This document shows positions 1 to 64,000 of a stretch of 64,000 nt of DNA, piece after piece. Location: contig WRPI01000007.1 in assembly GCA_009773395.1 (NCBI GenBank), forward strand, positions 118,326 through 182,325. The letters are read 5' to 3'. Numbering within the stretch: the first letter of the stretch is position 1; every line of letters starts with the position of its first letter. Position numbers and translations under genes: made by a program. The DNA comes from Hyphomonadaceae bacterium. Its GTDB lineage: Bacteria; Pseudomonadota; Alphaproteobacteria; Caulobacterales; Aquidulcibacteraceae. The notes under the pieces were generated by a model. That model worked only from the letters and a program-made list of their open reading frames with translations, ran no database searches and was not told the origin of the DNA.

Positions 1-766
1 GAAGTTTCGCGCTTTCAGTTGCCAAATCTGCATCAACCATGGAGCCAATGCCGCCAGTGATCGCATCTTGCAATTTTGACACAAAAATATTGTGGCTTTC
101 AAGCCGTTTAGAACTTGCGCCCATGCGCGAAAGCTCGGAGTTTACATATTCCAACGAAGCTACCACTCGGTCACGTGCCGTTGCCGCTAACGCTGCTGTG
201 CTTAAATCGTCTGTGGTACCCAAATAAACATCAACGGCCGGACTTGCGACCGCAGTCCCCGCACCAGTTACCAAGCGCAAATCCAAAGTTGGCAAAACGA
301 TTGTTTGAGTGCCAGTTGTATTGGCCATAAAGGTCAAATTCGCGCCGCCACCAATAACATTTGCGCCATCAAAAACCGCATTGGCAATCACTGATGCGAC
401 TTGATCGCGCAAAGCTGTGAATTCCGAATTATATGCTGCACGGCTGGTCGCTGAGATTGAAGTGTCTGACGCTGCAAGTGCTTTTTCGCGCATCTGTGTA
501 AAAATATCGGAAATTGTTTCCCCCGCCGCTAAAGCAACATCGGCAATACCTTTTGCGCGATCAAGACCAACTCTTACCGCATCATAAGCCGCATGTTCGG
601 ACCTTTGTTGCTGTGCAATATTATACACTGCGCCATTGTCGCGTGCATTTGCGACTTTAAGGCCGGTATTAATTCTGCCTTGAACGGTGTCCAACATGCG
701 AGTTGTTGCGTTGAGATTCTGTAGCGCCGACATTGCGCCCATATTGGTTTGTAAACTTGTGCCCAT
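1..766 (-). CDS. Flagellin (3' end truncated by window edge); divergent paralog
   Basis: Absent from the ORF track because it has no stop inside the window. Manual translation from ATG at 766: MGTSLQTNMGAMSALQNLNATTRMLDTVQGRINTGLKVANARDNGAVY...KLQDAITGGIGSMVDADLATESAKL, with flagellin N- and C-terminal signatures. RBS-like AGGGG upstream. Confidence 0.93.
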   Translation of the reverse strand, partial: MGTSLQTNMGAMSALQNLNATTRMLDTVQGRINTGLKVANARDNGAVYNIAQQQRSEHAAYDAVRVGLDRAKGIADVALAAGETISDIFTQMREKALAASDTSISATSRAAYNSEFTALRDQVASVIANAVFDGANVIGGGANLTFMANTTGTQTIVLPTLDLRLVTGAGTAVASPAVDVYLGTTDDLSTAALAATARDRVVASLEYVNSELSRMGASSKRLESHNIFVSKLQDAITGGIGSMVDADLATESAKL

Positions 767-844
767 TTTGTGCCCCTATTAACTTCTTAAAGCTCGTTGT
801 CGCGGCTAGTGGAATTGGTTTTCCGCGCATCGTGAATTATTAAG

Positions 845-860
845 AGCAATCGCTGTGCCA
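845..860 (-). promoter_or_regulatory. sigma54 (-24/-12) promoter of flagellin 1
   Basis: Minus strand TGGCAC-AGCGA-TTGCT matches TGGCAC-N5-TTGCW. Confidence 0.85.
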
Positions 861-904
861 ACTTGGGGCAATCGTAATTGTTTGATTTTATTATGATTTT
901 TATA

Positions 905-920
905 TTTACTTAGCAGTAAC
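905..920. promoter_or_regulatory. CtrA-box-like site, flagellin 1
   Basis: TTTA-CTTAGCA-GTAAC versus TTAA-N7-TTAAC (2 mismatches); same offset from the sigma54 site as in the other two flagellin promoters. Confidence 0.4.
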
Positions 921-934
921 CTAATTTCAAACAT

Positions 935-979
935 GGTAAATGCTGCCGCATACATGGTAAAATGGGCAATGTTTGCCCA
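935..979. promoter_or_regulatory. ftr-like (FlbD enhancer) elements, flagellin 1
   Basis: GGTAAATGCTGCCG at 935 and inverted repeat TGGGCAA-TGT-TTGCCCA at 963-979, about 90-130 bp upstream of the sigma54 site. Confidence 0.55.
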
Positions 980-994
980 GTTTCTAGGGACCTG

Positions 995-1031
995 AAAACA
1001 AAAACGCGACCGAAGTTTCCCCCGGTCGCGT
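995..1031 (-). terminator. Rho-independent terminator after flaG
   Basis: Stem ACGCGACCG/CGGTCGCGT (1004-1012/1023-1031), followed on the minus strand by a U-rich tract. Confidence 0.8.
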
Positions 1032-1061
1032 CCTATTTTTCAAAGTCATTATCTGCGCAAA

Positions 1062-1454
1062 TCATGCACTTTCATCAAGCATTAGACCCCTTGCGTCAAC
1101 ATCCTGCATTGCTGCTAATTCTGACACAATCTCCTCATGGGGCCACACTCTTGTGACTTCTCCAGTTTCTTTATTGATAGATTTGTAGATAAAGCCAGCT
1201 CCATTGGGGTTTTTTTCAATTACCAATGAAGTGTTATTGCCTGCTAATCTATCTGCCAATGCGTCCAATTTTTCTTGTTTGGGCGTATTGGATATATTGT
1301 CGGTCTTCACAGCGTCTCGCGAGTTTGATCCCGCTGATGTGTCTCTTGAAGCCTCTGGCGCCGCCTTTACTATCTGAACTTTTGGTACAGCAGCAGGTGA
1401 CACCTTGGCCAATTCGGACGGCGCGGTGAAAGAGAAATTTGGTTCTATTTTCAT
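1062..1454 (-). CDS. flaG: FlaG-family flagellar protein
   Basis: 130 aa directly downstream of a flagellin; low-complexity N-terminus and FlaG-like C-terminus (SLVIEKNPNGAGFIYKSINKETGEVTRVWPHEEIV). Confidence 0.7.
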   Translation of the reverse strand: MKIEPNFSFTAPSELAKVSPAAVPKVQIVKAAPEASRDTSAGSNSRDAVKTDNISNTPKQEKLDALADRLAGNNTSLVIEKNPNGAGFIYKSINKETGEVTRVWPHEEIVSELAAMQDVDARGLMLDESA

Positions 1455-1551
1455 CCGTTCCTGTTCAGCTTTTTGGGCTGAACCCTCCTTTGGCCCTTAA
1501 CCCGTGTTGTCATTTTGCGTGGGCTAGGTTTTAACCCACGCATATTCGCGA

Positions 1552-2376
1552 TTAACGGAACAATGACAATGCGGTTTGAGCCGATTGGTTAGCAATCGAA
1601 AGCGCTTGAACGCCCAATTGTTGTTTAACTTGAAGTGCTTGTAGTTTTGCACTTTCTTTCGACAAATCTGCATCAGTCATCGCACCGATACCAGAATTAA
1701 GAGCGTCTTGAAGCTTGCTCACAAATGCCTTGTGAACGTCAATGCGCTTTGCGCCTGCGCCCCAAGTGGCCAATTGTGTGCCGAGGTTGGTGATTGAAGA
1801 ATTTACCAAGCCCAATGCAGTTGCTGAAGTTGTAGCGTCAGTTAGAACCGAAGCAGCAGCAACAGTTACAATCGCACCGCCCAACGAAAGGTTAGCACCC
1901 GAAACAGTGATAGTGTTACCGCCAGCTGAATCACCCAATGCCAGTGCGTTGGCAGGCGAAGCACCGACCATATTTGCACCATCAAATGAAGCGTTAGCAA
2001 TGATTGAAGTTACTTGGTCACGCATTTGTGCAAAGTCAGCAGCCAAAGCAGCTTGAGCCGAAGCTGACAAGCCAGCTTGCGAGCCAGCCAAAGCTTTGCC
2101 CTTCATTTCGTTCAACAATTCCATGATGGATTCGCCAGCAGCAATTGCAGTGTCAACCAAAGCAGAAGCACGTTCGGCTGATTCACCAACGCGGTCATAT
2201 GCTACGACATCTGAACGCATTTTATTGGCAATTGCCCAAATAGCGCCATTGTCTTTTGCGCTTGATACTTTTAGGCCAGTAGATACTCGATTTTGTGTAA
2301 CTTGAAGTTCACGATCGGTTTTGGTTAGAGTTTGAAGTGCAACCATTGCACCATGATTTGTGTTTACGCTGATCAT
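1552..2376 (-). CDS. Flagellin (FljK/FljM-type, 274 aa)
   Basis: SVNTN...STGLKVSSAKDNGAIWAIA and DADLSKESAKLQALQVKQQLGVQALSIANQ...LSLFR signatures. Confidence 0.97.
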   Translation of the reverse strand: MISVNTNHGAMVALQTLTKTDRELQVTQNRVSTGLKVSSAKDNGAIWAIANKMRSDVVAYDRVGESAERASALVDTAIAAGESIMELLNEMKGKALAGSQAGLSASAQAALAADFAQMRDQVTSIIANASFDGANMVGASPANALALGDSAGGNTITVSGANLSLGGAIVTVAAASVLTDATTSATALGLVNSSITNLGTQLATWGAGAKRIDVHKAFVSKLQDALNSGIGAMTDADLSKESAKLQALQVKQQLGVQALSIANQSAQTALSLFR

Positions 2377-2450
2377 ATTCTTGATCCTCTATTTTCTATG
2401 TTGAACCACATTCTTGTGGCACAGGTCATTTTTTGACCCGTTTAGTTAGT

Positions 2451-2466
2451 TGCAATCGGCGTGCCA
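2451..2466 (-). promoter_or_regulatory. sigma54 promoter of flagellin 2
   Basis: Minus strand TGGCAC-GCCGA-TTGCA, a perfect consensus match. Confidence 0.88.
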
Positions 2467-2510
2467 GTTGGCCGAAGCTAACTCCTTATGTTTATTAAGT
2501 TTTTTCTTAG

Positions 2511-2526
2511 TTACTGGCTGGTTAAC
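2511..2526. promoter_or_regulatory. CtrA-box-like site, flagellin 2
   Basis: TTAC-TGGCTGG-TTAAC, 1 mismatch to TTAA-N7-TTAAC. Confidence 0.5.
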
Positions 2527-2540
2527 GGATTTTCGGATTA

Positions 2541-2595
2541 GGCAATTCCTGCCGAGTTTGCGGAAATTTTTGCCTAGTGCTAGGCAGAAATTGGT
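2541..2595. promoter_or_regulatory. ftr-like enhancer elements, flagellin 2
   Basis: GGCAATTCCTGCCG (2541), GGAAATTTTTGCC (2562) and GGCAGAAATT (2583), spaced about 21 bp apart. Confidence 0.55.
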
Positions 2596-2630
2596 AGTGG
2601 TAGCAAAACTATCCGCCAGCTCCATCTCCA

Positions 2631-2714
2631 GTCATCCCCGATTTACCACTTGTCATCCCCGATTTATTCGGGGATCTCATGCCGCACAAGATTCTTCGAC
2701 AAGGCGGGAATGAC
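2631..2714. repeat. GTCAT-tagged palindromic repeat cluster (half unit + head-to-head doublet)
   Basis: TGTCAT-CCCCGA-TTTAT-TCGGGG-ATCTC, spacer ATGCCGCAC, then inverted degenerate unit AAGATTCTTCGACAAGGCGGGAATGAC. Confidence 0.9.
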
Positions 2715-2742
2715 TGCTCCTTTTGATTGACCAGCAAGTAAA

Positions 2743-2757
2743 GAACATATAGAGAAC
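2743..2757 (+). promoter_or_regulatory. Alphaproteobacterial LexA (SOS) box upstream of the GIY-YIG gene
   Basis: GAAC-ATATAGA-GAAC = GAAC-N7-GAAC, 25 bp upstream of the ATG and just downstream of a TTGACC -35-like hexamer (2728-2733). Confidence 0.75.
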
Positions 2758-2781
2758 ATCAATACTTTTTGGCAACTCACT

Positions 2782-3144
2782 ATGAAATTCGATTACAGCG
2801 AACATTGTTATTTTGTATATCTGATGACCAATCGGCCACGAGGAGTTTTTTATGTTGGCGTGACTAGCGATCTCATAGGAAGAATTTGGAAACATCGTTC
2901 GCATGCTTTCAGAAAATCATTTACCGACAAATACAATCTTGAACGATTAGTTTGGTATGAGCCACATGGAGACGTGACTGGTGCAATTCATCGCGAAAAG
3001 CAAATTAAGCGATGGATTAGGGATTGGAAAATAAATCTTGTAGAGATTGATAATCCAACTTGGCACGACCTATGGGGCGAGATTACGAGCAATCAGCTTT
3101 ATGTTGGGAAAGACTATTCTGACTTCGAGTTTCATTTAGAATAA
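2782..3144 (+). CDS. Small standalone GIY-YIG nuclease
   Basis: YFVYLMTN...FYVGVTSDLIGRIWKH...TDKYNLERLVWYE...AIHREKQIKRWIRDWKINLVEIDNPTWHDL; GIY-YIG-type tyrosines plus catalytic Arg and Glu are present. Confidence 0.93.
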   Translation: MKFDYSEHCYFVYLMTNRPRGVFYVGVTSDLIGRIWKHRSHAFRKSFTDKYNLERLVWYEPHGDVTGAIHREKQIKRWIRDWKINLVEIDNPTWHDLWGEITSNQLYVGKDYSDFEFHLE

Positions 3145-3147
3145 TTT

Positions 3148-3234
3148 TGTCGTCCCGCATTTGTTGCGCGATCTCAAACCCCACGAGATCCCCGAATAAA
3201 TCGGGGATGACAGTGTGGTAAATCACGGATGACA
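3148..3234. repeat. GTCAT-tagged palindromic repeat cluster (doublet + half unit)
   Basis: TGTCGTCCCGCATTTGTTGCGCGATCTC, 9-nt spacer AAACCCCAC, GAGATCCCCGAATAAATCGGGGATGACA, then GTGTGGTAAATCACGGATGACA. Confidence 0.9.
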
Positions 3235-3282
3235 TGGGGTATTGAGTCGGGGAAGACAGAGACTAAAAAACTGCCCCAAACC

Positions 3283-3314
3283 AAAAAAAAGGCCCGAAGT
3301 TTCCTTCGGGCCTT
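3283..3314 (-). terminator. Rho-independent terminator after flagellin 3
   Basis: Perfect 11-bp stem AAGGCCCGAAG/CTTCGGGCCTT with a GAAA loop on the minus strand and a long U-tract. Confidence 0.9.
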
Positions 3315-3333
3315 AGCTTTGGAGTTCAAAATA

Positions 3334-4158
3334 TTATCTGAACAATGACAATGCGGTTTGCGCTGATTGGTTAGCAATTGAAAGCGCTTGAACGCCCAAT
3401 TGTTGTTTAACTTGCAACGCTTGCAATTTAGCACTTTCTTTCGATAAATCAGCATCAGTCATTGAGCCAATCCCTGAATTAAGCGCGTCTTGCAATTTGC
3501 CTACAAAAGTTTTGTGAGCATCTAAACGCTTCGCACCAGCACCCCAGGTAGCCAATTGGGTTCCCAGATTAGTGATTGAAGCATTCACAAGACCCAAAGC
3601 GGTCGTAGCATTTGCCGCACTCGCAACGTCGGAAGCCGCAGCAACAGTAACAACTGCGCCACCCAATGAAAGGTTCACACCAGTCACTGTAATGGAGTTA
3701 CCGCCAGCAGCATCACCAAGTGACACGGCGTTGGCAACAGCAGCGCTGACCATATTTGCACCGTCAAACGAAGCATTTGCGATGATTGAAGTTACTTGGT
3801 CACGCATTTGAACGAAGTCAGCATTAAGTGCTGATTGTGCAGAAGCCGAAAGGCCCGCTTGTGACGCAGCCAAAGCTTTGCCTTTCATTTCATTAAGCAA
3901 TTCCATAATGGATTCACCCGCTGCGAGACCAGTATCAACCAAAGCGGTTGCACGTTCATTGGATTCAATAACGCGGTCATATGCCATGACGTCTGATTTC
4001 ATTTTGTTGGCAATCGCCCAGATCGCCCCATTGTCCTTTGCTGACGAAACCTTTAGGCCAGTCGATACACGGTTTTGAGTAATCGAAAGGTCACGGTCGG
4101 TTTTGGCTAAAGTTTGAAGTGCAACCATTGCACCTTGATTTGTGTTTACGCTGATCAT
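3334..4158 (-). CDS. Flagellin (274 aa), close paralog of 1552-2376
   Basis: Same signatures as flagellin 2. Start moved to ATG 4158 (MISVNTN) because GGAG lies upstream and the length then equals the paralog. Confidence 0.97.
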   Translation of the reverse strand: MISVNTNQGAMVALQTLAKTDRDLSITQNRVSTGLKVSSAKDNGAIWAIANKMKSDVMAYDRVIESNERATALVDTGLAAGESIMELLNEMKGKALAASQAGLSASAQSALNADFVQMRDQVTSIIANASFDGANMVSAAVANAVSLGDAAGGNSITVTGVNLSLGGAVVTVAAASDVASAANATTALGLVNASITNLGTQLATWGAGAKRLDAHKTFVGKLQDALNSGIGSMTDADLSKESAKLQALQVKQQLGVQALSIANQSAQTALSLFR

Positions 4159-4230
4159 TTCGTCGATCTCCATCTATTTAAGGTGGTAGTGCATTTTGCA
4201 CCACAAGCCATTTTGACTCGAGTATTTGGT

Positions 4231-4246
4231 TGCAAATGACATGCCA
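4231..4246 (-). promoter_or_regulatory. sigma54 promoter of flagellin 3
   Basis: Minus strand TGGCAT-GTCAT-TTGCA. Confidence 0.85.
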
Positions 4247-4290
4247 CTTTGATTGAACTAAGCCATTATGTTTATTAAGTATTTTCTTGG

Positions 4291-4306
4291 TTTATGCTTG
4301 GTTAAC
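4291..4306. promoter_or_regulatory. CtrA-box-like site, flagellin 3
   Basis: TTTA-TGCTTGG-TTAAC, 1 mismatch to consensus. Confidence 0.5.
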
Positions 4307-4320
4307 AAGTGTTTTTGCTA

Positions 4321-4377
4321 GGCAAGAGCGCACTAGAGATGGGCAAAAAATGCACGCTGACTCGGCAATATTTGCCG
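4321..4377. promoter_or_regulatory. ftr-like enhancer elements, flagellin 3
   Basis: GGCAAGAG (4321), GGCAAAAAATGC (4342) and perfect inverted CGGCAA-TAT-TTGCCG (4363-4377). Confidence 0.65.
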
Positions 4378-4431
4378 CAACCTTGAGTTATGTGAGTTAT
4401 TACCCGAAAGTAACCGCGGGCTAAAAAATGC

Positions 4432-4459
4432 AAAAAAGCCCGCCAAAAATGACGGGCTT
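4432..4459 (-). terminator. Rho-independent terminator after flaF
   Basis: Stem AAGCCCG/CGGGCTT followed by a U-tract on the minus strand. Confidence 0.7.
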
Positions 4460-4484
4460 GGTTATTCAAAACAGGTAATTTGGT

Positions 4485-4862
4485 TCAAAGCTGTTGCGCG
4501 GCCTGCAATTCTATTTGCCCAGCAAGGCCTTGCATAATTGAGCGATTAATATCGATCAAAGCCTCAATGTCTTCGCCGCTTTGCATGACCGTAGATGTAT
4601 ATTTGCCTACAAAAATCGACAAAGAAATAATGCTCGCGCGCAATTGATCAGGAAGGCCATTATTATCATCGGCGCAATCACCGGCCATAAAGGTCCAAAC
4701 CCGCCGATTCCAGTCGAGCGCGTCCATACGTTTGCCAATTTCAGTTTTCGGCAGCTCTGCGACGTCCATTAACGCGCGGGTTACACATGAAAATAACCGA
4801 TATTCGGTTTCACGCGGCGTTTCTACCCGCTTTTGAACTGTCTGATACGCGCTGAGACCCAT
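4485..4862 (-). CDS. flaF: Flagellar biosynthesis regulator FlaF
   Basis: [20 protein letters not shown]...ALDWNRRVW...[18 protein letters not shown]...[12 protein letters not shown]; adjacent to flbT. Confidence 0.95.
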
Positions 4863-5247
4863 TGCTTAACCTTTCGGATTCAAATTCCATCAATTTACGG
4901 CACCGCGAAAGCGCCTTGTAATATTCGCCCGACATGACGTCCCGTGAGATGGTTACACAATCTTCCAGCGCCTGGACATGGGTAACAACGCTCATGAATT
5001 CAGTCATACGAAGCGCAAACTCATTGTATATTTCGGCGGTGTCGGCACCTGCTAAATACATCATCATAACTGGGAAATAGATACGCCGCGCTGGCGTATT
5101 TGCATCCTCAGCTTGCATAATGTCTTTTTCACGCAAAACCGATGCTTTATTTTGCAGCAACATAGTTGTGCGGCGATCGCCGTTTTGAATAACGGCACCA
5201 TTGAGGACGATTTTCTCATTTGGTTTCAATGATAGCTTTAATGGCAT
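4810..5247 (-). CDS. flbT: Flagellin translational regulator FlbT
   Basis: [26 protein letters not shown]...LREKDIM...[15 protein letters not shown]...YYKAL. Confidence 0.95.
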
Positions 5248-5475
5248 TTTCTTGCTCCATTTGCTCGCCGTTTGGCATCACTTCGCACGAAATATGAGTG
5301 ATACTAAGGCAGGCTCAATTAGAAACCTTAAATCAACGTGGTTAATAAATTACTTTGCAGCAGTAAGGTTATGCACAAATCACAGTTACTTATAGTTGCA
5401 GGACGTAAAATGCCACTTGAACTTTTCTTCATACAGCTATAGCGAATTATTCGAATATTTTGACAAGGAATAATT

Positions 5476-6324
5476 ATGCGCTTTACGGGCACGGAAAATT
5501 ATGTCGCAACTGAAGATTTGAACGTGGCGGTAAATGCCGCGATTGCCTTAGAAAGGCCATTGCTGATTAAGGGCGAGCCGGGCACTGGCAAAACCGTATT
5601 GGCTATTGAAGTTGCGAAATCCTTGAACATGCCGCTTATCGAATGGCATATTAAATCCACCACAAAGGCGGTTCAGGGCCTTTATGAATATGATGCAGTG
5701 TCGCGTTTGCGTGACAGCCAATTGGGCGATGCGCGGGTGCAAGACGTTAAAAACTACATAAGGCGTGGCAAATTATGGGAAGCATTTACAGCCCCTTCCA
5801 AATGCGTGTTATTGATAGATGAAATCGACAAAGCCGATATTGAATTCCCCAATGACCTTTTGCAAGAACTCGATAGAATGGAATTCTTTGTTTATGAAAC
5901 GGGCGAAACCATAAAAGCGCAAAATCGGCCAATTGTAATCATAACTTCAAACAATGAAAAAGAGCTGCCAGATGCATTTTTGCGGCGTTGCTTTTTCCAT
6001 TTTATCCGCTTTCCTGATGAAGATACCATGAAAGCAATTATCGAAGTGCATTTTCCTGCTATTAAAAAGCGCTTGGTTAATAACGCACTCACGAGTTTCT
6101 ATGAAATGCGCGCAGTCACTGGGCTTAAAAAGAAGCCATCTACTTCGGAATTATTGGATTGGCTGAAATTATTATTGGTCGATGATATTGATCTTGAAGC
6201 AGTTCGCCAAAAGGATCCCAATAAGCTAATCCCACCGCTTTATGGCGCGCTGTTGAAAAACGAACAAGATGTGCAATTGTTTGAACGCTTGGCATTTTTG
6301 GCACGGCGGGAAATGCGCACTTAG
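5476..6324 (+). CDS. MoxR-family AAA+ ATPase
   Basis: Walker A GEPGTGKT, Walker B VLLIDEIDKAD, FPNDLL, ITSNNEKELPDAFLRRC. Confidence 0.92.
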   Translation: MRFTGTENYVATEDLNVAVNAAIALERPLLIKGEPGTGKTVLAIEVAKSLNMPLIEWHIKSTTKAVQGLYEYDAVSRLRDSQLGDARVQDVKNYIRRGKLWEAFTAPSKCVLLIDEIDKADIEFPNDLLQELDRMEFFVYETGETIKAQNRPIVIITSNNEKELPDAFLRRCFFHFIRFPDEDTMKAIIEVHFPAIKKRLVNNALTSFYEMRAVTGLKKKPSTSELLDWLKLLLVDDIDLEAVRQKDPNKLIPPLYGALLKNEQDVQLFERLAFLARREMRT

Positions 6325-6330
6325 TCAATT

Positions 6331-6421
6331 CAAGTCTCCACCCTCGCCCTTCGGGCTCACTCGGAGACTTGGTTCAAAGTGGAAAAGAATTTACGAAAAG
6401 CGTGGTTTTCGAAAATTCTTT
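6331..6421. repeat. Two adjacent hairpins between convergent moxR and gcrA
   Basis: CAAGTCTCC...GGAGACTTG enclosing GCCC-TTCG-GGC (6331-6371); AAAGAATTT...AAATTCTTT (6384-6421). Confidence 0.6.
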
Positions 6422-6461
6422 GCATTTCTCTTTGGCTCGTTACACTCGCGATTAGAGGCCA

Positions 6462-7010
6462 TTACACCGCTTTTCTGACAGCACTATTTTGTGGTGCAAC
6501 TGACGCCTGCCCGCCGCCGCGTTTTGCGCTGGCGGGTTGATAGGCTACTGCGCCATGTTCAGCGCAATATGGCCATGAACCATGGGCTTTTGCGCCACAA
6601 AAGCCAAAATCGGCATCGGTAGGGTCACCAATTGGCCATTTGCACATGGTTGGCGTTAATTCCAACACGCTAATCAAAGAGCCATTTTCTTTGCGTTTTG
6701 GCTCAATTTTATTGATTGGTTGCTGGTATATTGGGCGAGCGGTTTGCAGAATCGGTTTGGTGAGTTCTTCGCCCAAGTCTTTTTCAACTTCCAAAGATGG
6801 CGAACTTACCGCAGCAATAACCGGCCTTGGGCGGGCAACTCTTTTTATGGGCCGAAATGGCGTTGCGCGCCCCGCAAGCCCAAGACGGTGAACTTTTCCA
6901 ATAACTGCATTACGAGTTACGCCGCCCAATTGTTTCGCGATTTGACTTGCCGACAAACCATCAATCCACAATTTTTTGAGTATTTCTACCCTTTCGTCTG
7001 TCCAACTCAT
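6462..7010 (-). CDS. gcrA: Cell-cycle regulator GcrA
   Basis: MSWTDERVEILKKLWIDGLSASQIAKQLGGVTRNAVIGKVHRLGL; C-terminal CKWPIGDP...FCG...YCAEH; divergent from argD as usual. Confidence 0.97.
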   Translation of the reverse strand: MSWTDERVEILKKLWIDGLSASQIAKQLGGVTRNAVIGKVHRLGLAGRATPFRPIKRVARPRPVIAAVSSPSLEVEKDLGEELTKPILQTARPIYQQPINKIEPKRKENGSLISVLELTPTMCKWPIGDPTDADFGFCGAKAHGSWPYCAEHGAVAYQPASAKRGGGQASVAPQNSAVRKAV

Positions 7011-7077
7011 AATTTTCCCCTATATCTTGTGTCGTGTTAGGCTAAGGCGCAAATGCAGCCGCAAAGCCATTCTAGAC

Positions 7078-7143
7078 TTATCCACAACCCATCGTATGCA
7101 AAGCCAAGCCAAACCACAAGCCCTAGTATGCAATTTTTCCACA
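7078..7143. promoter_or_regulatory. Two DnaA boxes in the gcrA upstream region
   Basis: TTATCCACA (7078-7086) and TTTTCCACA (7135-7143) both fit TTWTNCACA. DnaA activation of gcrA is established in Caulobacter crescentus. Confidence 0.7.
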
Positions 7144-7379
7144 AGCAATGCGTTGGGGAAAACTCGACGATGGGGCTTGACTATATCTTGTGGTGATAAG
7201 TAGTCGCGGCGACCCTAATCAAGGCCAATTTTCGGTCTCAAAAACTCTCGATGTAATGTCACAAAAATAATAGTGGAGATTTGCTAGTAAAAGCGTTATT
7301 AGCCGCGTTCCAATCGCGCGTTCCAAAAGCGTTTGAATTGGTTTCTCTTCATTTTGATTTTGTGAGCTTTAAGTTTTCG

Positions 7380-8579
7380 ATGCCCCATTCGCCATTAATG
7401 CCGGTTTATACCCCACCACCAACCGATTTTGTATCGGGTAAAGGCGTCGAAGTTTTTGACGCCAACGGGAAACGCTATCTTGATTTCTTGGCCGGTATTG
7501 CCGTAAACAGTCTTGGTCATTGCCATCCAAAATTGGTCGCGGCACTAACCGAGCAGGCCAATAAACTTTGGCATATGTCAAATGTTTATCAAACCGAATT
7601 GCAGCGCACATTGGCAGCAAAATGGGTAAGCGTAACTTTTGCCGATTATGTATTTTTTACAAATTCCGGCACTGAAGCAATTGAGGCCAGCTTAAAACTT
7701 ACGCGCAAATATCATTTTACCAAAGGCAAGCCTGATAAAATTGATATTATTGGTTTTGATGGCGCTTTTCATGGCAGGTCTTATGGTGGCATCAATGCTG
7801 CGGGTAATCAAAATTATTTGAACGGGTTTGGGCCGCCGCTCCCCGGGTTTAAGCAATGTAAGTTCGGCGATATTGACGCTTTATCCGCGATGATTGACGA
7901 AAATACTGCGGGAATAATCTTGGAACCAATTCAAGGTGAAGGTGGGGTGCGCGCACTCGAGCCTGAATATTTGCGGGCAGTTCGCGCCATTTGCGATGAA
8001 AAAGACATTTTGCTTATTTTTGATGAAGTGCAATGCGGCGCGGGGCGGTCGGGCAAATTATTCGCCCATGAATGGGCAGGAATTGTGCCCGATGTAATGG
8101 CAATTGCAAAAGGCATTGGCGGTGGATTTCCCCTTGGCGCGTGCCTAGCAACCGAACAGGCCTCTATCGGCATGGTAAAAGGCACGCATGGTTCGACTTA
8201 TGGCGGCAATCCTTTGGCGATGGCTGTGGGTCATGCCGCATTTGATGAACTTACCAAGCCCGAATTTTTGGACAATGTGAATAGGGTCGCCAATAATATG
8301 GTGCAAGCATTTGAAGGTCTAAAAGACGCTTATCCAGATTTAATCCTCGAAATAAGAGGCAAAGGACTTTTGCGCGGATTGAAACTATCAATTGACCCGC
8401 TAATTATCCGCGACCTTGCGTTCCAAAATGGGCTTTTGGTGACTGTCGCGGCCGGCAATGTTTTACGGATTTTGCCGCCGCTAATTATAAATGCCGACAA
8501 TGTTTCTGAAGCCGTTTCAATATTGGATAAGTGTTTTACGACTTTTAAAACTTCTCAAAATATTGGGGAAAGCCAATGA
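7380..8579 (+). CDS. argD: Acetylornithine aminotransferase
   Basis: [52 protein letters not shown] (PLP lysine), [10 protein letters not shown]. Start set to ATG 7380. Confidence 0.95.
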
Positions 8580-9496
8580 GACATTTCCTAGATCTCGATT
8601 TAATTGCGCCTGCGGATTTGCGTTCAATTCTTGACGAAGCCCACCGCATGAAAAAGGCGCGCCTTGGCCAGCCCAAAGGAATGGCTGATAAAGACGCATC
8701 ATTGCAGGGCCATATTTTGGCGATGATTTTTGAAAAAAGCTCAACTAGAACCAGGGTTTCATTTGATGTCGCGATGCGGCAAATGGGCGGGAGCGCGGTC
8801 ATTTTGGACACTCACACTTCGCAACTTGGCCGAGGCGAAACAATAGCAGATACGTCGCGCGTGCTTTCGCGCATGGTCGATGCCATTATGTTGCGCGCCA
8901 ATTCACATAAAAGCTTATTGGAAATGGCGAAATGGGCCAGTGTTCCCGTTATAAATGGCCTAACAGATCGTAGTCACCCGTGCCAAATTATGGCGGATTT
9001 GCAGACTTTGGAAGAAAGCGGGCTGGCGCTAAAAGGCGCGCGCATTGCCTGGGTTGGTGATGGCAATAATGTGCTTAATAGTTTTATTGATGCCGCGTCG
9101 GCGTTTGAATATTCCTTGATTGCCGCCTGCCCGAATGGCTTTAAACCCGATGCAAAAACTGTTGAAAATGCGCGAACAAAAGGCGCAAGAATTGAAATTA
9201 CTGACGATGCAAATATCGCGGCATTGAGTGCTGACTGCGTGGTTACGGATACTTGGGTATCGATGGGTGATGAAAATGTGTCGCAACGAATGCAGGCTTT
9301 TGCGCCTTACCAAGTGAATGAAGAATTGATGGCAAAAGCAAATGCAAGGGCGATATTCCTTCATTGTTTACCGGCCCATCGCGGCGATGAAGTTACAAAT
9401 GCCGTGATGGACGGCGCCAATAGCTTGGTTTTTGCTGAAGCCGAAAACCGCATTCATGCGCAAAAAGCGATTTTGCGTTGGTGCTTGGAAAAATAG
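8576..9496 (+). CDS. argF: Ornithine carbamoyltransferase
   Basis: [27 protein letters not shown]; ATGA overlap with argD. Confidence 0.97.
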
Positions 9497-9547
9497 GCTC
9501 TGCTCAATTTTCTAGAATCCAAATTGGATTTGCGTCATATTGTCAAA

Positions 9548-10486
9548 ATGATCGAGTTGGAAGAAAATTTATTGCTCGGATCCGATGATATCGCTTTTGG
9601 CTTTGGCTTGGAGGAAACGTCAATTCGTGGGCAAATTGTGCGGTTGGGGCCAGCCACCGCCGATGAAATTATTTCGCGTCACAATCTTCATCCTATTGTC
9701 TCTTCGATTTTAGGTGAATTATTAGCGCTGGTCTCCATTTGCGGCGCTTCTTTGAAATTTGATGGTAAATTGATTGCGGAAATACGCGGTGATATTGGTA
9801 ACCCTGACCTTCCAATTGAGTTTATTGTCGCCGAATATTTGACCGGCGGCACAATGCGCGGCATGGCCAAAACTAATGAAAAAGCGCTCGAAAAATTGCT
9901 CATCGGCAATTCAAAACCGAGTTTGCACTCGCTTTTTGGCAATGGCATTTTCCTAATTACTATTGACCAAGGCAAAAGCCGCGATCGATACCAAGGCCAA
10001 GTCCCGCTTGAAGGCGCAAGCCTAAGTGAAGTTGCGAGCCGCTATTTTGAACAATCCGAACAAATTCCGACCAAAATAATGCTCGCAAGCGCACAAGAAC
10101 AAGACGGCCATAGCCATGAGGAATGGCGCGCTTGCGGCATTATGGTCCAAAGAATTGGCCGCGATGATGGGCGCGAACAAAGCGACGATATTTGGGACGA
10201 AGTAGTATCTAAATTTGAAACTCTGACTTTTGAAGAATTAATCGAACCAAGCATTAGCGCGGGCGAATTATTATTCAGGCTTTACCACGAAAACAATGTG
10301 GTTAGCTATGAGCCGAAATTACTCGCGGCGAAATGCAATTGTTCACACAAGCGCCTTGTAGATATTATGCGCGGCTTCCCCAAAGAAGACACTGAAGAAA
10401 TGATGGAAAATGACGGACAAATTCACGCCCGCTGCGAATATTGCAACACCAGCTATAAAATCAGCCCGAAGGAGTTTAGGTCTTAA
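9548..10486 (+). CDS. hslO: Hsp33 redox-regulated chaperone
   Basis: [18 protein letters not shown], and C-terminal zinc motif CNC...CEYC. Confidence 0.93.
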
Positions 10487-11066
10487 TTTCACCGCGATTG
10501 GAAATTATTTTCCCAACCAAGCCATAATCCACAGCTTCTTGCGCCGACATCCAATAATCACGGTCAGTGTCTTCAACAATTTTTTCATAAGTCTGGCCAG
10601 TTGCAGCGGCAAAAATGCGGTTCAATCGTTCGCGCATACGGATAATTTCGCGCGCTTGAATTTCAACATCAGAAGCCATGCCACCAACACCGCCGCGCGG
10701 TTCGTGCAATAAAAAACGGGTATTTGGCAAACAATAACGACGCTCACGCGGCACTGCAGTGTAAATCAAAGCACCAGCAGATGCGCACCACCCCGTGCCC
10801 AAAATGTTCACAGGAGCCGATATGAATCCTATCATATCATGAATCATATCGCCGCTTTCAACATGCCCACCAGGCGATGAAACCACCAACAAAATCGGGT
10901 CGGCGCTGATGCCCGAAAGCGCAATAAGCCGCTCGGCGACGCGTCTTGCTTGCTTGTCATCAATTCCACCAGTTAGCAAAATTGTGCGAGAATCCAATAA
11001 TGCTTTTTCGAGCAAGGCAAGTGAGGAATCTTGTGGTGGGGTTTCTTCTTCATCCAAGCGGATCAT
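10476..11066 (-). CDS. clpP: ATP-dependent Clp protease proteolytic subunit (ClpP paralog)
   Basis: [18 protein letters not shown] (Ser), RFLLHEP (His), [19 protein letters not shown] (Asp). Start set to ATG 11066 with GGAG RBS. Confidence 0.93.
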
Positions 11067-11223
11067 TGTTTTCTCCAAGCGGAACTGGTTGGTGCTGTAT
11101 ATTTCGAGTTGTTCGTTGCCAGTATTCCATGATTTGGTCAATTGGGAGTTAAGAGTGATGCGCATAAAGTGCGAAATGAATGTAAATTGTGAAAGCCGCA
11201 AATAAATTGTGGAAATCTAACAC

Positions 11224-13131
11224 TTGTTAGCAATTAAATCACCATTTGCGTTTATTAGTGACCGTCATTCGGGGGAGCCATTTTTGACCAGCACTAACCA
11301 GTCGCACATGTTGTTTGATAGCCGAACGCCAATCGAACAACATAGATATGCGAAATTGGAAGCTGATTTAGCTGCTGATTTTTGGGGCGAGACTGCAAAT
11401 GGCCGTGTCCAATCTGCATTTATTAGGGTCGCGTTTTCAATTTTATTCAGCGTTTTTTGCTTCTTTTTGGGCATTGATTATGTAATTTGTTTGGTTTGGC
11501 TGGTGGTGACCAATTTACTCCAAGCCTATGATTACTTGCGCGCCAGGCAATTGAGCGAAAAACCAAAACGATCTTCGCGCAGAAATCGTTTTACGTTCGC
11601 TGTATTGCTTTCGTGTATTTCCTATGCATCAATAATACCGATTGGCTGGTTTTCGGGCGGGTTCGCACTCAAAATTATTGTGACTTTGCTTACCGCTGGG
11701 GCGCTGGTTTCTAACGGGGTTCGCGGACAAAAAGTGCCGATTGTCGGCATCGCAGTATCGGGTCCTTATTTGGCTGCTACTTGCGCAATCTTACTCGGTG
11801 AAGCATTATTCACCCGCTCATTTGGCGTAACCGAAACTGTTGCGATTGTCAGCTTGACTTTAATGGGCTCAATTTATTTCTTTGAATCAATCCGTTTCAG
11901 CGCCAAAAACGCCGAAATCCTTAAAAAGTCACTCATTGAAAATCTATATGCCAAGGAAAACGCGGATCAAGCAAATAGCGCAAAATCCGAATTTTTGGCC
12001 ACTATGAGCCACGAAATGCGCACGCCATTAAACGCGATTATGGGTTCGGCGACTTTGCTGAAAAATGCGGTAAATGGCAAATCCGAAATAGAATTATTGC
12101 GCACCCTTGAAGAGGCTGGGCATAGCTTGTTAGAACTACTCAATAATTTGCTTGATTTGTCAAAAATTGAAGCGGGCCGAATGGATTTCGAATCTATTGC
12201 TTTTTCACCATCAGAATTGGTTGAGGGAATTAAGAACTTATGGGCAAATCCAATTGCCGAAAAAGGCCTTGATTTACACATTGAATTTGAAAACCCAACC
12301 GACTTAGCTTTGTTAGGTGACCCTAACCGCATTCGCCAGATTATCAATAATTTGATTTCAAATGCGCTAAAATTCACCGAAAATGGCGTTATCACACTTA
12401 AAGTCGAGACAACTTCCGATGCAGTTTTGTTTAGGGTTACTGACACTGGAATCGGTGTCTCATTTGAAGCGCAAGAATTGATTTTTGACCCTTACCAACA
12501 AGCCAATATAAAAATTGCGGGCCAATTTGGCGGCACTGGGCTTGGGCTGTCAACTTCGCGCAAATTGGCAAAATTGATGGACGGTGATCTGACAGTGGAA
12601 AGCGAAATAGGCTTTGGATCGACATTTAGCTTGCGCATCCAACGCAAAATCGCCAATGCAGCCGATTTACCGAAAACCGCGGATGCGCTGGATTTAGACA
12701 ATCAAAACCAGCATGACAATATGCGGGTTTTAGTCGCCGATGACAATTATTCGAACCGCCTTATCCTTAGTCGTTTCCTCGAAATAGCGGGCATTCAGAC
12801 CGTAATGGCAAATGACGGTAAGGAAGCATTGGACCTCGCGACCACCAGTCAGTTTGATTTGATTATGCTTGATGTTCGAATGCCAGTCATGGACGGCCTT
12901 GCTGCTTGCCGCGCAATTCGCAATTTGGGAAATCAAAACGCGAATACGCCAATTATTATGGTTTCGGCAGATGCGGCAAAAGCGCAAATTGCACTTGGGC
13001 TGGCAGCGGGTGCCAATGGTTATTTGACCAAACCGATAAACCCGCAAAAGCTATTTGCTGCCATTGAAAACGCAATTGAAGCGGCGGAATGCCAACCTGC
13101 AAACAGCCACAACAGCAGTCTTACTGCTTAG
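11224..13131 (+). CDS. Membrane-bound hybrid sensor histidine kinase/response regulator
   Basis: About 5-6 N-terminal TM segments, H-box MSHEMRTPLNAI, N-box NLISNALKFT, DTGIG, GGTGLGL, receiver DLIMLDVRMPVMDG. True start may be 11284 (TTG after GGAG) or 11308. Confidence 0.93.
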   Translation: MLAIKSPFAFISDRHSGEPFLTSTNQSHMLFDSRTPIEQHRYAKLEADLAADFWGETANGRVQSAFIRVAFSILFSVFCFFLGIDYVICLVWLVVTNLLQAYDYLRARQLSEKPKRSSRRNRFTFAVLLSCISYASIIPIGWFSGGFALKIIVTLLTAGALVSNGVRGQKVPIVGIAVSGPYLAATCAILLGEALFTRSFGVTETVAIVSLTLMGSIYFFESIRFSAKNAEILKKSLIENLYAKENADQANSAKSEFLATMSHEMRTPLNAIMGSATLLKNAVNGKSEIELLRTLEEAGHSLLELLNNLLDLSKIEAGRMDFESIAFSPSELVEGIKNLWANPIAEKGLDLHIEFENPTDLALLGDPNRIRQIINNLISNALKFTENGVITLKVETTSDAVLFRVTDTGIGVSFEAQELIFDPYQQANIKIAGQFGGTGLGLSTSRKLAKLMDGDLTVESEIGFGSTFSLRIQRKIANAADLPKTADALDLDNQNQHDNMRVLVADDNYSNRLILSRFLEIAGIQTVMANDGKEALDLATTSQFDLIMLDVRMPVMDGLAACRAIRNLGNQNANTPIIMVSADAAKAQIALGLAAGANGYLTKPINPQKLFAAIENAIEAAECQPANSHNSSLTA

Positions 13132-13232
13132 AGCGCAATCCCCTCAAGTGGAATCACTTGAGGGGATAAATTGCGCGACCAAACAAAGAACTAGCGCGGT
13201 TTTCAAGTTCCACTTGAAAAACCACCGCGCTA
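13129..13232. repeat. CIR/RIME-like intergenic double-hairpin repeat
   Basis: TAGAGCGCAAT-CCCTCAAGT-GGAATC-ACTTGAGGG...ACCAAACAAAGAAC-TAGCGCGGTTTTCAAGTTCCACTTGAAAAACCACCGCGCTA. Starts at the kinase stop codon, has GANTC in the first loop, and its right arm is nearly identical to that at 32629-32669. Confidence 0.8.
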
Positions 13233-13309
13233 ACAATTTCGCAATTTGCACGTGACCCAACAGTAATCTTTGCTTGCGCTAAATGATTTCTGCACCTATT
13301 CCAATTGCC

Positions 13310-14272
13310 ATGTCTAGTTCAAACTTTCTTGATTTTGAAAAGCCGATTGCTGAGCTTGAAAAAAAAATCGATGAATTGATGAAGGCTGCGTCTGCTGGCA
13401 CTGGTGCCAATGTTCGCGCTGAAATCACAAAATTGCGCGAAAAATCCAACAAAGCTTTGGAAGATTTATATTCAAGCCTTGACCCTTGGCGGCGCACCAA
13501 AGTTGCCAGGCATCAAGACCGTCCGCATTTTAGCGATTATGTCGAGGCATTGGTCAAAGATTATGTTCCGCTTTGTGGCGATAGAGTTTTTGGTGACGAT
13601 GAAGCAATCCAGGGCGGCATTGGGCGCTTTCGCAAACAGTCATGCGTATTGATTGGCCATGAAAAAGGCAAAACCACGGACGAGCGCTTAAAACATAATT
13701 TCGGCATGGCGCGGCCTGAAGGCTATCGCAAAGCCATACGGCTTATGGATATGGCGGATAAATTTCGTTTGCCGGTCATTAGTTTGGTTGATACCGCAGG
13801 CGCATACCCCGGCCTTGATGCCGAAGCCCGTGGCCAAGCCGAAGCAATTGCCCGCTGCACTGACCGTTGCTTAACCCTTGGTGTGCCGATGATTGCGGTG
13901 ATAACTGGTGAAGGCGGTTCGGGCGGCGCAGTTGCAATTGCCAGCGCCAATAAAGTCATCATGCTTGAAAACTCAATATATTCAGTGATTTCACCTGAAG
14001 GCGCGGCATCCATTCTTTATCGCTCAAATGAAAAAGCAAAAGAAGCCGCGGTCGCCATGAAAATTGTGCCTGAAGATCTAATGGCGCTTGGTGTGATTGA
14101 TGAAATAATAAAAGAACCTTTAGGCGGCGCACATCGCCACCCCGCCACAGTGATTGAAAACGTCGGCAAGGCAATTGAAAAAGCGCTTAAGGGCTTTGCG
14201 GGCATGGAAAGCGCCGCAATAATCCGCCAGCGCCGCGAACGCTTTTTGGCGATAGGGCGGAGCTTGGGTTAG
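13310..14272 (+). CDS. accA: Acetyl-CoA carboxylase carboxyltransferase alpha subunit
   Basis: FLDFEKPIAELE, ARHQDRP, NFGMARPEGYRKA, DTAGAYPG, GEGGSGGA, YSVISPEG. Confidence 0.97.
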   Translation: MSSSNFLDFEKPIAELEKKIDELMKAASAGTGANVRAEITKLREKSNKALEDLYSSLDPWRRTKVARHQDRPHFSDYVEALVKDYVPLCGDRVFGDDEAIQGGIGRFRKQSCVLIGHEKGKTTDERLKHNFGMARPEGYRKAIRLMDMADKFRLPVISLVDTAGAYPGLDAEARGQAEAIARCTDRCLTLGVPMIAVITGEGGSGGAVAIASANKVIMLENSIYSVISPEGAASILYRSNEKAKEAAVAMKIVPEDLMALGVIDEIIKEPLGGAHRHPATVIENVGKAIEKALKGFAGMESAAIIRQRRERFLAIGRSLG

Positions 14273-14715
14273 GGTGAAAAATACCCGCGCAATAATTCCA
14301 CCATTTCTTTCGGTGGGCGCTGCGGATTACCTTCAAAATCTATGCAAACTGCGGTTACTTGCGCTGTGGCAATTTCAACTTCGCCGCGCATTATTTTTTG
14401 ATCAATATGCAGTTTTGCGCCCTTTATTTCGTGGTATTTTGTGTGCACCAATAGGGCATCATCAATCCGCGCTGGCTTTTTGAAGCGCAAATCCATTGCG
14501 ATAACCGCAAATGCCATTGGCTTTTCGCGGGTTTGCAAGTCTGTATGGTTCACCCCAGCAAGGCGTAAAAAGTCCGAACGGCCACGTTCAAAATACCGCA
14601 GATAATTGGCGTGATATACAACGCCAGACATATCGGTATCTTCATAATAAATGCGCACAGGCAATAAATGGTTTTTGCCGTCAAAGCGGCCGGCATAAGC
14701 GTTATCTTTGCTCAC
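14269..14715 (-). CDS. ybgC: YbgC/FadM-family acyl-CoA thioesterase
   Basis: [28 protein letters not shown]; follows ruvB as in the usual ruv-tol synteny. Confidence 0.92.
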
Positions 14716-15755
14716 TTGCCACTTCCTTTTTCAAACAAATCGGCATTTTGCACTTTTGGCTCGGGCAGGCCAAAAAGCTGATAGGCCCGTGCTGCCGCCA
14801 TTCGACCGCGCGGTGTGCGTTGAATGAAGCCTTGTTGCAATAAATACGGTTCGATTACGTCTTCAACGCCATCACGCGATTCTGAAAGCGCCGCCGCCAA
14901 GGTTTCGACCCCAACCGGTCCACCGCCATAAGTTTCAACAATTGCCCGCAAATAGCGGCGATCGAGCATATCAAGCCCATCTGGATCTATATCCAACCGC
15001 GCCAGGCCAGTCGCGGCAATATTTGCGTCCAAAACACTGCCCATGCTTTCGGCAAAATCGCGCACTCGCCTTAAGAGCCTGATGGCAATGCGCGGTGTGC
15101 CACGCGCGCGAGTTGCGATTTCCTGTGCGCCATCGTCAGTTAATTCCACGCCCAATTTAATCGCGGCACGACGCAGAATTACCACCAATTCAGAAGGCGT
15201 ATAAAAATTCAGCCGTGAAACAATTCCAAACCTATCGCGCAATGGCGAAGATAAAAGCCCCGAGCGCGTGGTTGCGCCAATAAGTGTGAATGGCGATAAA
15301 TCAATACGGATAGAGCGCGCCGATGGCCCCTCGCCGATTACCAAATCCAGCGCATAATCCTCCATTGCGGGATAAAGAATTTCCTCGACAATTGCTGGCA
15401 GGCGGTGAATTTCATCAATGAAAAGCACGTCATTGGGCTCAAGATTGGTCAAAAGCGCCGCCAAATCACCTGCTTTGGCAATTACTGGTCCCGAAGTTGA
15501 TTTGAAGCCAACCCCCAATTCACGCGCCACAATTTGCGCCAGTGTGGTTTTGCCAAGCCCGGGTGGACCATGAAATAATAAATGATCCAACGCATCTTGG
15601 CGGGCTTTGGCGGCATTTACAAAAACTTCCAAATTGGCAGTTAGGTCTTTTTGGCCGATGAATTCAGCAAATCCCGATGGGCGTAATGCGCGGTCCTGCC
15701 CCTCACCTGTTCTTGCGTCGGAACTTATCAAGCGCTCATCATCAATATCACTCAT
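14712..15755 (-). CDS. ruvB: Holliday junction branch migration helicase RuvB
   Basis: [47 protein letters not shown]. Confidence 0.98.
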
Positions 15756-16399
15756 GGCTTAAGTTCCTTCAATGCTTGTTTGACCAAATCCGCCAATTCG
15801 GGATCATCATCGAACTTGCCATAAGCATGGGCCACAGCATTCATTGCATCGGCTGTATTAAAACCGAGGTTTTGCAAAGCCGAAATCGCGCCATTTCGCA
15901 ATGCCATATCGCCCAACGCCTCACGTCTGTCTTCGGGCGTTTCAAAATCGCTTGATGGCGGGGTAAATGCGCCGTGCTCCACCGCAGAATAAAGAGTTGA
16001 AGGCGGCGCGCGGCCTTTGAGTTCAAGAACAATGCGCTGCGCCAGTTTTGGCCCAACCCCAGACGCGCGCGAAACCGATGCTTTATCACCCAATTCTGCG
16101 GCCTGCATAATTTGGTTTGGCGTCATAATGTCAAGAATTGCCAGCGCGACCTTGGCGCCGACACCCGATACATTTTGCAATTGCACAAACCAAGCGCGCT
16201 CAGTGTCAGACAAAAATCCAAATAATTTTAGCGCATCTTCACGAACATAAGTTTCGACATAAAGGAAAACTGCTTCATTTTTGCGTAGGCGTGAAAGTGT
16301 GGCATTGCCAAGATATACAAGATACCCCACCCCCTGCACTTCAATTAAAGCGCGGTCATCATAAATACCCTGGACAATTCCTTTAAGTGAACCAATCAT
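15752..16399 (-). CDS. ruvA: Holliday junction DNA-binding protein RuvA
   Basis: [49 protein letters not shown]. Confidence 0.97.
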
Positions 16400-17355
16400 C
16401 GCTTTTTTCCATTTTTAATGGCTGGGCCAATAACTTCGATTGCATTTGTGAAAATGCCCGCGCCATTGGGAACGTGTTTTATATCCATGGGGTCGTCAAG
16501 GCCACCGGGCCGCTTTGGGACAATTCCTTCGGCAGGCCCAGCGATAAACACTCGTGCATTAACAGCATTTAGGCGCGCCACCATGGTTGAATTGTAACCC
16601 CAAAATAAGTGTCGGTGCGAAACTGGGATAATCAATACTCCATTGCGACATTTCTCCAACGGGCCATTGCGCCACGCATTTTTCATATATTGAACACCAC
16701 ATTCTTTGACGCTTTGTCCAGAAAAAACACTATATTGCGGTGCATCACGCCTGAAGGTTTCTATTGCACTAAGGCCGCCGCCATAAACTATTATTTTGTC
16801 ATTTGGCACATTGCGAGCTTTTAGATAGGCAGCCAGCTTAACGCCTTCACTCGCTTCATTGCTTTTGATATTTATCATCAATGTTATACCGTCGGCAGCT
16901 TCCAATACTTCGGCAAGACTTGGCATAAGCCCGATGCCCTTACTGCGCAACGGATAAGTCCTTCCGCCATCGGCGGTATAACCATAACCAACGTCCAAAG
17001 TTCGCAAATATGCCATTGTTTGTTCGCGTGTGACACCATGGCCTTCGGTGCGGCAATCAATTGTCCAATCATGGAAAACTGCAAAATCACCATCAGTTGT
17101 TGGGTGAACGTCAACTTCAATTATGTCCGCGCCAAGCCTTATGGTCTCACGAAGACTTGGAATTGTGTTTTCCAAAAACTCATGGCGCGGTGGGTCAATA
17201 CGCTCTGCGGTGCAAGTGGCATTTGTAAGACCTTCATTCGAAAAAGTTTGGTGAACACCACGGTGCGCAAGAATAGGGTGCAAGCCATCACCTTTTGGCG
17301 CAAAACCAACGCAGCCAAACAAAAACAAAGTTAGAAGAATCACTAGTTTTTTCAT
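16396..17355 (-). CDS. Glycerophosphodiester phosphodiesterase-family protein, predicted lipoprotein
   Basis: ILAHRG, ENTIPS, IEVDVHPTTDGDFAVFHD, NIKS motifs; N-terminus MKKLVILLTLFLFGC with lipobox. Start ATG 17355 overlaps the ruvC TGA; stop overlaps the ruvA ATG. Confidence 0.9.
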   Translation of the reverse strand: MKKLVILLTLFLFGCVGFAPKGDGLHPILAHRGVHQTFSNEGLTNATCTAERIDPPRHEFLENTIPSLRETIRLGADIIEVDVHPTTDGDFAVFHDWTIDCRTEGHGVTREQTMAYLRTLDVGYGYTADGGRTYPLRSKGIGLMPSLAEVLEAADGITLMINIKSNEASEGVKLAAYLKARNVPNDKIIVYGGGLSAIETFRRDAPQYSVFSGQSVKECGVQYMKNAWRNGPLEKCRNGVLIIPVSHRHLFWGYNSTMVARLNAVNARVFIAGPAEGIVPKRPGGLDDPMDIKHVPNGAGIFTNAIEVIGPAIKNGKKR

Positions 17356-17867
17356 CACCGCGCCCTCAAAACTGCTTGCGCCATTTTGCGCTCCGTAGCA
17401 TGGCACAAAGCCACCGCGAGCGCATCCGCGCTATCTGATTTTAAGGCGTCACAATTCGGCAATAGGCGTTTCACCATAAAGGCCACTTGGTCTTTTTCCG
17501 CCGAACCAGTTCCCACCAATGCCTTTTTTACGCGCCGTGTTGCATATTCCGATACCACCAGTCCCTCACCTGCCAATATTGCCAGCGCCGCTCCACGCGC
17601 ATGGCCCAATAACAATGATGTTTTGGCGGAATTTGCAAAAAAAGTTTCTTCAACCGCAGCTTCGCTTGGCGCATAAAGTTCAATAATTTTGCGAAGTTCG
17701 CGCGCCAAAAATGCCAGCCTGTCCGCCAAAGGTAAAGATGTGGGTGGATTAATCACTCCATGCGCAATCCAAGACACGCGATTACCGATAGAATTTATCA
17801 CTCCCCAACCTGTGTGTTGAAGGCCGGGGTCAATGCCAATAATTGTGGTTTGCGCACTTAAATCCAT
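17355..17867 (-). CDS. ruvC: Crossover junction endodeoxyribonuclease RuvC
   Basis: IIGIDPGLQHTGWG, AAVEETF, LGHARG, VKKALVGTGSAEKDQV, DSADALAVALCH. Confidence 0.97.
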   Translation of the reverse strand: MDLSAQTTIIGIDPGLQHTGWGVINSIGNRVSWIAHGVINPPTSLPLADRLAFLARELRKIIELYAPSEAAVEETFFANSAKTSLLLGHARGAALAILAGEGLVVSEYATRRVKKALVGTGSAEKDQVAFMVKRLLPNCDALKSDSADALAVALCHATERKMAQAVLRAR

Positions 17868-17890
17868 GATTCTTTATTGCGCGAAAATAT

Positions 17891-17905
17891 GAACAAATCA
17901 AGAAC
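17891..17905. promoter_or_regulatory. LexA (SOS) box upstream of ruvC
   Basis: GAAC-AAATCAA-GAAC, 24 bp upstream of the ruvC start; ruv genes are typical SOS targets. Confidence 0.8.
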
Positions 17906-17919
17906 TATTTGCCTCGCAA

Positions 17920-17984
17920 TGTCATCCCGCACTTGTTGCGGGATCTCATGCCGCACGAGATCCCCGATTAAATCGGGGATGACA
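17920..17984. repeat. Solo head-to-head doublet of the GTCAT palindromic repeat
   Basis: TGTCATCCCGCACTTGTTGCGGGATCTC-ATGCCGCAC-GAGATCCCCGATTAAATCGGGGATGACA; same spacer as 2679-2687 and same two unit types as 3148-3212. Confidence 0.92.
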
Positions 17985-17986
17985 AT

Positions 17987-18724
17987 TTATCCTTCCAAGG
18001 CCTCGTCATCCATTTCATAATTGCCAAACACGTCTTGCACATCGTCATCGTCTTCCAATGTCTCAAGCAATTTCACAAGGCTGGTGGCGGCTTGGCCTTC
18101 GACGGGAATGGAAATATGCGGGCGCCACACAATATTTGCGCTTTGGGCATCGCCGTATTTGGCACAAAGCGCGCTGGAAACTTCGTTCAAATCTTCAAAC
18201 GCGCAAGTGATAATATGGCCTTCTTCGTCAATTTGAACATCATCAGCGCCCGCTTCAAGCGCGGTTTCCAACATTTCGTCTTCGCTGGCGATAGACAGCT
18301 CGAACCTGATTTCGCCGATGCGGTCAAAACCCGACGTCACAGAATTGGTTGTGCCCAAATTCCCGCCCATTTTTGAGAAATAGGAGCGCAAATTACCGCC
18401 CGTGCGATTGAGATTATCGGTCAAAGTCTCGACAATAAGGCCAATCCCGCCGGGGCCAAAGCCTTCATAACGAACTGATTTATAATCTTCACCACCGGCT
18501 GCTGCGGCAAGAGCAATTGCGCGTTCAATGCGGTCCTTTGGCATGGATACTGCGCGGCCATTTTGGATAGCAAGGCGCAGGCGCGGGTTCATCGCGGGGT
18601 CTGCCGCGCCAATTTTTGCCGCAACTGTAATTTCGCGCGCGATTTTGGTAAAGATTTTCGCCCGCATCGCGTCTTGGCGGCCTTTGCGGTGTTTGATATT
18701 CGCGAATTTGCTATGTCCAGCCAT
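17987..18724 (-). CDS. yebC: YebC/PmpR-family protein
   Basis: [46 protein letters not shown]. Confidence 0.96.
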
Positions 18725-18791
18725 TTGTATCTCTCATTGCATTCAATATTTGCCGTGCCATAATACAAATATTCTAATTGCATAAGGGGTG

Positions 18792-20042
18792 TTATGCAAT
18801 TTCGCGCTTATGAACCACAAAAGCCAAAAGGAACATAATCGCGAAAACTGGCAAAGTCGCGCCAATATGTGGTGCTTTCAAAGTGATAAAATGAAATAAT
18901 CCAATCCCAAAAAACCAAATTAGAACCAGTGGCCAAACAAATTTGGCATTTGTGGTGCTTTCTATTGTTCCAGATTTGGCAAATCGCCCCAATATCACGC
19001 CAAATAACGGCAAAAAGATGGAAGAAATCATAATCAAGAACTTCTCAAGATCATGCATTGGCAGAAATACGGCTGCAAAACCAGCCACAATAATTATTCC
19101 AACTGCCGCAGTTTCAAAGCTGATTTTCTCGTGCAATTGTTCGGACGAAGTGGCCCCCGAATATGTGTCGCCATAAGCATTATCAAGCTCATCAATAATG
19201 ATGAGTCCGAGAGCGATAAGGCCACCTTGCGCCAATAAAATGGTGGCCACTAAGCCAATGTCCGTCGGTGCAGCGTTGACGATTAAAAAGCCCAGCCCAT
19301 AACACCAAATATTGGCGAAGGCATAACCCAACCAAGTGCCTGATAATGTGCTCCTTGGGCTGCGGCCGTGGCGCGAATAATCACAAACCAATGGCAACCA
19401 CGAAATCGGCATGGCTAAGACCAAGTCCATGGCGCTCATCATTGGCATGTCGCCTTTACCGGGTTTGTCTAAAAACGCGCTTATGCCGCCATCTAATTTG
19501 CCCAAAAACTGATATGTAAGCCAGATAAGCGAGACTATAACCAACGGCAGCATGATTTTGGAGGCAAATTTACGCACCATTGTAACCATCGTGCCTTTCA
19601 CCAATAAATATAACAATATGCACCAACCAAATACGAAAACCGCGCGCCAGAATATACCGTCAAATCCGAGTTGGCTCGCAGCATTTACTACTGACATTGA
19701 ACCCTCTGACATTATGACCAATTCAAATGCAGTCCAACCTAATAATTGGAATATATTGAGTAATATTGGTAGTTTTGCGAAAGTAGTGCCAAACGTGCTT
19801 TGCATCAATTGCGCGGAATTAAGCCCCGTTTGCTGCCCTAGCCTTGCAACATATGCCAAAATGCCCGAGCCAATTACAGACCCCATCACAATGACCAACA
19901 TGGCATCGCGCGAACCAAGCGCGGGCGAGAGGAAACTGCCCATTTGTATAACCAACAGGCCAACGCCCAATGAAAACCAAAGCGAAACATGATGGTGCCA
20001 CATGAAGGGCTTATCAAGGGCTTGGTTGTTTGGCTCATTCAT
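18792..20042 (-). CDS. cytX: NCS1-family permease, CytX-like putative hydroxymethylpyrimidine transporter
   Basis: About 12 TM segments, MPISWLPLVCDYSR, IIDELDNAYGD; TPP riboswitch upstream. Start ATG 20042 after GAGGAG. Confidence 0.85.
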   Translation of the reverse strand: MNEPNNQALDKPFMWHHHVSLWFSLGVGLLVIQMGSFLSPALGSRDAMLVIVMGSVIGSGILAYVARLGQQTGLNSAQLMQSTFGTTFAKLPILLNIFQLLGWTAFELVIMSEGSMSVVNAASQLGFDGIFWRAVFVFGWCILLYLLVKGTMVTMVRKFASKIMLPLVIVSLIWLTYQFLGKLDGGISAFLDKPGKGDMPMMSAMDLVLAMPISWLPLVCDYSRHGRSPRSTLSGTWLGYAFANIWCYGLGFLIVNAAPTDIGLVATILLAQGGLIALGLIIIDELDNAYGDTYSGATSSEQLHEKISFETAAVGIIIVAGFAAVFLPMHDLEKFLIMISSIFLPLFGVILGRFAKSGTIESTTNAKFVWPLVLIWFFGIGLFHFITLKAPHIGATLPVFAIMFLLAFVVHKREIA

Positions 20043-20099
20043 TTGACACACTCCTCACGTTGCCACGCTGTCAGGAGTTAAAAGGTAAAGCACACCTTC

Positions 20100-20172
20100 C
20101 ACTTCCCTGCGCGAGCATTATCTCTTTCAGGTTCAAAGGGTATTTCTCAGCTTATTTAAAAGCACCCCTAGC
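20100..20172 (-). ncRNA. TPP riboswitch (THI element)
   Basis: Minus strand CTAGGGGTGC...GCTGAGAAATACCCTTTGAACCTGAAAGAGATAATGCTCGCGCAGGGAAG, matching the GCTGAGA, ACCC, GAACCTGA, TAAT, GCG and AGGGA hallmarks. Confidence 0.93.
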
Positions 20173-20389
20173 ATTTGTAATTATGTGGCTTGTTTCGGCA
20201 AACAATGTCAAGAACTTGTCACAAAATACCTGCGTCATATGAACCAAAATCAAGCAAGTGGACTGGACGCAATGGTGCAGATTGTTTATATGCGCCTTGC
20301 GCTGTCGGCTGAACCATTGATTTGCGCTTTGGTCTGACTTCAAATCATTTTCAAAACAATCCCCAACGGGATATTTATCGGAGAAAACA

Positions 20390-21394
20390 ATGACTGTTCG
20401 TGTTGCAATTAATGGATTTGGCCGCATTGGTCGTTTGGTTTTACGTTCAATTGTTGAACATGGACGCACAGATATTGAAGTTGTTGGCATCAATGACCTT
20501 GGCCCAACCGCCACTAATGCCCATTTATTGAAATATGACAGTGTGCATGGCCGCTTTCCTGCTGAAGTTTCAATTGATGGCGATAGCATTGTAATTAACG
20601 GCAAGAAAATCAAAGTAACTGCCGAGCGCGATCCCGCTGCACTGCCTTGGGCTGCGCTTAATGTTGATGTTGCAATGGAATGCACTGGTATTTTCACCAA
20701 GCGCGATAAAGCCGCCGCACACTTGGCAGCAGGCGCGAAAAAAGTGCTTATTTCGGCCCCCGGCGATGGCGCCGACAAAACAATTGTTTATGGCGTAAAC
20801 CACACTAGCCTAACTTCTGCCGATACGGTTGTTTCCAACGCTTCGTGCACAACCAATTGTCTCTCACCAGTTGCTAAGGTTTTGAATGACGCGATTGGCA
20901 TCAATAATGGCTTTATGACTACAATCCATTCATATACTGGCGATCAGCCAACTTTGGATACAATGCATAGCGATTTATACCGCGCCCGTGCGGCAGCACT
21001 TTCAATGATTCCAACTTCGACTGGCGCAGCTAAAGCAGTTGGTTTGGTCTTGCCCGAGCTAAAAGGCAAATTGGACGGTGTCGCAATCCGCGTACCAACG
21101 CCAAATGTATCGGTGGTTGATTTGTGCTTTAATGCCAATCGCGCGACCACGGTTGAAGAAATAAATGCGGCAATTATTGCGGCTTCTGATGGCGCGCTGA
21201 AAGGCATTTTGGGTTATACTGCGGAGCCTTTGGTATCTTCTGATTTTAATCACAATAGTCATTCTTCGATTTTCGCTTTGGATCAAACCAAAGTGATGGA
21301 CGGCACTTTGGTGCGTATCCTAACTTGGTATGATAATGAGTGGGGCTTCTCAACCCGCATGAGTGACACTGCAATTCATATGGCTGGGCTATAA
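20390..21394 (+). CDS. gap: Glyceraldehyde-3-phosphate dehydrogenase type I
   Basis: [28 protein letters not shown]. Confidence 0.98.
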
Positions 21395-21395
21395 A

Positions 21396-22595
21396 TTGGC
21401 TTTTAAACGTCTCGATGGATTATCAACTGCGGATTTAGCAGGCAAAGAAGTATTGGTGCGGGTTGATTTCAACGTGCCAATGCAAGATGGCGCAATTTCC
21501 GATGATACAAGGCTGCGCGCCGCTCTGCCAACATTGGAATTTTTGCGCGCGAATGGTGCGAAAGCGATATTGCTTTCGCATTTTGGCAGACCAAAAGGGC
21601 AAATTGAACCTTCAATGTCGCTTGCCAAAGTCGCGCCCGCCTTGGGCGCTTTATTGGGGCAAAATGTAAAATTCGCGGCAGATTGCAAGGGTCATATTGC
21701 ACAAAATGCAATTTCGCAAATGCAAAATGGCGATGTTTTATTGCTAGAAAATACCCGCTTTTATGCTGGCGAAGAAAAAAATGACCCGCAATTAGCCAAA
21801 GAAATGGCGGCTTTGGGTGATTTATATGTCAATGATGCATTTTCGGCCGCACATCGCGCCCATGCTTCGACCGAAGGAATAACCAAATTCCTGCCAAGTT
21901 TTGCTGGTTTCTCAATGGCGCGTGAGCTTGACCATTTGGACAAAGCATTGGGTTCGCCAACTCGTCCTATTTTGGCAATTGTTGGCGGTGCGAAAGTTTC
22001 GTCCAAAATTGATTTATTGGAAAATTTAGTCGCCAAAGTCGATTATCTGGCAATTGGCGGCGGAATGGCAAATACATTTTTGGCTTCCCTTGGCATCAAT
22101 GTTGGCAAAAGCCTGTGTGAGCCAGAATTATTGGCGAAAGCAAAAGCTATCAGTGCCGCAGCCGCCAAGAACAAATGCACAATTTTATTGCCGCAAGATG
22201 TTGTGGTTGCCAAAGAATTTAGGGCGGACCCGCCTGTCCGCACCTGTTTGCCAAATGAAGTCGCAAGTGATGAAATGATTTTGGATGCTGGCCCAAAAAG
22301 CGTTGCCGCTTTGAGCGCAATTATGGAAAAATGCAAAACCATTATTTGGAATGGGCCTTTGGGCGCGTTTGAAATGACGCCGTTCGATGCAGCAACTGTT
22401 GCTGCCGCCAAAGCTGCGGGAAAACTTTGCCAAGCAGGCCAATTGATTGCGGTGGCTGGCGGCGGTGATACGGTATCGGCGCTTAATCACGCTGGTGTTG
22501 CTGACGAGTTCAGTTTCATTTCAACTGCTGGCGGCGCATTCCTTGAATGGATGGAAGGCAAAGCATTACCAGGTGTAACGGCTTTGGAAAAATAG
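21396..22595 (+). CDS. pgk: Phosphoglycerate kinase
   Basis: [64 protein letters not shown] start right after the gap stop. Confidence 0.97.
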
Positions 22596-23227
22596 TGAAA
22601 TCACAGCTTTATTTAATTTCACCACCAAAAATTGACGATGTCCTCAAGTTTCAAAAAACCTTGGACGAAATAATTGCGGTGGGGGAAATTGCCTGTTTCC
22701 AACTTCGACTTAAGGAAATAGAAAACCGCGACATTGCGAAAATTGGCAAAGAAATTTTCCCGATTTTGCAAGATGCCGGCATTGCGTGCATAATGAATGA
22801 CAATGCGAGACTTGCGCGCGATACACATGCAGATGGAGTGCATTTGGGTCAAAGCGATGGCACAATTAAAGAAGCGCGCGAGATTTTGGGCAAGGACGCA
22901 ACAATTGGCGTTACCTGCCATAATTCAACCCATTTGGGCTTGGTCGCCGCCGAACAGGGTGCTGATTATGTCGCATTTGGTGCATTTTATGAAACCCAAA
23001 CCAAAATTTCCGCTCCGCGCGCCGAGCTCGAAATCCTTAAATGGTGGCAGGATGTTATGGAAATTCCTTGCGTTGCAATTGGTGGCATCACGCCTGAAAA
23101 TGCCTTGCCGATAATTAATGCGGGTGCCGATTTTATTGCTGTATCTTCTGCTATATGGAATAATCCTCAAGGGCCAGCACAAGCGGTTATCAAATATAAT
23201 GAAGTTGTCAAAAAAGCGTCTTTCTAA
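22595..23227 (+). CDS. thiE: Thiamine-phosphate synthase (ThiE/TenI family)
   Basis: FQLRLK, IMND, ADGVHLGQSD, IGVTCH, DYVAFG, VAIGGIT. GTG start overlaps the pgk stop. Confidence 0.9.
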   Translation: MKSQLYLISPPKIDDVLKFQKTLDEIIAVGEIACFQLRLKEIENRDIAKIGKEIFPILQDAGIACIMNDNARLARDTHADGVHLGQSDGTIKEAREILGKDATIGVTCHNSTHLGLVAAEQGADYVAFGAFYETQTKISAPRAELEILKWWQDVMEIPCVAIGGITPENALPIINAGADFIAVSSAIWNNPQGPAQAVIKYNEVVKKASF

Positions 23228-24176
23228 AATATTATTGTTTTTCGTGGCCGCAATTTCATTGCTGGCAAATATTGCGCTTGCCGATGGGCCATTGCCGCGA
23301 ATGCCAAAAGGCCCAACCCCTAAAACCGACCTTTTGACCCAGCAACCATTATTAGCGCCAAGTGTTGGCGAATTGCGAAATGCAATGCGCGCCTATCGCC
23401 AAGGAAATTATCCCCGTGCATTATTGATTTCCAAAAACCTTGCCGAACGTGGCAATGGCGATGCCGCCGCGCTTGCAGGGTTTATTTATGAAAAAGGTCT
23501 TGGAACTGCTGTTGATTATTCCAATGCGGCGCGCTTTTACAAAATGGGGATTGTGCAAAATTCGACAGATTCAATGGTCGGATTAGGGCGAATGTTGGTC
23601 GATGGCCATTTGAACGCTTCGCTTGCAACAAATGCCGAAGTTAAAACTGCTTTAGAACGCGCAATTGCTTTGGGGCGCAAAGATGCGGAATCCCTTCTCG
23701 GGTCGGTTTTGATTGCGCATTTTGCAAGCCCAGAAAATAACCAAAGAGCATTTGAGCTTTACAAATCGGCGGCCGCAATCGACGCAGGCGCTGCCTATCA
23801 AGCGGCAATAATGCTTGATGATGGCGAGCCAAACCCTGTCGATGACGTCACACTTGCTGCACCTTTACTCAAGCAAGCCGCCGAAGCAGGCATTGTTCCT
23901 GCGCAGTCTGACTATGGCCGTATATTATTTGGCGGGCACGGCATTGAAGAAAACCGCAGCGAAGCCGCGATATGGTTTCGCAAAGCCGCCGAAGCCCATG
24001 ACATTGACGGCAGTTTTTATTGGGCGGTTGTAAATGCCAATGGGCTTGGAGTGCCGCGCAATATAGAAATTGCCAAAACCTATGCCAATTTTGCGCGCCA
24101 CCAATTGCCCGATGCGCAACGGCTTTATGAGCAAATATTGGCGTTTGAAGCGGCACGAACTGCACCGCGCAACTAG
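23199..24176 (+). CDS. Sel1-repeat (TPR-like) exported protein
   Basis: Signal peptide-like N-terminus and repeats such as AAALAGFIYEKGLG, AQSDYGRILFGGHGIEENRSEAAIWFRKAAE, AVVNANGLGVPRN. Confidence 0.85.
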   Translation: MKLSKKRLSKILLFFVAAISLLANIALADGPLPRMPKGPTPKTDLLTQQPLLAPSVGELRNAMRAYRQGNYPRALLISKNLAERGNGDAAALAGFIYEKGLGTAVDYSNAARFYKMGIVQNSTDSMVGLGRMLVDGHLNASLATNAEVKTALERAIALGRKDAESLLGSVLIAHFASPENNQRAFELYKSAAAIDAGAAYQAAIMLDDGEPNPVDDVTLAAPLLKQAAEAGIVPAQSDYGRILFGGHGIEENRSEAAIWFRKAAEAHDIDGSFYWAVVNANGLGVPRNIEIAKTYANFARHQLPDAQRLYEQILAFEAARTAPRN

Positions 24177-24252
24177 CAATATGTGCAGGTTTGCGATAAG
24201 TGAGCGCACGACCTCAAATGGTCAGTTGTTTTATATCGTGGAGATTTGCATC

Positions 24253-25050
24253 ATGAGTGGTATGTCACCGCTTCTCACAATTATGACCAATGCCGCCATT
24301 AAAGCTGGCAAGGCAATAAAGCGCGACTTTGGCGAAGTTGAGAATTTGCAAGTTTCCAAAAAGGGCCCGTCCGACTATGTAACTGCTGCCGATAAAAAGG
24401 CCGAAGATGTCATTTTTGAAGAATTGGCCAAAGGCCGCCCGGGTTATGGTTTTTTGGGCGAAGAACGCGGCTTCATTGAAGGCAGTGACAAAACCCACCG
24501 CTTCATTGTGGATCCAATCGATGGCACTACCAATTTTATTCACGCAATTCCGCATTTTGGCATTTCCATTGCCCTAGAACGCGAAGGCCGCCTTGTAGCC
24601 GGCGTTGTTTATAACCCGATTAGTGATGAGATGTTTTGGGCCGAAGTTGGCAAAGGTGCTTATCGCAATGATTATCGCCTCAAAGTGGCAGGGCGCAAAC
24701 AATTATCGGATTGCATTTTAGCAACTGGCATTCCGTGGCAAGGTATTCCCGGGCATGGTCAATTTTTCAAAGAACTGCATAGCTTTACCCAAAAAGTCGC
24801 TGGCATAAGGCGTTTTGGTGCGGCATCATTGGATTTGTGTTGGGTCGCGGCAGGACGTTTTGATGGATATTGGGAACGCAATCTCAAGATTTGGGACTTA
24901 GCGGCGGGCGTTGTCATTTTGCGCGAAGCTGGCGGCATAGCCAGCGAAATTGACGGTGGTGATTTTACCCAAACTGGCAATATTATTGCTGGCAATCAAT
25001 ATGTTTTGGCGGCAATGCAAAAGCAATTGAAAGTGGCGAACTCGAAGTAA
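24253..25050 (+). CDS. suhB: Inositol monophosphatase family protein SuhB
   Basis: DYVTAAD, GEE, VDPIDGTTNF, RRFGAASLDLCWVAAGRFDGYWE, WDLAAG. Confidence 0.95.
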   Translation: MSGMSPLLTIMTNAAIKAGKAIKRDFGEVENLQVSKKGPSDYVTAADKKAEDVIFEELAKGRPGYGFLGEERGFIEGSDKTHRFIVDPIDGTTNFIHAIPHFGISIALEREGRLVAGVVYNPISDEMFWAEVGKGAYRNDYRLKVAGRKQLSDCILATGIPWQGIPGHGQFFKELHSFTQKVAGIRRFGAASLDLCWVAAGRFDGYWERNLKIWDLAAGVVILREAGGIASEIDGGDFTQTGNIIAGNQYVLAAMQKQLKVANSK

Positions 25051-25090
25051 TGATACTTGCGCTTTGCATTATGAGCGCTTAAATCGGTTC

Positions 25091-25252
25091 TGGCGGTACT
25101 GTGGCCTTTGTGGGATGTAAATATCTCGCTGACCTAACTCTTCCATCGGGAGCTGGCTATGGACTGAACCGTGGTTCTGACTATCTGGCGCCCACCTGTA
25201 AAACCAGGTCGCACGGAGATGAGTTGACATTTTACGGGGTCTTGGTTCCGCC
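25091..25252 (+). ncRNA. ssrS: 6S RNA
   Basis: About 160-nt rod with closing stem TGGCGG...CCGCCA and GTAAAT/ATTTAC pairing; alphaproteobacterial-type GGGAGCTG and GGCGCCCACCT segments; directly upstream of ygfA. Ends approximate; strand inferred from synteny and motif memory. Confidence 0.85.
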
Positions 25253-25302
25253 AACTTTGTTTTGAATTAGTGCTGCTTTTTGCAGCTTAGAAAATTGCTT
25301 TG

Positions 25303-25893
25303 ATGCAAATTGAGAAAAGCCAGATAAGAGAAGCAGCCAAAATACGGCGAGCTGCGGCATTTGCACGTGATTCCAGTGCTGGCGAAAAACTTCTGAATAT
25401 GTTTCCCAAGAAAACCCTTAACCCTTGCACAATTGTCGCGGGTTATATGCCAATTGGAACTGAAATAGACCCCAAGCCATTGATGCGGGAACTCGAAGAT
25501 CAAGGGGCGCGCCTTTGTTTGCCTCGTGTCAATAACGTGTCCCACGGCCTTGATTTTTACGAATATGAAATTGGCGACGAACTTGAAACTAGCGATTTTG
25601 GTGTGCGCGAACCATTTGCCACCCGAAAGCAAGTGACGCCAAATTGGCTATTAGTTCCGCTTTTGGCATTTGACAAAAACTGCAATCGGCTTGGTTATGG
25701 CAAAGGTTTTTATGATGCCGCACTTGCGAATTTGAAAAAAGACGGCGTTATCAGTTTTGGCATTGCATATACTGCACAAGAATTTGGTGGCATCCCCATT
25801 GAGCAGCACGACGAACCACTGGACTTTATTGTCACAGAAATCACGCGCTATCAGGCTTTGAAACCAACAGGAAATAGTTTGGAAATCTTATGA
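25303..25893 (+). CDS. ygfA: 5-formyltetrahydrofolate cyclo-ligase
   Basis: EIDP, LCLPRV, VPLLAFDKNCNRLGYGKGFYD, EQHDEPLDFIVTE. Confidence 0.95.
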   Translation: MQIEKSQIREAAKIRRAAAFARDSSAGEKLLNMFPKKTLNPCTIVAGYMPIGTEIDPKPLMRELEDQGARLCLPRVNNVSHGLDFYEYEIGDELETSDFGVREPFATRKQVTPNWLLVPLLAFDKNCNRLGYGKGFYDAALANLKKDGVISFGIAYTAQEFGGIPIEQHDEPLDFIVTEITRYQALKPTGNSLEIL

Positions 25894-26711
25894 AAATTGC
25901 ATTTTTCGGTGATGTGGTTGGCCGCCCTGGGCGCGATATTTTGAGTGCTCGTTTGCCAAGCATTCGCGAAAAACTCGGGCTCGATTTTGTCTGCGTCAAT
26001 GGCGAAAACGCCGCCGGTGGTTTTGGCATCACCCAAAGCGTTGCCAGTGAAATATTTGATGCAGGTGCTGATTGCATAACCCTTGGCAATCACGAATGGG
26101 ATCAACGTGAAGCCCTTACTTATATTGAGCGCGAGCCACGGCTTTTGCGGGTCTGCAACTACCCACCATTGACCAACCCCCCGGGGCGCGGCGCACAATT
26201 GTTCAATGTGGGCGGCTATAATATTCTCGTGGTCTCAGTAATGGGCCGCCTTTATATGGATAGTTTAGACTGCGCTTATTCGGCAGTTGAACGCGAAGTC
26301 TCGGCCTGCCCATTAAAGGAAATGGCCGACGCAATTATCATTGATGTCCATGCCGAAGCCAGTGGCGAAAAACAGGGCATTGGTCATTTTCTTGATGGCC
26401 GCGTGAGTTTGGTAGTTGGAACTCACACCCATGTGCCAACCGCCGACGCACGAATTTTACAACACGGCACAGGTTTTATTACAGACCTCGGAATGTGCGG
26501 CGATTATGACAGTGTTTTGGGCATGAATAAGGAAATCTCCGTCCGCCGCCAATCAGTGCGCCTCCCCCACCAACGCCACGAACCCGCAATGGGCCAAGCC
26601 ATGGCCTGCGGAGTAATTGCGCAAATCGACATTAAAACTGGGCTATGCACACGCATCGAACCAATAAGATTCGGGAATGGGTTGGTTGAAGTGGTACCCG
26701 ATTTTTCTTGA
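25890..26711 (+). CDS. YmdB/TIGR00282 metallophosphoesterase
   Basis: FFGDVVGRPG, NGENAAGGFG, TLGNH, DVHAEASGEK, VGTHTHVPTAD, TDLGMCG. Confidence 0.95.
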   Translation: MKIAFFGDVVGRPGRDILSARLPSIREKLGLDFVCVNGENAAGGFGITQSVASEIFDAGADCITLGNHEWDQREALTYIEREPRLLRVCNYPPLTNPPGRGAQLFNVGGYNILVVSVMGRLYMDSLDCAYSAVEREVSACPLKEMADAIIIDVHAEASGEKQGIGHFLDGRVSLVVGTHTHVPTADARILQHGTGFITDLGMCGDYDSVLGMNKEISVRRQSVRLPHQRHEPAMGQAMACGVIAQIDIKTGLCTRIEPIRFGNGLVEVVPDFS

Positions 26712-26759
26712 CATTATTGCGAACTAGTCGCAGTATCGAACTAATTGAAGGAGCGCATT

Positions 26760-27116
26760 ATGAATTATATTGATGGTTGCATAATTCCAGTTAAACATGC
26801 CAACAAAGATGCCTATTTTGCTATGGCAAGTAAAATGAAGGACTTGTTTCTTAAATATGGCGCTTTGCGGGTAGTTGAAACATGGCAGGACAATGTTCCA
26901 CACGGCAAAGTCACAGACCTTTATCGCGCGGTTGCTGCGACTGAAGACGAAGGCTTGGTTTTTTCTTGGATTGAATGGCCCAACAAAGAAGTGCGCGACA
27001 TTGGCTTCGAAAAAGTATTTGCTGATGAGGGCATGCAAATGAACGGGGATTCACAGCCCTTTGATGGTAAAAGAATGATATTTGGCAGCTTCAATATTAT
27101 GATTGATGGCTCATAA
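26760..27116 (+). CDS. DUF1428 family protein
   Basis: MNYIDG...YGALRVVETWQDNVPHGKVTD...VFSWIEWP...PFDGKRMIFGSF. Confidence 0.9.
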   Translation: MNYIDGCIIPVKHANKDAYFAMASKMKDLFLKYGALRVVETWQDNVPHGKVTDLYRAVAATEDEGLVFSWIEWPNKEVRDIGFEKVFADEGMQMNGDSQPFDGKRMIFGSFNIMIDGS

Positions 27117-28607
27117 TTTTGGCAATTTTATCAAATGTTTTTGCACTTTGCCTGCTGCTGTTCGCGGGAAATCTTTCACCTCAATAAAATGCTTTGGCAC
27201 TTTGAATGGCGCCAACAGGCCGCGGCAAAAAGCTGCTAAATCCGAATTAGCAATTGGTCCATTGGCAATATAAAGCGCAACACCAACTTCGCCCCATTTG
27301 GCATCAGGCACAGCAACAATTGCAACTTCGGTGATTTTTTCATGGCGGGCAAGCGCGTTTTCAACTTCGGCTGGATAGACATTTTCGCTGCCCGAAATAT
27401 ACATGTCTTTGGTGCGGCCCACGATATAATAATAGCCATCTTTGTCTTGCAGCGCAGTGTCACCAGATTTTAGCCATTTCACGCCCGATTCATCCACATG
27501 AAACGCTTCATTTGTTGCGGCTTCATTTTGCCAATAGCCGGGCGTAATTCCAGGGCCAGAAAAAAGTAAAGTACCGGCAGTGCCGATTGGGGCTTCATTA
27601 AATTGGCTATCGACAATTTTGACATTACACAATAATTGCGGTTTCCCCACAGATCCGATTTTGGCTTTTACGTTTTCCTTATCCATCATGAAAGCAGTCG
27701 GGCCAGTTTCGGTCATGCCCATGCCATTGCAGACAAGCGCGCCTTTATTTGCATAAAGTTCGACTAAATAGTCGGGCAAAGGCGCACCACCACAACCAAA
27801 AGAGCGCATTTTTGACAGATTAAGTTCGGTAAATTTTGGATGTTGGCTAAGTTGCAAATAAATTGCTGGCACGCCAAAAAAAGCCGTGATTTCGCCGTTT
27901 TCAATCAGTGAAATTACTTGGTCGGTATCAAAACCAGAAATAATTTTCGATGTATTGCCATTGAAAATGGCGGGCAAAGTATGAAGATTGATGCCTGCGG
28001 AATGAAAAAGCGGCAAAAAATTTAGGAAAATATCTTCGCTTACAATGTCGATTGCTTGGCCAATATTGACGGCATTGCAAAGCGCCATGCCATAAGTCTG
28101 AATAACGGCTTTCGGCATTCCCGTCGTGCCCGATGTCAAAAGCAAATACCAAATTTGGTTTGATGGCCAATTCTTGCGAGTGCGCATTGGGGCATGCACA
28201 GCTAGCAGCCCTTCATAATTTTTGTCAAAGTCGATTTTAATAAGGCCAGCGTCGGTTTGGCGGGCCAGAGCTTCATCTTCTTTGCCGTGAAATATAATCT
28301 TAGGGGAAAATCTAGCTAATAAATCGTCGTTTTCGGCCAAAGGCGCGCGCCAATTAAGTGGCACTAAAATTGCGCCAATTTTGGCGCAGGCAAATAATAG
28401 TTCAAAAAATGCGATGCGGTTGCGGCATAAAACTGCCACTCGGTCACCCTCAGAAATGCGATTGGCATTCAAAAGTGAGCCAAGTTTTTCGCTGCGCTGA
28501 TTTAATTCAGAAAATGAAACTTCCTTGCCGCTTTCCAATTCAAGCAACGCGATTTTGTGCGGGCTAAGGGCAGCGCGGTTTGCTAATAAATCGGGCAGCA
28601 TATCCAT
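27111..28607 (-). CDS. Acyl-CoA synthetase (AMP-forming, long-chain/aromatic acid ligase)
   Basis: LTSGTTGMPK, PLFHSAG, GMGMTETGP, SGDTA, GRTKDMYISGSENVYPAEVE, PRTAAGKVQK. Start set to ATG 28607. Confidence 0.93.
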   Translation of the reverse strand: MDMLPDLLANRAALSPHKIALLELESGKEVSFSELNQRSEKLGSLLNANRISEGDRVAVLCRNRIAFFELLFACAKIGAILVPLNWRAPLAENDDLLARFSPKIIFHGKEDEALARQTDAGLIKIDFDKNYEGLLAVHAPMRTRKNWPSNQIWYLLLTSGTTGMPKAVIQTYGMALCNAVNIGQAIDIVSEDIFLNFLPLFHSAGINLHTLPAIFNGNTSKIISGFDTDQVISLIENGEITAFFGVPAIYLQLSQHPKFTELNLSKMRSFGCGGAPLPDYLVELYANKGALVCNGMGMTETGPTAFMMDKENVKAKIGSVGKPQLLCNVKIVDSQFNEAPIGTAGTLLFSGPGITPGYWQNEAATNEAFHVDESGVKWLKSGDTALQDKDGYYYIVGRTKDMYISGSENVYPAEVENALARHEKITEVAIVAVPDAKWGEVGVALYIANGPIANSDLAAFCRGLLAPFKVPKHFIEVKDFPRTAAGKVQKHLIKLPKL

Positions 28608-28611
28608 TTGC

Positions 28612-29262
28612 TTATTCCGAACTGTTTGACCCAGAAGCTGGTTCAATATTGGCATCGGGATTGAGGCCATATTTTATCATATCGAATGCAGCATCAGCGA
28701 TTCTATTTACGTCAAATTTTTCATCATCAAGGCCAATTCCCATGCCAAGAAACACTGAAATCCCAATCAATGCCCAGGCCCTAACTTCATTATCGCCTTG
28801 CCTAATTTGACCTTTGCGCGTGGCAACTTCGAGATTATTTGTATAAGCCGAGTGGAAAACTCGGTAATGGTTTCTGTATGCGTCTTCGGCGACAAATTGC
28901 GATTCCATTACAATGCGGTAGAGATCCTTATGTTCACGCGCAAAGTTTAGATAGGCAACAATCCCCGCGCGTTCGGCCTCAAGCCTGTCGGTAATGCCTT
29001 CAATTGTCTTGGAAATATGGGTTCGCGTTAAATTACTCATATAGGCCACGAGTTCGCGAAACACTTCTTCTTTGCTATCAAAATAAACATAAAAAGTGCC
29101 CATTCCGACTTTGGCACGCCGCGTAATATCGGCAATCATGCAAGCGTGATAGCCGCGCTCGCCAAACTCCAAAGCTGCAGCCTCCAAAAGCTTGGCTTTG
29201 GTTTTTGCGCCACGCGCGGTTTTAGGCGATTTGCCTTCTAGTGAATATGAAACTTGATTCAT
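28612..29262 (-). CDS. TetR/AcrR-family regulator
   Basis: HTH LLEAAALEFGERGY...IADITRRAKVGMGTFYVYFDSKE. Confidence 0.95.
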   Translation of the reverse strand: MNQVSYSLEGKSPKTARGAKTKAKLLEAAALEFGERGYHACMIADITRRAKVGMGTFYVYFDSKEEVFRELVAYMSNLTRTHISKTIEGITDRLEAERAGIVAYLNFAREHKDLYRIVMESQFVAEDAYRNHYRVFHSAYTNNLEVATRKGQIRQGDNEVRAWALIGISVFLGMGIGLDDEKFDVNRIADAAFDMIKYGLNPDANIEPASGSNSSE

Positions 29263-29268
29263 GTTTCA
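29248..29268. promoter_or_regulatory. Candidate TetR operator overlapping the tetR start codon
   Basis: 21-bp palindrome TGAAAC-T-TGA-T-TCA-T-GTTTCA with a central GATTC (GANTC). Confidence 0.6.
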
Positions 29269-29354
29269 AACTATGCCTTAATGTAAATCTAATAACAAGC
29301 ACCAATGCGAAATTATGACTTTGGTAGATTTGTTGTAGAGGGAAGAAAGCGAAA

Positions 29355-30254
29355 ATGCCAGTCTTGGTCTTAAGTGATGGCACAAAGCTGCATTATGAAG
29401 ATTGGGGTCAAGGCACCCCGATACTGATGGTGCATGGCTTTGGCATGACTGGCGAAGCTTTTTTCAATCAACGCGAATTAAGCAGCAAGTTCCGACTTAT
29501 AGTTCCAGATTTGCGCGGTTGGGGGAAATCGGCGGTGGCGCACGGCCATCACAAACCACTATCTATTGCCAGCATGGGTGATGATTTATTTGAACTAATT
29601 ACCCACCTTAAACTCGCCAACATAATTTATATTGGTTGGTCGATGGGAGCCATGGTTTTTTGGGAAGCCGCAAAGAGGCACGATTTAAGCCGCTTTGCAC
29701 ATATGATAGCGATTGATATGTCGCCAAGAGTCCTCAATTCCGATGATTGGCCATTTGGCATGATTGGCTCCTGCGGCCTTGATACACCAAAAGGCAAAGC
29801 GCGGGCAAAACGCGCAATTTCGGAAATGAAAACTAATTGGCCGGCGTCAAGCCAGCGTATCGTGCGCAAAATTTTTGCGGGTGGCCTTATAAAAAGCCAG
29901 CAAACAAATCTGGCTGCCGAAGCTGAAAAGCTTCTCGAAATTGCAAATCATAATTCTGGCACAATGGCTGCCGAATATTGGCAATCTTTAATCGAAAGCG
30001 ATTGCCGCGAAATCATAAAATCTATCAAATTGCCTTGCTCCATTGTGCAGGGGCAAAAAAGCCAACTTTATGCAAATGACGTGTGTGTGGCCATTTGCAA
30101 TTCAATGCCCAATTGCAAGCTTTATTGCATCGAAAATTCTGGGCACGCACTGCATGTAGAACAACCAAAAATGTTTAACAATTTGGTTGAAGCAATTGCC
30201 AATTCAATAAATGCCAAAACCGCACAAGAAATCGTAACCGCCCAATTCAACTAA
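29355..30254 (+). CDS. Alpha/beta hydrolase
   Basis: LHYEDWGQG, VHGF, PDLRGWG, nucleophile elbow GWSMG, SGHALH. Confidence 0.93.
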   Translation: MPVLVLSDGTKLHYEDWGQGTPILMVHGFGMTGEAFFNQRELSSKFRLIVPDLRGWGKSAVAHGHHKPLSIASMGDDLFELITHLKLANIIYIGWSMGAMVFWEAAKRHDLSRFAHMIAIDMSPRVLNSDDWPFGMIGSCGLDTPKGKARAKRAISEMKTNWPASSQRIVRKIFAGGLIKSQQTNLAAEAEKLLEIANHNSGTMAAEYWQSLIESDCREIIKSIKLPCSIVQGQKSQLYANDVCVAICNSMPNCKLYCIENSGHALHVEQPKMFNNLVEAIANSINAKTAQEIVTAQFN

Positions 30255-30282
30255 ACCAATCTATTCATCACAGGGGAATAAA

Positions 30283-32505
30283 ATGAAAAATCCAAATTCA
30301 AATAGAGCTATTAAATTGCTTTTGGCATCAACTGCCATCTCGCCATTCTTGCTATTTACGCCAGCAATGGCACAAAATGCGCCTAGTGCGGCGACTGAGG
30401 AAACCGTGATAGTCACCGCACGTCGCCGCGAAGAAGCACTAAAAGACGTGCCTCTGGCGGTTTCGTCTTTTTCATCAGCAAAATTGGAAGCAACTGGCGC
30501 GCCCGACATCACGGTGTTGCAACAAGTAACGCCAAACGCCACAATTCAAGTTGCGCGTGGCACAAATTCAACACTGATTGCTTTCATACGCGGTGTCGGC
30601 CAGCAAGACCCGCTTTGGGGGTTTGAACCGGGTGTCGGTCTTTATATTGATGATGTTTATGTATCGCGGCCCCAAGGCGCAGTTCTTGATATTTTCGATA
30701 TTCAGCGCATCGAAGTTTTGCGCGGGCCGCAAGGTTCGCTTTATGGCAGAAACACAATCGGCGGTGCGGTTAAATATGTCACCCGCCGCCTTGGAGCCGA
30801 AGCCACTGGCAGAGCGCGCGTAAGCGTTGGTAGCTATGACCAGTTGGATTTTGTTGCCTCAGGTTCGGTACCATTGTCGGACGTCTTACGGGTCGGCGGC
30901 GCAATTGCTGACTATAACCGTGACGGCTTTGGACGCAACATAACCACTAATGCTGGCCATTATGACAAAGACGTTCAGGCGTTTCGTTTAAGCGCCGAAT
31001 TGGCCCCACGCGAAAATTTGTTTTTCAGGCTTGCTTATGACAAAGTCACCGATGACAGCAACGCCAAACACGGCCACCGCGAGGCGGCAGGGTTGGGCCT
31101 TACAACTGGCGCAGTAGTATTGCCAAATGTTTACGACACTGACGCTGGCATTGGCAGCACCAACCATGTCGAAAATCAAGGTCTTTCACTAAGCGGTGAA
31201 CTCAATGTCAATGACTTTTTGACCATCAAATATATTGGTGCTCACCGCGAAGGCAAAAGCAACACACTAATTGATTTTGACACAAACCAAGCTGTTGGAC
31301 TGGATGTGCCTGCACGCTATGATGATGAACAAAATAGCCACGAATTTCAGGCATTATTTACAGCCGAAAAATGGTCAGGTGTAGTCGGCCTATACACTTT
31401 AGATGCACGGGCTTCCGGGGCATTTGACACTATTGTTGGCCTTTTGAACCTTACAATTGCAACATCGGGTACAGTCGATACCAAAAGCACCGCAATTTAT
31501 GGTGATTTTAGTTTTGAACTAACTGATAATTTGTCATTATCATTGGGTGGACGTTTAACAAAAGACCGACGCGGTGGAACTGTTTATCGGCAAAACTTCA
31601 CTGGCCTTCGTTCACCATTGTTTGGCAACCCTGCCGCAGTTCCGGGTTTGTTGCGTTCGAATTATTCGAACACCAGAGAATTCAATGAATTCACGCCGCG
31701 CGCCAGTTTATCATACAAAATCAATCCAGACATAACTGCTTATGTTGCCTATTCTGAAGGTTTCAAATCAGGCGGATTTGACATGCGTGGTGATGCGGTT
31801 TTGACGCCGCTCACAGTAAATGGCTATAATCCTGAATTTGTGAAATCCTATGAAGCGGGTTTGAAAGGCAGTTTGTTTAACGGCCACGCCAATTTCGCGG
31901 CGGCCATTTTCCGCGCTGATTATGAGGGGCAACAAATCACGCGGCAAGAACCAACCGTATTTGGTTCGATTGCGAGTTTTGTTGACAATGCTGGTTCATC
32001 AGAAATCCAAGGGTTTGAGCTTGAAGGCGGCGTGAATTTTAATCGCGAATTTGGCGCAACTTTTGGACTTGGATATACCGACGCGCATTTCAATTCTTTC
32101 ATCACCAAAAATGCGGCGGGTGTGGTTACCGATTTGTCCTCAACTGCGGTATTTCAAAATACGCCAAAATGGAATGGCAATTTTGCTTTGAACTATAATC
32201 ATGCCATGGGTGACATGGGCAGTGTAGCCGCTACTTTGTCGGCATCATATCGTTCAAAATTCTCAATGTTTGAGTTTGTGAACCCGTCCATCGATCAAAA
32301 CAGCAACATCACTTTGGTTGACGCTGGTGTTAGTTGGACAACATCGGAAGGCCACCTCAAAGTAAGTTTAAGCGGTCGCAATTTGACTGACGAAAGATAT
32401 AAAATTGGCGGATATTTGTTTGCCGGCGCGACTTTTGGAAACGTCGTCAACAGCTTCTACGGCCCGCCAAGAACATTCACTGGCAGTTTACAAGTGAAAT
32501 TCTAA
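30283..32505 (+). CDS. TonB-dependent receptor
   Basis: Signal peptide, TonB box ETVIVTA, plug IRGVG...GLYIDDVY...RIEVLRGPQGSLYGRNTIGG, C-terminal Phe (GSLQVKF). Confidence 0.96.
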   Translation: MKNPNSNRAIKLLLASTAISPFLLFTPAMAQNAPSAATEETVIVTARRREEALKDVPLAVSSFSSAKLEATGAPDITVLQQVTPNATIQVARGTNSTLIAFIRGVGQQDPLWGFEPGVGLYIDDVYVSRPQGAVLDIFDIQRIEVLRGPQGSLYGRNTIGGAVKYVTRRLGAEATGRARVSVGSYDQLDFVASGSVPLSDVLRVGGAIADYNRDGFGRNITTNAGHYDKDVQAFRLSAELAPRENLFFRLAYDKVTDDSNAKHGHREAAGLGLTTGAVVLPNVYDTDAGIGSTNHVENQGLSLSGELNVNDFLTIKYIGAHREGKSNTLIDFDTNQAVGLDVPARYDDEQNSHEFQALFTAEKWSGVVGLYTLDARASGAFDTIVGLLNLTIATSGTVDTKSTAIYGDFSFELTDNLSLSLGGRLTKDRRGGTVYRQNFTGLRSPLFGNPAAVPGLLRSNYSNTREFNEFTPRASLSYKINPDITAYVAYSEGFKSGGFDMRGDAVLTPLTVNGYNPEFVKSYEAGLKGSLFNGHANFAAAIFRADYEGQQITRQEPTVFGSIASFVDNAGSSEIQGFELEGGVNFNREFGATFGLGYTDAHFNSFITKNAAGVVTDLSSTAVFQNTPKWNGNFALNYNHAMGDMGSVAATLSASYRSKFSMFEFVNPSIDQNSNITLVDAGVSWTTSEGHLKVSLSGRNLTDERYKIGGYLFAGATFGNVVNSFYGPPRTFTGSLQVKF

Positions 32506-32528
32506 ATTGATAAAATAGCCCACGAATT

Positions 32529-32562
32529 TGCCCTTTTAACCGCGTGTTAGAAGGGCATTTTT
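32529..32562 (+). terminator. Rho-independent terminator after the TonB receptor
   Basis: TGCCCTTTTAAC-CGCGT-GTTAGAAGGGCA followed by TTTTT. Confidence 0.75.
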
Positions 32563-32564
32563 GT

Positions 32565-32669
32565 TAGAGCGCTTTGCGCAAAAGTGTGTGCGGTTTTGCG
32601 CGCTAAAAGCGCGACCAAGCAAGAAATCTAGCGCGGTTTTCAAGTTCCACTTGAAAAGCCACCGCGCTA
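32565..32669. repeat. CIR/RIME-like double-hairpin repeat
   Basis: TAGAGCGCTTT-GCGCAAAA...TTTTGCGC...ACCAAGCAAGAAATC-TAGCGCGGTTTTCAAGTTCCACTTGAAAAGCCACCGCGCTA; right arm matches the 13129 copy. Confidence 0.8.
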
Positions 32670-32721
32670 ATGCTTGCAAAATAGTTGAAAAACCTATCTT
32701 ATAAACAAAAGGGAGCAAAAA

Positions 32722-34068
32722 ATGAATCAGCCAAATGGAACTAACTGGCCAATTGCCGAGAAAAAAGGCGGCGCAATCAGTGTCAATTTGATGCTATTTG
32801 TTTTGTTATTGGTTTATATTTTGAACTTTTTGGATCGGCAAATTTTGTCGATTTTGGCGCCCGCAATTCAAAAAGAACTTGGCATAAGCGATGGTCAATT
32901 GGGTCTAATGCGCGGATTTTCATTTGCAATTTTCTATTCGATTTTAGGGGTTCCAATTGCCTATCTCGCCGACCGTAAAAGCCGCACTTGGATTATTACG
33001 ATTGCGCTCACCCTTTGGAGCGGTATGACAGCGGTGTGCGGACTAACCACAAATTTCTGGCAGTTGTTTTTGGCACGGATGGGGGTTGGCGTCGGCGAAG
33101 CTGGCGGGGTTGCGCCATCATATTCGCTTATCGCCGATTATTTTGAACCGTCAAAACGGGCGCGCGCTTTGGCTATTTTCAGTTTTGGTGTGCCATTGGG
33201 TTCGGCAATTGGTGTAGTATTTGGTGCGGTCATTGTTACAATTTTGGATTGGCGGGCTGCATTCTTGATTATGGGTGTTATCGGACTTATTCTTGCGCCA
33301 ATTTTCCGCTTTGTCGTGCGTGAACCAATTCGCGGCGGGCGAGACACAAATGTTGCTACCGAAGCAGTCAGCGTATTGGCGGTTCTGAAAACCCTTTTAA
33401 CAAAACCTAGTTTTTGGACTTTGAGCCTTGGCGCGGCGGCATCATCAATGATTGGCTATGGCCTACTCGCATGGTTGCCAGCTTTTTACCTTAGATCTTA
33501 TGGAACTAAAATGGTGGAATTCATGTCTTGGCTGCCGTCGTTCTTAGTTCCCGCTAATGCTGGGCCAATTTTATATGTTGGCTATTTTCAAGGGCTTATT
33601 CTTTTGATTGGCGGGGTTGCCGGCATGTGGTTCGGTGGCATGTTATCCGATAAATTTGGAGCTAATTCAAAAGGCACTTACGCCTTAGTTCCAGCAATTG
33701 CCTTTATCGCGGCATTTCCTTTCTATTTGATCGGCATTCAAAGCCCATCCTTGGCATTGATGTTTTGGATGTTTTTAATTCCAACTGGGCTAGGCTTGGT
33801 TTGGCTCGGGCCGGTTTTGACTGCCTTCCAACATATTGTGAAACCGAACATGCGAACCACCGCTTCAGCAATTTTCTTATTGATAAATAATTTCATTGGA
33901 ATTGGAGTTGGTGATTGGGCATTGGGTAATTTATCTGATTATCTCAAAGCCACTCACGGCGAAGAATCGCTGCGATATTCGATTATGTATGGCTCGTCGC
34001 TTTATTTGCTTGCAGCAGGTCTAATGTTCATTTCATCGAAACTCCTTGCAAAAGATTGGGAGGATTAG
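32722..34068 (+). CDS. Spinster-like MFS transporter
   Basis: YILNFLDRQILSIL, ADRKSR, LARMGVGVGEAG, LIADYF; about 12 TM segments. Confidence 0.92.
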   Translation: MNQPNGTNWPIAEKKGGAISVNLMLFVLLLVYILNFLDRQILSILAPAIQKELGISDGQLGLMRGFSFAIFYSILGVPIAYLADRKSRTWIITIALTLWSGMTAVCGLTTNFWQLFLARMGVGVGEAGGVAPSYSLIADYFEPSKRARALAIFSFGVPLGSAIGVVFGAVIVTILDWRAAFLIMGVIGLILAPIFRFVVREPIRGGRDTNVATEAVSVLAVLKTLLTKPSFWTLSLGAAASSMIGYGLLAWLPAFYLRSYGTKMVEFMSWLPSFLVPANAGPILYVGYFQGLILLIGGVAGMWFGGMLSDKFGANSKGTYALVPAIAFIAAFPFYLIGIQSPSLALMFWMFLIPTGLGLVWLGPVLTAFQHIVKPNMRTTASAIFLLINNFIGIGVGDWALGNLSDYLKATHGEESLRYSIMYGSSLYLLAAGLMFISSKLLAKDWED

Positions 34069-35888
34069 AGCCAAATTTTGGCGAGATGATAAGTGATGCC
34101 TGCCGCAGCATAGGCGAGCGCCAACAGATACGCAAAAGCAAAACCCGGCCATTTCCATGAATTAGTTTCGCGGCGGATCGTGGCCAAAGTCGCGAAACAC
34201 TGGGGCGCGAAAACATACCACGCCAGAAACGCCAAAGCAGTTGGCAAGCTCCAAGCATTTTGCAATGCCGAGGACAGACCCTGTAAATTAGCCTCGCCAC
34301 CTTGCACCGCATAGATTGTACCCAATGCACCAACTGCAACTTCACGCGCCGCCATACCGGGGATAAGTGCAATTGCGATTTCGAGATTAAAACCAATTGG
34401 GCGCAAAATTGGCAATAAAAGCGAACCAATTTTGCCAGCGTAAGTTTCCACCATGGTTGTGGTTCCATCGGGAAAGCGCACCAAGGCCCAAAGCACTATT
34501 GATACCATCAAAATGGTGGTTCCAGCACGGCGCAAAAAAGCAACTGCACTGAAATATATCCCAAGCGCAAAATCACGCAGATTTGGCAATTTGTAGCTAG
34601 GCAATTCCATTATTAAAGCCTGTGGTGGCCCTTGGTTTAAGGTTTTCTTCAAGACGAATGCAACAATAAATGCACCCAAAACGCCAGCCAAATATAGCGC
34701 GAACATCACAATGCCTTGCAGGCCAAATATTCCAACTTTATCGTTAGGAATGAATGCCGAAATTATCAGCGTATAAACTGGCAAACGCGCTGAACAGGTC
34801 ATTAGTGGCGCAATCAATATGGTCGTTAGCCTATCGCGCTCATGCTCAATTACCCGCGCTGACATAATCCCCGGCACGGCACAGGCAAAACTTGAAAGTA
34901 GTGGGATGAACGCACGGCCATTAAGGCCCGCGCCGCGCATTATTTCATCCATCAGAAATGCCGCACGCGCCATATATCCGGACGCTTCGAGCGCAAGAAT
35001 AAATGCAAATAAAATAATGATTTGCGGCAAGAAAATCACCACACTGCCGACGCCAGCGATTATGCCATCAACTGCAAGCTCACCCAAAAGCCCCTCACCC
35101 ATAAGATTTTTGATTAAAACCCCAAACGCCGAAATAGCATTTTCAATCAATTCCATCGGCACAATTGCCAAATTGAAAACTGCTTGGAACATTACGAAAA
35201 GTAGCGCCAATAAAATTAGCGGCCCAAGAAATGGATTGAGGACAATTTCATCGAGTTTCCTCGTGGCTTTATTTGCAAGCCCTTCGGAGACCACCACGCG
35301 ACTTGCAATTTGCCTTGCTTGCGACTGCAGGGTTTTCAAATCATGTTTTTCGGGTATTCCAGCGCCTGTCACAAAACCGCTGCTCACCATTTCGTCAATT
35401 ATTGCCAATAAATCTTCGCGGCCTTGTTTGCGCGTGGCACGCGTTGCCACCACTGGCACGCCAAGCTCACTTTGCAGTGCGGCGATGTCAATTTTCGTGC
35501 CATCACGGTCTGCCAAATCAATCATGTTTAATACGACAATTGTCGGCAGGCCCAATTCGCGCATTTGCAAAACTGAATGAAGGTGGGTGCGCAAATTGCT
35601 GGCATCAATCACAACCAGCATAAGCTCGGGCCGCGCGAAGCCTTTCATTTGGCCTTCAAGCAAATCAATTGCGACACGTTCGTCCAATGATCTTGCAGTG
35701 AGGCCATAAATGCCGGGCAGATCGTAAAGCTCAATTTTGTTTCCTTTTGGCGTCGTAAAATGACCAGTTTTAGTTTCAACAGTCACACCTGAATAATTGG
35801 CAGTTTTGGCGCGGCCACCAGTAAGGCCGTTAAACAAAGTGCTTTTACCACTATTGGGCGCACCAATTAGTGCAATTCTAAAGGCCAC
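34065..35888 (-). CDS. feoB: Ferrous iron transporter FeoB
   Basis: GAPNSGKST, NYSGVTVE, DLPGIY, NMID, LEASGYMARAAF, SSFACAVPGIM. GTG start 35888 overlaps the feoA end. Confidence 0.96.
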   Translation of the reverse strand: MAFRIALIGAPNSGKSTLFNGLTGGRAKTANYSGVTVETKTGHFTTPKGNKIELYDLPGIYGLTARSLDERVAIDLLEGQMKGFARPELMLVVIDASNLRTHLHSVLQMRELGLPTIVVLNMIDLADRDGTKIDIAALQSELGVPVVATRATRKQGREDLLAIIDEMVSSGFVTGAGIPEKHDLKTLQSQARQIASRVVVSEGLANKATRKLDEIVLNPFLGPLILLALLFVMFQAVFNLAIVPMELIENAISAFGVLIKNLMGEGLLGELAVDGIIAGVGSVVIFLPQIIILFAFILALEASGYMARAAFLMDEIMRGAGLNGRAFIPLLSSFACAVPGIMSARVIEHERDRLTTILIAPLMTCSARLPVYTLIISAFIPNDKVGIFGLQGIVMFALYLAGVLGAFIVAFVLKKTLNQGPPQALIMELPSYKLPNLRDFALGIYFSAVAFLRRAGTTILMVSIVLWALVRFPDGTTTMVETYAGKIGSLLLPILRPIGFNLEIAIALIPGMAAREVAVGALGTIYAVQGGEANLQGLSSALQNAWSLPTALAFLAWYVFAPQCFATLATIRRETNSWKWPGFAFAYLLALAYAAAGITYHLAKIWL

Positions 35889-36117
35889 CCAATAGTTCCA
35901 CTTCAATATTTTGGGCTTCAATCGGACGCAAAGCAATCAAAGTATGATTTAATCGAACGCAAATAGGTTTTCGCCCCAAAGGGCCATAATGCATAATTTC
36001 AACTTCATCGCCTTCAGCAAAGCCGATTTCACGCAATTTTGCGCAAACAACTGCATCTGTGCCAGTGACATCAGTTATTCGCGCGATATCGCCTTTAGAC
36101 AATTGGGTTATATTCAT
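35878..36117 (-). CDS. feoA: FeoA
   Basis: KLREIGFAEGDEV...GPLGRKP...IALRPIEAQNIEV. Start set to ATG 36117. Confidence 0.93.
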   Translation of the reverse strand: MNITQLSKGDIARITDVTGTDAVVCAKLREIGFAEGDEVEIMHYGPLGRKPICVRLNHTLIALRPIEAQNIEVELLGGL

Positions 36118-36159
36118 TCTGATTTCAATATTTACGAGTTCGAATAATTGCTTAACGCT

Positions 36160-36178
36160 AATGCAACTGGTTTGCAAT
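36160..36178. promoter_or_regulatory. Candidate Fur-type iron box upstream of feoAB
   Basis: AATGCAA-CTGGT-TTGCAAT, a palindrome of the TGCRA-N5-TYGCA form I recall for Caulobacter-type Fur boxes. Confidence 0.55.
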
Positions 36179-36313
36179 AACTGCCCATGCTAATGAATTT
36201 CATGGCATTTTGGCAATAGCCATAGCAGCGACTTAATGTCACATATGTATTGGAATATGTTAAGAAATTGCGATAAACATCTAGGTCATGAACTCCTTAT
36301 TAAGTGCGAAAAT

Positions 36314-36416
36314 CCGCAAAAATGGCGTCATATTGGGCGCAAATCTTACTCAAAGAGGGGAAAAACCCTCTTTTCGCAATCTTCACGCCCACTATTTTGC
36401 CATTTTTACGGCTTTT
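36314..36416. other. ~100-nt imperfect long hairpin, candidate ncRNA or cis element
   Basis: Arms CCG-AAAAATGGC/GCCATTTTT-CGG, TGGGCG/CGCCCA and AAAGAGGG/CCCTCTTT with an internal loop; followed by CTTTTT. Confidence 0.4.
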
Positions 36417-36446
36417 TCACCCTTAATAAGGAGTTTATGACCTACA

Positions 36447-36749
36447 ATGGATTTTGATCAATCATATGAAATATCTGGCGAAGTTGTCTTATGGAACTTT
36501 GAAAAAGGCTCTTGGCACTTTTTTGTCATACCGAGCGAAATCGCCGATGAAATCAAATTCTTCAATGCCAACAAACTTCGTGGTTTTCGCAGCCTTAAAG
36601 TAAAAGCGACAATTGGCGAGACAATATTTGCAACTTCAATTTTCCCCGACAGCAAATCTGGCGGCTATTTCTTGCCATTAAAAGCAAGTGTCCGCAAATC
36701 AGAAAATATTGTTGCGGGCGATATCATTATGGTTCAATTATCTTTGTAA
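36447..36749 (+). CDS. DUF1905 domain protein
   Basis: GSWHFFVIP...LKVKATIGETIFATSIFPD...GYFLPLKASVRKSE. Confidence 0.85.
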   Translation: MDFDQSYEISGEVVLWNFEKGSWHFFVIPSEIADEIKFFNANKLRGFRSLKVKATIGETIFATSIFPDSKSGGYFLPLKASVRKSENIVAGDIIMVQLSL

Positions 36750-36769
36750 ACAATCTCAAGGAAAAGATA

Positions 36770-37273
36770 ATGCGATTTCGTAAAATCACCAAAACTACAC
36801 TTAGTTCAGCACTTGCCCTGTTATTTGCCGCAGGGTTTAGCGCCGCGCCGCCAACTGGCTCAGATGAAACCGAGCTACCGAGCGTTGGCATGGCCGAAGT
36901 AATTGAAGGATGTATGATTAGCACCGCAACGGGTGACAAGCCATTATATGAATGTATTGGCATTCATTCGCGTCATTGTTTAACCTTTCAAGACAATCAG
37001 ACCACCGCAGGTATGGAAAAATGCTATCTCGATGAATATCGCGGTTGGGACGTGCTGTTGAACCGCTATTACAATGAAAACGGCCAAAGGCGGGTTAGTG
37101 CGCAATTTCGTGATGTTCAACGGAGTTGGATTTCATATCGTGACAAAAAATGCGCATATTTTCGCATCCATTATGAAGGTGGTTCCATGGCGCGTTGGCT
37201 TGGCGCGCGTTGCATGATGGACGAAACCGCAAGGCGCACAATAGATTTGCGCTTTTTTGAAGTTGACCGATAA
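36770..37273 (+). CDS. Lysozyme inhibitor LprI-like (DUF1311) exported protein
   Basis: Signal peptide; TTAGMEKC...WDVLLNRYY...QRSWISYRDKKC...EGGSMA...CMMDETARR. Confidence 0.8.
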   Translation: MRFRKITKTTLSSALALLFAAGFSAAPPTGSDETELPSVGMAEVIEGCMISTATGDKPLYECIGIHSRHCLTFQDNQTTAGMEKCYLDEYRGWDVLLNRYYNENGQRRVSAQFRDVQRSWISYRDKKCAYFRIHYEGGSMARWLGARCMMDETARRTIDLRFFEVDR

Positions 37274-37339
37274 TTGCGATGTTATCTTGCTATTGGCGGC
37301 AATTTGGCTACCATTCAGTTCTAAAATAAGGGGTAAATT

Positions 37340-37783
37340 ATGAAAAAAACCATCGCTTTGGGAATAGCTTCAATGTTCGCAATAATTGGTTGCGCGACGA
37401 CCAGCGAACCTGTTTTTTATAGCAATGGCAGCAATTTGCCATTTTCCGAAGCGGTACAAGTTGGGGATATGCTGTATTTGTCGGGTCAAATTGGCGTGGC
37501 CCCTGGTGATAATAAATTGGTTAGTGGCGGCATAAATGCGGAAACTCGTCAAACCATGGATAATATTGGCGCGACTTTGCAAAGACGCGGCCTGAATTAT
37601 TCTTCCATTGTTAAATGCACAGTGATGCTCGCGGATATGGCGGATTGGCCGGCTTTTAATGCGGTTTATGTAACTTATTTCACACCCGGTCGCCTTCCGG
37701 CAAGGAGCGCTTTTGGATCCAATGGCCTTGCCTATAATGGCCGCATTGAACTGGAATGTTGGGCCTATAATCCTAGGCGCTAA
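37340..37783 (+). CDS. RidA/YjgF-family protein with lipoprotein-type signal peptide
   Basis: PFSEAV, LYLSGQIG, VKCTVML, FNAVY, PARSA, IELE; N-terminus MKKTIALGIASMFAIIGC. Confidence 0.9.
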   Translation: MKKTIALGIASMFAIIGCATTSEPVFYSNGSNLPFSEAVQVGDMLYLSGQIGVAPGDNKLVSGGINAETRQTMDNIGATLQRRGLNYSSIVKCTVMLADMADWPAFNAVYVTYFTPGRLPARSAFGSNGLAYNGRIELECWAYNPRR

Positions 37784-39359
37784 CCGCATCCTTGCCTTTG
37801 GCATCATCGCCAATCATGCAAACAGCGAACGAAACCATTGTCCCAATGCATAATTGCCACGGGAAAGCCAGTGTTTGCCAAAATTGTGGGTAATTAAGCG
37901 CACTGGCGATGGCTGGCTGCATCATAAAAATTGACAAAAACCCAACCAAAAGCGCGGCAATTACAGAAGTCGTTGACCCGCGATTGGTAAATATGGCGGT
38001 GAAATAAACCCCAAGCAAACCCGCATAAGCAAACGTCATCACGCCCAAGACAAATTGCAGAAGCGGAATGTCAGAACTGCTCTGCCAAACATATGAAAAC
38101 ACTGCCATTGCGAATAAAAACAACCCTACAATTGCCATGCCAATCCGACCAGCATCAACATAATGATGGGGTTTTGCAGGCTTGCGCTTTTCACGCCATG
38201 GTAAATAAAAGTCTTGTATCAAGACCGAAGACATTGAATTAAGCCCCGAATTCACAGTCGAAATCGCCGCTGACAATACACCAATCGTCGCAAGTGCTTT
38301 TAGGCCGACCGGGATTTGCGTAAGAATGAAATACATAAATACCGTGACATTTTGTCCCTTAAAACTGCCACTTGGAGCAATAGAAGTCGCGCCTTGCATC
38401 AAATCGGCGCGCGAATAAAATACATATAATAATTGGCCAATCGCGATAAATAAGCAGACAATTGGCAAGGTCAGAATCGCGGCGGTATAAAGACTTTTAG
38501 CACCGGTTTTGGCGTCTTTGGACGCGAGCAATCTTTGCGATATGTCCTGATCCAAACCGAAACTCGCAGTCGATAATAAGAACATGCCAGTCAAAATCGC
38601 CAGAAGCGAAAACGGTTTTGAAAAATCGACGGAAAAATCCACTAATTTGAGTTTATTAATGCCTTCAGGCGTATTTCTAAGTCCTTCAATAATTGCGCCA
38701 TAATCCGCCGGGATAAGCACCAATAAATAGATGAACGAACCAATCGCTGCACCGATATAAATGAAAAACAAAACCAAATCGGTCCACATAACCGAAGTTA
38801 GCCCACCGAAAAAGCTAATGATGAAACTCACAAATATAATTGCAAAGGCGGATACAATAATACCGTGCATTGAAACATCGCCAAATGTCATCATTGAAAC
38901 CGCAATCGCCGCCAAATAAATGCGTGAGCCTTCTGCCAAAACCCGACCCACAAGGAACATCGCACCCGCGGCTTGCATAGCCCCTTTGCCAAAGCGAATA
39001 TTCAATAATTCATAGACCGTATTGGCTTTTGCTTTATAAAAACGCGGAATTAAAACGAGGCCGACAAAAAGCGCCGCCAAAATGGTGCCAATATTGGTTC
39101 CTAAATAAGTAAAGTCACCACGAAAACCATAATCAGGCGCGCCAAGAAAAGTTGCGGCGGATTGCATAGTTGCAATTGTTGAAATCGCCGCAAGCCATGA
39201 AGGGACTTGCCCACCAGCGAGGAAGTAGTCCTTAGTATTCGCTGCATCACGGCGTTGGAAATAAATGCCAATGGCGATCAGAACGCCAATATAGCCAGCG
39301 ATAATAAGCCAATCCAGTGTTTGAAAACTTGGTGTCAATTTGCGCCCCTTTTTCCTCAA
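37773..39359 (-). CDS. Sodium:solute symporter (SSS family)
   Basis: DYFLAG, SAATFLGAP, TVYELLNIRFG, SVMWTD, DQDISQRLLA, SAAISTVNSGLNSMSS; about 13 TM segments. Start may be TTG 39338. Confidence 0.9.
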   Translation of the reverse strand: MRKKGRKLTPSFQTLDWLIIAGYIGVLIAIGIYFQRRDAANTKDYFLAGGQVPSWLAAISTIATMQSAATFLGAPDYGFRGDFTYLGTNIGTILAALFVGLVLIPRFYKAKANTVYELLNIRFGKGAMQAAGAMFLVGRVLAEGSRIYLAAIAVSMMTFGDVSMHGIIVSAFAIIFVSFIISFFGGLTSVMWTDLVLFFIYIGAAIGSFIYLLVLIPADYGAIIEGLRNTPEGINKLKLVDFSVDFSKPFSLLAILTGMFLLSTASFGLDQDISQRLLASKDAKTGAKSLYTAAILTLPIVCLFIAIGQLLYVFYSRADLMQGATSIAPSGSFKGQNVTVFMYFILTQIPVGLKALATIGVLSAAISTVNSGLNSMSSVLIQDFYLPWREKRKPAKPHHYVDAGRIGMAIVGLFLFAMAVFSYVWQSSSDIPLLQFVLGVMTFAYAGLLGVYFTAIFTNRGSTTSVIAALLVGFLSIFMMQPAIASALNYPQFWQTLAFPWQLCIGTMVSFAVCMIGDDAKGKDAVSA

Positions 39360-39432
39360 ACTATTATGACTGCATTGCGTTGAATGACAAGCGGGTTTTT
39401 GCTATGTTTCATTTGTCAAAAGGAACATCGCT

Positions 39433-40020
39433 GTGAACGAAGAAATCGAAAAGCTCTTGTCAGAATTAACAAAACTCGAAGGCCAAATTGAAGAAGCAAT
39501 TGACGCCAAAAGCGAGAAATTCTTTCAGGGCTTGAAAGGCGGCAAAGCGCAATTTGATGAAGCGACATTAAGCGCGCATCGCGCGGTCAAAACTGGTATT
39601 GACAAATATATTTTCAAAACCAATTTGGCGACATTATTATCCATTCCATTTGTTTATGGCATGATGGTGCCATTTGTGATTTTGGATTTGGGGCTGTTTA
39701 TTTATCAAATGACTTGCTTTAGTTTGTGGCAAATCCCCAAAATAAGGCGTTCTGATTTCATAATTATTGATCGGCAGTCGCTTGCCTATTTGAACATAAT
39801 AGAAAAAATAAATTGTGTTTTTTGCGGTTATGGCAATGGCTTGCTTGCATATGGGCATGAAATCGCCAGCGTTACCGAGCAATATTGGTGCCCAATTAAG
39901 CACGCAAAAAGACCCGCCGTCACCCATAAAAGATATAAGGATTTTCTCGCATTTGGTGACGCCGACGGCTTTAAGAAAAGCTCCGATCTTTATCGCCAAA
40001 AACTCAAACAAATCGAATAA
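39433..40020 (+). CDS. Conserved hypothetical membrane protein
   Basis: Coiled N-terminus, one hydrophobic stretch, and Cys/His motifs NCVFCGYGNG and YWCPIKH. Confidence 0.75.
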   Translation: MNEEIEKLLSELTKLEGQIEEAIDAKSEKFFQGLKGGKAQFDEATLSAHRAVKTGIDKYIFKTNLATLLSIPFVYGMMVPFVILDLGLFIYQMTCFSLWQIPKIRRSDFIIIDRQSLAYLNIIEKINCVFCGYGNGLLAYGHEIASVTEQYWCPIKHAKRPAVTHKRYKDFLAFGDADGFKKSSDLYRQKLKQIE

Positions 40021-40078
40021 AATTACCCAACCTTAACTTAATGCCATTATTACCAGTGCAATAATTGGGATTAAAAAT

Positions 40079-41005
40079 ATGGCGCAAGTTTTCACCGATG
40101 TTTTGGCAAGCATAAAAGCCAAAGGAAATATTGAAGCATTTGACGTATTAAAACTGCGTGAAACCACTTATCGCGACGGTTCGGCCATAATAAGTGAAGC
40201 GCAGGCAATTATGGACCTTCACAAAGCCTGCACAATCTTTCCCCAATATTGGCTTGATTTCTATTTTGAAGCGACGATTGATTTTGTGGTTCGCCAACAA
40301 GATCCGATGGGATATGTCGATGAGTTTAAGGCCAATTGGCTTTTGGATAATATTTCAAACCAAGGACGCGTTAATTCCCCTGCCGATTTAGAGCTCGTTA
40401 CTCGTATCATTGAAACTGCTGATGACGCGCCGGCAGCCGTTCGGGCTATGGCGCTTAATGAAATCGAACAAACCATTCTTAGTGGCAAAGGCGCAACCCG
40501 CAACGGCGAGAGCCAATCTGGTTCACATATCAATGACGCCGAAGTTGCTTATTTGCGGCGATTGATGTTTGCGCTTTCAAGTGGTGGCGCAGCGACGATT
40601 AGCGCGGACGAAGCCGAAGTTTTGTTTCGGATAAAAAATGCGTGTCTCGATGGCAATAATGCTGACACCTGGTTGGATTTTTTCGCCAAAGCCATTGGCA
40701 ATCACTTAAAGGCGCACAATTTTTATACCAAAATCTCGGCCGAAAAAGCCCAAGAGCGCGAAACTTTCCTGGAAAATACAAACAGCAATATTGGTGCGTT
40801 TTTATCGCGTGCTTTTGTTGGCGCCAAAAGCGCGATTGGCTCGGCCGACAGAAATGATATTTGGGACGAAAACCACGGCGCGGACGACATCGCTGAAAAT
40901 GAAAATATCAATAGCGTCGAAAATGCGTGGCTGAACCAAAAAATCGCAAGTGACGGCAAAACCGACAAATACGAACAAGCGGTGTTGGATTTCATTAAGA
41001 GCTAA
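40079..41005 (+). CDS. Hypothetical protein with an internal tandem repeat
   Basis: 308-aa ORF; two related segments (DVLKLR...EAQAIMDLHKAC...WLDFYFEATI and EVAYLRR...EAEVLFRIKNAC...WLDFFAKAI). Confidence 0.75.
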   Translation: MAQVFTDVLASIKAKGNIEAFDVLKLRETTYRDGSAIISEAQAIMDLHKACTIFPQYWLDFYFEATIDFVVRQQDPMGYVDEFKANWLLDNISNQGRVNSPADLELVTRIIETADDAPAAVRAMALNEIEQTILSGKGATRNGESQSGSHINDAEVAYLRRLMFALSSGGAATISADEAEVLFRIKNACLDGNNADTWLDFFAKAIGNHLKAHNFYTKISAEKAQERETFLENTNSNIGAFLSRAFVGAKSAIGSADRNDIWDENHGADDIAENENINSVENAWLNQKIASDGKTDKYEQAVLDFIKS

Positions 41006-42634
41006 TCAATTCGTCCAATAAACATATTCTTGGTTTTTGTCCCACGGCGTATTTAATGGCACATCGATGCGCACCGGTGCTTCAATTAGGCCGGGCCATT
41101 GCGGGTTCGCCATATTTGCGTTTTGCGCGACTATCAATGCCCTTAATTGGGCAACTTTTTCAGGATTAGATGCCGCGAGATTATTTTTTTCGGTCGGGTC
41201 ATCGCGCAAATTATAGAGCCAATCTTGGTTTGGCCTGTCTGCGATTTGCAGCTTCCAATCGCCTTCGCGCACGGCGCGATATCCACCCGAACGCCAGAAA
41301 AATACTTGGCGCGGCGGCCCGTTTCCGAGCAAATTGCGGCTATCTATAATCCTATCTTTTGGCGAAGAAGCGCCAGCAGCAGTTGCAATTGTTTCAAATA
41401 AATCCAAATGCCCAGCCAAATTCGCGTTAGTAGAATTGGGCGCGATTTTGCCTTTCCAGCGCATTAAAAGCGGAACCCTAATGCCACCTTCAAAGAAAGT
41501 TGCTTTCCAACCGCGATAGGGCCGATTGAGGTTCGGCAAGCCAGCATACCAAGCGCCGCCATTATCCGAAGTGAAAATCACCAACGTATTATCATCAATG
41601 CCGCTGTCTTTGAGCTTTTGCAAAATATCGCCAATTCGCCGATCCAATTGCCGCACCATCGCGCCATAGACTCGTTCAGTATGGTCAGTGATTTGCGGCA
41701 ATGCGTCATAATCCGCTTTGGTCGCCTGCAATGGTGTATGCACTGCATTATAGGCAAGATACATAAAAAACGGTCGCGCTTTGTTTGCTTCAATGGCCGC
41801 CAATGCATTATCGGTTAGATAGTCTGTCATATGGCCTTTTGGTTCAAATCTCTGGCCACCGTTAAATTGCACGGCATAGGGCAAATTGGGCCATAAAAAT
41901 CTGTCAATTGGATCCCAAGGCAATTTGGCATTTACAACATTTGCGTCGTTTTCACGCATGAATTTGCTCGCGCCTGCGCTGAATCCCAATGACTCGTCAA
42001 ACCCCTGCCCATGCGCAGAAATTTCCGCGGCCTCACCCAAATGCCATTTGCCAAGATGAATTGTCCGATAATCGCGGGTTTTGAGAAGCTCGGCGATTGT
42101 AATTTCCGAAGCAGGCACGCCCATTTGCTCGTAAGGCATCATATCCTTATCAAGTTCTTCATGGAATATTATCGGATAGGGCGACTTTGTATTGGCATGG
42201 CCAACTGTGCGCGCAAACGCTGACGGAACCGCCGTAAATTCAAAGCCAAAACGCGTTGGATAACGGCCCGTCATAATTGCAGCTCGTGACGGTGAGCAAG
42301 TCGCATTGGCAGCATAGCCATTGGTGAAACTGACGCCCTCGTTCGCGATTGAATTAATATTTGGCGTCGGCACGAGCCCGCCACCAACGCCACCGCCAAA
42401 AAGACTAATGTCATTCATGCCCAAATCATCGACAACAATAAGGATTATGTTCGGCGGGCGCGATTTTGCAAGCGGCGCATCGCTGGCCTGCTGCCAAACA
42501 ACTTCATGGTTTTCGGCGATTGGATTTTTGATATTAGCAATAATGCCGGGAATATAAATTTTATATTTTTGGAAACCCAAAAAGACCAATGCAATTGCAA
42601 CGACACCAATAATTATCCAAGCACTTTTTTTCAC
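41006..42634 (-). CDS. Sulfatase (Cys-type, formylglycine-dependent), N-terminal membrane anchor
   Basis: VDDLG, CSPSRAAIMTGRYP, GKWHLG, YNAVHTP, FTSDNG, EGGIRVP, LYNLRDDPTE. Confidence 0.95.
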   Translation of the reverse strand: MKKSAWIIIGVVAIALVFLGFQKYKIYIPGIIANIKNPIAENHEVVWQQASDAPLAKSRPPNIILIVVDDLGMNDISLFGGGVGGGLVPTPNINSIANEGVSFTNGYAANATCSPSRAAIMTGRYPTRFGFEFTAVPSAFARTVGHANTKSPYPIIFHEELDKDMMPYEQMGVPASEITIAELLKTRDYRTIHLGKWHLGEAAEISAHGQGFDESLGFSAGASKFMRENDANVVNAKLPWDPIDRFLWPNLPYAVQFNGGQRFEPKGHMTDYLTDNALAAIEANKARPFFMYLAYNAVHTPLQATKADYDALPQITDHTERVYGAMVRQLDRRIGDILQKLKDSGIDDNTLVIFTSDNGGAWYAGLPNLNRPYRGWKATFFEGGIRVPLLMRWKGKIAPNSTNANLAGHLDLFETIATAAGASSPKDRIIDSRNLLGNGPPRQVFFWRSGGYRAVREGDWKLQIADRPNQDWLYNLRDDPTEKNNLAASNPEKVAQLRALIVAQNANMANPQWPGLIEAPVRIDVPLNTPWDKNQEYVYWTN

Positions 42635-42646
42635 GGCACTAGACCC

Positions 42647-42889
42647 TCAATTGCTTTTTGGCGGAATTTGCGCTGCGCGTATTGCAGCTTGGCAGTTCGG
42701 CGATGTTTGACGCCGCTTGGCCAATAAACACGCGCGAATTTTTGTGCGGTCGCGGGTTGCTAGCTCGGGAGAGCACAATAGCCTTATGTCGGGCATGCAA
42801 ATATCGCGCACTTGCTGTGGCGACATTTGCGCATTTGCAGTTTGCGCAAAAAACACGAAGGCACAAATAAGCGAAAATCGTTTCATCAT
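42647..42889 (-). CDS. Small exported cysteine-rich protein
   Basis: Signal peptide, then CMPDIRLLC...RACL...SPNCQAA (four Cys). Confidence 0.7.
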   Translation of the reverse strand: MMKRFSLICAFVFFAQTANAQMSPQQVRDICMPDIRLLCSPELATRDRTKIRACLLAKRRQTSPNCQAAIRAAQIPPKSN

Positions 42890-42907
42890 AATTCCAGTTG
42901 CAAAGCA

Positions 42908-42928
42908 ATTGGCACTTAACATGCCAAT
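42908..42928. promoter_or_regulatory. Candidate TetR operator 1 (sulfatase module)
   Basis: ATTGGCA-CTTAACA-TGCCAAT in the divergent region upstream of tetR. Confidence 0.7.
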
Positions 42929-42974
42929 AAAAAAGCGCTAATGCCTTGATAGGAAAATAGCAATAGGTAAACAG

Positions 42975-43589
42975 ATGCAGTTGAACGAAATAAGCAAAAA
43001 AATTGCAAATGACAATGTAATCGACGGCCGCCGTGAATGTACACGCCTGGCACGCGAAAAAGTGGTTGCTGCATTGCTCGAGCTTGTCGGCGGCGGCAAT
43101 GTTGCACCAACTGCTGCCGAAGTTGTTGAAGTTGCAAGAGTTGGCCTGCGCTCGGTCTTCCGATATTTTGAGGATATGGACGCGCTTTATCGTGAAATGT
43201 CCGAAAAAATCGAGGCCAAAGTGTTGCCCAATGTGCTTGAACCCGCCATTGGCGCCACATGGAAGGAACGGCTGGTTCATATCGCAAGCAAGCGAGCAAA
43301 AGTTTTTGAACAAATTTTGCCATTTCGAATTTCAGCTAATCTTAAACGCTTTAGCTCGGAGTTTTTGATGGAAGATTATAGACGAATGCTGCGCCTCGAA
43401 AATGCGGGCATTGAAGCGCAATTGCCCGAACATATTTTACCCAACAGCACGGCTGCACATTGCATAAAGTCAGTGCTTAGTTTCCAAAATTGGCGACTTT
43501 TGCGGCACGACCAAGGATTGAGCGTAGCGCAAGCAAGCGAAGTAGTGCGCGAACTTTTGATTAATGTGCTCAAAGGAATTGACGATTAG
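42975..43589 (+). CDS. TetR/AcrR-family regulator
   Basis: DGRR...VVAALLELVGGG...TAAEVVEVARVGLRSVFRYFEDMDAL. Confidence 0.92.
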   Translation: MQLNEISKKIANDNVIDGRRECTRLAREKVVAALLELVGGGNVAPTAAEVVEVARVGLRSVFRYFEDMDALYREMSEKIEAKVLPNVLEPAIGATWKERLVHIASKRAKVFEQILPFRISANLKRFSSEFLMEDYRRMLRLENAGIEAQLPEHILPNSTAAHCIKSVLSFQNWRLLRHDQGLSVAQASEVVRELLINVLKGIDD

Positions 43590-43619
43590 CTTTTGAAGTT
43601 TGACCAGTGCAAAATATTA

Positions 43620-43636
43620 TGACATCATCGATGCCA
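43620..43636. promoter_or_regulatory. Candidate TetR operator 2
   Basis: TGACA-TCATCGA-TGCCA, 21 bp upstream of the DUF1330 start. Confidence 0.6.
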
Positions 43637-43656
43637 ATATTATGAAAGAGTGAGAA

Positions 43657-44064
43657 ATGCAAGTTTTAAACAAAGTGAATCCAAGTCCAAAACAGATGCA
43701 AGAATTTTTTGAAGGCAAAGATGAAGCTCCGTTTGTGATGATAAATCTTCTGAAATTCAAGCCACGCGCTGAATATGCTGATGGCGATCACGGCCTAAGC
43801 GGCTATGAAGCTTATGCAATATACGGCGCTGCGGTTTCAAAGCTAATCTGGGCTTTGGGTGGCAAAATGGGTTATAATGGGCAAGTCGATGGGCTTTTGC
43901 TTGGTGAGGTTGAAGAATTATGGGACGCAGTGGCGCTTGCGCAATATCCAAGCAAAGCCGCGATGTTAAAAATGGTGACTAGCCCCGAATATCGAGAGGC
44001 AGCAAAACACCGCGAAGCAGGCTTGGCGGGGCAATTAAATATTAGAACCAATGGAAGTTTGTAA
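43657..44064 (+). CDS. DUF1330 domain protein
   Basis: PFVMINLLKFK...GYEAYAIY...WDAVALAQYPS...HREAGL. Confidence 0.85.
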   Translation: MQVLNKVNPSPKQMQEFFEGKDEAPFVMINLLKFKPRAEYADGDHGLSGYEAYAIYGAAVSKLIWALGGKMGYNGQVDGLLLGEVEELWDAVALAQYPSKAAMLKMVTSPEYREAAKHREAGLAGQLNIRTNGSL

Positions 44065-44717
44065 TGGCTTTAGAATTTGATTTGTTTTGGTCGTTTCGCT
44101 CGCCATATTCTTATTTTGTGGTTAAGCGCCTTATCGAATTTGAAAAAATCTATGATGTGAAATGCAATGTGCGGATTGTTTACCCCATCGCAGTTAGAAA
44201 CCCTGAGTTTTTTGCAAATAATGATCCATTATGGGTGCAGTATTTTTGGCGCGATTGTTTTCGAACTGCGCAATATTTGGATATGCCATTCAAATGGCCG
44301 AACCCCGACCCAGTTGTTATGGATTTGGCAACTAGAACATATCCCAAAGAACAACCCTATATTTACAGGCTTTCGCATTTGGGCCAAGCGGCAGTTGAAG
44401 CTGGGCGCGGCCTTGAATTTATTGATGAAGTCAGCAGCTTGATTTGGGGCGGCATGACAGCCAATTGGCACGAAGGCGAACATTTGGCGGAGGCGACCGA
44501 GCGGGCTGGGCTTAATCTGTCAGAACTTGACGCTTTGGTTATGGCAAAATCGGACGAATATGATGCCACAATAAAAATAGCCCAAGATGCACAACGCGCG
44601 GGCGGCCATTATGGCGTGCCGCTTATGGTTTTTGGCGGCGAACCGTTTTTTGGCCAAGACCGCTTTGAACAACTAAAATGGCGAATGGAGCAAAAAGGCC
44701 TTACACAGCGGGTTTGA
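44064..44717 (+). CDS. 2-hydroxychromene-2-carboxylate isomerase / GST-kappa (DsbA superfamily)
   Basis: FWSFRSPYSY, PDPV, GHYGVP, EPFFGQDR. Confidence 0.88.
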   Translation: MALEFDLFWSFRSPYSYFVVKRLIEFEKIYDVKCNVRIVYPIAVRNPEFFANNDPLWVQYFWRDCFRTAQYLDMPFKWPNPDPVVMDLATRTYPKEQPYIYRLSHLGQAAVEAGRGLEFIDEVSSLIWGGMTANWHEGEHLAEATERAGLNLSELDALVMAKSDEYDATIKIAQDAQRAGGHYGVPLMVFGGEPFFGQDRFEQLKWRMEQKGLTQRV

Positions 44718-46505
44718 TTATTTGCGCTTGAAAAGCCGTTTAACGCCAAAGCCCAAGCCAATCAAAATCGCAATAATGCCGAGGATATAGGGCCAAAGTG
44801 CCAATAAACGCGGGATAAGCAACTCCTTAACGGCATTTGCTTGTATTTGTTTGGGCGCACTATATCCAGCGGGCATTGGCAGGACTTTTTCGGCTTTTGC
44901 AAATTCATCATATTTTGCCAACATCGCCGTAACTCTCTGCGGTTCTGCCGTCGACAAATCCGTGGTTTCGCCAGGGTCATTGTTTAAATTATAAAGTTGC
45001 CAATTGCCATTGCCATATGGCGGTAGATTTTTGACCAATTTCCAATCGCCTTCAAATAACACCGAATTACCAGACAATTCATAGCCCAAGGCTTCATCAC
45101 TTGCCCTAACAACTTCTTTTTGCCCGAACAACATTGGCACCAAACTATGGCCTGTAATAGGCTCCACCGATTTACCGTCAAAGCTGCCTTGATGCGGTGC
45201 AATCCCTGCTAGCTCGAGCAAAGTTGGAGCAATGTCGGTGACATAGGCAAACCCGTGTTTAATGGTGCCGGGCTCAATCTGAGGATTGCCGGGCCAAGAA
45301 ATCACCAAAGGCACACGAATGCCCCCTTCGCTCGCGCTAAATTTATAGCCGCGAAATGGCGCCGCTAAAGCACTGGCGAAACTGGCGCCAATCGCGGTTA
45401 GCGAGCCTTTTCGGCCTTGGCGTTCGAGGCTTTGATCATAATTCAAATTGGCATTAAATGTGGTAAAGTTGTTTGTATTCATCGGGTCAGTGGCTTCCGG
45501 GCCATTGTCCGACAGAAAAACAAATATCGTGTTTTCATACTCGCCACTTGCTTTTAGGTGCGCGACAAGGCGGCCAATTTCGCGATCCATTGCCGTTGCC
45601 ATGCCAGCATATGCCGCCATTGCCCCGATTCTTTGCTCTTTTTCCTCGGCGCTTAAACTATCCCAAGCAACATCTATTTTCACCATAGGGCGATTGGGCG
45701 CGACGAGCCCCTTGGCAACAATGCTATTTCGCCGTGAATGCCGAAGGGCGTCCCATCCATCTTTGTATTTGTCCGTATAATGAGCAATATCGGCATCATG
45801 CGCTTGAACCGGGATATGATTGGCCAAAAAATTGATTGACGCGAGGAAGGGCCTACCAGATTGCGCATCGCGGTCGATATATTCAATCATTTTATCGATG
45901 ATGAAACTTGATGAATAATAATTGGCAGGCAAATGCGCGGCCCGGCCATCTTCGGTCCAATCCGCATAATCATAAAGCAGCAAGTTTGGCTTATCTTCAA
46001 AATTATCGGCACCCGATTGTGAGAGCGCAAAAGCATGATCATAACCACGGCCAGTTGGCAATTTATCTGGCGTTTTGCCCAAATGCCATTTGCCAGTGAG
46101 ATAGGTGCGATAACCACCCGCTTGCAATTGCTGGGCAATGGTCACCACTCGGTTGTTTATTACTGCATCATAGCCTTCACGGCCTTGATGCTCGGGCGGG
46201 ATAGTTTCCGGCATATTGCCGAGCCCCGCGCGGTGATTACTAACCCCAGTTTGCAGCATGGCGCGGGTTGGCGAACATGAAGCCGCGACGTGGAAATTAG
46301 AAAACCTAACGCCGCGCATAGCCAAAGCATCAATATTCGGGGTTTCAATTTCGCCGCCAAAAGCCCCAACATCGGAAAAAGCCCAATCATCGGCCAATAA
46401 AAGAACCACATTTGGTTTGGCATTTGGCGCGCTTAAAGCAGATTGCGTCAAAAGCGGTAAAGCGCCCAAAATCATTGTCGATAAAATCAAAATTTTCTTG
46501 TTCAT
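44718..46505 (-). CDS. Arylsulfatase (Cys-type) with signal peptide and C-terminal TM anchor
   Basis: ADDWAFSDVGAFGGEIETPNID, CSPTRAMLQTG, GKWHLG, SDNG, EGGIRVP; C-terminal WPYILGIIAILIGLGFGVKR. Start ATG 46505. Confidence 0.95.
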   Translation of the reverse strand: MNKKILILSTMILGALPLLTQSALSAPNAKPNVVLLLADDWAFSDVGAFGGEIETPNIDALAMRGVRFSNFHVAASCSPTRAMLQTGVSNHRAGLGNMPETIPPEHQGREGYDAVINNRVVTIAQQLQAGGYRTYLTGKWHLGKTPDKLPTGRGYDHAFALSQSGADNFEDKPNLLLYDYADWTEDGRAAHLPANYYSSSFIIDKMIEYIDRDAQSGRPFLASINFLANHIPVQAHDADIAHYTDKYKDGWDALRHSRRNSIVAKGLVAPNRPMVKIDVAWDSLSAEEKEQRIGAMAAYAGMATAMDREIGRLVAHLKASGEYENTIFVFLSDNGPEATDPMNTNNFTTFNANLNYDQSLERQGRKGSLTAIGASFASALAAPFRGYKFSASEGGIRVPLVISWPGNPQIEPGTIKHGFAYVTDIAPTLLELAGIAPHQGSFDGKSVEPITGHSLVPMLFGQKEVVRASDEALGYELSGNSVLFEGDWKLVKNLPPYGNGNWQLYNLNNDPGETTDLSTAEPQRVTAMLAKYDEFAKAEKVLPMPAGYSAPKQIQANAVKELLIPRLLALWPYILGIIAILIGLGFGVKRLFKRK

Positions 46506-46548
46506 ATATTTGCCTTGCCTATTCCAAAAGCACATTAGCCAAATCTTT

Positions 46549-46565
46549 TGGCATTATCAATGCCA
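46549..46565. promoter_or_regulatory. Candidate TetR operator 3
   Basis: TGGCA-TTATCAA-TGCCA, 44 bp upstream of the arylsulfatase start. Confidence 0.7.
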
Positions 46566-46700
46566 TATTTTTGGGCGTGATACGATTGAAGCTAGAGATC
46601 ACAAATAACATGATTTGCAATGCACAATTCCGCGTTGTATTAGAGAATCCTAAAATAACAAATATCGTAAATTTAACAAAGCAAATGGCACAGCATTATC

Positions 46701-47483
46701 ATGATTAATCAAGCAATCGCCGCAATTGGCTCAGGTGCGCTGGTTGGATTCATATTAGGCCTAATTGGTGGAGGTGGGTCAATATTGGCAACGCCTTTGT
46801 TGTTATATGTTGTTGGCGTCACACAACCTCATATTGCAATTGGCACTGGCGCTTTGGCAGTTTCGGCGAACGCCTATGCCAATTTATTGGGTCATGCTCG
46901 CAAAGGCAATGTTTGGTGGCGGTGCGCCGCTGTCTTCGCAATTATTGGCACTATTGGGGCCTTGGCTGGTTCAACTATTGGCAAAGCCATGAACGGTCAG
47001 ATTCTAATGTTTATGTTTGGCTTTGTTATGATTATTGTCGGCATGATAATGCTAAAACCGCGAGCCGATTTTGGCGGCGAGGCCTGTGATATTGACGCGA
47101 AAATGTGCTTCAAAACTGCTGCGGTCGCGCTTCTGTCAGGGTTGGCATCAGGGTTTTTCGGAATTGGCGGTGGGTTTTTAATTGTCCCCGGGCTTATATT
47201 TGCCACCAGAATGCCAACCATAAACGCTGTGGGCACATCATTGTTGGCTGTCGGCACTTTTGGGTTGGCAACCGCAATAAATTACGCACTTGATGGAATG
47301 GTCGATTGGATTATTGCCGCGCAAATGATTGGCGGCGGCATTATTGGTGGTTATTTAGGGACATTGGCATCAAGCAAATTAGGCGCAAATAAAGACACTT
47401 TGAACCGCATTTTTGCGATATTGATTTTTATTGTCGCTGCCTATGTTTTGTATAAAAGCGGCGGACAAATTTTCAGCCGCTAA
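46701..47483 (+). CDS. Sulfite exporter TauE/SafE family
   Basis: GLIGGGGSILATP and GFFGIGGGFLIVP repeats, AVGTSL; about 8 TM segments. Confidence 0.92.
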   Translation: MINQAIAAIGSGALVGFILGLIGGGGSILATPLLLYVVGVTQPHIAIGTGALAVSANAYANLLGHARKGNVWWRCAAVFAIIGTIGALAGSTIGKAMNGQILMFMFGFVMIIVGMIMLKPRADFGGEACDIDAKMCFKTAAVALLSGLASGFFGIGGGFLIVPGLIFATRMPTINAVGTSLLAVGTFGLATAINYALDGMVDWIIAAQMIGGGIIGGYLGTLASSKLGANKDTLNRIFAILIFIVAAYVLYKSGGQIFSR

Positions 47484-47632
47484 AGCAATGGCTTTTAAGT
47501 TGAATCGATTTTGCTGGAAATCGGGCCAAAAGCTGAGTCTAAGTTTTTTGGTTGAAGCCAGATGAAATGCGCATGCGACTCATTAGCAATAGAAATAAGC
47601 ATGCCCAAAAAAATTTGCTTGGGAATGGTCTT

Positions 47633-47795
47633 AAGGACAAGTTTGCCTCAAGCCCATTCGGTAATTGTCCTTTCGCGCCCTAGGTTTTTGTCAAGACCGC
47701 GCTTTGCGCCCGAAGGCAAGCGTCTTGACAAAAATCTAGGGCGCAAACAAGCTTGATGAATGGTTTTGGGGAACAAGTTCCTCCATAAACCATTC
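47633..47795. repeat. Three consecutive hairpins including a ~77-bp palindrome
   Basis: AAGGACAA/TTGTCCTT (47633-47672); GCGCCCTAG-G-TTTTTGTCAAGAC.../...GTCTTGACAAAAA-T-CTAGGGCGC (47671-47747); GAATGGTTT.../...AAACCATTC (47758-47795). Confidence 0.7.
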
Positions 47796-47870
47796 CTAAG
47801 CCACTCTATCTTTCTTTCCCAAACAACACACCGAATGCAGATAGTTGATGAAACTTGAACGTCCGATCCG

Positions 47871-48908
47871 CTAAAGCGCGCGCGCCAATTTATCAAATTG
47901 CGCAATCGCGATATCTGGTGTGGCTGTTCCTTTGTCCGATGCAAGTCGCAAACTTGGATAAAAATTCACTTCACCCAAAAATGGAATATTCATGGCAATT
48001 GCGGCCGCTTTTGCACCGCCACGCCCAAATAAGTCAATTTCAGATCCAGTGGCCTCATCAATCAAAAGTGCCATATTTTCAATCATGCCAATGATTTCTA
48101 TGCCCGATTTTCTGAACATTTCCACGCCGCGCCGCACATCCGCCAGCGCCACTTCTTGCGGGGTTGATACCATTATCGCGCCGTCAATTCGTGCTTGCTG
48201 CGCGAGCGATAATTGAACATCGCCGGTCCCTGGTGGCATATCAAGAATTAGATAATCAAGTTCGCCCCAATTAACGCCTTGAAATAATTGGGTCAGGGCC
48301 TTGGTTACCATTGGCCCACGCCACGCCAAAGGCTGACCTTGGCCAATAATGAAACCCATAGACATTGCCGACACGCCGTGGGCACGCGCGGGAATTATTT
48401 TATTGTCATCGCCAACATCACATTGCATATCAGCGAGCCCCAACAAAGTAGGTATTGTAGGGCCATAAATATCGGCGTCCAAAATGCCCACACGTTTGCC
48501 GCTACGCGCCAGTGCCAGTGCCAAATTATAGGCGATTGTCGATTTGCCGACCCCGCCTTTGCCACTGGCAATTGCGATCAATTTGCCGATATTTTCGGGT
48601 CGGATTGAATTGAAATTTGGTGCCGTTCTTGGGGAAGCGGCAGGTCTATCGGGGGCGGGAGATGCGCGCTCATTATGGGTAGTCACCAAAATCGAGACGC
48701 GGTCTATGCCTTTGATTTTTGTGAGCGCCTGCGTGATTTTTTCACGCTCGGCCGCCAAATCATTATCGTGCCCGTGAGGCTTTTCAATTATGATGCGTAA
48801 TTGTTTATCTTTGATACTAAGACTAGTAATCAGACCAGATTCAACAAAATTGAGGCCAGAAACTGGTTCGATTATTCCCATTAGGGCTTTATTGATTGCG
48901 GTTTCCAT
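47871..48908 (-). CDS. mrp: Mrp/ApbC (NBP35) P-loop ATPase lacking the CxxC motif
   Basis: SGKGGVGKST, DADIYGP, WRGPM, DMPPGTGD, TPQEVALAD, IENM. Start ATG 48908. Confidence 0.93.
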   Translation of the reverse strand: METAINKALMGIIEPVSGLNFVESGLITSLSIKDKQLRIIIEKPHGHDNDLAAEREKITQALTKIKGIDRVSILVTTHNERASPAPDRPAASPRTAPNFNSIRPENIGKLIAIASGKGGVGKSTIAYNLALALARSGKRVGILDADIYGPTIPTLLGLADMQCDVGDDNKIIPARAHGVSAMSMGFIIGQGQPLAWRGPMVTKALTQLFQGVNWGELDYLILDMPPGTGDVQLSLAQQARIDGAIMVSTPQEVALADVRRGVEMFRKSGIEIIGMIENMALLIDEATGSEIDLFGRGGAKAAAIAMNIPFLGEVNFYPSLRLASDKGTATPDIAIAQFDKLARAL

Positions 48909-48931
48909 TTTTGCCTTTGTTGGGGATATAT

Positions 48932-49942
48932 TTAGAGAATAAATAGGATACCACACAGCACAACAATAAGCATCACCAATGTTTGCAAAACAACCATCAA
49001 AAGTGGCCGCCAACCGACGGCAACGATTTTTTTCAAATCAGTTTTCACACCAATCGCCGCAATCGAAATAAGCAACAGAGTCTTTGAAATTGAAGTTAAA
49101 CCATCAACCATTGATTTTGGCACGAGGTGGAAACTATTGACGATCGCGAAAATGAAAAAGGCAATCAAAAACTTGGGGAAGAATTGGGTTTTTGCGCCGC
49201 CTTCGCTCTTGATCTTACTACCAAGCCACAAATGGATTACCAAAACCATTGGCAGAAGCGCAGATACGCGAACCATTTTAACAAATGTCGCAGTGTCACC
49301 AGCTTTTTGTGAAATCGAGAAGCCAGCACCCGCGACTTGCGCGACATCGTGAATTGTGCCGCCTAATAATATGCCGGCATTTTCGTCCGACAAATGCAGA
49401 TAATGGGTCAATAATGGATAGACAATCATTGCCACAGTTGAAAGTGTGGTGACGCCAACAATTGTAACCGCCAAATCACGGTCTTCATTTTCGCGCTTTG
49501 GCAGAACAGGCGCGATTGCCATCGCTGCCGAGACACCGCAAACCGCCACCGAGCCAGCACTCAGAGCGCCAAACTCCTTGGTTTGGCCCAATGCTTGCGC
49601 GATCCAAACGCCGCTGAGCAAGACAATCGCCATCGCCGATAATACAATCATAATCGGAATTGGCCCAAGCGCCATTATATCGTCGAAAGCAATTCGAAAC
49701 CCTAAAAGCGCAATGCCAAAGCGCAGAACTTCGCGCGCCGACCAATTGACGCCGATTTTTATTTTATCAGATTCATAAAGAAAGTGCCCCGCAAGGCCAA
49801 GCAAAAGCGCTATCAACATCGATGGCGTGCCATAGCGAGCACCAATGAAAGTCGCCGCAATGCTCAATACAATAGAAATTGCGGCTCCGGGATAGAGTTC
49901 AGACATTCTTTGCTTGATTTTTTCCACTATCGCACCTGTCAT
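48932..49942 (-). CDS. YeiH / UPF0324 putative sulfate exporter
   Basis: LRFGIALLGFRI, GSVAVCGVSAAMA, GGTIHDVAQVAGAG, KMVRV; about 10 TM segments. Confidence 0.9.
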   Translation of the reverse strand: MTGAIVEKIKQRMSELYPGAAISIVLSIAATFIGARYGTPSMLIALLLGLAGHFLYESDKIKIGVNWSAREVLRFGIALLGFRIAFDDIMALGPIPIMIVLSAMAIVLLSGVWIAQALGQTKEFGALSAGSVAVCGVSAAMAIAPVLPKRENEDRDLAVTIVGVTTLSTVAMIVYPLLTHYLHLSDENAGILLGGTIHDVAQVAGAGFSISQKAGDTATFVKMVRVSALLPMVLVIHLWLGSKIKSEGGAKTQFFPKFLIAFFIFAIVNSFHLVPKSMVDGLTSISKTLLLISIAAIGVKTDLKKIVAVGWRPLLMVVLQTLVMLIVVLCGILFIL

Positions 49943-49996
49943 AAAACTATGCGGGGACTTTTCTCAAAGCCCCCGCAAACTAAGGTCATAAACTCA

Positions 49997-51289
49997 CTAA
50001 TTCCCGAACTTATGAACCCAACTAATAGTTGCCTCAAACTGGTGCATGTTTAGTTCAATAGTCTGCGATGGGTTTGGCCCCATTGGCGTAACTTCAATGC
50101 CGCGCACTTTTGTTTCAGGTGCATACATGAATGCCGCTTCAATCGCATTGCCATTGCCCATATCATGCGCAAAGCCGCCAGTTAAATGCAGTTCAACCAC
50201 ACCCGGTGCCAATATGTTCAAAGTAACATCTTCTGGGCCAATTGGGTTATTATTGGACGAAATGCCCGCGCGCCATGTCCATGCATCTGAGGCTTTATAT
50301 TCCATGCCAAATTTAACTGTATCGACATCGTCCCAACCAAAGCCCGGGCCATTGGCTGCACCAAATGGCAATGGCGTCTGCCCCGAATTGCCCACCGAAT
50401 TAACATCGGAATAGGAAATATGGCGATAGCCGAGCATCAAAGTCAGATTATCACTGGCATCCATCGCAAGGCCCAAGGAATAATTAGCAGGAATGTCAAA
50501 ATCGCCATGATCGGCAAAAAGCCCAGCATATGCATCAAATTCCGACATGTTAATCTTGGGCTGGAATACAGCGCCAATGCGGAAATTATCGCTTAAAGCG
50601 ATTTCTGCACCGAGGCGAACCCCAAAGCCAGACGACCAATCATAATTGCGATTAGTCATATTTGCAGGGCTCGAAGAAACGCCGGCAAATGCGCCAAGAC
50701 CCGAAGCCTTGAACGCCTGCAACACATAAGTTGGTGAAATCCCAATTGAAATTTGGTCATTCAAACGACGAGCATAAGTGCCCGATACATAAAGTTGATT
50801 GAGACTGACACCTGATTTACCACCGCAAAAAACGCCTGAACATGGAAAACCAACATTGCGCGGAAATACATCACCATAGGTGGTGTTCATGCCACCGTTG
50901 CCATAAGCGGCCAGCGAAATTGCCGAACTTGCGTCTAATTGGCGAACATAACCAAATGCCGGCACTGGGAAATAATCCTGCCCACTTGTGACTTCACCAT
51001 TTGGCGTAAATGCCCCAGCCATAGGCGCGGTTGTGCCAGTAAAGCCGCGTTTGGGGCTGAATAATGAAACCCCAATTTCAAGGACATCGCCTGCGCCCAA
51101 AATACCAGCAGGATTATTGGCAGATGCCAGTGCATTATGCGCATTGGCAACATCGGCGCCAGCAAGCGCTTTGGATGCCGCACCAACGCCATTCATAAAA
51201 TAGCCCTCAGTGGCAAAGGCAGGTGTGCCAGCGCCGACACCAATTAAGAGCGCCACCAAAGATATAGTCTTTATACTGATTTTTTTCAT
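49997..51289 (-). CDS. OmpP1/FadL/TodX-family outer-membrane channel
   Basis: Signal peptide, hatch region ALAGADVA...NNPAGI, beta-barrel strands, aromatic C-terminus (ISWVHKF). Confidence 0.88.
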   Translation of the reverse strand: MKKISIKTISLVALLIGVGAGTPAFATEGYFMNGVGAASKALAGADVANAHNALASANNPAGILGAGDVLEIGVSLFSPKRGFTGTTAPMAGAFTPNGEVTSGQDYFPVPAFGYVRQLDASSAISLAAYGNGGMNTTYGDVFPRNVGFPCSGVFCGGKSGVSLNQLYVSGTYARRLNDQISIGISPTYVLQAFKASGLGAFAGVSSSPANMTNRNYDWSSGFGVRLGAEIALSDNFRIGAVFQPKINMSEFDAYAGLFADHGDFDIPANYSLGLAMDASDNLTLMLGYRHISYSDVNSVGNSGQTPLPFGAANGPGFGWDDVDTVKFGMEYKASDAWTWRAGISSNNNPIGPEDVTLNILAPGVVELHLTGGFAHDMGNGNAIEAAFMYAPETKVRGIEVTPMGPNPSQTIELNMHQFEATISWVHKFGN

Positions 51290-51334
51290 TTATTCCTCCC
51301 CGAATGTTATGAAAATAGACGCTAAGTTAGTGCT

Positions 51335-51562
51335 TTAGCTCACTTTTTTTATTATGAAACTTAGGACATTCCCCTCTTGAGAATGTGACACCAATTCATT
51401 GCCTGTGGTTCTGCAAAATGCCTCAAAATCCTTTTGCGCAGCAGGGTCAGTTGCAAGAACTTCCGCGGTTTGCCCGTCTTCAAGTCCTTTAAGTGCTTTC
51501 TTCGCGTGTAAAATCGGCAATGGGCAGTTTAAGCCTTTGCAATCGACTAATACGTCAGCCAT
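51335..51562 (-). CDS. tusA: Sulfurtransferase TusA
   Basis: DCKGLNCPLP motif, LATDPAAQKDFEAFC. Confidence 0.95.
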   Translation of the reverse strand: MADVLVDCKGLNCPLPILHAKKALKGLEDGQTAEVLATDPAAQKDFEAFCRTTGNELVSHSQEGNVLSFIIKKVS

Positions 51563-51590
51563 ATTCTTGCTCCTCTGTTTATATTAAAAT

Positions 51591-52076
51591 TTAGATGTAT
51601 AAATTGATGTCAGATTTAAGCGCGTTTTCGAGCCAAGTCGCTGCGCCGCCATATTCAATGCTATCGAGCATATTGGCGCGATCATAATCAAATAAATCCA
51701 TAGTCATTTGGCACGCGATCATATTGACATCAGACAAAATCGCCGCCTCGCGCAAATCCTCGATGGAGGCGACGCCTTTCTTCTTAATCATGTCTTTCAT
51801 CATCATTGTGGTAAGGCCAGTCATGCCGGGAATCATGCCCATCATATTTGGCATTTTCATATGGCCGCCCATCATTGGCATTTCCATTGCCGAATTACCC
51901 AAAGTAGTTACGCTTAAGTCAAGCTCCTTTTTGAGCAAGCCCAAGCCATAAAAAGTGAAAAACATATTGACTTGGACATCCATTGCCGCAGCAGTTGTCG
52001 CCAAAATAAACGGCGGATAGGCCCAATCGAGCGTGCCTTTGGTTACAATAATTGTCATTGACTTAGCATTTGCCAT
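51591..52076 (-). CDS. dsrE2: DsrE2-type (DsrE/DsrF/DrsH-like) sulfurtransferase
   Basis: KGTLDWAYPPFILATTAAAM...FFTFYGL...MIACQMTMDLF...GGAAT. Confidence 0.9.
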   Translation of the reverse strand: MANAKSMTIIVTKGTLDWAYPPFILATTAAAMDVQVNMFFTFYGLGLLKKELDLSVTTLGNSAMEMPMMGGHMKMPNMMGMIPGMTGLTTMMMKDMIKKKGVASIEDLREAAILSDVNMIACQMTMDLFDYDRANMLDSIEYGGAATWLENALKSDINLYI

Positions 52077-52151
52077 TATGGGCCTCCCTTTGGTATCGCG
52101 GAATTGTCAGAAATACCGCAATCTTAGCTTTTTCTAATTTACCTTATCATA

Positions 52152-52167
52152 ATTAACTAATACAAAT
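52152..52167. promoter_or_regulatory. Candidate sulfur-regulon operator (ATTA-N8-RAAT) between dsrE2 and the deacylase
   Basis: ATTA-ACTAATAC-AAAT. Confidence 0.45.
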
Positions 52168-52217
52168 GAACAAGTGGGTATTTTAACTTTTCGCACAAGG
52201 CCATATTTGAGGACAAT

Positions 52218-53315
52218 TTGAGCAAAGCAATTTTCATTACCAACCCAATTTTCGCCAGTGATGCATGGGGAAATAATCACCCATTGGCGATTTCACGGCA
52301 AAGAAGTTTGCTCGATTTTTGTTCGGCGCTTGGCTGGACGAGTTCGCAGAATATGGCGATTTGTGACTTCGCATCGCTTAATCAATTATCGCAATTTCAT
52401 AGCGAAGAATATATTTTGGCGTTCCAAAAGGCATCGCGGGATTTGAAAATTGATGCCGCCGGGCGCGCAGAATTCAGCATTGGCACTTTGGAAAACCCTT
52501 TATTTGACAAGGTTTTTGAACGTGCAAGCGCCAGCGTTGGCGGCTCAATTCTGGCGGCCGAAATTGCGCTTGGCGGCAAAGTGGCGTTTCACCCCGCTGG
52601 CGGCACTCATCATGGACGCAAAGACAAAGCGAGCGGATTTTGCTATTTCAATGATCCAGTTTTTGCGATTTTGACTTTGTTAGAAGCGGGGCTTAGCCGC
52701 GTGCTTTATGTCGATATTGATGCCCATCATGGCGATGGCGTGGAACTGGCTTTCAAAGCGGATAAAAGGGTGCATATGGTATCTCTGCACGAAGAAAACC
52801 GCTGGCCCAATAGCGGGGCATTGAAAGACAATTGCGCACAAATTTGTAATTTACCCTTGCCAAAAGCCATAAATGATTCGGAATATGCAATTCTGATTGA
52901 CGCGATATGTGAAAAATACGTGGATTTTGACGCGCAAGCGATTGTCATTGTCGCGGGCGCTGATTGCCTCAAAGGCGACCCGCTTTCAACAATGGCGCTT
53001 TCCAATTTGGGGTTTGTGTCGGCAATTGAGAAATTATTGAAACTTGCGCCAGTGAAAATTGTATTGGGTGGCGGCGGCTATAATCCCTGGACGGTGACAA
53101 GAGCCTGGGCGCTTATTTGGGGACGCTTGGCGGGATTTGAAATTCCACTCGCCTTGCCGCCATCTGCGCGAGACGTTTTGAGTGGCCTTGAATGTGATTT
53201 AATTGACGAGGAAGATATATTACCCGAATGGCGTGATTCCATTCAGGACAAAGGCAATGCGGGCGAAATCCGCGATGAAATTAATATCCTCGTTGGCTCG
53301 CTATCAAAATTTTGA
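52218..53315 (+). CDS. Zn-dependent deacylase, histone deacetylase/AcuC family
   Basis: GGTHHG, SGFCYFND, YVDIDAHHGDGVE, SLHE, GAD...DPL, GGGGYNP. TTG start after GAGG. Confidence 0.93.
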   Translation: MSKAIFITNPIFASDAWGNNHPLAISRQRSLLDFCSALGWTSSQNMAICDFASLNQLSQFHSEEYILAFQKASRDLKIDAAGRAEFSIGTLENPLFDKVFERASASVGGSILAAEIALGGKVAFHPAGGTHHGRKDKASGFCYFNDPVFAILTLLEAGLSRVLYVDIDAHHGDGVELAFKADKRVHMVSLHEENRWPNSGALKDNCAQICNLPLPKAINDSEYAILIDAICEKYVDFDAQAIVIVAGADCLKGDPLSTMALSNLGFVSAIEKLLKLAPVKIVLGGGGYNPWTVTRAWALIWGRLAGFEIPLALPPSARDVLSGLECDLIDEEDILPEWRDSIQDKGNAGEIRDEINILVGSLSKF

Positions 53316-53351
53316 TTTGCATCTTGACAATTTGGCGTTAAATATAAGAAT

Positions 53352-53367
53352 ATTAGCAAATACAAAT
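53352..53367. promoter_or_regulatory. Candidate sulfur-regulon operator upstream of lipS1
   Basis: ATTA-GCAAATAC-AAAT, between a TTGACA hexamer (53328) and the GGAGG RBS. Confidence 0.5.
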
Positions 53368-53382
53368 ACTCGGAGGAAAAAA

Positions 53383-54417
53383 GTGAATTGGTTTTCACAG
53401 CTCGCAAATATTGAAGCTTTTGAAGATGCAGAATTTGACGCAGCTTTGGTAGCGCGGATGCAAGCTGCTGCGCCGCAAAATCAAAGCCGCGAATTACGTT
53501 TTTCAAGCCCAACTTTCAAAGAATATGAAACTTCGGAGCTTTCTGGCTGCAATAAAAATTCATTTCCAGCGTTTTCGATAACTGCGGCGGGGTGTGCGCT
53601 TAATTGCGATCATTGCCAAAAGAAAATCCTTGAACCTATGATTCCCGCCACCAATCCCGAAATGTTGGATAGGAAAGTACGCGATTTAATAATGCTGCAA
53701 AACCTCCAAGGGTTTTTGCTCTCAGGTGGATCCAACAAGCGCAATGAAATTAAATACGAAAGATTTTACCCGGTCGTCGAAAAATTAAAACACGACTTTC
53801 CGCATTTGAAAATAGCGATTCACACCGCTTTGACCGATGAAAAAGGCGCGAAAGCAATGGAATCGGCCGGGGTTGATACCGCCATGATGGACGTTATTGG
53901 CGCGCAAGAAACCATAAACCAAGTTTATCATTTGGACCGTACTGTTGATGATTTCGAGGCCACTTTGGCGGCATTGTGTGCGACTTCCATGGATATCGTT
54001 CCGCATATTGTGATTGGCCTACATTATGGCAAATTATTGGGCGAAAAGCACGCACTTGATATGGTTGCGCGTCACAATGTTAATAGCCTGGTTTTGGTAG
54101 TCATAATGCCGTTTTATGCCAAGACTGGCACTTTCATAACCCCGACAACTGGCGACGTTGGCGAAATTTTCCTTGAAGCCCGCACAAGATTGATGGACAA
54201 AAAAGTCCTTTTGGGCTGCGCGCGGCCCGCAGGATTGCACAAACGTGTCACCGATGCCTATGCAGTTATGGCTGGGCTTGATGGCATTGCTTTCCCGGCT
54301 GAAGGCGCAGTTAAAGTCGCGCAAATGGTCGGACGCAAATTTGAGCAGGCTCATTCTTGTTGTTCCATCAAAATTGGTGGCGGGGCAATCGAAGCCAAAA
54401 GGAGCTGTGCAGCGTGA
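53383..54417 (+). CDS. lipS1: Radical SAM protein LipS1 (lipoate assembly, sulfur-oxidizer type)
   Basis: CALNCDHC, LLSGGS, VPHIVIGL, C-terminal LGCARP and CC. GTG start 53383 after GGAGG. Position matches the known lipS1-lipT-lipS2-lpl-lipX order. Confidence 0.85.
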   Translation: MNWFSQLANIEAFEDAEFDAALVARMQAAAPQNQSRELRFSSPTFKEYETSELSGCNKNSFPAFSITAAGCALNCDHCQKKILEPMIPATNPEMLDRKVRDLIMLQNLQGFLLSGGSNKRNEIKYERFYPVVEKLKHDFPHLKIAIHTALTDEKGAKAMESAGVDTAMMDVIGAQETINQVYHLDRTVDDFEATLAALCATSMDIVPHIVIGLHYGKLLGEKHALDMVARHNVNSLVLVVIMPFYAKTGTFITPTTGDVGEIFLEARTRLMDKKVLLGCARPAGLHKRVTDAYAVMAGLDGIAFPAEGAVKVAQMVGRKFEQAHSCCSIKIGGGAIEAKRSCAA

Positions 54418-55523
54418 TTGCCGATATTTGCATAGTCGGGCTAGGGCCAGCGGGCGCAGAGGCTGCGAGAATTTGTGCAGGGGCGGGGCTATCCGTAATT
54501 GCTGTCGAGCGCAAAAAACAAGCTGGGCTTCCAGTGCAATGCGCGGAATTTGTGCCATCATTATTAAGCAGTGAAACCCTCGAAGCATTTCACAATAGCG
54601 TTCAATTGATAGATGATATGGTGACTTTCGTCGAAAATGATGCGCCCCACAACCGCGAAACATTTTCGGGCCGTATGATTGACCGCGCCAAATTTGACGC
54701 GGCACTTGTTGCCAATGCCAGACGGGCGGGCGCGAATATTATTTTGGGTGAAAATGTGGTTGAAATTTCAAAAAATGGTGAAATTTCTTTGGCGAATGGG
54801 CAAAAAATCCAAGCCAAAATCATCATTGGCGCCGATGGCCCACATTCGATTATTGGGCAAGCAATTGGGCAAATCAACCGCGAATGCCTCGAAACAAGGC
54901 AAATCACCGTTGAACTGAAAAACCCGCAAACTTCCACCGATATTTATTTATCACATAAATATAAGGGCGGTTATGCTTGGGTGTTCCCCAAGGGCAAAAT
55001 TGCCAATATTGGGCTTGGGCTGCACCAATCACAAAAATCCAAATTAAAGCCACTGCTTGAAGAATTGTGGGAACAATTGCGTGAACAATCATATGTCGGC
55101 AGTGAGATTATGGCAACTACTGGCGGCGCGATTCCAGTTGGCGGCATGTTGCGTCCCTTTGGACATTTAGGTGAAGTTTTGGTTTTATTGGCGGGAGACG
55201 CGGCAGGCCTAACCAACCCAATAACGGGCGCTGGCATTCCTGCTGCTGTGGTTTCAGGGGTATTGGCTGGGCAAGCTGCGATTGCTTCGCTCAAAGGCGA
55301 TGAATCTGCCGCAACCAATTATGAAGAGGAATTAGAAGACCTTTTTGGCACTTCATTGCACAGAGCCCGACGCCATTATTTACGGCTTTTGGCAATCCAT
55401 GAAAATGGCGGCAAACCAAATAAACTAGACTTAAAAAAGGCCTGGATTGCTTTCCCGGAATATTGGGAAAATCAAAAAAATATGAACGAGATTGGACAAG
55501 AACATGACTTGCTTGAAGCCTGA
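54414..55523 (+). CDS. lipT: FAD-dependent oxidoreductase, geranylgeranyl-reductase-like (LipT)
   Basis: VGLGPAG, PVQCAEFVP, IGADGPHS, YAWVFPKG, GDAAGLTNPITGAGI. GTG start overlaps the lipS1 TGA. Confidence 0.85.
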   Translation: MIADICIVGLGPAGAEAARICAGAGLSVIAVERKKQAGLPVQCAEFVPSLLSSETLEAFHNSVQLIDDMVTFVENDAPHNRETFSGRMIDRAKFDAALVANARRAGANIILGENVVEISKNGEISLANGQKIQAKIIIGADGPHSIIGQAIGQINRECLETRQITVELKNPQTSTDIYLSHKYKGGYAWVFPKGKIANIGLGLHQSQKSKLKPLLEELWEQLREQSYVGSEIMATTGGAIPVGGMLRPFGHLGEVLVLLAGDAAGLTNPITGAGIPAAVVSGVLAGQAAIASLKGDESAATNYEEELEDLFGTSLHRARRHYLRLLAIHENGGKPNKLDLKKAWIAFPEYWENQKNMNEIGQEHDLLEA

Positions 55524-56790
55524 AGCTGCGATTCCGCGCGCAACAACAAACAGCGAAAAGGACTATAATAGCCTTGACGTAATGAACCCGCGCGCACCCA
55601 TGCCGACACCCAAAGAATTGCGAAATGGCGGCCAAGTTAAAGCCAATGCCATTGCGCCGCGCGGCCTTTATCGACCCAATAATAATATTTTGACACCGCA
55701 AATGACTTCTCCCGAATATGTCCAATTATCAACTGCTGCCGCTTTGACCATGGGGCTGATGGACGGAAAAATGCACCGCTGCGAATGCACACGCTGCCTA
55801 AACATTCTTTTGACTTACCCTGAAGGATGCCGCGCCAATTGCGCTTATTGCGGCCTTGCCCGTCATCGTGAAGCCGAGCGCGATTATGCAGATCGCAATT
55901 TTATTCGCGTCGATTGGCCCGCCGTGCCGATGGAGCAAATCGCCGAAACTGTCGGACGCGACGCCGCCGCCAGCCCGTTTCACCGCATGTGCATATCCAT
56001 GATAACCCATCCGCGTTCCGATGAAGACACCATAACAGTGCTTAAAACTTGGACCAAATATGTTGACCCTGACGCAATGCCAATTTCAATTTTATCAAAC
56101 CCGACCACAATGGAGCGCAAAGACGTGCAAATGTTGCGTGATTTGGGATCGGATATATTCACTGTAGCGCTTGATGCCGCAACACCATTAATTTTTGACA
56201 AAACTCGGGGTAAAGGCGTGCAATCGCCGCATTCATGGCAAAAATATTGGGAAATTCTTGAAGACGCAAAAGACATATTCGGGCCGAAAAAATTTGGCGC
56301 ACACATAATTGTCGGTATGGGCGAAACTGAGTTTGAGATTTTATCGCTAATTCAGCAAATCGTCGATATGGGCGGTCATAGCCATTTATTCTGTTTTTAC
56401 CCTGAAAAAGGCTCATTGATGGATCACTTGCCAGCCACCCCAAGAGATCAATGGCGGCGCGTGCAATTGGCAAGATATATGATTGATTATTGCGGCGTTC
56501 GGGTTGAACAAATGGGTTTTGACAATGAAGGGCGTGTGATATCATACGGTCTGTCACAAGCCGAAGTTGAGATGACCATCAATAGTGGTATTGCATTTCG
56601 CACTTCAGGTTGCCCGGGCAAATTTGCAGACGATATTTCAGCTTGTGATAGGCCATATGGCGATAGCCCGCCATCAAATATTGCGAGCTATCCATTTGCG
56701 CCCGAAGCCAAGGATTTGCGCTTAATCCGCACACAATTGAATATGGAAAATCCTTTGGATCCCTATATTGAGGGCGAAGAACTTGAATAG
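55492..56790 (+). CDS. lipS2: Radical SAM protein LipS2
   Basis: GCRANCAYCGL, RMCISM, VALDAAT, FRTSGCPG...ACDRPYG. Start may be 55504. Confidence 0.85.
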   Translation: MDKNMTCLKPEAAIPRATTNSEKDYNSLDVMNPRAPMPTPKELRNGGQVKANAIAPRGLYRPNNNILTPQMTSPEYVQLSTAAALTMGLMDGKMHRCECTRCLNILLTYPEGCRANCAYCGLARHREAERDYADRNFIRVDWPAVPMEQIAETVGRDAAASPFHRMCISMITHPRSDEDTITVLKTWTKYVDPDAMPISILSNPTTMERKDVQMLRDLGSDIFTVALDAATPLIFDKTRGKGVQSPHSWQKYWEILEDAKDIFGPKKFGAHIIVGMGETEFEILSLIQQIVDMGGHSHLFCFYPEKGSLMDHLPATPRDQWRRVQLARYMIDYCGVRVEQMGFDNEGRVISYGLSQAEVEMTINSGIAFRTSGCPGKFADDISACDRPYGDSPPSNIASYPFAPEAKDLRLIRTQLNMENPLDPYIEGEELE

Positions 56791-57853
56791 GCCACTGCGT
56801 GTCATCGACACTGGCCTTTTGCAAGGGCGCATGAATATTGCGATTGATGCGGCAATGTTGGAATTGCGGCAGGCTGATATTATCGGCGATAGTTTGCGCT
56901 TTATTCATTTCGAGGCAACCGCACTGGTTGGACGCCATCAGGCACTTCATCAAGAAATCAAGGTGGATCATTGCAAAGCCAATGGGGTAGGAATTGGTCG
57001 CCGTGTAACTGGCGGCGGGGCGATTTATCTTGACCCAAAGCAATTAGGTTGGGCTTTAATATTAAAGCGCAATTCGCTTGCCGTGCAGGGCTTAGGCGAA
57101 ATTACCAAAGCAATATGCGAAGCGGCAGCTTTTGGGCTCTCAAAATTGGGAATTGATGCCCGCTTCAGGCCGCGCAATGATATTGAAGTTGCGGGGAAAA
57201 AAATTTCGGGCACAGGCGGTTTTTTTGACGGCGATGTTTTGATGTATCAAGGGACGGTACTGATTGACCTTAATCCAAGCGATATGGTGGCCGCATTAAA
57301 TATGCCGATTGCCAAAGCATCGCGTGAAGGCGAAACCGATCAAGCGGCGCGCGTTACAACCCTTAAACAGCTATTGGGGCAAGCTCCCACTCATGTTGAA
57401 GTGATAGCAGCCTTGACGCAAGGATTTGCCGAGAAGTTAAATTTTTTACCAAACCATGAACCGCCCTCCCCCGAAGAATTGGCATTGGCGCAAAAATTAT
57501 ACGCGGAAGAAATCGGCACTGATGAGTTTGTTTATGAAATTGACGAACCTTGGCGCGAAGCTGGTATTGGCATCGGAACTTGTAAATCGGCTGGCGGTGC
57601 GGTTACCGCTTATTTGCGCAAAGATGGGCCCAAAAATTCAACAATCCGCGAAGTGATTTTCGTCGGTGATTTTTTTGTTGCTCCGCCAAGATTGGTTTAT
57701 GATCTTGAAGCCCATTTAAGGGGCACGAAAATTGATAACATAGCGCAAGCCATAAATGAATTTTTCGCAATTTCTGGCAATCAGGGGCTTTTATCAATAA
57801 CAGCGGATAATTTTATTGAAGCGCTCACAAACGCCGCGGAAAACCAAAACTAA
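56783..57853 (+). CDS. Lipoate:protein ligase, sLpl(AB) type
   Basis: GRHQ, RRVTGGGAIY, NDIEVAGKKISGTG, QGTVL, and a C-terminal accessory domain with GDFF. Confidence 0.92.
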   Translation: MNRPLRVIDTGLLQGRMNIAIDAAMLELRQADIIGDSLRFIHFEATALVGRHQALHQEIKVDHCKANGVGIGRRVTGGGAIYLDPKQLGWALILKRNSLAVQGLGEITKAICEAAAFGLSKLGIDARFRPRNDIEVAGKKISGTGGFFDGDVLMYQGTVLIDLNPSDMVAALNMPIAKASREGETDQAARVTTLKQLLGQAPTHVEVIAALTQGFAEKLNFLPNHEPPSPEELALAQKLYAEEIGTDEFVYEIDEPWREAGIGIGTCKSAGGAVTAYLRKDGPKNSTIREVIFVGDFFVAPPRLVYDLEAHLRGTKIDNIAQAINEFFAISGNQGLLSITADNFIEALTNAAENQN

Positions 57854-58548
57854 TGAAAACCATAAACGTAATTCAGCATACATCGGCGGATTATTTGGGT
57901 CTGCTTGAAGACCATTTAGAGGGGCGTAAAATTGGCTTTTCTTATTGCCGCCCATTTGCCGAAGGCGCAACTTTGCCGCGCTTAAGTGATGTCAAAGACG
58001 GCATAATGTTTTTGGGAGGTGGGCCATGGGGCACTGCGGGGGTACGCGATATTCCAAGTCTCAAAAAAGAAATTGAGCTGTGCCGACATTGCCTTTTGGC
58101 CAATAAAATTATCATTGGCATTGGCGCAGGCGCACAAATATTGGCAATTGCTGCGGGTGGCGCGTCCGTGGCCAGCCCACTTGAATTTACTACAGGCATT
58201 GGAAGCCGCGTGCAAGGCGACGCACTTAACGGCTATCTCGATGCCAGTTTTCCATATGTGCTTTATGGCCGCGATTGGCCAGTGCCGCCCGATTATGCAC
58301 AGGTTTTGGCAATTGATGAAACTGGCCGCACGCTGGCATTTCAATTGGGCGAAACCGCGTTTGGCTTTGTGTTTCACCCTGGGATGAAATTAGCGATGGC
58401 CGAGGATTTGATTATGGAATTTGATGAAATCCCAACCGAGACCGCGCCGCAATTATTAAACCTTCAAAACATGAAGCGCGAAATCGAAGACAATTTGGTT
58501 AGGTTTATGACGGGCCTAATTCAAAAAACTGGCTTGATGCGCCATTAG
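57853..58548 (+). CDS. lipX: Class I glutamine-amidotransferase-like protein (LipX), triad degenerate
   Basis: GATase fold cues (LGGGP, GIGAGAQ, FVFHPG); sits between the ligase and dsrE3 as in described sHdr clusters. Confidence 0.75.
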   Translation: MKTINVIQHTSADYLGLLEDHLEGRKIGFSYCRPFAEGATLPRLSDVKDGIMFLGGGPWGTAGVRDIPSLKKEIELCRHCLLANKIIIGIGAGAQILAIAAGGASVASPLEFTTGIGSRVQGDALNGYLDASFPYVLYGRDWPVPPDYAQVLAIDETGRTLAFQLGETAFGFVFHPGMKLAMAEDLIMEFDEIPTETAPQLLNLQNMKREIEDNLVRFMTGLIQKTGLMRH

Positions 58549-58575
58549 ATTTTAACCGCAACTGTATTTTTGTAT

Positions 58576-58591
58576 ATTAGTTGTTACGAAT
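58576..58591. promoter_or_regulatory. Candidate sulfur-regulon operator upstream of dsrE3
   Basis: ATTA-GTTGTTAC-GAAT. Confidence 0.5.
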
Positions 58592-58688
58592 ATGCTACTT
58601 TACGCTTGACCTTTGGTAAAAACCGCGCAAGACTGTTTCCAATTACGATTGGGCAAACAGACCCAACTTTTTCTACAGGGAGGCCTTA

Positions 58689-59069
58689 ATGGCATCAAAG
58701 CTAATAATAGTTATGGCGAATACTGACCCGAAAAACGGCGAAGAATTGGGCGCGCCATTTTTTCAAGCCACAGTTGCCGCCGCAATGGATTACGAAGTTG
58801 AAGTAATTTGCACTGCAACATCGGGTATATTGATGAAAAAAGGCGTTGCTGAAAATCTTTTCGTAAAACCCGGTTCACCAAAATCAGTTTATGAATTTAT
58901 CAAAGACGCGCATGGCGCTGGCGTGAAATTTAGTTGCTGCTCACCAAATTTGGATTTGTTTGAAATGGGCGTTGAAGACCTCATTCCTGAATGTTCAGGG
59001 ATTGTTGGCGGCGCTTATTTGATTGAAGAAATCATGGAAAATGATGACGCAAGGGTGCTTACTTATTAA
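58689..59069 (+). CDS. dsrE3: DsrE3-type sulfurtransferase
   Basis: GAPFFQATVAAAMDYEVEV...GVKFSCCSP...GIVGGA; directly precedes shdrC1. Confidence 0.88.
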   Translation: MASKLIIVMANTDPKNGEELGAPFFQATVAAAMDYEVEVICTATSGILMKKGVAENLFVKPGSPKSVYEFIKDAHGAGVKFSCCSPNLDLFEMGVEDLIPECSGIVGGAYLIEEIMENDDARVLTY

Positions 59070-59074
59070 GCGCC

Positions 59075-59090
59075 ATTACCGATTTTGAAT
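59075..59090. promoter_or_regulatory. Candidate sulfur-regulon operator upstream of shdrC1
   Basis: ATTA-CCGATTTT-GAAT. Confidence 0.4.
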
Positions 59091-59120
59091 TGAAAATATT
59101 CCAATATCAGGAAATAATTC

Positions 59121-59858
59121 ATGCACCATAGTTCAAGAGTACAAAAACAAATCGGCGATCCTGTAAGCGATACGCCAATTTTGCCGCGCGCGAAATTGCA
59201 AGAAATTTTTGACGATATTCAAAATGATATGCGCTTTGATCACGAGCTTAATGGCTGCTTGAATTGCGGCATTTGCACCGCCACCTGCCCGGCTGCGCAT
59301 TATTATGATTTTAGCCCGCGTGAAATTGTTCAATTGCTTTGGACTGAGAATCTCGAAGCAATTTATGATGCGATGCAAGAAAAAATTTGGGCCTGCGCGC
59401 AATGTATGACTTGTGCCGCACGATGCCCATTTGGAAATTCCCCCGGCGGTTTGATTATGATTATGCGCGAAGCTGCAATTAAGCATAATATGGAATCCGC
59501 CAAAAATGTTTTGCGCCCATTTTCGCGCGTGATGCTCAAACTGATTTCTACGGGCAATCAATTATCGCCCGATATGATTAATCCAGACCATTTTGCCGAT
59601 TGGGGCCCGAATATTTCTAAAGTCCATGCGCCTTTGGCATTATTGCGCAAGGCCATTCCAATGGCGACTTTGAACACCGTAAAAACCGCATGGGAAGTCA
59701 ATCTAAAAACCTCGGTCGAGCTTTATACAATTTGGGCCGAAACTGGGGTTTTGAACCAATTAGAAACCATTGACGAAAATCTATTCGATGTAATTTCCGA
59801 CATTATGGACGAAAAGCGTGACGATTGGTCAGATTTTCTTGATGACCAAGACGATTAA
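59121..59858 (+). CDS. shdrC1: sHdrC1, heterodisulfide reductase-like 4Fe-4S subunit
   Basis: CLNCGICTATCP and CAQCMTCAARCP ferredoxin motifs. Confidence 0.93.
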   Translation: MHHSSRVQKQIGDPVSDTPILPRAKLQEIFDDIQNDMRFDHELNGCLNCGICTATCPAAHYYDFSPREIVQLLWTENLEAIYDAMQEKIWACAQCMTCAARCPFGNSPGGLIMIMREAAIKHNMESAKNVLRPFSRVMLKLISTGNQLSPDMINPDHFADWGPNISKVHAPLALLRKAIPMATLNTVKTAWEVNLKTSVELYTIWAETGVLNQLETIDENLFDVISDIMDEKRDDWSDFLDDQDD

Positions 59859-59886
59859 TCAGGAATAAAAAAAGGGAGCGAAAATT

Positions 59887-61272
59887 ATGCAACCGACCAA
59901 TAACGGTACCGAGCGCTTTACTGGCCACGGCAGTGAATGGCGTGACAGCAATCTTAATTCCGGCGACGCGCAAATGGCGACAGCTTGGGTCGAGCAGCGC
60001 ATTGATAAGCGCTCGATGCTCACTAATAAAGACCGCGTTCAAGACGTGCGCGAAATTATGTGGCAATTGGAAAAAGAGGGTGAAATCATTGTTCATCGAA
60101 TCAATGATGAACATGACCCAGTAATGGCGAAAACTCTTTATGGTTGGGACAAGAAAATCCCGACCAACCAATTATGGCACCATAAATCATGTGGGCAATG
60201 CGGTAATATTCCTGGCTATCCCGCTTCATTGCTGTGGATGATGAACCAATTTGGCACTAAATATCTTGACGAGACTGACCAAACTTCCTGCACTGCATGG
60301 AATTATCACGGCTCGGGGATTGGCAATGTCGAAAGCCTTGCCGCAGTTATGTTGCGTAATTTCCACCAAGCCTATGTTTCGGCCAAAGCTGAAGGTAAGC
60401 CTGAAGGCTATTATTACCCACTGGTCCATTGCGGCACTTCATTTGGGAATTACAAAGAAGTTCGCGGCTATTTGCTAACTAGTGCGACATTGCGCGAGCG
60501 CGTAAAAACTATTCTTGGCAAATTGGGTCGCTTGGTTGATGGTAAATTGCTTATCCCCGAAGAAATTGTCCATTATTCGGAATGGGTGCATGTCATGCGC
60601 CGCAAAATTGCTGAGCGGCAAATTATCGACGCCTCGCAAATTCGCGCGACAATTCACAATGCTTGCCATGTCTATAAAATGATACCGCAAGACGTGATTT
60701 ATGATGATGAAGTGCTCGAAGGCGATAGGGTTGCGGTTTCGACTGGCATTATCCAGTCCTTGGGCGCGCAAATTATTGATTATTCAACTTGGTATGATTG
60801 TTGTGGTTTCGGGTTTCGGCATATTATTTCCGAACGCGAATTCACGCGTTCATTCGCAATTGACCGCAAACTAAAAATAGCAGTTGAAGAAGCCAATGCT
60901 GATATGATGATTGGTCATGATACTGGCTGCATCACTACTTTGGACAAAAACCAATGGATTGCTAAGGCCGATGGCAATAATTATGAAATGCCGATTTTGG
61001 CGGATATTCAATTTGCGGCTTTGGTCTGCGGTGCGCACCCCTATAAAATCGTGCAGTCACATTGGCACGCTTCGCCCGTTGAAAAACTTTATGACAAATT
61101 GAAAATTGACTGGCGCGCCAAAAAAACTGAATTTGAAGATTACTTAAAGCAAATTGAAGCGGGCGGCACTCGCGAAATGTTATACGACCCACGCCGCGCA
61201 ATTACTGGTGGCCCTGGCTATAATAAGACACAAGCTTTGGCGGCAGAAGCCTTTGTTCCAACCGCAATATGA
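59887..61272 (+). CDS. shdrB1: sHdrB1, CCG-domain subunit
   Basis: WHHKSCGQCGNIPGY, QTSCTAWNY, HCGTSFG, DCCGFGF, DTGC. Confidence 0.94.
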   Translation: MQPTNNGTERFTGHGSEWRDSNLNSGDAQMATAWVEQRIDKRSMLTNKDRVQDVREIMWQLEKEGEIIVHRINDEHDPVMAKTLYGWDKKIPTNQLWHHKSCGQCGNIPGYPASLLWMMNQFGTKYLDETDQTSCTAWNYHGSGIGNVESLAAVMLRNFHQAYVSAKAEGKPEGYYYPLVHCGTSFGNYKEVRGYLLTSATLRERVKTILGKLGRLVDGKLLIPEEIVHYSEWVHVMRRKIAERQIIDASQIRATIHNACHVYKMIPQDVIYDDEVLEGDRVAVSTGIIQSLGAQIIDYSTWYDCCGFGFRHIISEREFTRSFAIDRKLKIAVEEANADMMIGHDTGCITTLDKNQWIAKADGNNYEMPILADIQFAALVCGAHPYKIVQSHWHASPVEKLYDKLKIDWRAKKTEFEDYLKQIEAGGTREMLYDPRRAITGGPGYNKTQALAAEAFVPTAI

Positions 61273-61293
61273 ATTGAATAAGAGGAAAAAAAC

Positions 61294-62331
61294 ATGAGTG
61301 ATAGTGTTTTAGTTGTTGGTGGCGGCCCAGCCGGGCTTTCTGCGGCGCATGCGCTCGCATCTGCGGGTATTAAAGTTGATTTGGTTGAAAAGGCCGATAT
61401 ACTTGGCGGCGCGCCAATATTGTCAGGCTATGCCAAACTTGTGCCTTCAGGTGAATGGGCAAAAGACGCAATTGGTTCGATGGTTGATAGAGTTGTCGCC
61501 AATCCAAATATCAAAGTGCATCTGAACAGCGTGGTTCAAACATTTGATGGAAAACCAGGCAAATTTGATGCGGTTCTGAAAAACGGCACGAAAATCAAAG
61601 CTGGCGCGACAGTTCTTTGCACTGGGTTCACCCATTTTGACAGCGTGAATAAACCAGAATGGGGTTTTGGCCGCTTTCCCGATGTTGTGACGACCACCCA
61701 AGTTGAGCAAATGATTTCATCGGGCAAAGGCGTCCGTCGCCCTTCAAATGGCGAAAAACCCAAGCGGGTCGCGATTTTGCTTTGTGTTGGCTCGCGTGAT
61801 CGGCAAATTGGCCGCGAATGGTGTTCCAAAATTTGCTGTTCGGTATCGGCAAATCTTGCGATGGAAATTCGTGAAGAGCTGCCAGATTGCCATGTTTATA
61901 TTTATTATATGGATATCCGCACTTTTGGACTTTTGGAAACCAAATATTATTGGCGTTCCCAAGAAGAATTCAAAGTCAAATATATCAAAGCCCGCATCGC
62001 CGAAGTTACTGGCCGTGATGGTCAAGTTTTGGTTAAAGGCGAAGATACATTGGTAAAACGCCCAATTTCTATACCTTTTGATATGGTGGTTCACGCGGTT
62101 GGTATGGATCCAAACGTTGATAATATGCTGTTGTCATCGGTGTTTGACGTGAAGCTTGAACCAAATGGATTTGTAGATCGCAAAAACACTTATGGGATTA
62201 TGGGTGCAAGTTCGCGCGATGGGGTGTTTGTCGCAGGTTCAGCAACTGGCCCCGAGACCATTGACGATTCAATCGCCCAAGGCGCGGCGGCAGCAATGTC
62301 AGCCTTAGCTTCATTGCGAGAGATGGCATAG
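61294..62331 (+). CDS. shdrA: sHdrA, FAD subunit
   Basis: VVGGGPAG, LCVGSRD, WCSKICC, YMDIRTFG, VFVAG; short form without ferredoxin inserts. Confidence 0.94.
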   Translation: MSDSVLVVGGGPAGLSAAHALASAGIKVDLVEKADILGGAPILSGYAKLVPSGEWAKDAIGSMVDRVVANPNIKVHLNSVVQTFDGKPGKFDAVLKNGTKIKAGATVLCTGFTHFDSVNKPEWGFGRFPDVVTTTQVEQMISSGKGVRRPSNGEKPKRVAILLCVGSRDRQIGREWCSKICCSVSANLAMEIREELPDCHVYIYYMDIRTFGLLETKYYWRSQEEFKVKYIKARIAEVTGRDGQVLVKGEDTLVKRPISIPFDMVVHAVGMDPNVDNMLLSSVFDVKLEPNGFVDRKNTYGIMGASSRDGVFVAGSATGPETIDDSIAQGAAAAMSALASLREMA

Positions 62332-62339
62332 GTTTTCCC

Positions 62340-63191
62340 ATGGCTTTCAACTTCTTCAACAATAAGCAAGAGCAGTCGGAAATTGTGTTGCCCACTTTGG
62401 AATTAAGTGGCGCGGCAATTGCGCATGGGTTGAAGTTGCTATTTAATAATTGCGAAAAATCGGGCGGAATTGAAACTTTTGTTGAAGCGCTGAAGCTAAA
62501 ACAAATCGCTTTCAAGGATATTTTTTCGCGCTCAAAAATTGATATGCTTGATGCGCGCGGATTTGCTAAAATCAGCAAATTCATGCCAACTGTGCGGCGG
62601 CGGATTGGACCTTATGTGGAAACCGAGGCTTTTATGCATCTTAAAACCGCGCTGATAGGTTTGGTTTCGCCCGAGCATGATGCGAATAAAGTCGATGAGC
62701 GAATTTTGGCATTTTGCGCCAATTTCCCCGATGACAAACATCACCGTTGGGTGCGCGACTTGGCAGCGGAAGTATTGCACAACACCTATCCCGAACTATA
62801 CCCATTGATGACAAGGTGGATGTGGGATCTAAAAGCCAATACTGGCGTAATTCGTGAAATTTGGCATGGTGACATTGATAAAGTCATGATTACTGTTCCC
62901 GATAATTATGCGACTTTTCTGCAATTGCGGGCTGAATTATCAGAATATTTGCACAAAGAAGGCGTTTACAAAGACACTATTCAATATGTTGATTTGTTGT
63001 GCACCCAAATTTACGCCGATTATGTCGCCGCCCAAGGTGGTTCTTATTTGCGCGCGGATTTTTCGTCCGCCGAAGATGGCATTGGCTATTTGCTGCGGCT
63101 TTTGGGACTTGATGGTGTAAAAGCAAAAGTCGCAAATGACCAAATTCCACCTGATAATGCTGGCCTTTTACAAAATTTCAACAAGGGATAG
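62340..63191 (+). CDS. shdrH: sHdrH (conserved hypothetical between shdrA and shdrC2)
   Basis: Position in the C1-B1-A-hyp-C2 order; RWVRDLAAEVLH...PLMTRWMWD...GGSYLRADFS. Confidence 0.75.
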   Translation: MAFNFFNNKQEQSEIVLPTLELSGAAIAHGLKLLFNNCEKSGGIETFVEALKLKQIAFKDIFSRSKIDMLDARGFAKISKFMPTVRRRIGPYVETEAFMHLKTALIGLVSPEHDANKVDERILAFCANFPDDKHHRWVRDLAAEVLHNTYPELYPLMTRWMWDLKANTGVIREIWHGDIDKVMITVPDNYATFLQLRAELSEYLHKEGVYKDTIQYVDLLCTQIYADYVAAQGGSYLRADFSSAEDGIGYLLRLLGLDGVKAKVANDQIPPDNAGLLQNFNKG

Positions 63192-63197
63192 TGCGTA

Positions 63198-63959
63198 ATG
63201 GCAATTCATGAAAAACACCTAATTCGCCCTGAAAACCTCGCCACCCATGATAATTTGGTGATTGATGGCGTCGATGTATCGGGCGATTGGTCCACTTTTA
63301 TTCGCACGCGCGCAGTGTCCGATTACAATGAAGACTTGCAAGTAGAAATCGCGGCGTTACCGGGTGGTGAATATATTCATCGTTGTTGGCAATGTGGATC
63401 TTGCACCAATGCCTGCACTGTAAACGAGCTCAATCCCGATTTTAATCCAAGATATTGGATATATTTAATCCGCATGGGTTATGAATCCGAATTATTGCGC
63501 GATAAGGACATTATTTGGCAATGCGTTTCGTGCAATAAATGCACTTCGGCTTGCCCGCGCGATGTTGTGCCCGAAGGGGTGATGAAAGCAACTGCGCATT
63601 GGCTTGAACTAAAGGGCCATACCGCAACTTCGCCCTCAACTGATTTTGACGAAATTTTCGCATCACAAGTTTTCCACAAAGGCAAAATTGAAGACGGCAG
63701 CATTTTGACTGGCTTTATGAAAAGGTCAGGCCAGCCATTGATTCAAGATTGGCTGATTGAAATGATAAAGGGAATGCTACGCGATTTGCCAATTAGATTC
63801 CTATTCAATATGGGCTGGGCGACCTTATTTCACCCCAAAACCAAAAATTGGGGCAAAGCGCGCGCTGCAATCGAAGAATATGTTGCCGAGCGTGATGAAG
63901 CGCATCGTATCGCCTTGAAATTGGATAAATCTGTAGATCTTCATGGTCACCATAATTAA
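63198..63959 (+). CDS. shdrC2: sHdrC2, 4Fe-4S subunit
   Basis: CWQCGSCTNAC and CVSCNKCTSACP motifs. Confidence 0.93.
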   Translation: MAIHEKHLIRPENLATHDNLVIDGVDVSGDWSTFIRTRAVSDYNEDLQVEIAALPGGEYIHRCWQCGSCTNACTVNELNPDFNPRYWIYLIRMGYESELLRDKDIIWQCVSCNKCTSACPRDVVPEGVMKATAHWLELKGHTATSPSTDFDEIFASQVFHKGKIEDGSILTGFMKRSGQPLIQDWLIEMIKGMLRDLPIRFLFNMGWATLFHPKTKNWGKARAAIEEYVAERDEAHRIALKLDKSVDLHGHHN

Positions 63960-64000
63960 TAGCGCATTCCCAAAAGTTGTTCGACTTTTGGGATAAAATG
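63960..64000. repeat. CIR/RIME-like repeat, left arm (truncated by window edge)
   Basis: TAGCGCATT-CCCAAAAGT-TGTTCG-ACTTTTGGG-ATAAAATG, same architecture as the left arm at 13129. Confidence 0.7.

What the first reader, a model, noticed from the sequence alone, without database searches (positions are those of the whole stretch)
2631..3233. REPtron-like element built around a GIY-YIG nuclease instead of a RAYT transposase
Seen: a 120-aa GIY-YIG gene flanked on each side by a head-to-head doublet of 28-bp GTCAT-tagged palindromes plus an outer half unit, giving ~48-bp terminal inverted repeats with a perfect 28-bp core. It sits cleanly between a terminator and the next gene's enhancer. A gene-free doublet with the same 9-nt spacer occurs 15 kb away. 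No TSD or DDE/HUH transposase is visible. Known: REP/BIME doublets are typically associated with HUH-family RAYT transposases (REPtrons). Inference: this is an analogous system in which a GIY-YIG endonuclease recognises or processes the hairpins and may drive their spread. I know of no mechanistic description of such a system, but a literature search is needed before calling it new.
Basis: partly seen in the sequence, partly recalled or inferred. Interest (0 to 1): 0.85.

Follow-up and report, generated by a model that had tools for sequence, protein, structure and literature searches.

The report
Ssn nuclease gene with hairpin repeats
A small DNA-cutting enzyme gene bracketed by its own hairpin repeats is real, but it belongs to the Ssn nuclease and hairpin-repeat system published in 2025, so it is a new example and not a new kind of element.

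Summary
A 120-aa single-domain GIY-YIG gene (2782-3144) lies between inverted GTCAT-tagged hairpin units with a perfect 28-bp core. The genome holds 75 intact units, 48 of them in 24 gene-free doublets, and no RAYT/Y1 transposase.

The system is already described. Chenal et al. 2025 (PMC11893778) showed that SsnA-type GIY-YIG nucleases bind such hairpins (NTS/SRM) as single-stranded DNA only and cut just 5' of them. They also noted the IS-like NTS-ssnA-NTS layout and the RAYT/REP analogy.

Here the units fit the published SRM motif. Of 232 homologue loci from many phyla, 81% carry tagged hairpins next to the gene. Repeat sequence co-varies with nuclease distance.

Three points may add to the paper:
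- In a near-identical strain (flanking genes dS 0.04) the cassette is a diverged allele (dS 0.81, dN/dS 0.15) and is inverted.
- A conserved alphaproteobacterial LexA box sits in the ssn promoter.
- Doublet ends stop being conserved about where SsnA cuts in Neisseria.

Whether the nuclease spreads the repeats remains unproven. I could not align the protein directly with a biochemically characterised SsnA.

The parts
2631..2649 (+). Outer half unit, left: GTCAT tag plus the 5' stem arm, then CCAC (GTCATCCCCGATTTACCAC).
   Evidence: It pairs with 3215-3233 as a 19-nt inverted repeat at 89%. Similar 'half unit + about 21 nt + full unit' composites recur at other loci and in relatives L297 and L004.
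2651..2678 (+). Full hairpin unit A, left (TGTCATCCCCGATTTATTCGGGGATCTC). This is an SRM/NTS-type unit with its tag facing outward.
   Evidence: It is a perfect 28-nt inverted repeat with 3185-3212. The ssDNA hairpin folds at -8.2 kcal/mol, z -4.2. It misses the published SRM pattern only at the last degenerate base.
2679..2687 (.). 9-nt doublet spacer ATGCCGCAC.
   Evidence: The same spacer occurs in the gene-free doublet at 17920-17984.
2688..2714 (-). Decayed inner unit of the left doublet (reverse complement GTCATTCCCGCCTTGTCGAAGAATCTT).
   Evidence: The tag is kept but the hairpin is lost: -2.6 kcal/mol, z -0.1. The corresponding unit is intact in relative L297.
2727..2757 (+). Promoter-like TTGACC (2727-2732) and an alphaproteobacterial LexA-type box GAACATATAGAGAAC (2743-2757), which ends 24 nt before the ATG.
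   Evidence: Read from the sequence. The box is invariant in the diverged alleles L297 and L301. It is one of only 15 intergenic perfect boxes in the genome. Others precede lexA (two boxes), ruvC, a uvrD-like gene and a comM-like gene (two boxes).
2782..3144 (+). ssn gene: a 120-aa single-domain GIY-YIG nuclease of the Ssn/SsnA type.
   Evidence: Pfam PF01541 E=1e-11. Invariant Y13, Y24, G26, R34, H38, E72 and N91 in an alignment with 22 homologues. AlphaFold model pLDDT 84.7, with residues 106-120 disordered. Nearest solved folds are GIY-YIG proteins: 1ZG2, Slx1 and UvrC. dN/dS is 0.09-0.15.
3148..3175 (+). Inner unit B of the right doublet (TGTCGTCCCGCATTTGTTGCGCGATCTC), partly decayed.
   Evidence: Weak hairpin: -4.3 kcal/mol, z -2.2. 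Intact B units (TGTCATCCCGCACTTGTTGCGGGATCTC) occur elsewhere in the genome.
3185..3212 (-). Full hairpin unit A, right, with its tag facing outward.
   Evidence: Perfect inverted copy of 2651-2678. It matches the published SRM search pattern (C4:121509-121537).
3215..3233 (-). Outer half unit, right 1 (reverse complement GTCATCCGTGATTTACCAC).
   Evidence: Inverted repeat with 2631-2649. It is absent from the near-identical strain L301, where the full unit abuts the flank.
3235..3258 (-). Outer half unit, right 2 (reverse complement TGTCTTCCCCGACTCAATACCCCA).
   Evidence: Read from the sequence. It is also absent from L301.
17920..17984 (.). Gene-free doublet (unit B, spacer ATGCCGCAC, unit A inverted) with tags outward. 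It belongs to the same repeat family.
   Evidence: C4:136246-136308. It is one of 24 doublets in the genome. It lies 14 bp from the LexA-type box at 17891-17905, upstream of ruvC.

Best explanation
This is an Ssn/SRM locus. The gene encodes an SsnA-type, single-domain GIY-YIG endonuclease. The GTCAT-tagged palindromes around it, and 75 copies genome-wide, are its cognate recognition hairpins (Ssn-related motifs, like the Neisseria NTS).

**Mechanism, inferred from characterised homologues.** When DNA is single-stranded, the strand reading 5'-TGTCATCCC...GGGATCTC-3' folds into a hairpin. The nuclease binds the hairpin together with its 5' tag and hydrolyses the strand a few nucleotides 5' of the tag. 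Double-stranded DNA and the opposite strand are not cut. Units in a doublet, and around the gene, face outward, so each strand is cut at one outer edge.

**Regulation, inferred.** In this bacterium the gene is probably repressed by LexA and made during the SOS response, when single-stranded DNA is abundant.

**Behaviour of the cassette, shown by comparison.** The cassette between the outer units behaves as an exchangeable module. A near-identical strain carries a deeply diverged allele at the same site, in inverted orientation.
For: **Published system.** PMC11893778 describes the NTS repeat CGTCATTCCCGCGMAVGCGGGAATCYRG, a 94-aa single-domain GIY-YIG (cd10448), cleavage of ssDNA only and 5' of the hairpin, and the NTS-ssnA-NTS layout.

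**This locus.**
- GIY-YIG domain with conserved catalytic residues and a GIY-YIG fold.
- Units match the published SRM pattern: 23 hits against 3.6 in shuffled genomes.
- Hairpins are stable as ssDNA. Stems co-vary: 99.2% of cells paired, 5 pairs changed on both sides, 0 of 500 shuffles as high.
- The protein is 46% identical (E 1e-30) to a Silvimonas protein bracketed by exact Neisseria-type NTS tags.

**Across 232 homologue loci.**
- 188 have a tagged hairpin beside the gene and 118 have one on both sides. Control windows 640-950 bp away score 10-15%.
- Unit sequence co-varies with protein distance.

**Other support.**
- No RAYT in the genome.
- ssn is under purifying selection, dN/dS 0.09-0.15.
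- LexA box evidence.
- Allele swap and inversion.
Against: - I could not fetch N. meningitidis or Wolbachia SsnA, so homology to a biochemically tested enzyme is indirect.
- CDD cd10448 could not be run.
- The left full unit misses the published pattern at one degenerate base.
- 53 of the 75 units are a 36-38-nt form (39-41 nt with its flanking bases). Its loop and extended stem exceed the published pattern. Nobody has shown that one Ssn recognises both forms.
- Seventy-five units is modest beside the more than 200 in the genomes the paper highlights.
- LexA control rests on motif evidence only.
Confidence: 0.82

Rival explanations
1. Selfish mobile element. The SRM-ssn-SRM cassette is an autonomous element, the gene-free doublets are its non-autonomous derivatives, and Ssn is the mobilising nuclease. 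Nicks at the outer edge of each hairpin on ssDNA would release or mark the element, and host replication or repair would complete the copying. This builds on the best explanation and does not replace it.
For: - Distribution is patchy: 21 of 41 relatives, and 1 of 8 other genomes of the same genus. Some relatives have up to 8 copies, several with in-frame stops.
- The closest same-genus genome has the two flagellin genes adjacent with no cassette.
- The allele is replaced and inverted in a near-identical background.
- Exact NTS tags bracket cassettes of about 380 bp in many phyla.
- Conservation at doublet ends stops at position -3 from GTCAT. That is close to the Neisseria cut, which I derived as lying between -5 and -4 from the oligo lengths quoted.
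- There are 24 uniform doublets.
- The authors raise the same idea.
Against: - GIY-YIG enzymes hydrolyse DNA and form no covalent intermediate, so they cannot perform strand transfer alone (general knowledge of the superfamily).
- This genome has only one ssn copy.
- The cassette has stayed at the same flagellin site in three lineages whose flanks have diverged by up to 13%.
- There is no target-site duplication.
- No transposition event has been observed anywhere.
Confidence: 0.3
2. Domesticated host function. Ssn and the dispersed hairpins modulate recombination or processing of ssDNA, either incoming (transformation, conjugation) or endogenous (gaps at damaged forks), as shown for natural transformation in N. 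meningitidis. The repeats would persist because of that role.
For: - In Neisseria, SsnA restricts the integration of NTS-bearing transforming DNA.
- ssn here is under purifying selection.
- The gene has been retained at one locus in three lineages.
- A LexA box in the promoter is conserved across alleles and recurs in two other lineages of the order.
- One doublet sits next to the ruvC LexA box.
Against: - Seven of eight other genomes of the genus do without the gene.
- I did not examine competence or conjugation genes in this genome.
- The only tested role is in one distant species.
Confidence: 0.35
3. Classical homing endonuclease. The enzyme cuts the empty double-stranded site between the flagellin genes and is copied in by repair. 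The hairpins would be incidental.
For: - Weak PHROG hits to homing endonucleases, over the catalytic motif only (E 7e-4 and 3e-3).
- Relatives have an empty site.
Against: - The protein has no DNA-binding domain: a single domain of about 100 residues and a disordered tail.
- Characterised homologues do not cut dsDNA.
- Homologues sit in unrelated sites but always with the same tagged hairpins.
Confidence: 0.04
4. Chance neighbourhood. The palindromes are ordinary REP-like terminators or mRNA stabilisers unrelated to the nuclease gene.
For: The units are intergenic hairpins and some lie at gene ends.
Against: - The association holds in 81% of 232 loci across phyla, against 10-15% in control windows. 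Orientation is fixed and spacing is tight: medians of 29 nt to the start codon and 20.5 nt from the stop codon.
- Repeat sequence co-varies with the nuclease.
Confidence: 0.02

Closest known systems
Ssn nuclease family with NTS/SRM hairpin repeats (SsnA of Neisseria meningitidis, CDD cd10448; Chenal et al. 2025, Nat Commun 16:2388, PMC11893778)
   Same: - Small single-domain GIY-YIG protein.
- Gene bracketed by inverted hairpin units carrying a 5' GTCAT tag.
- The same units are dispersed in the genome and are mostly intergenic.
- Units fit the published SRM pattern.
- The architecture is shared by homologues across phyla.
   Different: - The protein is 120 aa, with a disordered tail of about 15 residues, against 94 aa for SsnA.
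- Most units here are an extended-stem form of 36-38 nt (39-41 nt with flanking bases) that falls outside the published pattern.
- Units are organised mainly as uniform 63-bp and 90-bp doublets.
- There is a LexA-type box in the promoter; the paper does not mention LexA.
- A cassette allele swap with inversion is seen between near-identical strains.
- Activity has not been tested for this protein.
REPtrons: RAYT (Y1 HUH transposase, IS200/IS605-related) with REP/BIME/REPIN repeats
   Same: - A single-copy enzyme gene flanked by its own hairpin repeats.
- Gene-free inverted doublets (REPIN-like) dispersed in intergenic DNA.
- Recognition of hairpins in single-stranded DNA.
   Different: - The enzyme is a hydrolytic GIY-YIG nuclease, not an HUH tyrosine transposase.
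- No Y1_Tnp gene exists in the genome.
- No covalent intermediate is possible, so any copying must rely on host functions.
UPF0213 / YhbQ-type stand-alone GIY-YIG proteins (for example BH0048, PDB 1ZG2)
   Same: The same small stand-alone GIY-YIG fold. 1ZG2 is the best structural match (Foldseek E 1e-3, 25% identity).
   Different: - No sequence-level hit to PDB or to any NCBIfam model.
- As far as I know, no repeat association has been described for that group.
MITEs and bacterial palindromic repeat families of alphaproteobacteria (RIME-type intergenic mosaic elements)
   Same: Short intergenic elements with terminal inverted repeats and hairpin potential.
   Different: Here a cognate nuclease gene carries the same ends, no DDE transposase is involved, and there is no target-site duplication.

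Membership tests
Ssn/SRM system (cd10448, Chenal 2025) | Small single-domain GIY-YIG protein with no extra DNA-binding domain. | tested here: met
   PF01541 covers residues 9-85 of 120. The model shows one GIY-YIG domain (residues 7-105) and a disordered tail. The best structural matches are GIY-YIG proteins.
Ssn/SRM system (cd10448, Chenal 2025) | Conserved GIY and YIG tyrosines and the metal-binding Glu, which the paper mutated to abolish activity. | tested here: met
   Y13, Y24, G26, R34, H38, E72 and N91 are invariant in the alignment with 22 homologues.
Ssn/SRM system (cd10448, Chenal 2025) | Gene flanked on both the 5' and 3' sides by SRM hairpin units. | tested here: met
   Full units lie at 2651-2678(+) and 3185-3212(-). 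The right unit matches the published degenerate pattern and the left misses it at one base.
Ssn/SRM system (cd10448, Chenal 2025) | The same motif is repeated and enriched in the host genome. | tested here: met
   There are 75 intact tagged hairpins. The published pattern gives 23 hits against 3.6 in dinucleotide shuffles.
Ssn/SRM system (cd10448, Chenal 2025) | Sequence homology to characterised SsnA (the paper's criterion: tblastn E below 1e-10) or assignment to cd10448. | tested here: inconclusive
   I could not retrieve Neisseria or Wolbachia SsnA, and CDD is not available. Indirect evidence: 46% identity (E 1e-30) to a Silvimonas protein flanked by exact NTS tags, and 232 homologues share the SRM architecture.
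Ssn/SRM system (cd10448, Chenal 2025) | Strand-specific cleavage of ssDNA only, just 5' of the hairpin. | not testable with these tools
   This needs purified protein and oligonucleotide substrates.
REPtron (RAYT + REP/BIME) | An HUH/Y1 tyrosine transposase (Pfam Y1_Tnp) encoded between the repeats. | tested here: not met
   The encoded protein is GIY-YIG. PF01797 has no match in the whole genome at E up to 1.
REPtron (RAYT + REP/BIME) | Flanking and dispersed hairpin repeats arranged as inverted doublets. | tested here: met
   There are 24 doublets with tags outward. This feature is analogous, not homologous.
GIY-YIG homing endonucleases (I-TevI type) | Catalytic domain linked to a separate DNA-binding domain, with dsDNA target cleavage and intron or intergenic homing. 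| tested here: not met
   There is no second domain. The only PHROG hits are weak and cover the motif region.

The most novel reading that the evidence does not exclude
The SRM-ssn-SRM cassette and its 63-bp and 90-bp doublets would form an SOS-induced, ssDNA-based mobile system whose only element-encoded protein is a hydrolytic GIY-YIG nuclease.

On this reading:
- LexA derepression turns on Ssn.
- Ssn nicks each strand at the outer edge of the hairpins.
- Host replication or repair then copies, swaps or inverts the segment between the nicks.

That would be a mobility mechanism outside the recognised transposase classes. It would also explain three observations here: the allele swap with inversion between near-identical strains, the end of sequence conservation near the inferred cut site, and the partial units stacked at the element's edges.
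Probability: 0.22. Interest if true: 0.8.

Novelty: new member of a known kind. Interest (0 to 1): 0.4.

Why it matters
Ssn nucleases were described only in 2025. Their role outside Neisseria, and whether the NTS-ssnA-NTS unit moves, are open questions that the authors themselves raise.

This locus offers three testable handles:
- A natural pair of near-identical strains in which the whole cassette, and nothing else, has been exchanged and inverted. That points to recombination at the hairpin units in vivo.
- A likely SOS (LexA) control of ssn in some alphaproteobacteria. That would tie the enzyme to conditions in which single-stranded DNA is abundant.
- Two hairpin forms (28 nt and about 39 nt) sharing one tag and one nuclease gene, which bears on how the enzyme reads its substrate.

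As a discovery of a new kind of element it does not stand, because the kind is published.

Tried and rejected
**Other transposase or nuclease in the genome.** No RAYT/Y1 transposase was found. No second small GIY-YIG gene exists; the only other match is a 639-aa ORF, UvrC-sized.

**Annotation libraries.** NCBIfam, PADLOC and PDB sequence searches gave nothing useful.

**Fetching a characterised SsnA, which failed.**
- An NTS-tag pair pattern hit only NTS clusters in Neisseria.
- Protein-seeded scans from a Silvimonas homologue and a Rickettsiales homologue returned no Neisseria or Wolbachia record.
- All four genome-contig scans are used.

**Clean empty site.** The nearest genome without the cassette is too diverged (75-79% in the flagellin genes) to align the junction base by base.

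**Fast invertible switch.** Rejected. The window's allele has the same orientation in 5 other assemblies. The P0002 allele is inverted in all 3 assemblies shown (4 contigs carry it). The P0001 allele has the window's orientation in the three longer contigs shown.

**In-place divergence of ssn by selection alone.** Rejected. Synonymous divergence is about 18-20 times that of the flanks.

**Target-site duplication at doublet ends.** None found.

- Partial substitute: the 28-nt units gave hits only in the window's own genome and in none of the 8 other genomes of the genus. The candidate list in that search was limited.
Full report
**1. What is there**

The region lies between two tandem flagellin genes on the minus strand (1552..2376 and 3334..4173). 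ORF 2782..3144(+) encodes 120 aa and matches Pfam GIY-YIG over the whole domain (E 1e-11). It matches no NCBIfam, PADLOC or PDB sequence.

It is flanked by inverted repeats. The perfect 28-bp core TGTCATCCCCGATTTATTCGGGGATCTC lies at 2651-2678 and, inverted, at 3185-3212. Outer half units lie at 2631-2649 and 3215-3233.

Each full unit is the outer member of a doublet whose inner member has decayed. The inner members are 2688-2714 on the minus strand and 3148-3175 on the plus strand. As single-stranded DNA the full units fold at -8.2 kcal/mol (z -4.2), the right inner unit folds weakly, and the left inner unit does not fold. The flagellin terminator at 3289-3314(-) bounds the right side.

**2. 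The repeat family in this genome**

The window is C4:118326-182325 of a 2.63-Mb genome that is 99.9% complete.

- GTCATCCC-tagged hairpins occur 75 times. Twenty-one are a short form (25 nt between the GTC and ATC ends, 28 nt with flanking bases) with two stem types, CCCCGA/TCGGGG and CCCGCA/TGCGGG. Fifty-three are a long form of 36-38 nt with an extended stem.
- Forty-eight units form 24 doublets with tags facing outward: 18 long-long of 90-92 bp, 5 short-short of 63-83 bp and 1 mixed. Twenty-seven units are solo.
- The stems co-vary. In 26 distinct long units, 99.2% of cells pair, 5 pairs change on both sides, and no shuffle of 500 reaches the observed covariation.
- The bases upstream of GTCAT are conserved as A(-3) T(-2) T(-1) and not further out. 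There is no target-site duplication.
- The genome has no Y1/HUH (RAYT) gene. Its only other GIY-YIG match is a 639-aa ORF, UvrC-sized.

**3. It is a known system**

A full-text search found Chenal et al. 2025 (PMC11893778). The paper reports the following:

- SsnA of N. meningitidis is a 94-aa single-domain GIY-YIG protein (CDD cd10448).
- It binds the repeat CGTCATTCCCGCGMAVGCGGGAATCYRG (NTS) only as single-stranded DNA and only on one strand.
- It cuts just upstream of the repeat.
- 71% of homologues have such a motif (SRM) nearby and 42% have one on both sides.
- The NTS-ssnA-NTS layout resembles an insertion sequence, and the authors compare it with RAYT/REP/BIME.

From the oligo lengths quoted, I derive the Neisseria cut as lying 3 nt upstream of the 28-nt NTS.

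The unit here differs from the NTS mainly in the stem. The published degenerate SRM pattern matches 23 sites in this genome against 3.6 in dinucleotide shuffles, including the right full unit. The left full unit misses at one degenerate base.

**4.

*Do homologues carry flanking repeats?*
- Among relatives of the same order, the loci examined (L004-L011) show inverted tagged hairpins beside the gene in most cases.
- In 80 loci from named genomes of many phyla, 54 have an SRM-like unit within 300 bp and 29 have the full 'plus unit upstream, minus unit downstream' layout.
- With my own hairpin finder on 232 loci, 188 have a tagged hairpin beside the gene and 118 have one on both sides. Control windows 640-950 bp away score 10-15%. 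Median spacing is 29 nt from the unit to the start codon and 20.5 nt from the stop codon to the unit.

*Does the repeat co-vary with the nuclease?*
- Yes. Mantel r is 0.33 and 0 of 999 permutations reach it. Unit distance rises steadily with protein distance. Within a locus the two units are 88% identical, against 67% between loci. Linkage alone could produce part of this.

*Is there another transposase?*
- No.

*Are there empty sites?*
- The closest genome of the genus (G007) has the flagellin genes adjacent with no cassette, but it is too diverged for a base-exact junction.

*Distribution.*
- The gene is patchy: 21 of 41 relatives, and 1 of 8 other genomes of the genus. Some relatives have up to 8 copies, and several copies carry in-frame stops.

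**5. Membership**

- The protein has the invariant GIY-YIG residues Y13, Y24, G26, R34, H38, E72 and N91.
- The model is confident for residues 7-105, with a disordered tail.
- Its best structural matches are GIY-YIG proteins: 1ZG2, Slx1 and UvrC. No Ssn structure is in the PDB copy.
- I could not retrieve a biochemically characterised SsnA for direct alignment.
- Indirect evidence is strong. Exact Neisseria NTS tags 341-401 bp apart bracket small cassettes in more than 120 places across phyla. One of these, in Silvimonas terrae, encodes a 100-aa protein that is 46% identical to this one (E 1e-30).

**6. What may add to the paper**

*(a) Cassette exchange.*
- The nearest homologues (78% aa identity) lie in the same flagellin spacer in metagenome contigs.
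- In contig L301 (Hainich groundwater) the two flanking flagellin genes are 98.8-98.9% identical in DNA to the window (dS 0.040 and 0.046). The outer intergenic flanks are 94% identical.
- The ssn gene in L301 is only 81% identical (dS 0.81, dN/dS 0.15), and the whole cassette is inverted relative to the flanks. The same full unit A sits at both junctions.
- Synonymous divergence about 18-20 times that of the flanks means an old allele was swapped in at the hairpin units. It did not diverge in place.
- Orientation is fixed for each allele in the assemblies shown that carry flanking genes, so this is not a fast switch.
- A third lineage (L297; flank dS 0.35-0.60) keeps the cassette at the same site, with ssn dS 1.7.

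*(b) SOS control.*
- GAACATATAGAGAAC at 2743-2757 overlaps the promoter-like region and ends 24 nt before the ATG.
- The genome has only 53 such motifs, 15 of them intergenic. Reading the translations, these include two boxes before lexA, one before ruvC, one before a uvrD-like helicase and two before a comM-like gene.
- The box is invariant in all three alleles although the leader is only 66-85% identical.
- Perfect boxes also sit about 10-25 nt before the start of ssn homologues in two other families of the order.
- Overall, 5 of 232 loci have a box within 100 nt of the start, against 0.47 expected.
- The paper does not mention LexA.

*(c) Edges.*
- Conservation at doublet ends stops at -3, near the Neisseria cut, which I infer to lie between -5 and -4.
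- The window carries two extra partial units at its right edge that the near-identical strain lacks.
- Partial units stacked 5' of full units recur elsewhere.

**7. Verdict**

The locus is a new member of the Ssn/SRM system.

The step from 'nuclease that cuts its hairpins' to 'nuclease that spreads them' remains a hypothesis. The cassette exchange and the pattern at the edges make it more testable but do not prove it.

Two checks could therefore not be run: unit counts against ssn presence in relatives, and read-level evidence for coexisting orientations.

Noticed in passing
window 2743-2757: A perfect alphaproteobacterial LexA-type box (GAAC-N7-GAAC) lies in the ssn promoter. It is invariant in two diverged alleles and recurs before ssn homologues in two other families of the order. 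Other intergenic boxes in the genome precede lexA, ruvC, a uvrD-like gene and a comM-like gene.
   Followed up: partly
L301 2850-3440 versus window 2631-3258: A near-identical strain (flanking flagellin genes 98.8-98.9% identical, dS 0.04) carries a deeply diverged ssn allele (dS 0.81) in inverted orientation at the same site. The same full hairpin unit sits at both junctions.
   Followed up: yes
genome contigs C10:72613, C10:129885(-), C15:164160(-), C6:162276(-), C15:10461, C1:14490 (outside the window): Six loci share 'half unit + full short unit + GTGCCGCAAAAGA' followed by about 130 nt of related sequence (motifs such as CCATATCAAACCATATCA and ATGTTAGTAAATG). Different small ORFs follow on the opposite strand, and one locus adjoins RHS/YD-repeat genes. 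There is no second hairpin end. Unexplained.
   Followed up: partly
genome contigs C6:182551, C10:19748, C10:183615, C15:23035 (outside the window): In several long doublets one unit is interrupted right after GTCATCCCCGAATTTTCGA by the same insert (CTTGTCCAGCGTAGCCC.AAGGGCGA...). This suggests a second small element nested in the hairpin.
   Followed up: no
window 17891-17984: The gene-free doublet lies 14 bp from a LexA-type box upstream of a ruvC-like gene (C4:135680-136192, minus strand).
   Followed up: partly
loci L119-L198: The exact 13-nt Neisseria NTS tags CGTCATTCCCGCG / CGCGGGAATGACG, 341-401 bp apart, occur in more than 120 places. The taxa include Dehalococcoidia, Binatia, Pirellulales, Rikenellaceae, Xanthomonadales and Sphingomonadales. 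This degree of conservation fits horizontal spread of the cassette.
   Followed up: partly
genome contig C16:36281 and C16:37996 (outside the window): Two 38-nt units of a rare subtype (loop GCAACGC) lie 1.7 kb apart in the same orientation. I did not examine what lies between them.
   Followed up: no
window 2-5247: A flagellar gene cluster on the minus strand holds three flagellin paralogues (one running off the window start), a FlaG-like gene between the first two, then FlaF and FlbT. The ssn cassette sits between the second and third flagellin genes, next to the terminator of the third.
   Followed up: partly

Follow-up and report, generated by a model that had tools for sequence, protein, structure and literature searches.

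The closest known relative of the system treated here is the type I sHdr-LbpA pathway of Hyphomicrobium denitrificans (Koch & Dahl 2018; Cao et al. 2018; Tanabe et al. 2023, PMC10332631; Tanabe et al. 2024, PMC11094781). The two share the gene order lipS1-lipT-lipS2-slpl(AB)-lipX-dsrE3-shdrC1B1AHC2B2-(hypothetical)-lbpA, together with an ArsR-type sHdrR and tusA. Type I clusters are defined by a syntenic shdrC1B1AHC2B2 arrangement (10.1101/2023.12.18.572138), and H. denitrificans is described as an obligate chemoorganoheterotroph (PMC12423496). The same overall logic is found in the chemolithoautotrophs Acidithiobacillus, Thioalkalivibrio and Aquifex aeolicus, which unite sulfide:quinone oxidoreductase (SQR), TusA/DsrE carriers, sHdr and CO2 fixation; in contrast to these, the host here is alphaproteobacterial, its sHdr falls in a Caulobacterales clade rather than in Gammaproteobacteria or Aquificota, and its RuBisCO is of form II with no small-subunit gene adjacent. 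Within the same order, RuBisCO and the CBB cycle are described for Acaudatibacter and Vitreimonas, Caulobacterales of photoautotrophic potential (PMC12700997, Nat Commun 2025). In these freshwater Caulobacteraceae the RuBisCO genes are cbbLS and lie in a photosynthesis gene cluster, whereas here a form II cbbM stands beside sulfur-oxidation genes and reaction-centre genes were not found.

The window, meaning the whole 64,000-nucleotide stretch analysed, derives from a marine genome of 2.6 Mb and 46% GC in the order Caulobacterales in the broad sense, to which the Robiginitomaculum and Hellea MAGs also belong. Members of this order are treated as organoheterotrophic or photoheterotrophic. The host markers listed in an earlier note on this DNA (gcrA, flbT/flaF and flagellins, the latter two proteins of ~275 aa) were borne out by Pfam matches, with gcrA, flaF and flbT on the same contig as the cluster. 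An intact type I sHdr cluster reaches the end of the window, its HDAC-like, lip, dsrE3 and shdr genes following tusA and dsrE2 on the opposite strand:

46701..47483, forward strand: tauE/safE-type anion exporter (PF01925, 164.9 bits)
48932..49942, reverse strand: yeiH-family putative sulfate/anion exporter (PF03601, 228.7 bits; TIGR00698, 163 bits, under cut-off)
49997..51289, reverse strand: FadL/TodX-type outer-membrane channel (PF03349, 66.7 bits)
51335..51562, reverse strand: tusA, sulfur carrier (PF01206, 80.8 bits; CPLP active-site motif)
51591..52076, reverse strand: dsrE2, sulfur carrier (PF13686, 171.9 bits; NF047629 DsrE2, 207.5 bits against a cut-off of 210)
52218..53315, forward strand: HDAC/AcuC-like Zn-deacylase gene, heading the lip genes (PF00850, 207.4 bits)
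53203..54417, forward strand: lipS1, radical-SAM lipoyl synthase subunit (NF053742 LipS1 as top NCBIfam match, 189 bits against a cut-off of 230)
54357..55523, forward strand: lipT, FAD oxidoreductase (TIGR02032 geranylgeranyl reductase family, 196.7 bits, over cut-off)
55492..56790, forward strand: lipS2, radical-SAM lipoyl synthase subunit (NF053743 LipS2 as top NCBIfam match, 188.9 bits against a cut-off of 270)
56768..57853, forward strand: slpl(AB), lipoate:protein ligase, fused LplA and LplB (PF21948, 141.8 bits; LplB model NF053749, residues 289-356)
57853..58548, forward strand: lipX, glutamine-amidotransferase-like (weak GATase NCBIfam matches, under cut-offs)
58689..59069, forward strand: dsrE3 (C-type by position), sulfur transferase (PF13686, 40.1 bits; Cys83-Cys84 pair)
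59121..59858, forward strand: shdrC1, two-[4Fe-4S] ferredoxin-like subunit (Fer4_8, Fer4_9; two CX2CX2CX3C motifs)
59887..61272, forward strand: shdrB1, proposed catalytic CCG-domain subunit (PF02754; HdrB NCBIfam match, 104 bits)
61294..62331, forward strand: shdrA, FAD and [4Fe-4S] flavoprotein (PDB 6tjr, E 1.3e-168, residues 5-340)
62340..63191, forward strand: shdrH, conserved hypothetical subunit (position; homologues in related loci)
63198..63959, forward strand: shdrC2, two-[4Fe-4S] ferredoxin-like subunit (Fer4_8, Fer4_9; two CX2CX2CX3C motifs)
63960..64000, forward strand: window edge, the system running on along the same contig

Every gene named in the earlier note was found intact, at or near the position given there, and motif inspection revealed that the motifs for cofactors and active sites are all kept in the cluster proteins. 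Its tauE and yeiH are both real, but lie upstream of 51335, where it had the segment begin, and the HDAC-like gene between dsrE2 and lipS1 had escaped it. Its prediction that shdrB2 and lbpA would follow past the edge proved right, both being intact there. Coordinates beyond the edge refer to region L001 (C4:181000-200000), where the window coordinate equals the L001 coordinate plus 62674:

L001:1343-2284, forward strand: shdrB2 (PF02754, two CCG stretches, ten Cys)
L001:2281-2697, forward strand: conserved 138-aa ORF, between shdrB2 and lbpA
L001:2707-3147, forward strand: lbpA (PF01597, 104.9 bits; ESGKW lysine)
L001:3148-3492, forward strand: sHdrR, ArsR-type (PF01022; NF033788 over cut-off)
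L001:3499-3834, reverse strand: conserved 111-aa ORF
L001:3847-4326, reverse strand: 159-aa exported monohaem cytochrome c (CSSCH motif, signal-like N-terminus)
L001:4336-5625, reverse strand: SorA-like TAT-exported Mo sulfite dehydrogenase (PF00174, PF03404; SRRDLFK TAT motif)
L001:5739-7112, reverse strand: cbbM, form II RuBisCO (NF010002, 892.7 bits against a cut-off of 489; 5c2c, E 8e-268)
L001:7224-8228, reverse strand: LysR/cbbR
L001:8246-8959, forward strand: HAD phosphatase (candidate phosphoglycolate phosphatase)

With a syntenic shdrC1B1AHC2B2 the cluster belongs to type I, as that type is defined in 10.1101/2023.12.18.572138. It is a system of known kind in a complete, ordinary copy, and the likeness to the Hyphomicrobium pathway drawn in the earlier note holds, extending to the shared lipS1-lipT-lipS2-slpl(AB)-lipX order (PMC10332631). 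Among the subunits, shdrB1 is 76–87% identical to homologues in at least 80 genomes. The match of sHdrA to 6tjr, the H. denitrificans sHdrA structure, spans the whole length at roughly 80% identity by eye, and the CVGSRD...CSKICC cluster motif is kept. Pfam and NCBIfam searches gave no match for shdrH, for which a homologue of 45–57% identity occupies the equivalent position in all related loci.

The lipoate-assembly genes are likewise intact, with CX3CX2C at residues 131-138 of LipS1 and 113-120 of LipS2, although the scores of LipS1, LipS2, SorA and DsrE2 miss the NCBIfam equivalog cut-offs. The true start of lipS1 is probably ~18 codons downstream of the called one; an ENA assembly annotates the protein as 386 aa. 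The position of lipT is that of its H. denitrificans namesake, and the start of lipX, a gene described in PMC10332631, overlaps the slpl(AB) stop in the ATGA manner likewise found in H. denitrificans. DsrE3 is 78–85% identical among related loci. Unlike in H. denitrificans, an HDAC-like gene heads the cluster, and dsrE2, a FadL-like channel and yeiH flank it. The HDAC-like gene occurs in 43 of 56 related lipS1-holding loci, adjoining lipS1 in 36, and the closest solved structure is that of Aquifex aeolicus HDLP (1c3r, E 5e-63). The FadL/TodX-type channel probably corresponds to lipY, which is described in sHdr/lip clusters as a "putative fatty acid transporter" (PMC10332631); 33 of 80 related sHdr loci include a homologue of the channel.

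That the arrangement is an artefact of assembly or a very recently acquired foreign island is highly improbable. In its favour may be counted the patchy distribution of sHdr, found in one of eight congeners (first sample) and in none of 16 further genera from the same family, and the fact that the sister in the sHdr tree is a "Sphingomonadales" MAG. Against it, the 21-kb arrangement is repeated identically in an ENA contig of 80 kb and in contigs of other samples from Logan and ENA, the genes past the window edge being called in that independent 80-kb contig as well; the join that the earlier note had considered as a possible chimera recurs across independent assemblies, and also in a congener. 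That congener, G007, has the order yeiH-fadL-tusA-dsrE2 / hdac-lip-dsrE3-shdr-lbpA-shdrR, the same as here, with yeiH at the equivalent place (66% identity). The sole run of Ns lies 9.8 kb upstream of the window, with none in or near the cluster, and the codon composition equals that of the genome (GC3 of cluster genes mostly 0.41-0.48 against 0.439 +/- 0.035). Independent assemblies, congener order and GC3 together therefore speak against both a chimera and a recent import. In the sHdrB1 and sHdrA tree, the window and G007 fall within one clade (SH-aLRT 99) of 15 Caulobacterales (broad sense) and three Sphingomonadales rows. The order's sHdr sequences form one supported clade, and the presence of gcrA, flaF and flbT on the contig likewise opposes a foreign origin.

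Based on gene content, a Sox-independent route can be proposed. The first step, oxidation of sulfide at the membrane, would fall to a type I SQR, whose gene (C7:335335-336606) is observed and closely matches the Acidithiobacillus ferrooxidans enzyme (3sz0, E 4.5e-135). Sulfane sulfur would then be handed on by rhodanese, DsrE2, TusA and DsrE3 until it reaches the sHdrC1B1AHC2B2 complex in the cytoplasm. If the H. denitrificans model applies, this complex would oxidise it to sulfite together with lipoylated LbpA. Sulfite may leave the cytoplasm through TauE and/or YeiH, the former being a candidate sulfite exporter, and in the periplasm the TAT-exported SorA-like molybdoenzyme would oxidise it to sulfate and pass electrons to the adjacent c-type cytochrome. 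This pair, absent from the H. denitrificans arrangement, as is the form II RuBisCO with cbbR that follows it, shares with SorAB of Starkeya novella (2blf, E 2.5e-51) the Mo-cofactor and dimerisation domains, the TAT signal and the adjacent small c-type cytochrome; however, the SorA model scores 255 bits against an equivalog cut-off of 600, and the cytochrome differs in having no family match and a lipoprotein-like N-terminus.

No Sox system would feed this pathway. SoxB and SoxY were not found in the genome, nor any ORF with a GGCGG end, and 17 further sHdr-positive genomes from the clade likewise gave no SoxB. Unlike in Hyphomicrobium, no full-length SoxT/YeeE importer is linked to the cluster, the only two YeeE-like ORFs being weak, half-size and unlinked. 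Of the genes that the earlier note had proposed seeking across the genome, shdrB2, lbpA and SQR were found, while Sox and methanethiol oxidase (SBP56/MtoX, PF05694) were not. The lack of the latter is a difference from H. denitrificans and leaves an organosulfur route without its marker enzyme. An origin of the sulfane sulfur, as in Hyphomicrobium, in dimethylsulfide, methanethiol or other organosulfur instead of inorganic sulfide is accordingly improbable: sHdr was first found in a dimethylsulfide degrader, as stated in 10.1101/2023.12.18.572138, and sulfatases and the TauE-type exporter lie upstream in the window, but sulfatases yield sulfate, not reduced sulfur, and the canonical type I SQR adjoins its own sulfide-type (BigR-like) regulator and a rhodanese.

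The earlier note went no further than lithoheterotrophy or the disposal of sulfide or organosulfur; the RuBisCO, cbbEFPTA, SQR and SorAB-like genes extend beyond this. Form II RuBisCO and its neighbour cbbR are found 2.2 kb beyond sHdrR. Elsewhere the genome has a cbbE-F-P-T-A operon (Rpe-FBPase-PRK-transketolase-FBA), setting it apart from the obligately heterotrophic H. denitrificans. Photosynthetic reaction-centre genes were not found in the four RuBisCO-positive genomes of the order, and a search with signature motifs gave no match for hydrogenase or CoxL. With cbbM/cbbR beside the cluster, a cbb operon and no photosystem, the likeliest function is oxidation of sulfide or sulfane sulfur backing facultative autotrophy. 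Taken jointly, we consider it reasonably probable that the cluster represents a type I sHdr-LbpA system, complete and vertically settled, with a private lipoate-assembly pathway. Beyond giving a heterotroph supplementary electrons, it would provide the energy and reductant with which CO2 is facultatively fixed (sulfur chemolithoautotrophy or mixotrophy). If so, a lineage thought to feed on organic matter may be capable of living on sulfide and CO2.

No literature tying sHdr to the host order was found in that searched, in line with the earlier note, which knew of no sHdr characterised in such a group, yet public genomes already contain it: sHdrB1 was found in 13 of 401 sampled genomes (species) of the order, and carriers of sHdr include numerous MAGs labelled "Robiginitomaculum sp." as well as an isolate, Hyphobacterium lacteum HN-65. 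Nine of the 13 have neither RuBisCO nor PRK, and sHdr alone is therefore no sign of autotrophy. Form II RuBisCO often serves in redox balancing or under high CO2, and is of low CO2 specificity. These points, with the heterotrophy of H. denitrificans and the sulfatases, TonB-dependent receptors and sugar-acid genes (including an MFS transporter) around the cluster, favour a less likely though credible alternative, in which an organoheterotroph rids itself of sulfide and gains additional electrons by means of SQR, sHdr and SorA, much as H. denitrificans does with thiosulfate. RuBisCO and the CBB cycle would then act as a redox sink or re-assimilate CO2 rather than sustain autotrophic growth. Neither cbbM nor the SorA-like gene shares a contig with the sHdr cluster in congener G007, so their tight linkage is not fixed even in the genus. 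Facultative CO2 fixation is nevertheless preferred, as the full cbbEFPTA operon is retained in so small a genome and RuBisCO is confined to sHdr-positive members (4/13 against 0/388 others), PRK occurring in exactly the same genomes. The proximity of cbbM/cbbR to sHdrR points the same way, and L009, the sister sHdr lineage, has cbbR-cbbF-cbbP-cbbA and a gene for the RuBisCO large subunit immediately after its cluster.

Predicted genes for sulfur oxidation, sulfite oxidation and CO2 fixation adjoin one another in this genome, which comprises 2.63 Mb in 17 contigs (46% GC, completeness 99.86%, contamination 0.04%) and in which the window occupies C4:118326-182325. The sHdr system itself is textbook biology, established by the Dahl lab. 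Type I systems are recognised by the presence of shdrC1-B1-A-H-C2-B2 in one syntenic cluster (Tanabe et al., 2024; 10.1101/2023.12.18.572138). Here the six genes are contiguous and on the same strand, from window position 59121 to L001:2284 (L001 being C4:181000-200000 of the same contig, so that the window coordinate is the L001 coordinate + 62674), and the system is of type I by this published criterion. As predicted in an earlier note made from the sequence alone, shdrB2 and lbpA lie past the window edge, both with intact motifs, within the following group of genes:

L001:1343-2284, plus strand, shdrB2, with PF02754, two CCG domains and ten Cys residues.
L001:2281-2697, plus strand, a conserved 138-aa ORF between shdrB2 and lbpA.
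L001:2707-3147, plus strand, lbpA, matching PF01597 (104.9 bits), with the GcvH fold and the lysine of an ESGKW motif.
L001:3148-3492, plus strand, an ArsR/BigR-type regulator with two Cys residues, presumed to be sHdrR.
L001:3499-3834, minus strand, a conserved 111-aa ORF, the first gene after sHdrR.

The 345-aa sHdrA matches the crystal structure of Hyphomicrobium denitrificans sHdrA over its full length (6tjr, residues 5-340, E 1.3e-168) and keeps the Cys cluster motif seen therein, the match of methanogen HdrA being restricted to residues 100-339. It is predicted to be a flavoprotein with FAD and [4Fe-4S] that belongs with sHdrA rather than with the HdrA of methanogens. PF02754 (CCG) is found in both sHdrB1 and sHdrB2, the latter harbouring two C...CC...CXXC sets, while motifs read directly from sHdrC1 and sHdrC2 (two CX2CX2CX3C apiece) correspond to two [4Fe-4S] clusters each. 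With regard to the type II markers (sHdrB3 fusion, etfAB and emo), C2 is encoded separately from B2, and the 20 kb around the cluster are free of etf-like ORFs. The scores of LbpA against the GcvH equivalogs are 105 where the cut-off is 117 and 76 where it is 116, neither gcvT nor gcvP adjoins its gene, and the protein is predicted to be GcvH-like, with a lipoyl-lysine, and distinct from the GcvH of glycine cleavage. Among the sulfur carriers, TusA (PF01206) has a CPLP motif and DsrE3 a Cys83-Cys84 pair, both read directly, and DsrE2 matches PF13686 as well as NF047629 (207.5 bits against a cut-off of 210); tusA and dsrE2 are encoded on the minus strand. The cluster is, altogether, an ordinary type I sHdr-LbpA system of a kind already known, and the added value lies in its context. 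Two small proteins of the cluster are without a family: the 138-aa ORF, with five Cys residues including a CC pair, has a homologue in 68 of the 80 related sHdr loci, and the 111-aa ORF in 20 of the 80.

The plus-strand genes of the cluster are closely packed, some of them overlapping, and those for lipoate assembly follow the H. denitrificans arrangement lipS1-lipT-lipS2-slpl(AB)-lipX (PMC10332631). LipS1 and LipS2 are the top NCBIfam matches of two radical-SAM proteins, each with CX3CX2C, LipT is a flavoprotein of the geranylgeranyl-reductase family, LipX is GATase-like and sLpl(AB) combines an LplA catalytic domain with an LplB tail. These best matches fall below the NCBIfam equivalog cut-offs (LipS1, 189 against 230 bits; LipS2, 189 against 270; lipoate-ligase models, 143 against 280), so NCBIfam-based annotation may label LipS1 (53203-54417) and LipS2 (55492-56790) merely as "radical SAM protein". 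The earlier note had listed the genes from 51335 to the window end, and all of its listed ORFs are present; the gene heading the lip genes was, however, left out:

Window 52218-53315, plus strand, an HDAC/AcuC-like gene matching PF00850 (207 bits).

Homologues of this gene are present in 43 of the 56 related sHdr loci with lipS1, in 36 of them no more than 400 bp away from it, and span Alpha-, Beta- and Gammaproteobacteria with 44-53% identity in the tabulated loci. The closest solved structure is HDLP of Aquifex aeolicus (1c3r, E 5e-63), itself another sHdr organism. The word "deacetylase" is absent from PMC10332631 and from a 2026 lipoylation preprint.

A chimeric join, a concern raised in the earlier note, is ruled out on several grounds. 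The 21-kb stretch running from tusA through the HAD gene is arranged in the same way in an 80-kb ENA contig, with parts of it in two other assemblies (samples containing this contig are ERZ27284375, ERZ27284376 and SRR8438314), the congener G007 has an identical order from yeiH to sHdrR, and the only N-run of the contig lies 9.8 kb upstream of the window. The composition check called for in the same note is likewise unremarkable, with GC3 across the cluster mostly 0.41-0.48 against 0.439 +/- 0.035 for the genome. The two putative exporter genes that the note had included, tauE (46701-47483) and yeiH (48932-49942), are real but sit upstream of its start at 51335. Pfam matches bear out its host markers (gcrA, flaF, flbT and a pair of short flagellins), and the host order is Caulobacterales in the broad (GTDB) sense, shared with two sHdr-positive genomes, Robiginitomaculum sp. 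S139_58 and a "Hellea sp." MAG (G032). RpoB is 88% identical to that of congeners and at most 75% to that of all named genomes compared.

Within this order sHdr is patchily distributed. Among the nearest relatives sampled, 1 of 8 congeners has sHdrB1 and the family's 16 other genera lack it; across the order, it is carried by 13 of the 401 high-quality genomes sampled, which belong to 6 of 59 genera. Carriers that can be named are, among others, many Robiginitomaculum sp. MAGs (NORP from North Pond and OFTM from the Oslofjord tunnel), one MAG each of Hyphomonas and Parvularculaceae, and the isolate Hyphobacterium lacteum HN-65. A quick IQ-TREE analysis of sHdrB1+A (78 rows, 789 columns) groups the window with G007 (SH-aLRT 99), with a "Sphingomonadales" MAG as sister, inside a clade (SH-aLRT 99) of 15 Caulobacterales (broad sense) and 3 Sphingomonadales rows which is separate from the groups formed by Hyphomicrobiales, Kiloniellales and Gammaproteobacteria. 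On this tree a recent transfer from either Hyphomicrobiales or Gammaproteobacteria is rejected, and from the within-order clade sHdr looks long-resident in the order, with patchy retention or within-order exchange, rather than a recent import. Three further loci labelled as Klebsiella pneumoniae, Streptomycetaceae and Enterobacteriaceae MAGs (L081, L085 and L023) have sHdr grouping with Beta- and Gammaproteobacteria, and their contigs are probably mis-binned or mislabelled.

The supply of sulfur to sHdr was sought elsewhere in the genome. SoxB (TIGR04486) has no match in it, control genomes having behaved as expected, no ORF of the genome ends in the SoxY C-terminal GGCGG, and SoxB is absent from all 17 other sHdr-positive genomes of the clade. 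A Sox-fed pathway, as in H. denitrificans, is rejected on these results. The methanethiol route is rejected, there being no MtoX/SBP56 in the genome, and MBL-fold ORFs considered as persulfide dioxygenase candidates give generic GloB-like matches only, so that no PDO is claimed. A genome search for YeeE/SoxT gives only two weak matches, to ORFs of half size, neither of them linked to sulfur genes. Signature motifs of [NiFe]-hydrogenase and CoxL are absent from the genome, which is weak evidence. A candidate for the first step is found on another contig:

C7:335335-336606, a type I SQR of 423 aa, matching 3sz0 (E 4.5e-135, residues 2-423) and Aquifex SQR 3hyv (E 1.6e-109).

The match to 3sz0, the SQR structure of A. 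ferrooxidans, covers the full length. NCBIfam holds no general SQR model and the candidate reaches 91 bits against a selenoprotein subtype, its identification being made via the PDB instead. The gene lies in a sulfide-response-like locus outside the window (C7:334918-338613), in which SQR and a BigR-like ArsR regulator are transcribed divergently. Next come an outer-membrane protein that by eye is TolC-like, a 67-aa membrane ORF, putatively DUF2892-like, a rhodanese of 112 aa (CRSGVR) and then an RND efflux pair.

The contig runs 44 kb beyond the window edge, and after the 111-aa ORF the sHdr cluster is followed by predicted genes for sulfite oxidation and carbon fixation:

Minus strand, an exported protein of 159 aa carrying a single haem motif (CSSCH) and lacking a family match.
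Minus strand, a SorA-like Mo-enzyme of 429 aa with a twin-arginine signal, matching structure 2blf (E 2.5e-51).
Minus strand, form II RuBisCO cbbM, matching NF010002 (892.7 bits against a cut-off of 489) and 5c2c (E 8e-268).
Minus strand, after cbbM, a LysR regulator.
Plus strand, after the LysR regulator, a HAD phosphatase.

SorA is the best NCBIfam match of the Mo-enzyme (255 bits against an equivalog cut-off of 600) and the candidate cytochrome partner is without a family match; with the fold, the TAT signal and a neighbouring monohaem cytochrome gene, the Mo-enzyme is a candidate SorAB-like sulfite dehydrogenase. Only G007 and Hyphomonas sp. BC3.34 have a homologue of the SorA-like protein (68% identity), which in Hyphomonas sp. 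BC3.34 is encoded ca. 1.5 kb upstream of the sHdr locus L010. Just downstream of cbbM-cbbR-pgp, L001:9209-14745 (C4:190208-195744) encodes two large DUF3604 proteins (603 and 641 aa, both scoring over 700 bits), between whose genes lie an ORF resembling PPIases and a metal transporter of the HupE/UreJ type.

An operon on contig C8 supplies cbbE (Rpe), cbbF (FBPase), cbbP (PRK, PF00485, 242 bits), cbbT (transketolase) and cbbA (class II FBA), and by the criterion of a bona fide RuBisCO together with phosphoribulokinase the genome is predicted to encode a CBB cycle. Among the 401 genomes of the order, a RuBisCO large subunit is present in four, namely this one, G007, G032 and G063, i.e., in 4 of the 13 sHdr-positive genomes against 0 of the 388 others (hypergeometric probability ca. 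7e-7, hand arithmetic). PRK occurs in exactly these four and is absent from the 9 other sHdr-positive genomes and from 4 sHdr-negative congeners. Phototrophic use of the enzyme is rejected, since reaction-centre genes are missing from this genome and from the three other RuBisCO-positive ones. In G063, cbbR, cbbF, P, T, A, cbbM and pgp form one block. The RuBisCO of G032, adjoined by cbbR, is just 32% identical to the present cbbM and is thus probably form I. No form II RuBisCO lies near sHdr in any of the 80 related loci with their 10-kb flanks. L009, from the sister lineage in the sHdr tree, is a second, independently arranged sHdr-cbb linkage, its sHdr cluster being directly followed by a homologue of the 111-aa ORF, cbbR, cbbF, cbbP, cbbA and a RuBisCO large-subunit gene. 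This stretch (L009:15997-21348) belongs to the MAG "Sphingomonadales bacterium REEB408" (JAGWUZ010000009.1), where the LysR gene (cbbR) is divergent, the FBA is of class II and the RuBisCO gene runs off the locus. That the linkage is seen twice, with different cbb sets and distantly related RuBisCO, argues for functional coupling of sHdr and cbb.

The genes and their order are observed, and activities can be proposed by analogy with the H. denitrificans and Acidithiobacillus models. SQR would oxidise sulfide to sulfane sulfur, passing electrons to quinone, and rhodanese, DsrE2, TusA and DsrE3 would carry the persulfide sulfur to sHdrC1B1AHC2B2. Together with LbpA, lipoylated by sLpl(AB), LipS1/S2 and LipT, sHdr would release sulfite, which could leave the cytoplasm via TauE and/or YeiH. 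In the periplasm the SorA-like enzyme may oxidise it to sulfate with the neighbouring cytochrome c as electron acceptor, and the energy and reductant gained would support the CBB cycle and its form II RuBisCO, probably where O2 is low or CO2 is high.

The earlier note had proposed lithoheterotrophy or the disposal of sulfide or organosulfur compounds. The predicted pathway is Sox-independent, occurs in an order where it was not expected and is linked to RuBisCO both by gene neighbourhood and by phylogeny; on gene content, this points to facultative sulfur lithoautotrophy, not merely lithoheterotrophy. The route from sulfide via S0 (SQR) and sulfite (sHdr) to sulfate has been reported for sediment MAGs, in a paper naming Woeseiales, Kiloniellales and other orders, Caulobacterales not being among them (PMC12345210). 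A literature search found no paper linking sHdr or LbpA with Caulobacterales, Hyphomonadaceae or Maricaulaceae, and none with both sHdr and Robiginitomaculum; no Caulobacterales names appear in the readable distribution tables of the Dahl-lab sHdr papers. A 2025 survey of the order in Nature Communications places CBB genes only in the phototrophic Acaudatibacter and Vitreimonas, describes primary production as a previously unrecognised role in the order and mentions sulfur only in the reference list (PMC12700997). Community profiles from vents and a subsea tunnel give Robiginitomaculum/Hyphomonadaceae with no sulfur oxidation attributed to them.

That Sox-independent sulfur chemolithoautotrophy is a real, so far undescribed lifestyle in marine Caulobacterales (broad sense) is a serious but still tentative proposition. 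If true, a co-inherited module of sHdr-LbpA, lipoate assembly, sulfite dehydrogenase and cbb would make primary producers of members of at least three genera: the present one and that of G063 (both form II), and that of the "Hellea sp." MAG G032 (probably form I). The order is treated as organo- or photoheterotrophic, yet RuBisCO with PRK occurs only in genomes also carrying sHdr, and such lineages, currently counted as heterotrophs, are found repeatedly on rocks at vents, in fluids of the crust and in biofilms of subsea tunnels. Reads of Hyphomonadaceae or Robiginitomaculum type would then be interpreted differently where they come from vents, basalt aquifers or corroding concrete, and the genome would offer a Sox-free alphaproteobacterial setting in which to ask how sulfane sulfur from SQR reaches sHdr. 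As to RNA elements, Rfam gives no match in the sHdr cluster, and the sole match in the window and L001 is a TPP riboswitch (RF00059, 67.9 bits) at window 20087-20179 on the minus strand.

Follow-up and report, generated by a model that had tools for sequence, protein, structure and literature searches.

What does an intact zinc-dependent lysine deacylase do at the head of a set of genes for lipoate assembly? The sLpl(AB)-LipS1/S2 route has been recognized in bacteria only since 2023, and its accessory genes lipT, lipX and lipY are poorly understood. The locus considered here lies in a 64,000-nucleotide stretch of Hyphomonadaceae DNA (the window), where a gene of the HDAC/AcuC family precedes lipS1. 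A conserved, intact lysine deacylase at the operon head would imply that attachment of the cofactor to LbpA, the lipoylated carrier of a bacterial sulfur-oxidizing system, is reversible or proof-read. The intact active site, together with a pairing with lip genes that defines the clade of the enzyme, points to an undescribed acyl-lysine-removing step.

The deacylase gene and its neighbors

The deacylase gene (Table 1) has a TTG start and a TGA stop. It is directly upstream of lipS1 and co-directional with it, as a first-pass annotation of the sequence had reported, at a distance of 67 nt; its apparent overlap with the open reading frame at 53203 arises because the longest frame was taken, and homology puts the lipS1 start at GTG 53383. 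The spacer contains a promoter-like TTGACA-16-AAGAAT (53324-53351), an ATTA-N8-AAAT element (53352-53367) and a GGAGG ahead of the GTG, and no terminator-like site was found within it. The operator that the annotation saw as shared by the two genes stays a candidate: ATTA-N8-RAAT does occur at both 52152 and 53352, but its total in the window is at chance level (15 observed, 13.1 +/- 3.6 expected). LipX lacks the nucleophile Cys, and the deacylase is therefore the sole predicted hydrolase of the lip module.

Table 1. Features of the deacylase locus (positions within the window)
Feature	Position	Strand	Basis or remark
FadL/TodX-type outer-membrane channel (lipY-like)	49997..51289	-	annotation; PMC10332631
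tusA	51335..51562	-	annotation
dsrE2-type sulfur carrier, divergent from deacylase gene	51591..52076	-	annotation
divergent intergenic region, dsrE2 (-) / deacylase (+), 141 nt	52077..52217	.	one ATTA-N8-AAAT at 52152
Shine-Dalgarno-like GAGGA	52209..52213	+	4 nt before the deacylase TTG; read from sequence
deacylase gene (Zn-dependent, PF00850, class-I/AcuC/HDLP-like)	52218..53315	+	365 aa; ORF, profile, alignments, structure model
spacer, deacylase stop to lipS1 start, 67 nt	53316..53382	+	sequence
lipS1, radical-SAM lipoyl synthase subunit	53383..54417	+	NF053742, E 1e-55; start inferred from homologs
lipT, geranylgeranyl-reductase-like FAD oxidoreductase	54357..55523	+	annotation
lipS2, radical-SAM lipoyl synthase subunit	55492..56790	+	NF053743, E 1e-55
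slpl(AB), lipoate/octanoate:protein ligase	56768..57853	+	annotation
lipX, class-I glutamine-amidotransferase-like	57853..58548	+	elbow GIGAGAQ, without nucleophile Cys
dsrE3-type sulfur carrier	58689..59069	+	annotation
shdrC1-B1-A-H-C2	59121..63959	+	annotation
shdrB2, 138-aa ORF, lbpA, ArsR-type regulator	just past window end		downstream of shdrC1-B1-A-H-C2

Family assignment and active site

The deacylase matches PF00850 over profile positions 1-295 of 298 (E 3.9e-61; 207 bits, curated cut-off 27.9) and matches none of the NCBIfam models. With every catalytic and zinc residue also present, the earlier description of an intact HDAC/AcuC-family gene is borne out. Whole-domain profile match, zinc and catalytic residue set, and fold all place it among the "classical HDACs" of PF00850, while its foot-pocket motifs and nearest relatives place it on the class I / AcuC-HDLP branch (cluster 2 of Graf et al. 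2024), which is recognized by XGG-x-HH and (G/A)GGY in place of RPP / EGGY (PMC11532494). It is not AcuC in the strict sense, that of an acuABC operon beside acsA, as its neighbors are dsrE2/tusA and lipS1-lipT-lipS2-slpl(AB). The genome, which is 99.9% complete, has no second PF00850 gene, and a search of it for a sirtuin (SIR2) homolog found none.

Alignment to Aquifex HDLP, human HDAC8 and 74 homologs finds intact the His131-His132 dyad, the charge-relay pair Asp166/Asp173, the zinc site (Asp168, His170, Asp249) and Tyr288, the catalytic tyrosine of GGGGY, and also Gly140-Phe141-Cys142, Arg27 and Pro22. The catalytic and zinc residues are invariant in all 51 lip-linked clade members compared. 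An AlphaFold (AF2) model (pLDDT 96.4, pTM 0.95) shows a parallel sheet at the center of an alpha/beta fold. Foldseek gives HDLP (1C3R) as its best match (TM 0.95, rmsd 1.7 A), with TM values of 0.82-0.87 against HDAC8 and HDAC2. HDLP and class I HDACs (HDAC8, HDAC1/2, Rpd3, Clr6) account for all of the best 60 sequence matches and best 50 fold matches in the PDB. These matches include no acetylpolyamine amidohydrolase (cluster 4/1c-d), a group marked by an L1-loop insertion that forms the dimer and by a gatekeeper motif that admits small substrates. These features are best explained if the deacylase, as sequence and model predict, is competent in catalysis and acts as a Zn2+-dependent N6-acyl-lysine amidohydrolase of class-I HDAC / HDLP / AcuC type.

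Glu92, at the pocket rim, aligns with HDAC8 Asp101, the carboxylate that binds the peptide backbone; it is invariant in the lip-linked clade, and the unlinked outgroup has Gly or no fixed residue there. The residues that are invariant specifically in this clade include a CDL(V/I)DEED patch at 326-333. In the foot pocket the motifs are AGGTHH and GGGGY. The pair AGG-T-HH / GGGGY was considered as a clade-specific sign of long-chain preference and rejected, both motifs being found in the unlinked outgroup. GGGGY and XGG-x-HH are found throughout class I HDACs and AcuC and are not peculiar to this deacylase.

Linkage to lip genes across genomes

Whether this HDAC clade is linked to lip/shdr clusters was the check that the first-pass annotation had proposed, and the linkage proves strong and clade-specific. 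Among the 80 closest homologous loci, lipS1 is directly downstream in 67, while lipS2 is found in 60 and slpl(AB) in 56; a FadL-type channel gene adjoins here and in 27 of 80 related loci. The gap from deacylase stop to lipS1 start in the 67 linked loci is 0 nt or less in 19 and 1-100 nt in 37. For gauging what share of LipS1 systems have the gene, a phylum-wide even sample (400 genomes) was too sparse, with 4 positives, and was replaced by a locus set seeded with a distant LipS1. Among 401 genomes sampled evenly from the same class, clade-level homologs are confined to LipS1-positive genomes, and four of the five best homologs there (48-50% identity) lie within 1.4 kb of lipS1. Seven out of eight clade members that do not adjoin lipS1 have LipS1 elsewhere in the genome. 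One genome (G369) carries a lip-linked copy and a separate copy of the general AcuC-like kind.

The lip-linked deacylases form one clade inside the proteobacterial AcuC-like family (SH-aLRT 100), recovered in an HDLP-rooted tree at UFBoot 99 / SH-aLRT 91, with members in Alpha-, Beta- and Gammaproteobacteria. Cultured strains with an ortholog include Rhodobacter sp. SW2 (locus L051) and Ostreiculturibacter nitratireducens FR2A1 (locus L030). Unlinked alphaproteobacterial AcuC-like genes all fall outside it (22 of 22). Five unlinked members fall inside the clade in the tree; a comparison of their neighbors found no common theme, save one ArsR-type regulator, which stands ahead of one of the five and shares 38% identity with the regulator of the cluster described here. 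Such strong, clade-specific linkage makes an acyl-lysine hydrolase within the LbpA lipoylation module well supported; conserved neighborhood and co-occurrence support its place as an accessory component of the sLpl(AB)-LipS1/S2 module.

Clusters without the deacylase

A second cluster architecture (type B: shdr-lbpA-lipS1-slpl-lipT-lipS2-fadL), which includes the Thioalkalivibrio and Acidithiobacillus loci, lacks the deacylase gene in 77 of 80 cases. HDAC homologs found about 4 kb beyond three type B clusters (37-41% identity) were judged to be incidental general AcuC-like genes. The gene is also absent from a Hyphomicrobium-like cluster (L117). From these absences it follows that the lip pathway does not need the deacylase, and the earlier proposal of an extra step in lipoylation fails insofar as the step was to be obligatory: most type B clusters work without the gene. 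The deacylase gene is accessory, not core. Clusters with and without the deacylase gene have one and the same acceptor motif in LbpA, ESGKW(V/A)G; covariation of this motif with deacylase presence was considered and rejected, since the motif is universal.

What the deacylase may do

The reading that we favor, tentatively and at somewhat less than even confidence, is that of an accessory Zn2+ acyl-lysine amidohydrolase subclade that belongs to the sLpl(AB)-LipS1/LipS2 module and clears the LbpA acceptor lysine. Fold, active site, clade-specific synteny and co-occurrence are established here; which protein the enzyme acts on, and which acyl it removes, we infer. LbpA would insert its acylated acceptor lysine (Lys71, in an exposed hairpin, I-E-S-G-K-W-V-G-P) into the active-site tunnel, where Glu92 at the rim would grip the substrate backbone and the open foot pocket (AGG-T-HH / GGGGY) could house the acyl chain. 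The zinc ion (on D168, H170 and D249), the H131/H132 dyad and Tyr288 would then hydrolyze the amide. The groups removed may be wrong, unfinished, damaged or blocking acyls: acetyl, acyl chains other than C8, and octanoyl or lipoyl groups that are past completing or have become superfluous. The freed lysine would go back to sLpl(AB) for reloading, making the role one of cofactor editing or recycling rather than a core biosynthetic step.

Among the lip products and sulfur carriers of the cluster, only LbpA has an [ST]GK motif. (The motif also occurs in sHdrA and in the Mrp P-loop, and in LbpA it resembles the RSGK(ac) site of the AcuC substrate AcsA.) De-lipoylation or de-octanoylation of LbpA, as the work of a new lipoamidase class, is plausible on comparative grounds. 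The points listed for it are the open foot-pocket motif, the octanoyl-lysine preference of AcuC (PMC11532494), the conserved Glu92 and the LbpA SGK motif. The narrower proposal of a dedicated Zn-dependent, HDAC-fold lipoamidase or de-octanoylase editing the LbpA cofactor is possible, if doubtful. Counted against the favored reading are the promoter-like site that parts the deacylase gene from lipS1, with co-transcription only putative, as well as the family-wide foot-pocket motifs, the lack of covariation in the LbpA motif and a pathway that runs without the gene.

The same synteny would suit equally well a regulatory or repair deacetylase whose target is a pathway enzyme and not LbpA. Such an enzyme might clear acetyl or self-inflicted octanoyl groups from lysines of sLpl(AB) or LipS1/LipS2/sHdr and so keep the module active, on the model of AcuC reactivating acetyl-CoA synthetase. 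The parallel has substance, given that sLpl(AB) is an acyl-adenylate-forming ligase, retained along with the deacylase in those 56 loci, and that the catalytic lysine of an adenylate-forming enzyme is the sole physiological AcuC-family substrate known (PMC11532494; PMC13121692). We nevertheless consider this unlikely: sLpl(AB) is without an [ST]GK motif, type B clusters use the same ligase without a deacylase, and no AcuA- or Pat-type acetyltransferase is among the genes annotated around the cluster. The deacylase might instead supply precursor, cleaving small amides, or the octanoyl- or lipoyl-lysines of other proteins (GcvH/E2 octanoylated by LipB), and releasing free octanoate or lipoate for sLpl(AB). 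(The small amides in question are lipoyl-lysine, lipoamide and imported acyl-amides.) The sLpl(AB)/LipS route does begin with free octanoic acid (PMC10332631), AcuC-type pockets accept octanoyl (PMC11532494), LipB and canonical GcvH are encoded in the genome, and the FadL-type channel gene is near at hand. Yet stripping essential lipoyl proteins for the sake of LbpA would be costly, type B clusters have fadL and no deacylase, and the invariant Glu92 and conserved rim favor a defined peptide substrate over small amides, all of which makes precursor supply distinctly unlikely.

A looser connection would be that of a general-purpose protein lysine deacetylase merely beside the lip genes, tied to them by regulation through the same sulfur-responsive promoter region and not by mechanism. 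As the sole PF00850 member of a nearly complete genome that has no sirtuin, the deacylase could indeed serve as a general deacetylase as well; a promoter-like element of its own precedes lipS1, and the five unlinked clade members, one of them behind the ArsR-type regulator, fit this explanation. It is very unlikely to be the whole account, in view of clade-specific synteny in three classes with stop/start overlap in 19 loci, the confinement of the clade to LipS1-positive genomes of the class sample, the separate general AcuC-like paralog of one genome, and the clade-specific invariant residues with their CDL(V/I)DEED patch. Least credible, and very improbable, is an enzyme that deacetylates small molecules or polyamines and has nothing to do with protein lipoylation. 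PF00850 does include acetylpolyamine and small-molecule amidohydrolases (PMC11532494), but in structure the deacylase is closest to HDLP and class I protein deacetylases rather than to polyamine deacetylases, the peptide-binding carboxylate is conserved, and the conserved lip synteny would be left unexplained.

Comparison with known systems

The gene set and order seen here are those of the sLpl(AB)-LipS1/LipS2 pathway with LipT, LipX and LipY of Tanabe et al. 2023, in which sLpl(AB) ligates free octanoate and sulfur insertion falls to LipS1/S2 (PMC10332631). LbpA lipoylation has been reconstituted in E. coli in published work. The component list and supplements of the 2023 study mention no deacetylase, HDAC or AcuC, its shdr-lip cluster of Hyphomicrobium denitrificans is likewise described with no such gene (PMC10332631), and a literature search pairing sHdr, LbpA or lipS with HDAC, AcuC or deacetylase found no relevant link.

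The best sequence match is HDLP of Aquifex aeolicus (PDB 1C3P/1C3R/1C3S; phmmer E 6e-63, residues 16-356, 33% identity), which has the same catalytic set, ENP rim motif and acidic C-terminal segment as the deacylase and differs in having Met130 where the deacylase family has Thr130. HDLP was considered as a lip-linked member and rejected: the 10 kb around it is free of lip/shdr genes in 14 Aquificaceae loci, and in the tree it branches outside the clade. We know of no physiological substrate for it.

In cluster-2 AcuC enzymes the foot pocket takes various acyl chains (Graf et al. 2024, PMC11532494), and AcuC of Bacillus subtilis (sub-cluster 2c) acts best in vitro on an octanoyl-lysine peptide (PMC11532494). 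Both this AcuC and the deacylase are class-I-like Zn deacylases of bacteria, and their foot pockets have the motifs XGG-x-HH / GGGY. AcuC is dedicated to a single protein substrate, AcsA, which it deacetylates at Lys549, and is encoded in an acuABC operon beside acsA; the deacylase locus, in contrast, has no acuA, acuB or acsA neighbors, only lip and shdr genes. The unlinked proteobacterial "AcuC-like" genes are closer relatives, 38-45% identical to the deacylase, of equal length and with AGGTHH / GGGGY in common. They differ in their surroundings (a DUF192 gene downstream, an NMT1-type ABC transporter upstream) and in several residues: position 92 is Gly or variable, Pro103 replaces the Ala of the clade, and the segment 326-333 is basic where that of the clade is acidic. 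Human HDAC8 and HDAC11 and Vibrio cholerae HdaH (5b) have the fold and chemistry of the deacylase with an enlarged, Gly-rich xGGY foot pocket (PMC11532494); HDAC11 and VcHdaH fall elsewhere in the family (class IV / cluster 5), and none of the three is tied to lipoate metabolism.

The removal of lipoyl or octanoyl groups from lysine that is proposed here is catalyzed by the known lipoamidases, namely the sirtuins CobB, SIRT4 and SIRT2, and Lpa of Enterococcus faecalis (PMC5596343). The sirtuin lipoamidases are NAD+-dependent and differ from the deacylase in both fold and mechanism. Lpa, of the Ser-Ser-Lys amidase signature family, likewise has another fold and mechanism. A literature search for a lipoamidase of the Zn-HDAC fold found no report. 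If octanoyl- or lipoyl-LbpA is its substrate, the deacylase would represent a third, mechanistically distinct lipoamidase class after the sirtuins and Lpa, and the first enzyme of the classical HDAC family with a physiological lipoyl- or octanoyl-lysine substrate. It would also be a new quality-control component of lipoate assembly, and would give a physiological role to one branch of the AcuC/HDLP family in bacteria, for which hardly any substrates are known.

An intact deacylase at the head of the lipoate-assembly genes

The first-pass annotation had described an intact HDAC/AcuC-type gene upstream of lipS1, and this is confirmed by its reading frame, profile match, full catalytic set and predicted fold. 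The ORF is complete and encodes 365 amino acids from a TTG start codon (GAGGA site 4 nt before); this start is retained because beginning at the next in-frame methionine, M46, would remove a conserved N-terminal HPLAxxR segment. The product matches PF00850 (Pfam) at E 3.9e-61 over nearly the entire profile, and no NCBIfam model matches it. Alignment with the Aquifex histone-deacetylase-like protein (HDLP), human HDAC8 and 74 homologs finds His131-His132, Asp166 and Asp173, the zinc ligands Asp168, His170 and Asp249, and Tyr288 within GGGGY all present, with Gly140-Phe141-Cys142, Arg27 and Pro22 also kept. AlphaFold2 predicts the fold with very high confidence (pLDDT 96.4, pTM 0.95); its closest structure is HDLP (1C3R, TM 0.95, rmsd 1.7 Å), followed by HDAC8, HDAC2 and Rpd3. 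Residues and model together establish the predicted protein as a competent zinc amidohydrolase of the class I protein-deacylase type.

The deacylase gene and its surroundings (window coordinates, extended past the window end where above 64,000)
Feature	Position	Orientation or placement
Deacylase gene	52218-53315	+ strand
lipS1, lipT, lipS2, slpl(AB), lipX, dsrE3, shdrC1-B1-A-H-C2		3' of deacylase, co-directional
lipS1 start (GTG, preceded by GGAGG)	53383	
lipX	57853-58548	
dsrE2, tusA, FadL-type channel, PF03601 membrane protein, Mrp/NUBPL ATPase		5' of deacylase, divergent
ATTA-N8-RAAT copies	52152, 53352, 58576, 59075	+ strand, all four lip/shdr-region spacers
shdrB2, 138-aa ORF, lbpA (146 aa, acceptor motif IESGKWVGP), ArsR-type regulator (114 aa, right after lbpA)	64017-66166	host genome (G000) contig C4, directly past window end
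SorA-like molybdoenzyme and cytochrome c subunit (sorAB-like), form II RuBisCO, LysR/CbbR regulator (cbbR)	66521-70902	after ArsR-type regulator

The Hyphomonadaceae-like host has a small genome (2.6 Mb) and appears to be a sulfur-oxidizing autotroph. What looks like an overlap between the deacylase gene and a "53203" lipS1 ORF is an artifact, as homologs set the lipS1 start at the later GTG. The resulting 67-nt spacer carries a promoter-like TTGACA-16-AAGAAT yet no terminator-like site, so co-transcription of the deacylase gene with lipS1 is possible in this genome. The ATTA-N8-RAAT element, as written, is too loose to serve as evidence, because the whole window holds 15 copies against 13.1 expected.

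Linkage to lip genes across genomes

The 80 most similar deacylase loci (L001-L080), drawn from 185,579 species genomes, were queried with all proteins encoded by the cluster in the window. The linkage to lip/shdr clusters on which the first-pass annotation had staked its proposal holds: lipS1 lies immediately 3' of the deacylase gene in 67 of the 80, lipS2 is present in 60 and slpl(AB) in 56, and shdr genes come next in all linked loci whose flank reaches far enough. The estimated distance from deacylase stop to lipS1 start is zero or negative in 19 of the 67 and 1-100 nt in another 37. One further locus (L062) has a rearranged lip cluster that still adjoins the deacylase gene, four keep the dsrE2/tusA side alone (one of them truncated by a contig end), and one additional locus also breaks off at a contig end. 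Carriers include Hyphomonadaceae, Robiginitomaculaceae, Sphingomonadaceae, Rhodobacter, Rhizobiaceae and Parvularculaceae (Alphaproteobacteria), Casimicrobiaceae, Usitatibacter and other Burkholderiales (Betaproteobacteria), and Woeseiaceae, Steroidobacteraceae, Lysobacterales and Acidiferrobacteraceae (Gammaproteobacteria).

Individual loci show local variations, and some of the wider gaps between deacylase and lipS1 are occupied. A YeeE/YedE (SoxT-like) membrane protein gene sits between the two in two related genomes (L120:8932-9990, same place in L121), and an insertion element with transposase fills that gap in L017. In three Robiginitomaculum loci (L011, L031, L044) fadL-tusA-dsrE2 is retained in divergent orientation to the deacylase gene, and lipS1 is encoded on a separate contig of each genome; upon splitting of the cluster the deacylase remained with the sulfur-carrier side. 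In L060, a clade member away from lip genes, the deacylase starts 4 nt past an ArsR-family regulator gene (9575-9997) whose product shares 38% identity with the regulator that follows lbpA in the host. Contigs labeled Candidatus Levyibacteriota, Methylomirabilis and Enterobacteriaceae (L069, L135, L133) bear typical proteobacterial shdr/lip clusters, with the L069 deacylase nesting among Casimicrobiaceae, and are probably mis-binned.

Across 401 genomes sampled evenly from the host's class, AcuC-like homologs (E <= 1e-40) occur in 69 genomes and LipS1 in just 9. The five best deacylase homologs (48-50% identity) all come from LipS1-positive genomes; four share a contig with lipS1 at a distance of 0.3-1.4 kb, and the fifth belongs to a fragmented assembly (5/8 LipS1-positive vs. 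0/392 LipS1-negative genomes, Fisher p ~7e-10, the five representing only three genera). Two further LipS1-positive genomes, from a phylum sample, again have the deacylase gene directly upstream of lipS1.

A tree of 101 rows was built with 20 lower-scoring AcuC-like loci added, LipS1-negative loci being represented by only 18 fetched, the five best-scoring among them. It places 79 rows in one clade (SH-aLRT 100), made up of 69 lip-linked, 4 dsrE/tusA-linked, 1 contig-end and 5 unlinked genes; the other 22 unlinked genes all fall outside. The linkage label requires 8 changes, against 27.4 in shuffles, and the clade stays intact in a careful HDLP-rooted search (UFBoot 99, SH-aLRT 91). LipS1 is encoded elsewhere in the genome for 7 of 8 clade members without an adjacent lipS1, and is absent from both outgroup Ruegeria genomes searched; one genome (G369) has two copies, one lip-linked and one a separate general AcuC-like gene. 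In evolution the deacylase is tied to the module by which the carrier LbpA receives octanoate and has it converted to lipoate.

Residues and neighbors that distinguish the clade

Glu92 aligns with HDAC8 Asp101, a carboxylate that holds the peptide substrate by its backbone. All clade members (51/51) have Glu92, whereas the unlinked alphaproteobacterial outgroup has Gly or varies at this position. Also clade-specific and near-invariant are Thr90, Gly98, Ala103 (Pro in all outgroup members), His125, Phe149, Thr245 and Gly253 (as in HDAC1 and HDAC8), Thr292, Cys326 and Leu328. Positions 326-333 form an acidic C-D-L-(V/I)-D-(E/D)-(E/D)-(D/E) in the clade; the outgroup has a basic segment there. 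Both foot-pocket motifs, AGG-T-HH and GGGGY, also occur in the outgroup and are therefore a family trait.

The unlinked relatives have conserved neighbors of their own, DUF192 3' and an NMT1-type ABC transporter 5', further indicating different roles for the two groups. In the widespread alphaproteobacterial AcuC-like loci L082-L101 the upstream NMT1/THI5-type transporter is divergent; a secreted DUF192 protein is encoded directly 3' in 9 of the 22 unlinked loci, and in 3 more the ORF caller fuses DUF192 with the deacylase frame.

Candidate function

The AcuC-type foot pocket takes various chain lengths, and for B. subtilis AcuC, which naturally acts on RSGK(ac) in AcsA, an octanoyl-lysine peptide was the best hydrolyzed of all peptides tested (Graf et al. 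2024, PMC11532494). The LbpA acceptor site is ESGK, and LbpA is the only [ST]GK bearer among the cluster's lip gene products and sulfur-carrier proteins; the motif also occurs in sHdrA and in the P-loop of Mrp. The module's other hydrolase-like protein, LipX, is listed in the literature as a putative glutamine amidotransferase. At the position of the class I amidotransferase nucleophile motif, G-x-C-x-G-x-Q, it and its homologs read G-I-G-(L/A)-G-A-Q. Gly or Ala stands in for the nucleophile Cys in all 45 homologs checked (loci L001-L121), so glutaminase or hydrolase activity is improbable for LipX.

Drawing on the octanoyl preference of AcuC, the ESGK and RSGK(ac) sites and LipX without its nucleophile, we tentatively favor an LbpA-directed deacylase, a reading we put at somewhat under an even chance. 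The enzyme would strip wrong, unfinished, damaged or blocking acyl groups from the acceptor lysine, which sLpl(AB) could then reload. It is unlikely that it instead reactivates sLpl(AB) or another pathway enzyme, AcuC-like. A role in freeing octanoate or lipoate, either from acyl-proteins made by LipB or from small amides, draws on the presence of LipB and GcvH in the host genome, and we regard it as somewhat less likely still. PF00850 is represented by one gene in the host, which encodes no sirtuin, as would suit a general deacetylase merely co-regulated with the lip genes, which we consider quite improbable; a small-molecule deacetylase appears highly improbable. The first-pass interpretation, a de-lipoylase/de-octanoylase acting on LbpA, is partly supported, its lipoamidase element being attractive but unproven.

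Comparison with known sHdr systems

A second set of 80 clusters (L122-L201), seeded with distant LipS1 and including Thioalkalivibrio, Acidithiobacillus, Sulfuriferula and Thermithiobacillus, has the order tusA-dsrE2-shdr-lbpA-lipS1-slpl(AB)-lipT-lipS2-fadL (type B), as against deacylase-lipS1-lipT-lipS2-slpl(AB)-lipX-dsrE3-shdr...lbpA in L001-L080 (type A). No deacylase homolog is found in 77 of the 80 type B clusters, the other three having a distant one (37-41% identity) ~4 kb past the cluster, and none of the 80 carries lipX. In a Hyphomicrobium-like cluster (L117), lipX is present and the deacylase missing. The deacylase gene is therefore not universal among sHdr systems and is an accessory of one architecture, which may be why the literature does not mention it. 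The text and supplements of the pathway paper (Tanabe et al. 2023, PMC10332631) contain no mention of a deacetylase, the same holds for a 2026 preprint on ligase specificity, and our search found no literature tying sHdr, LbpA or lipS to HDAC or AcuC. The enzyme is a new, functionally specialized variant within a known family, and its gene an undescribed accessory of the recently described lipoate-assembly pathway.
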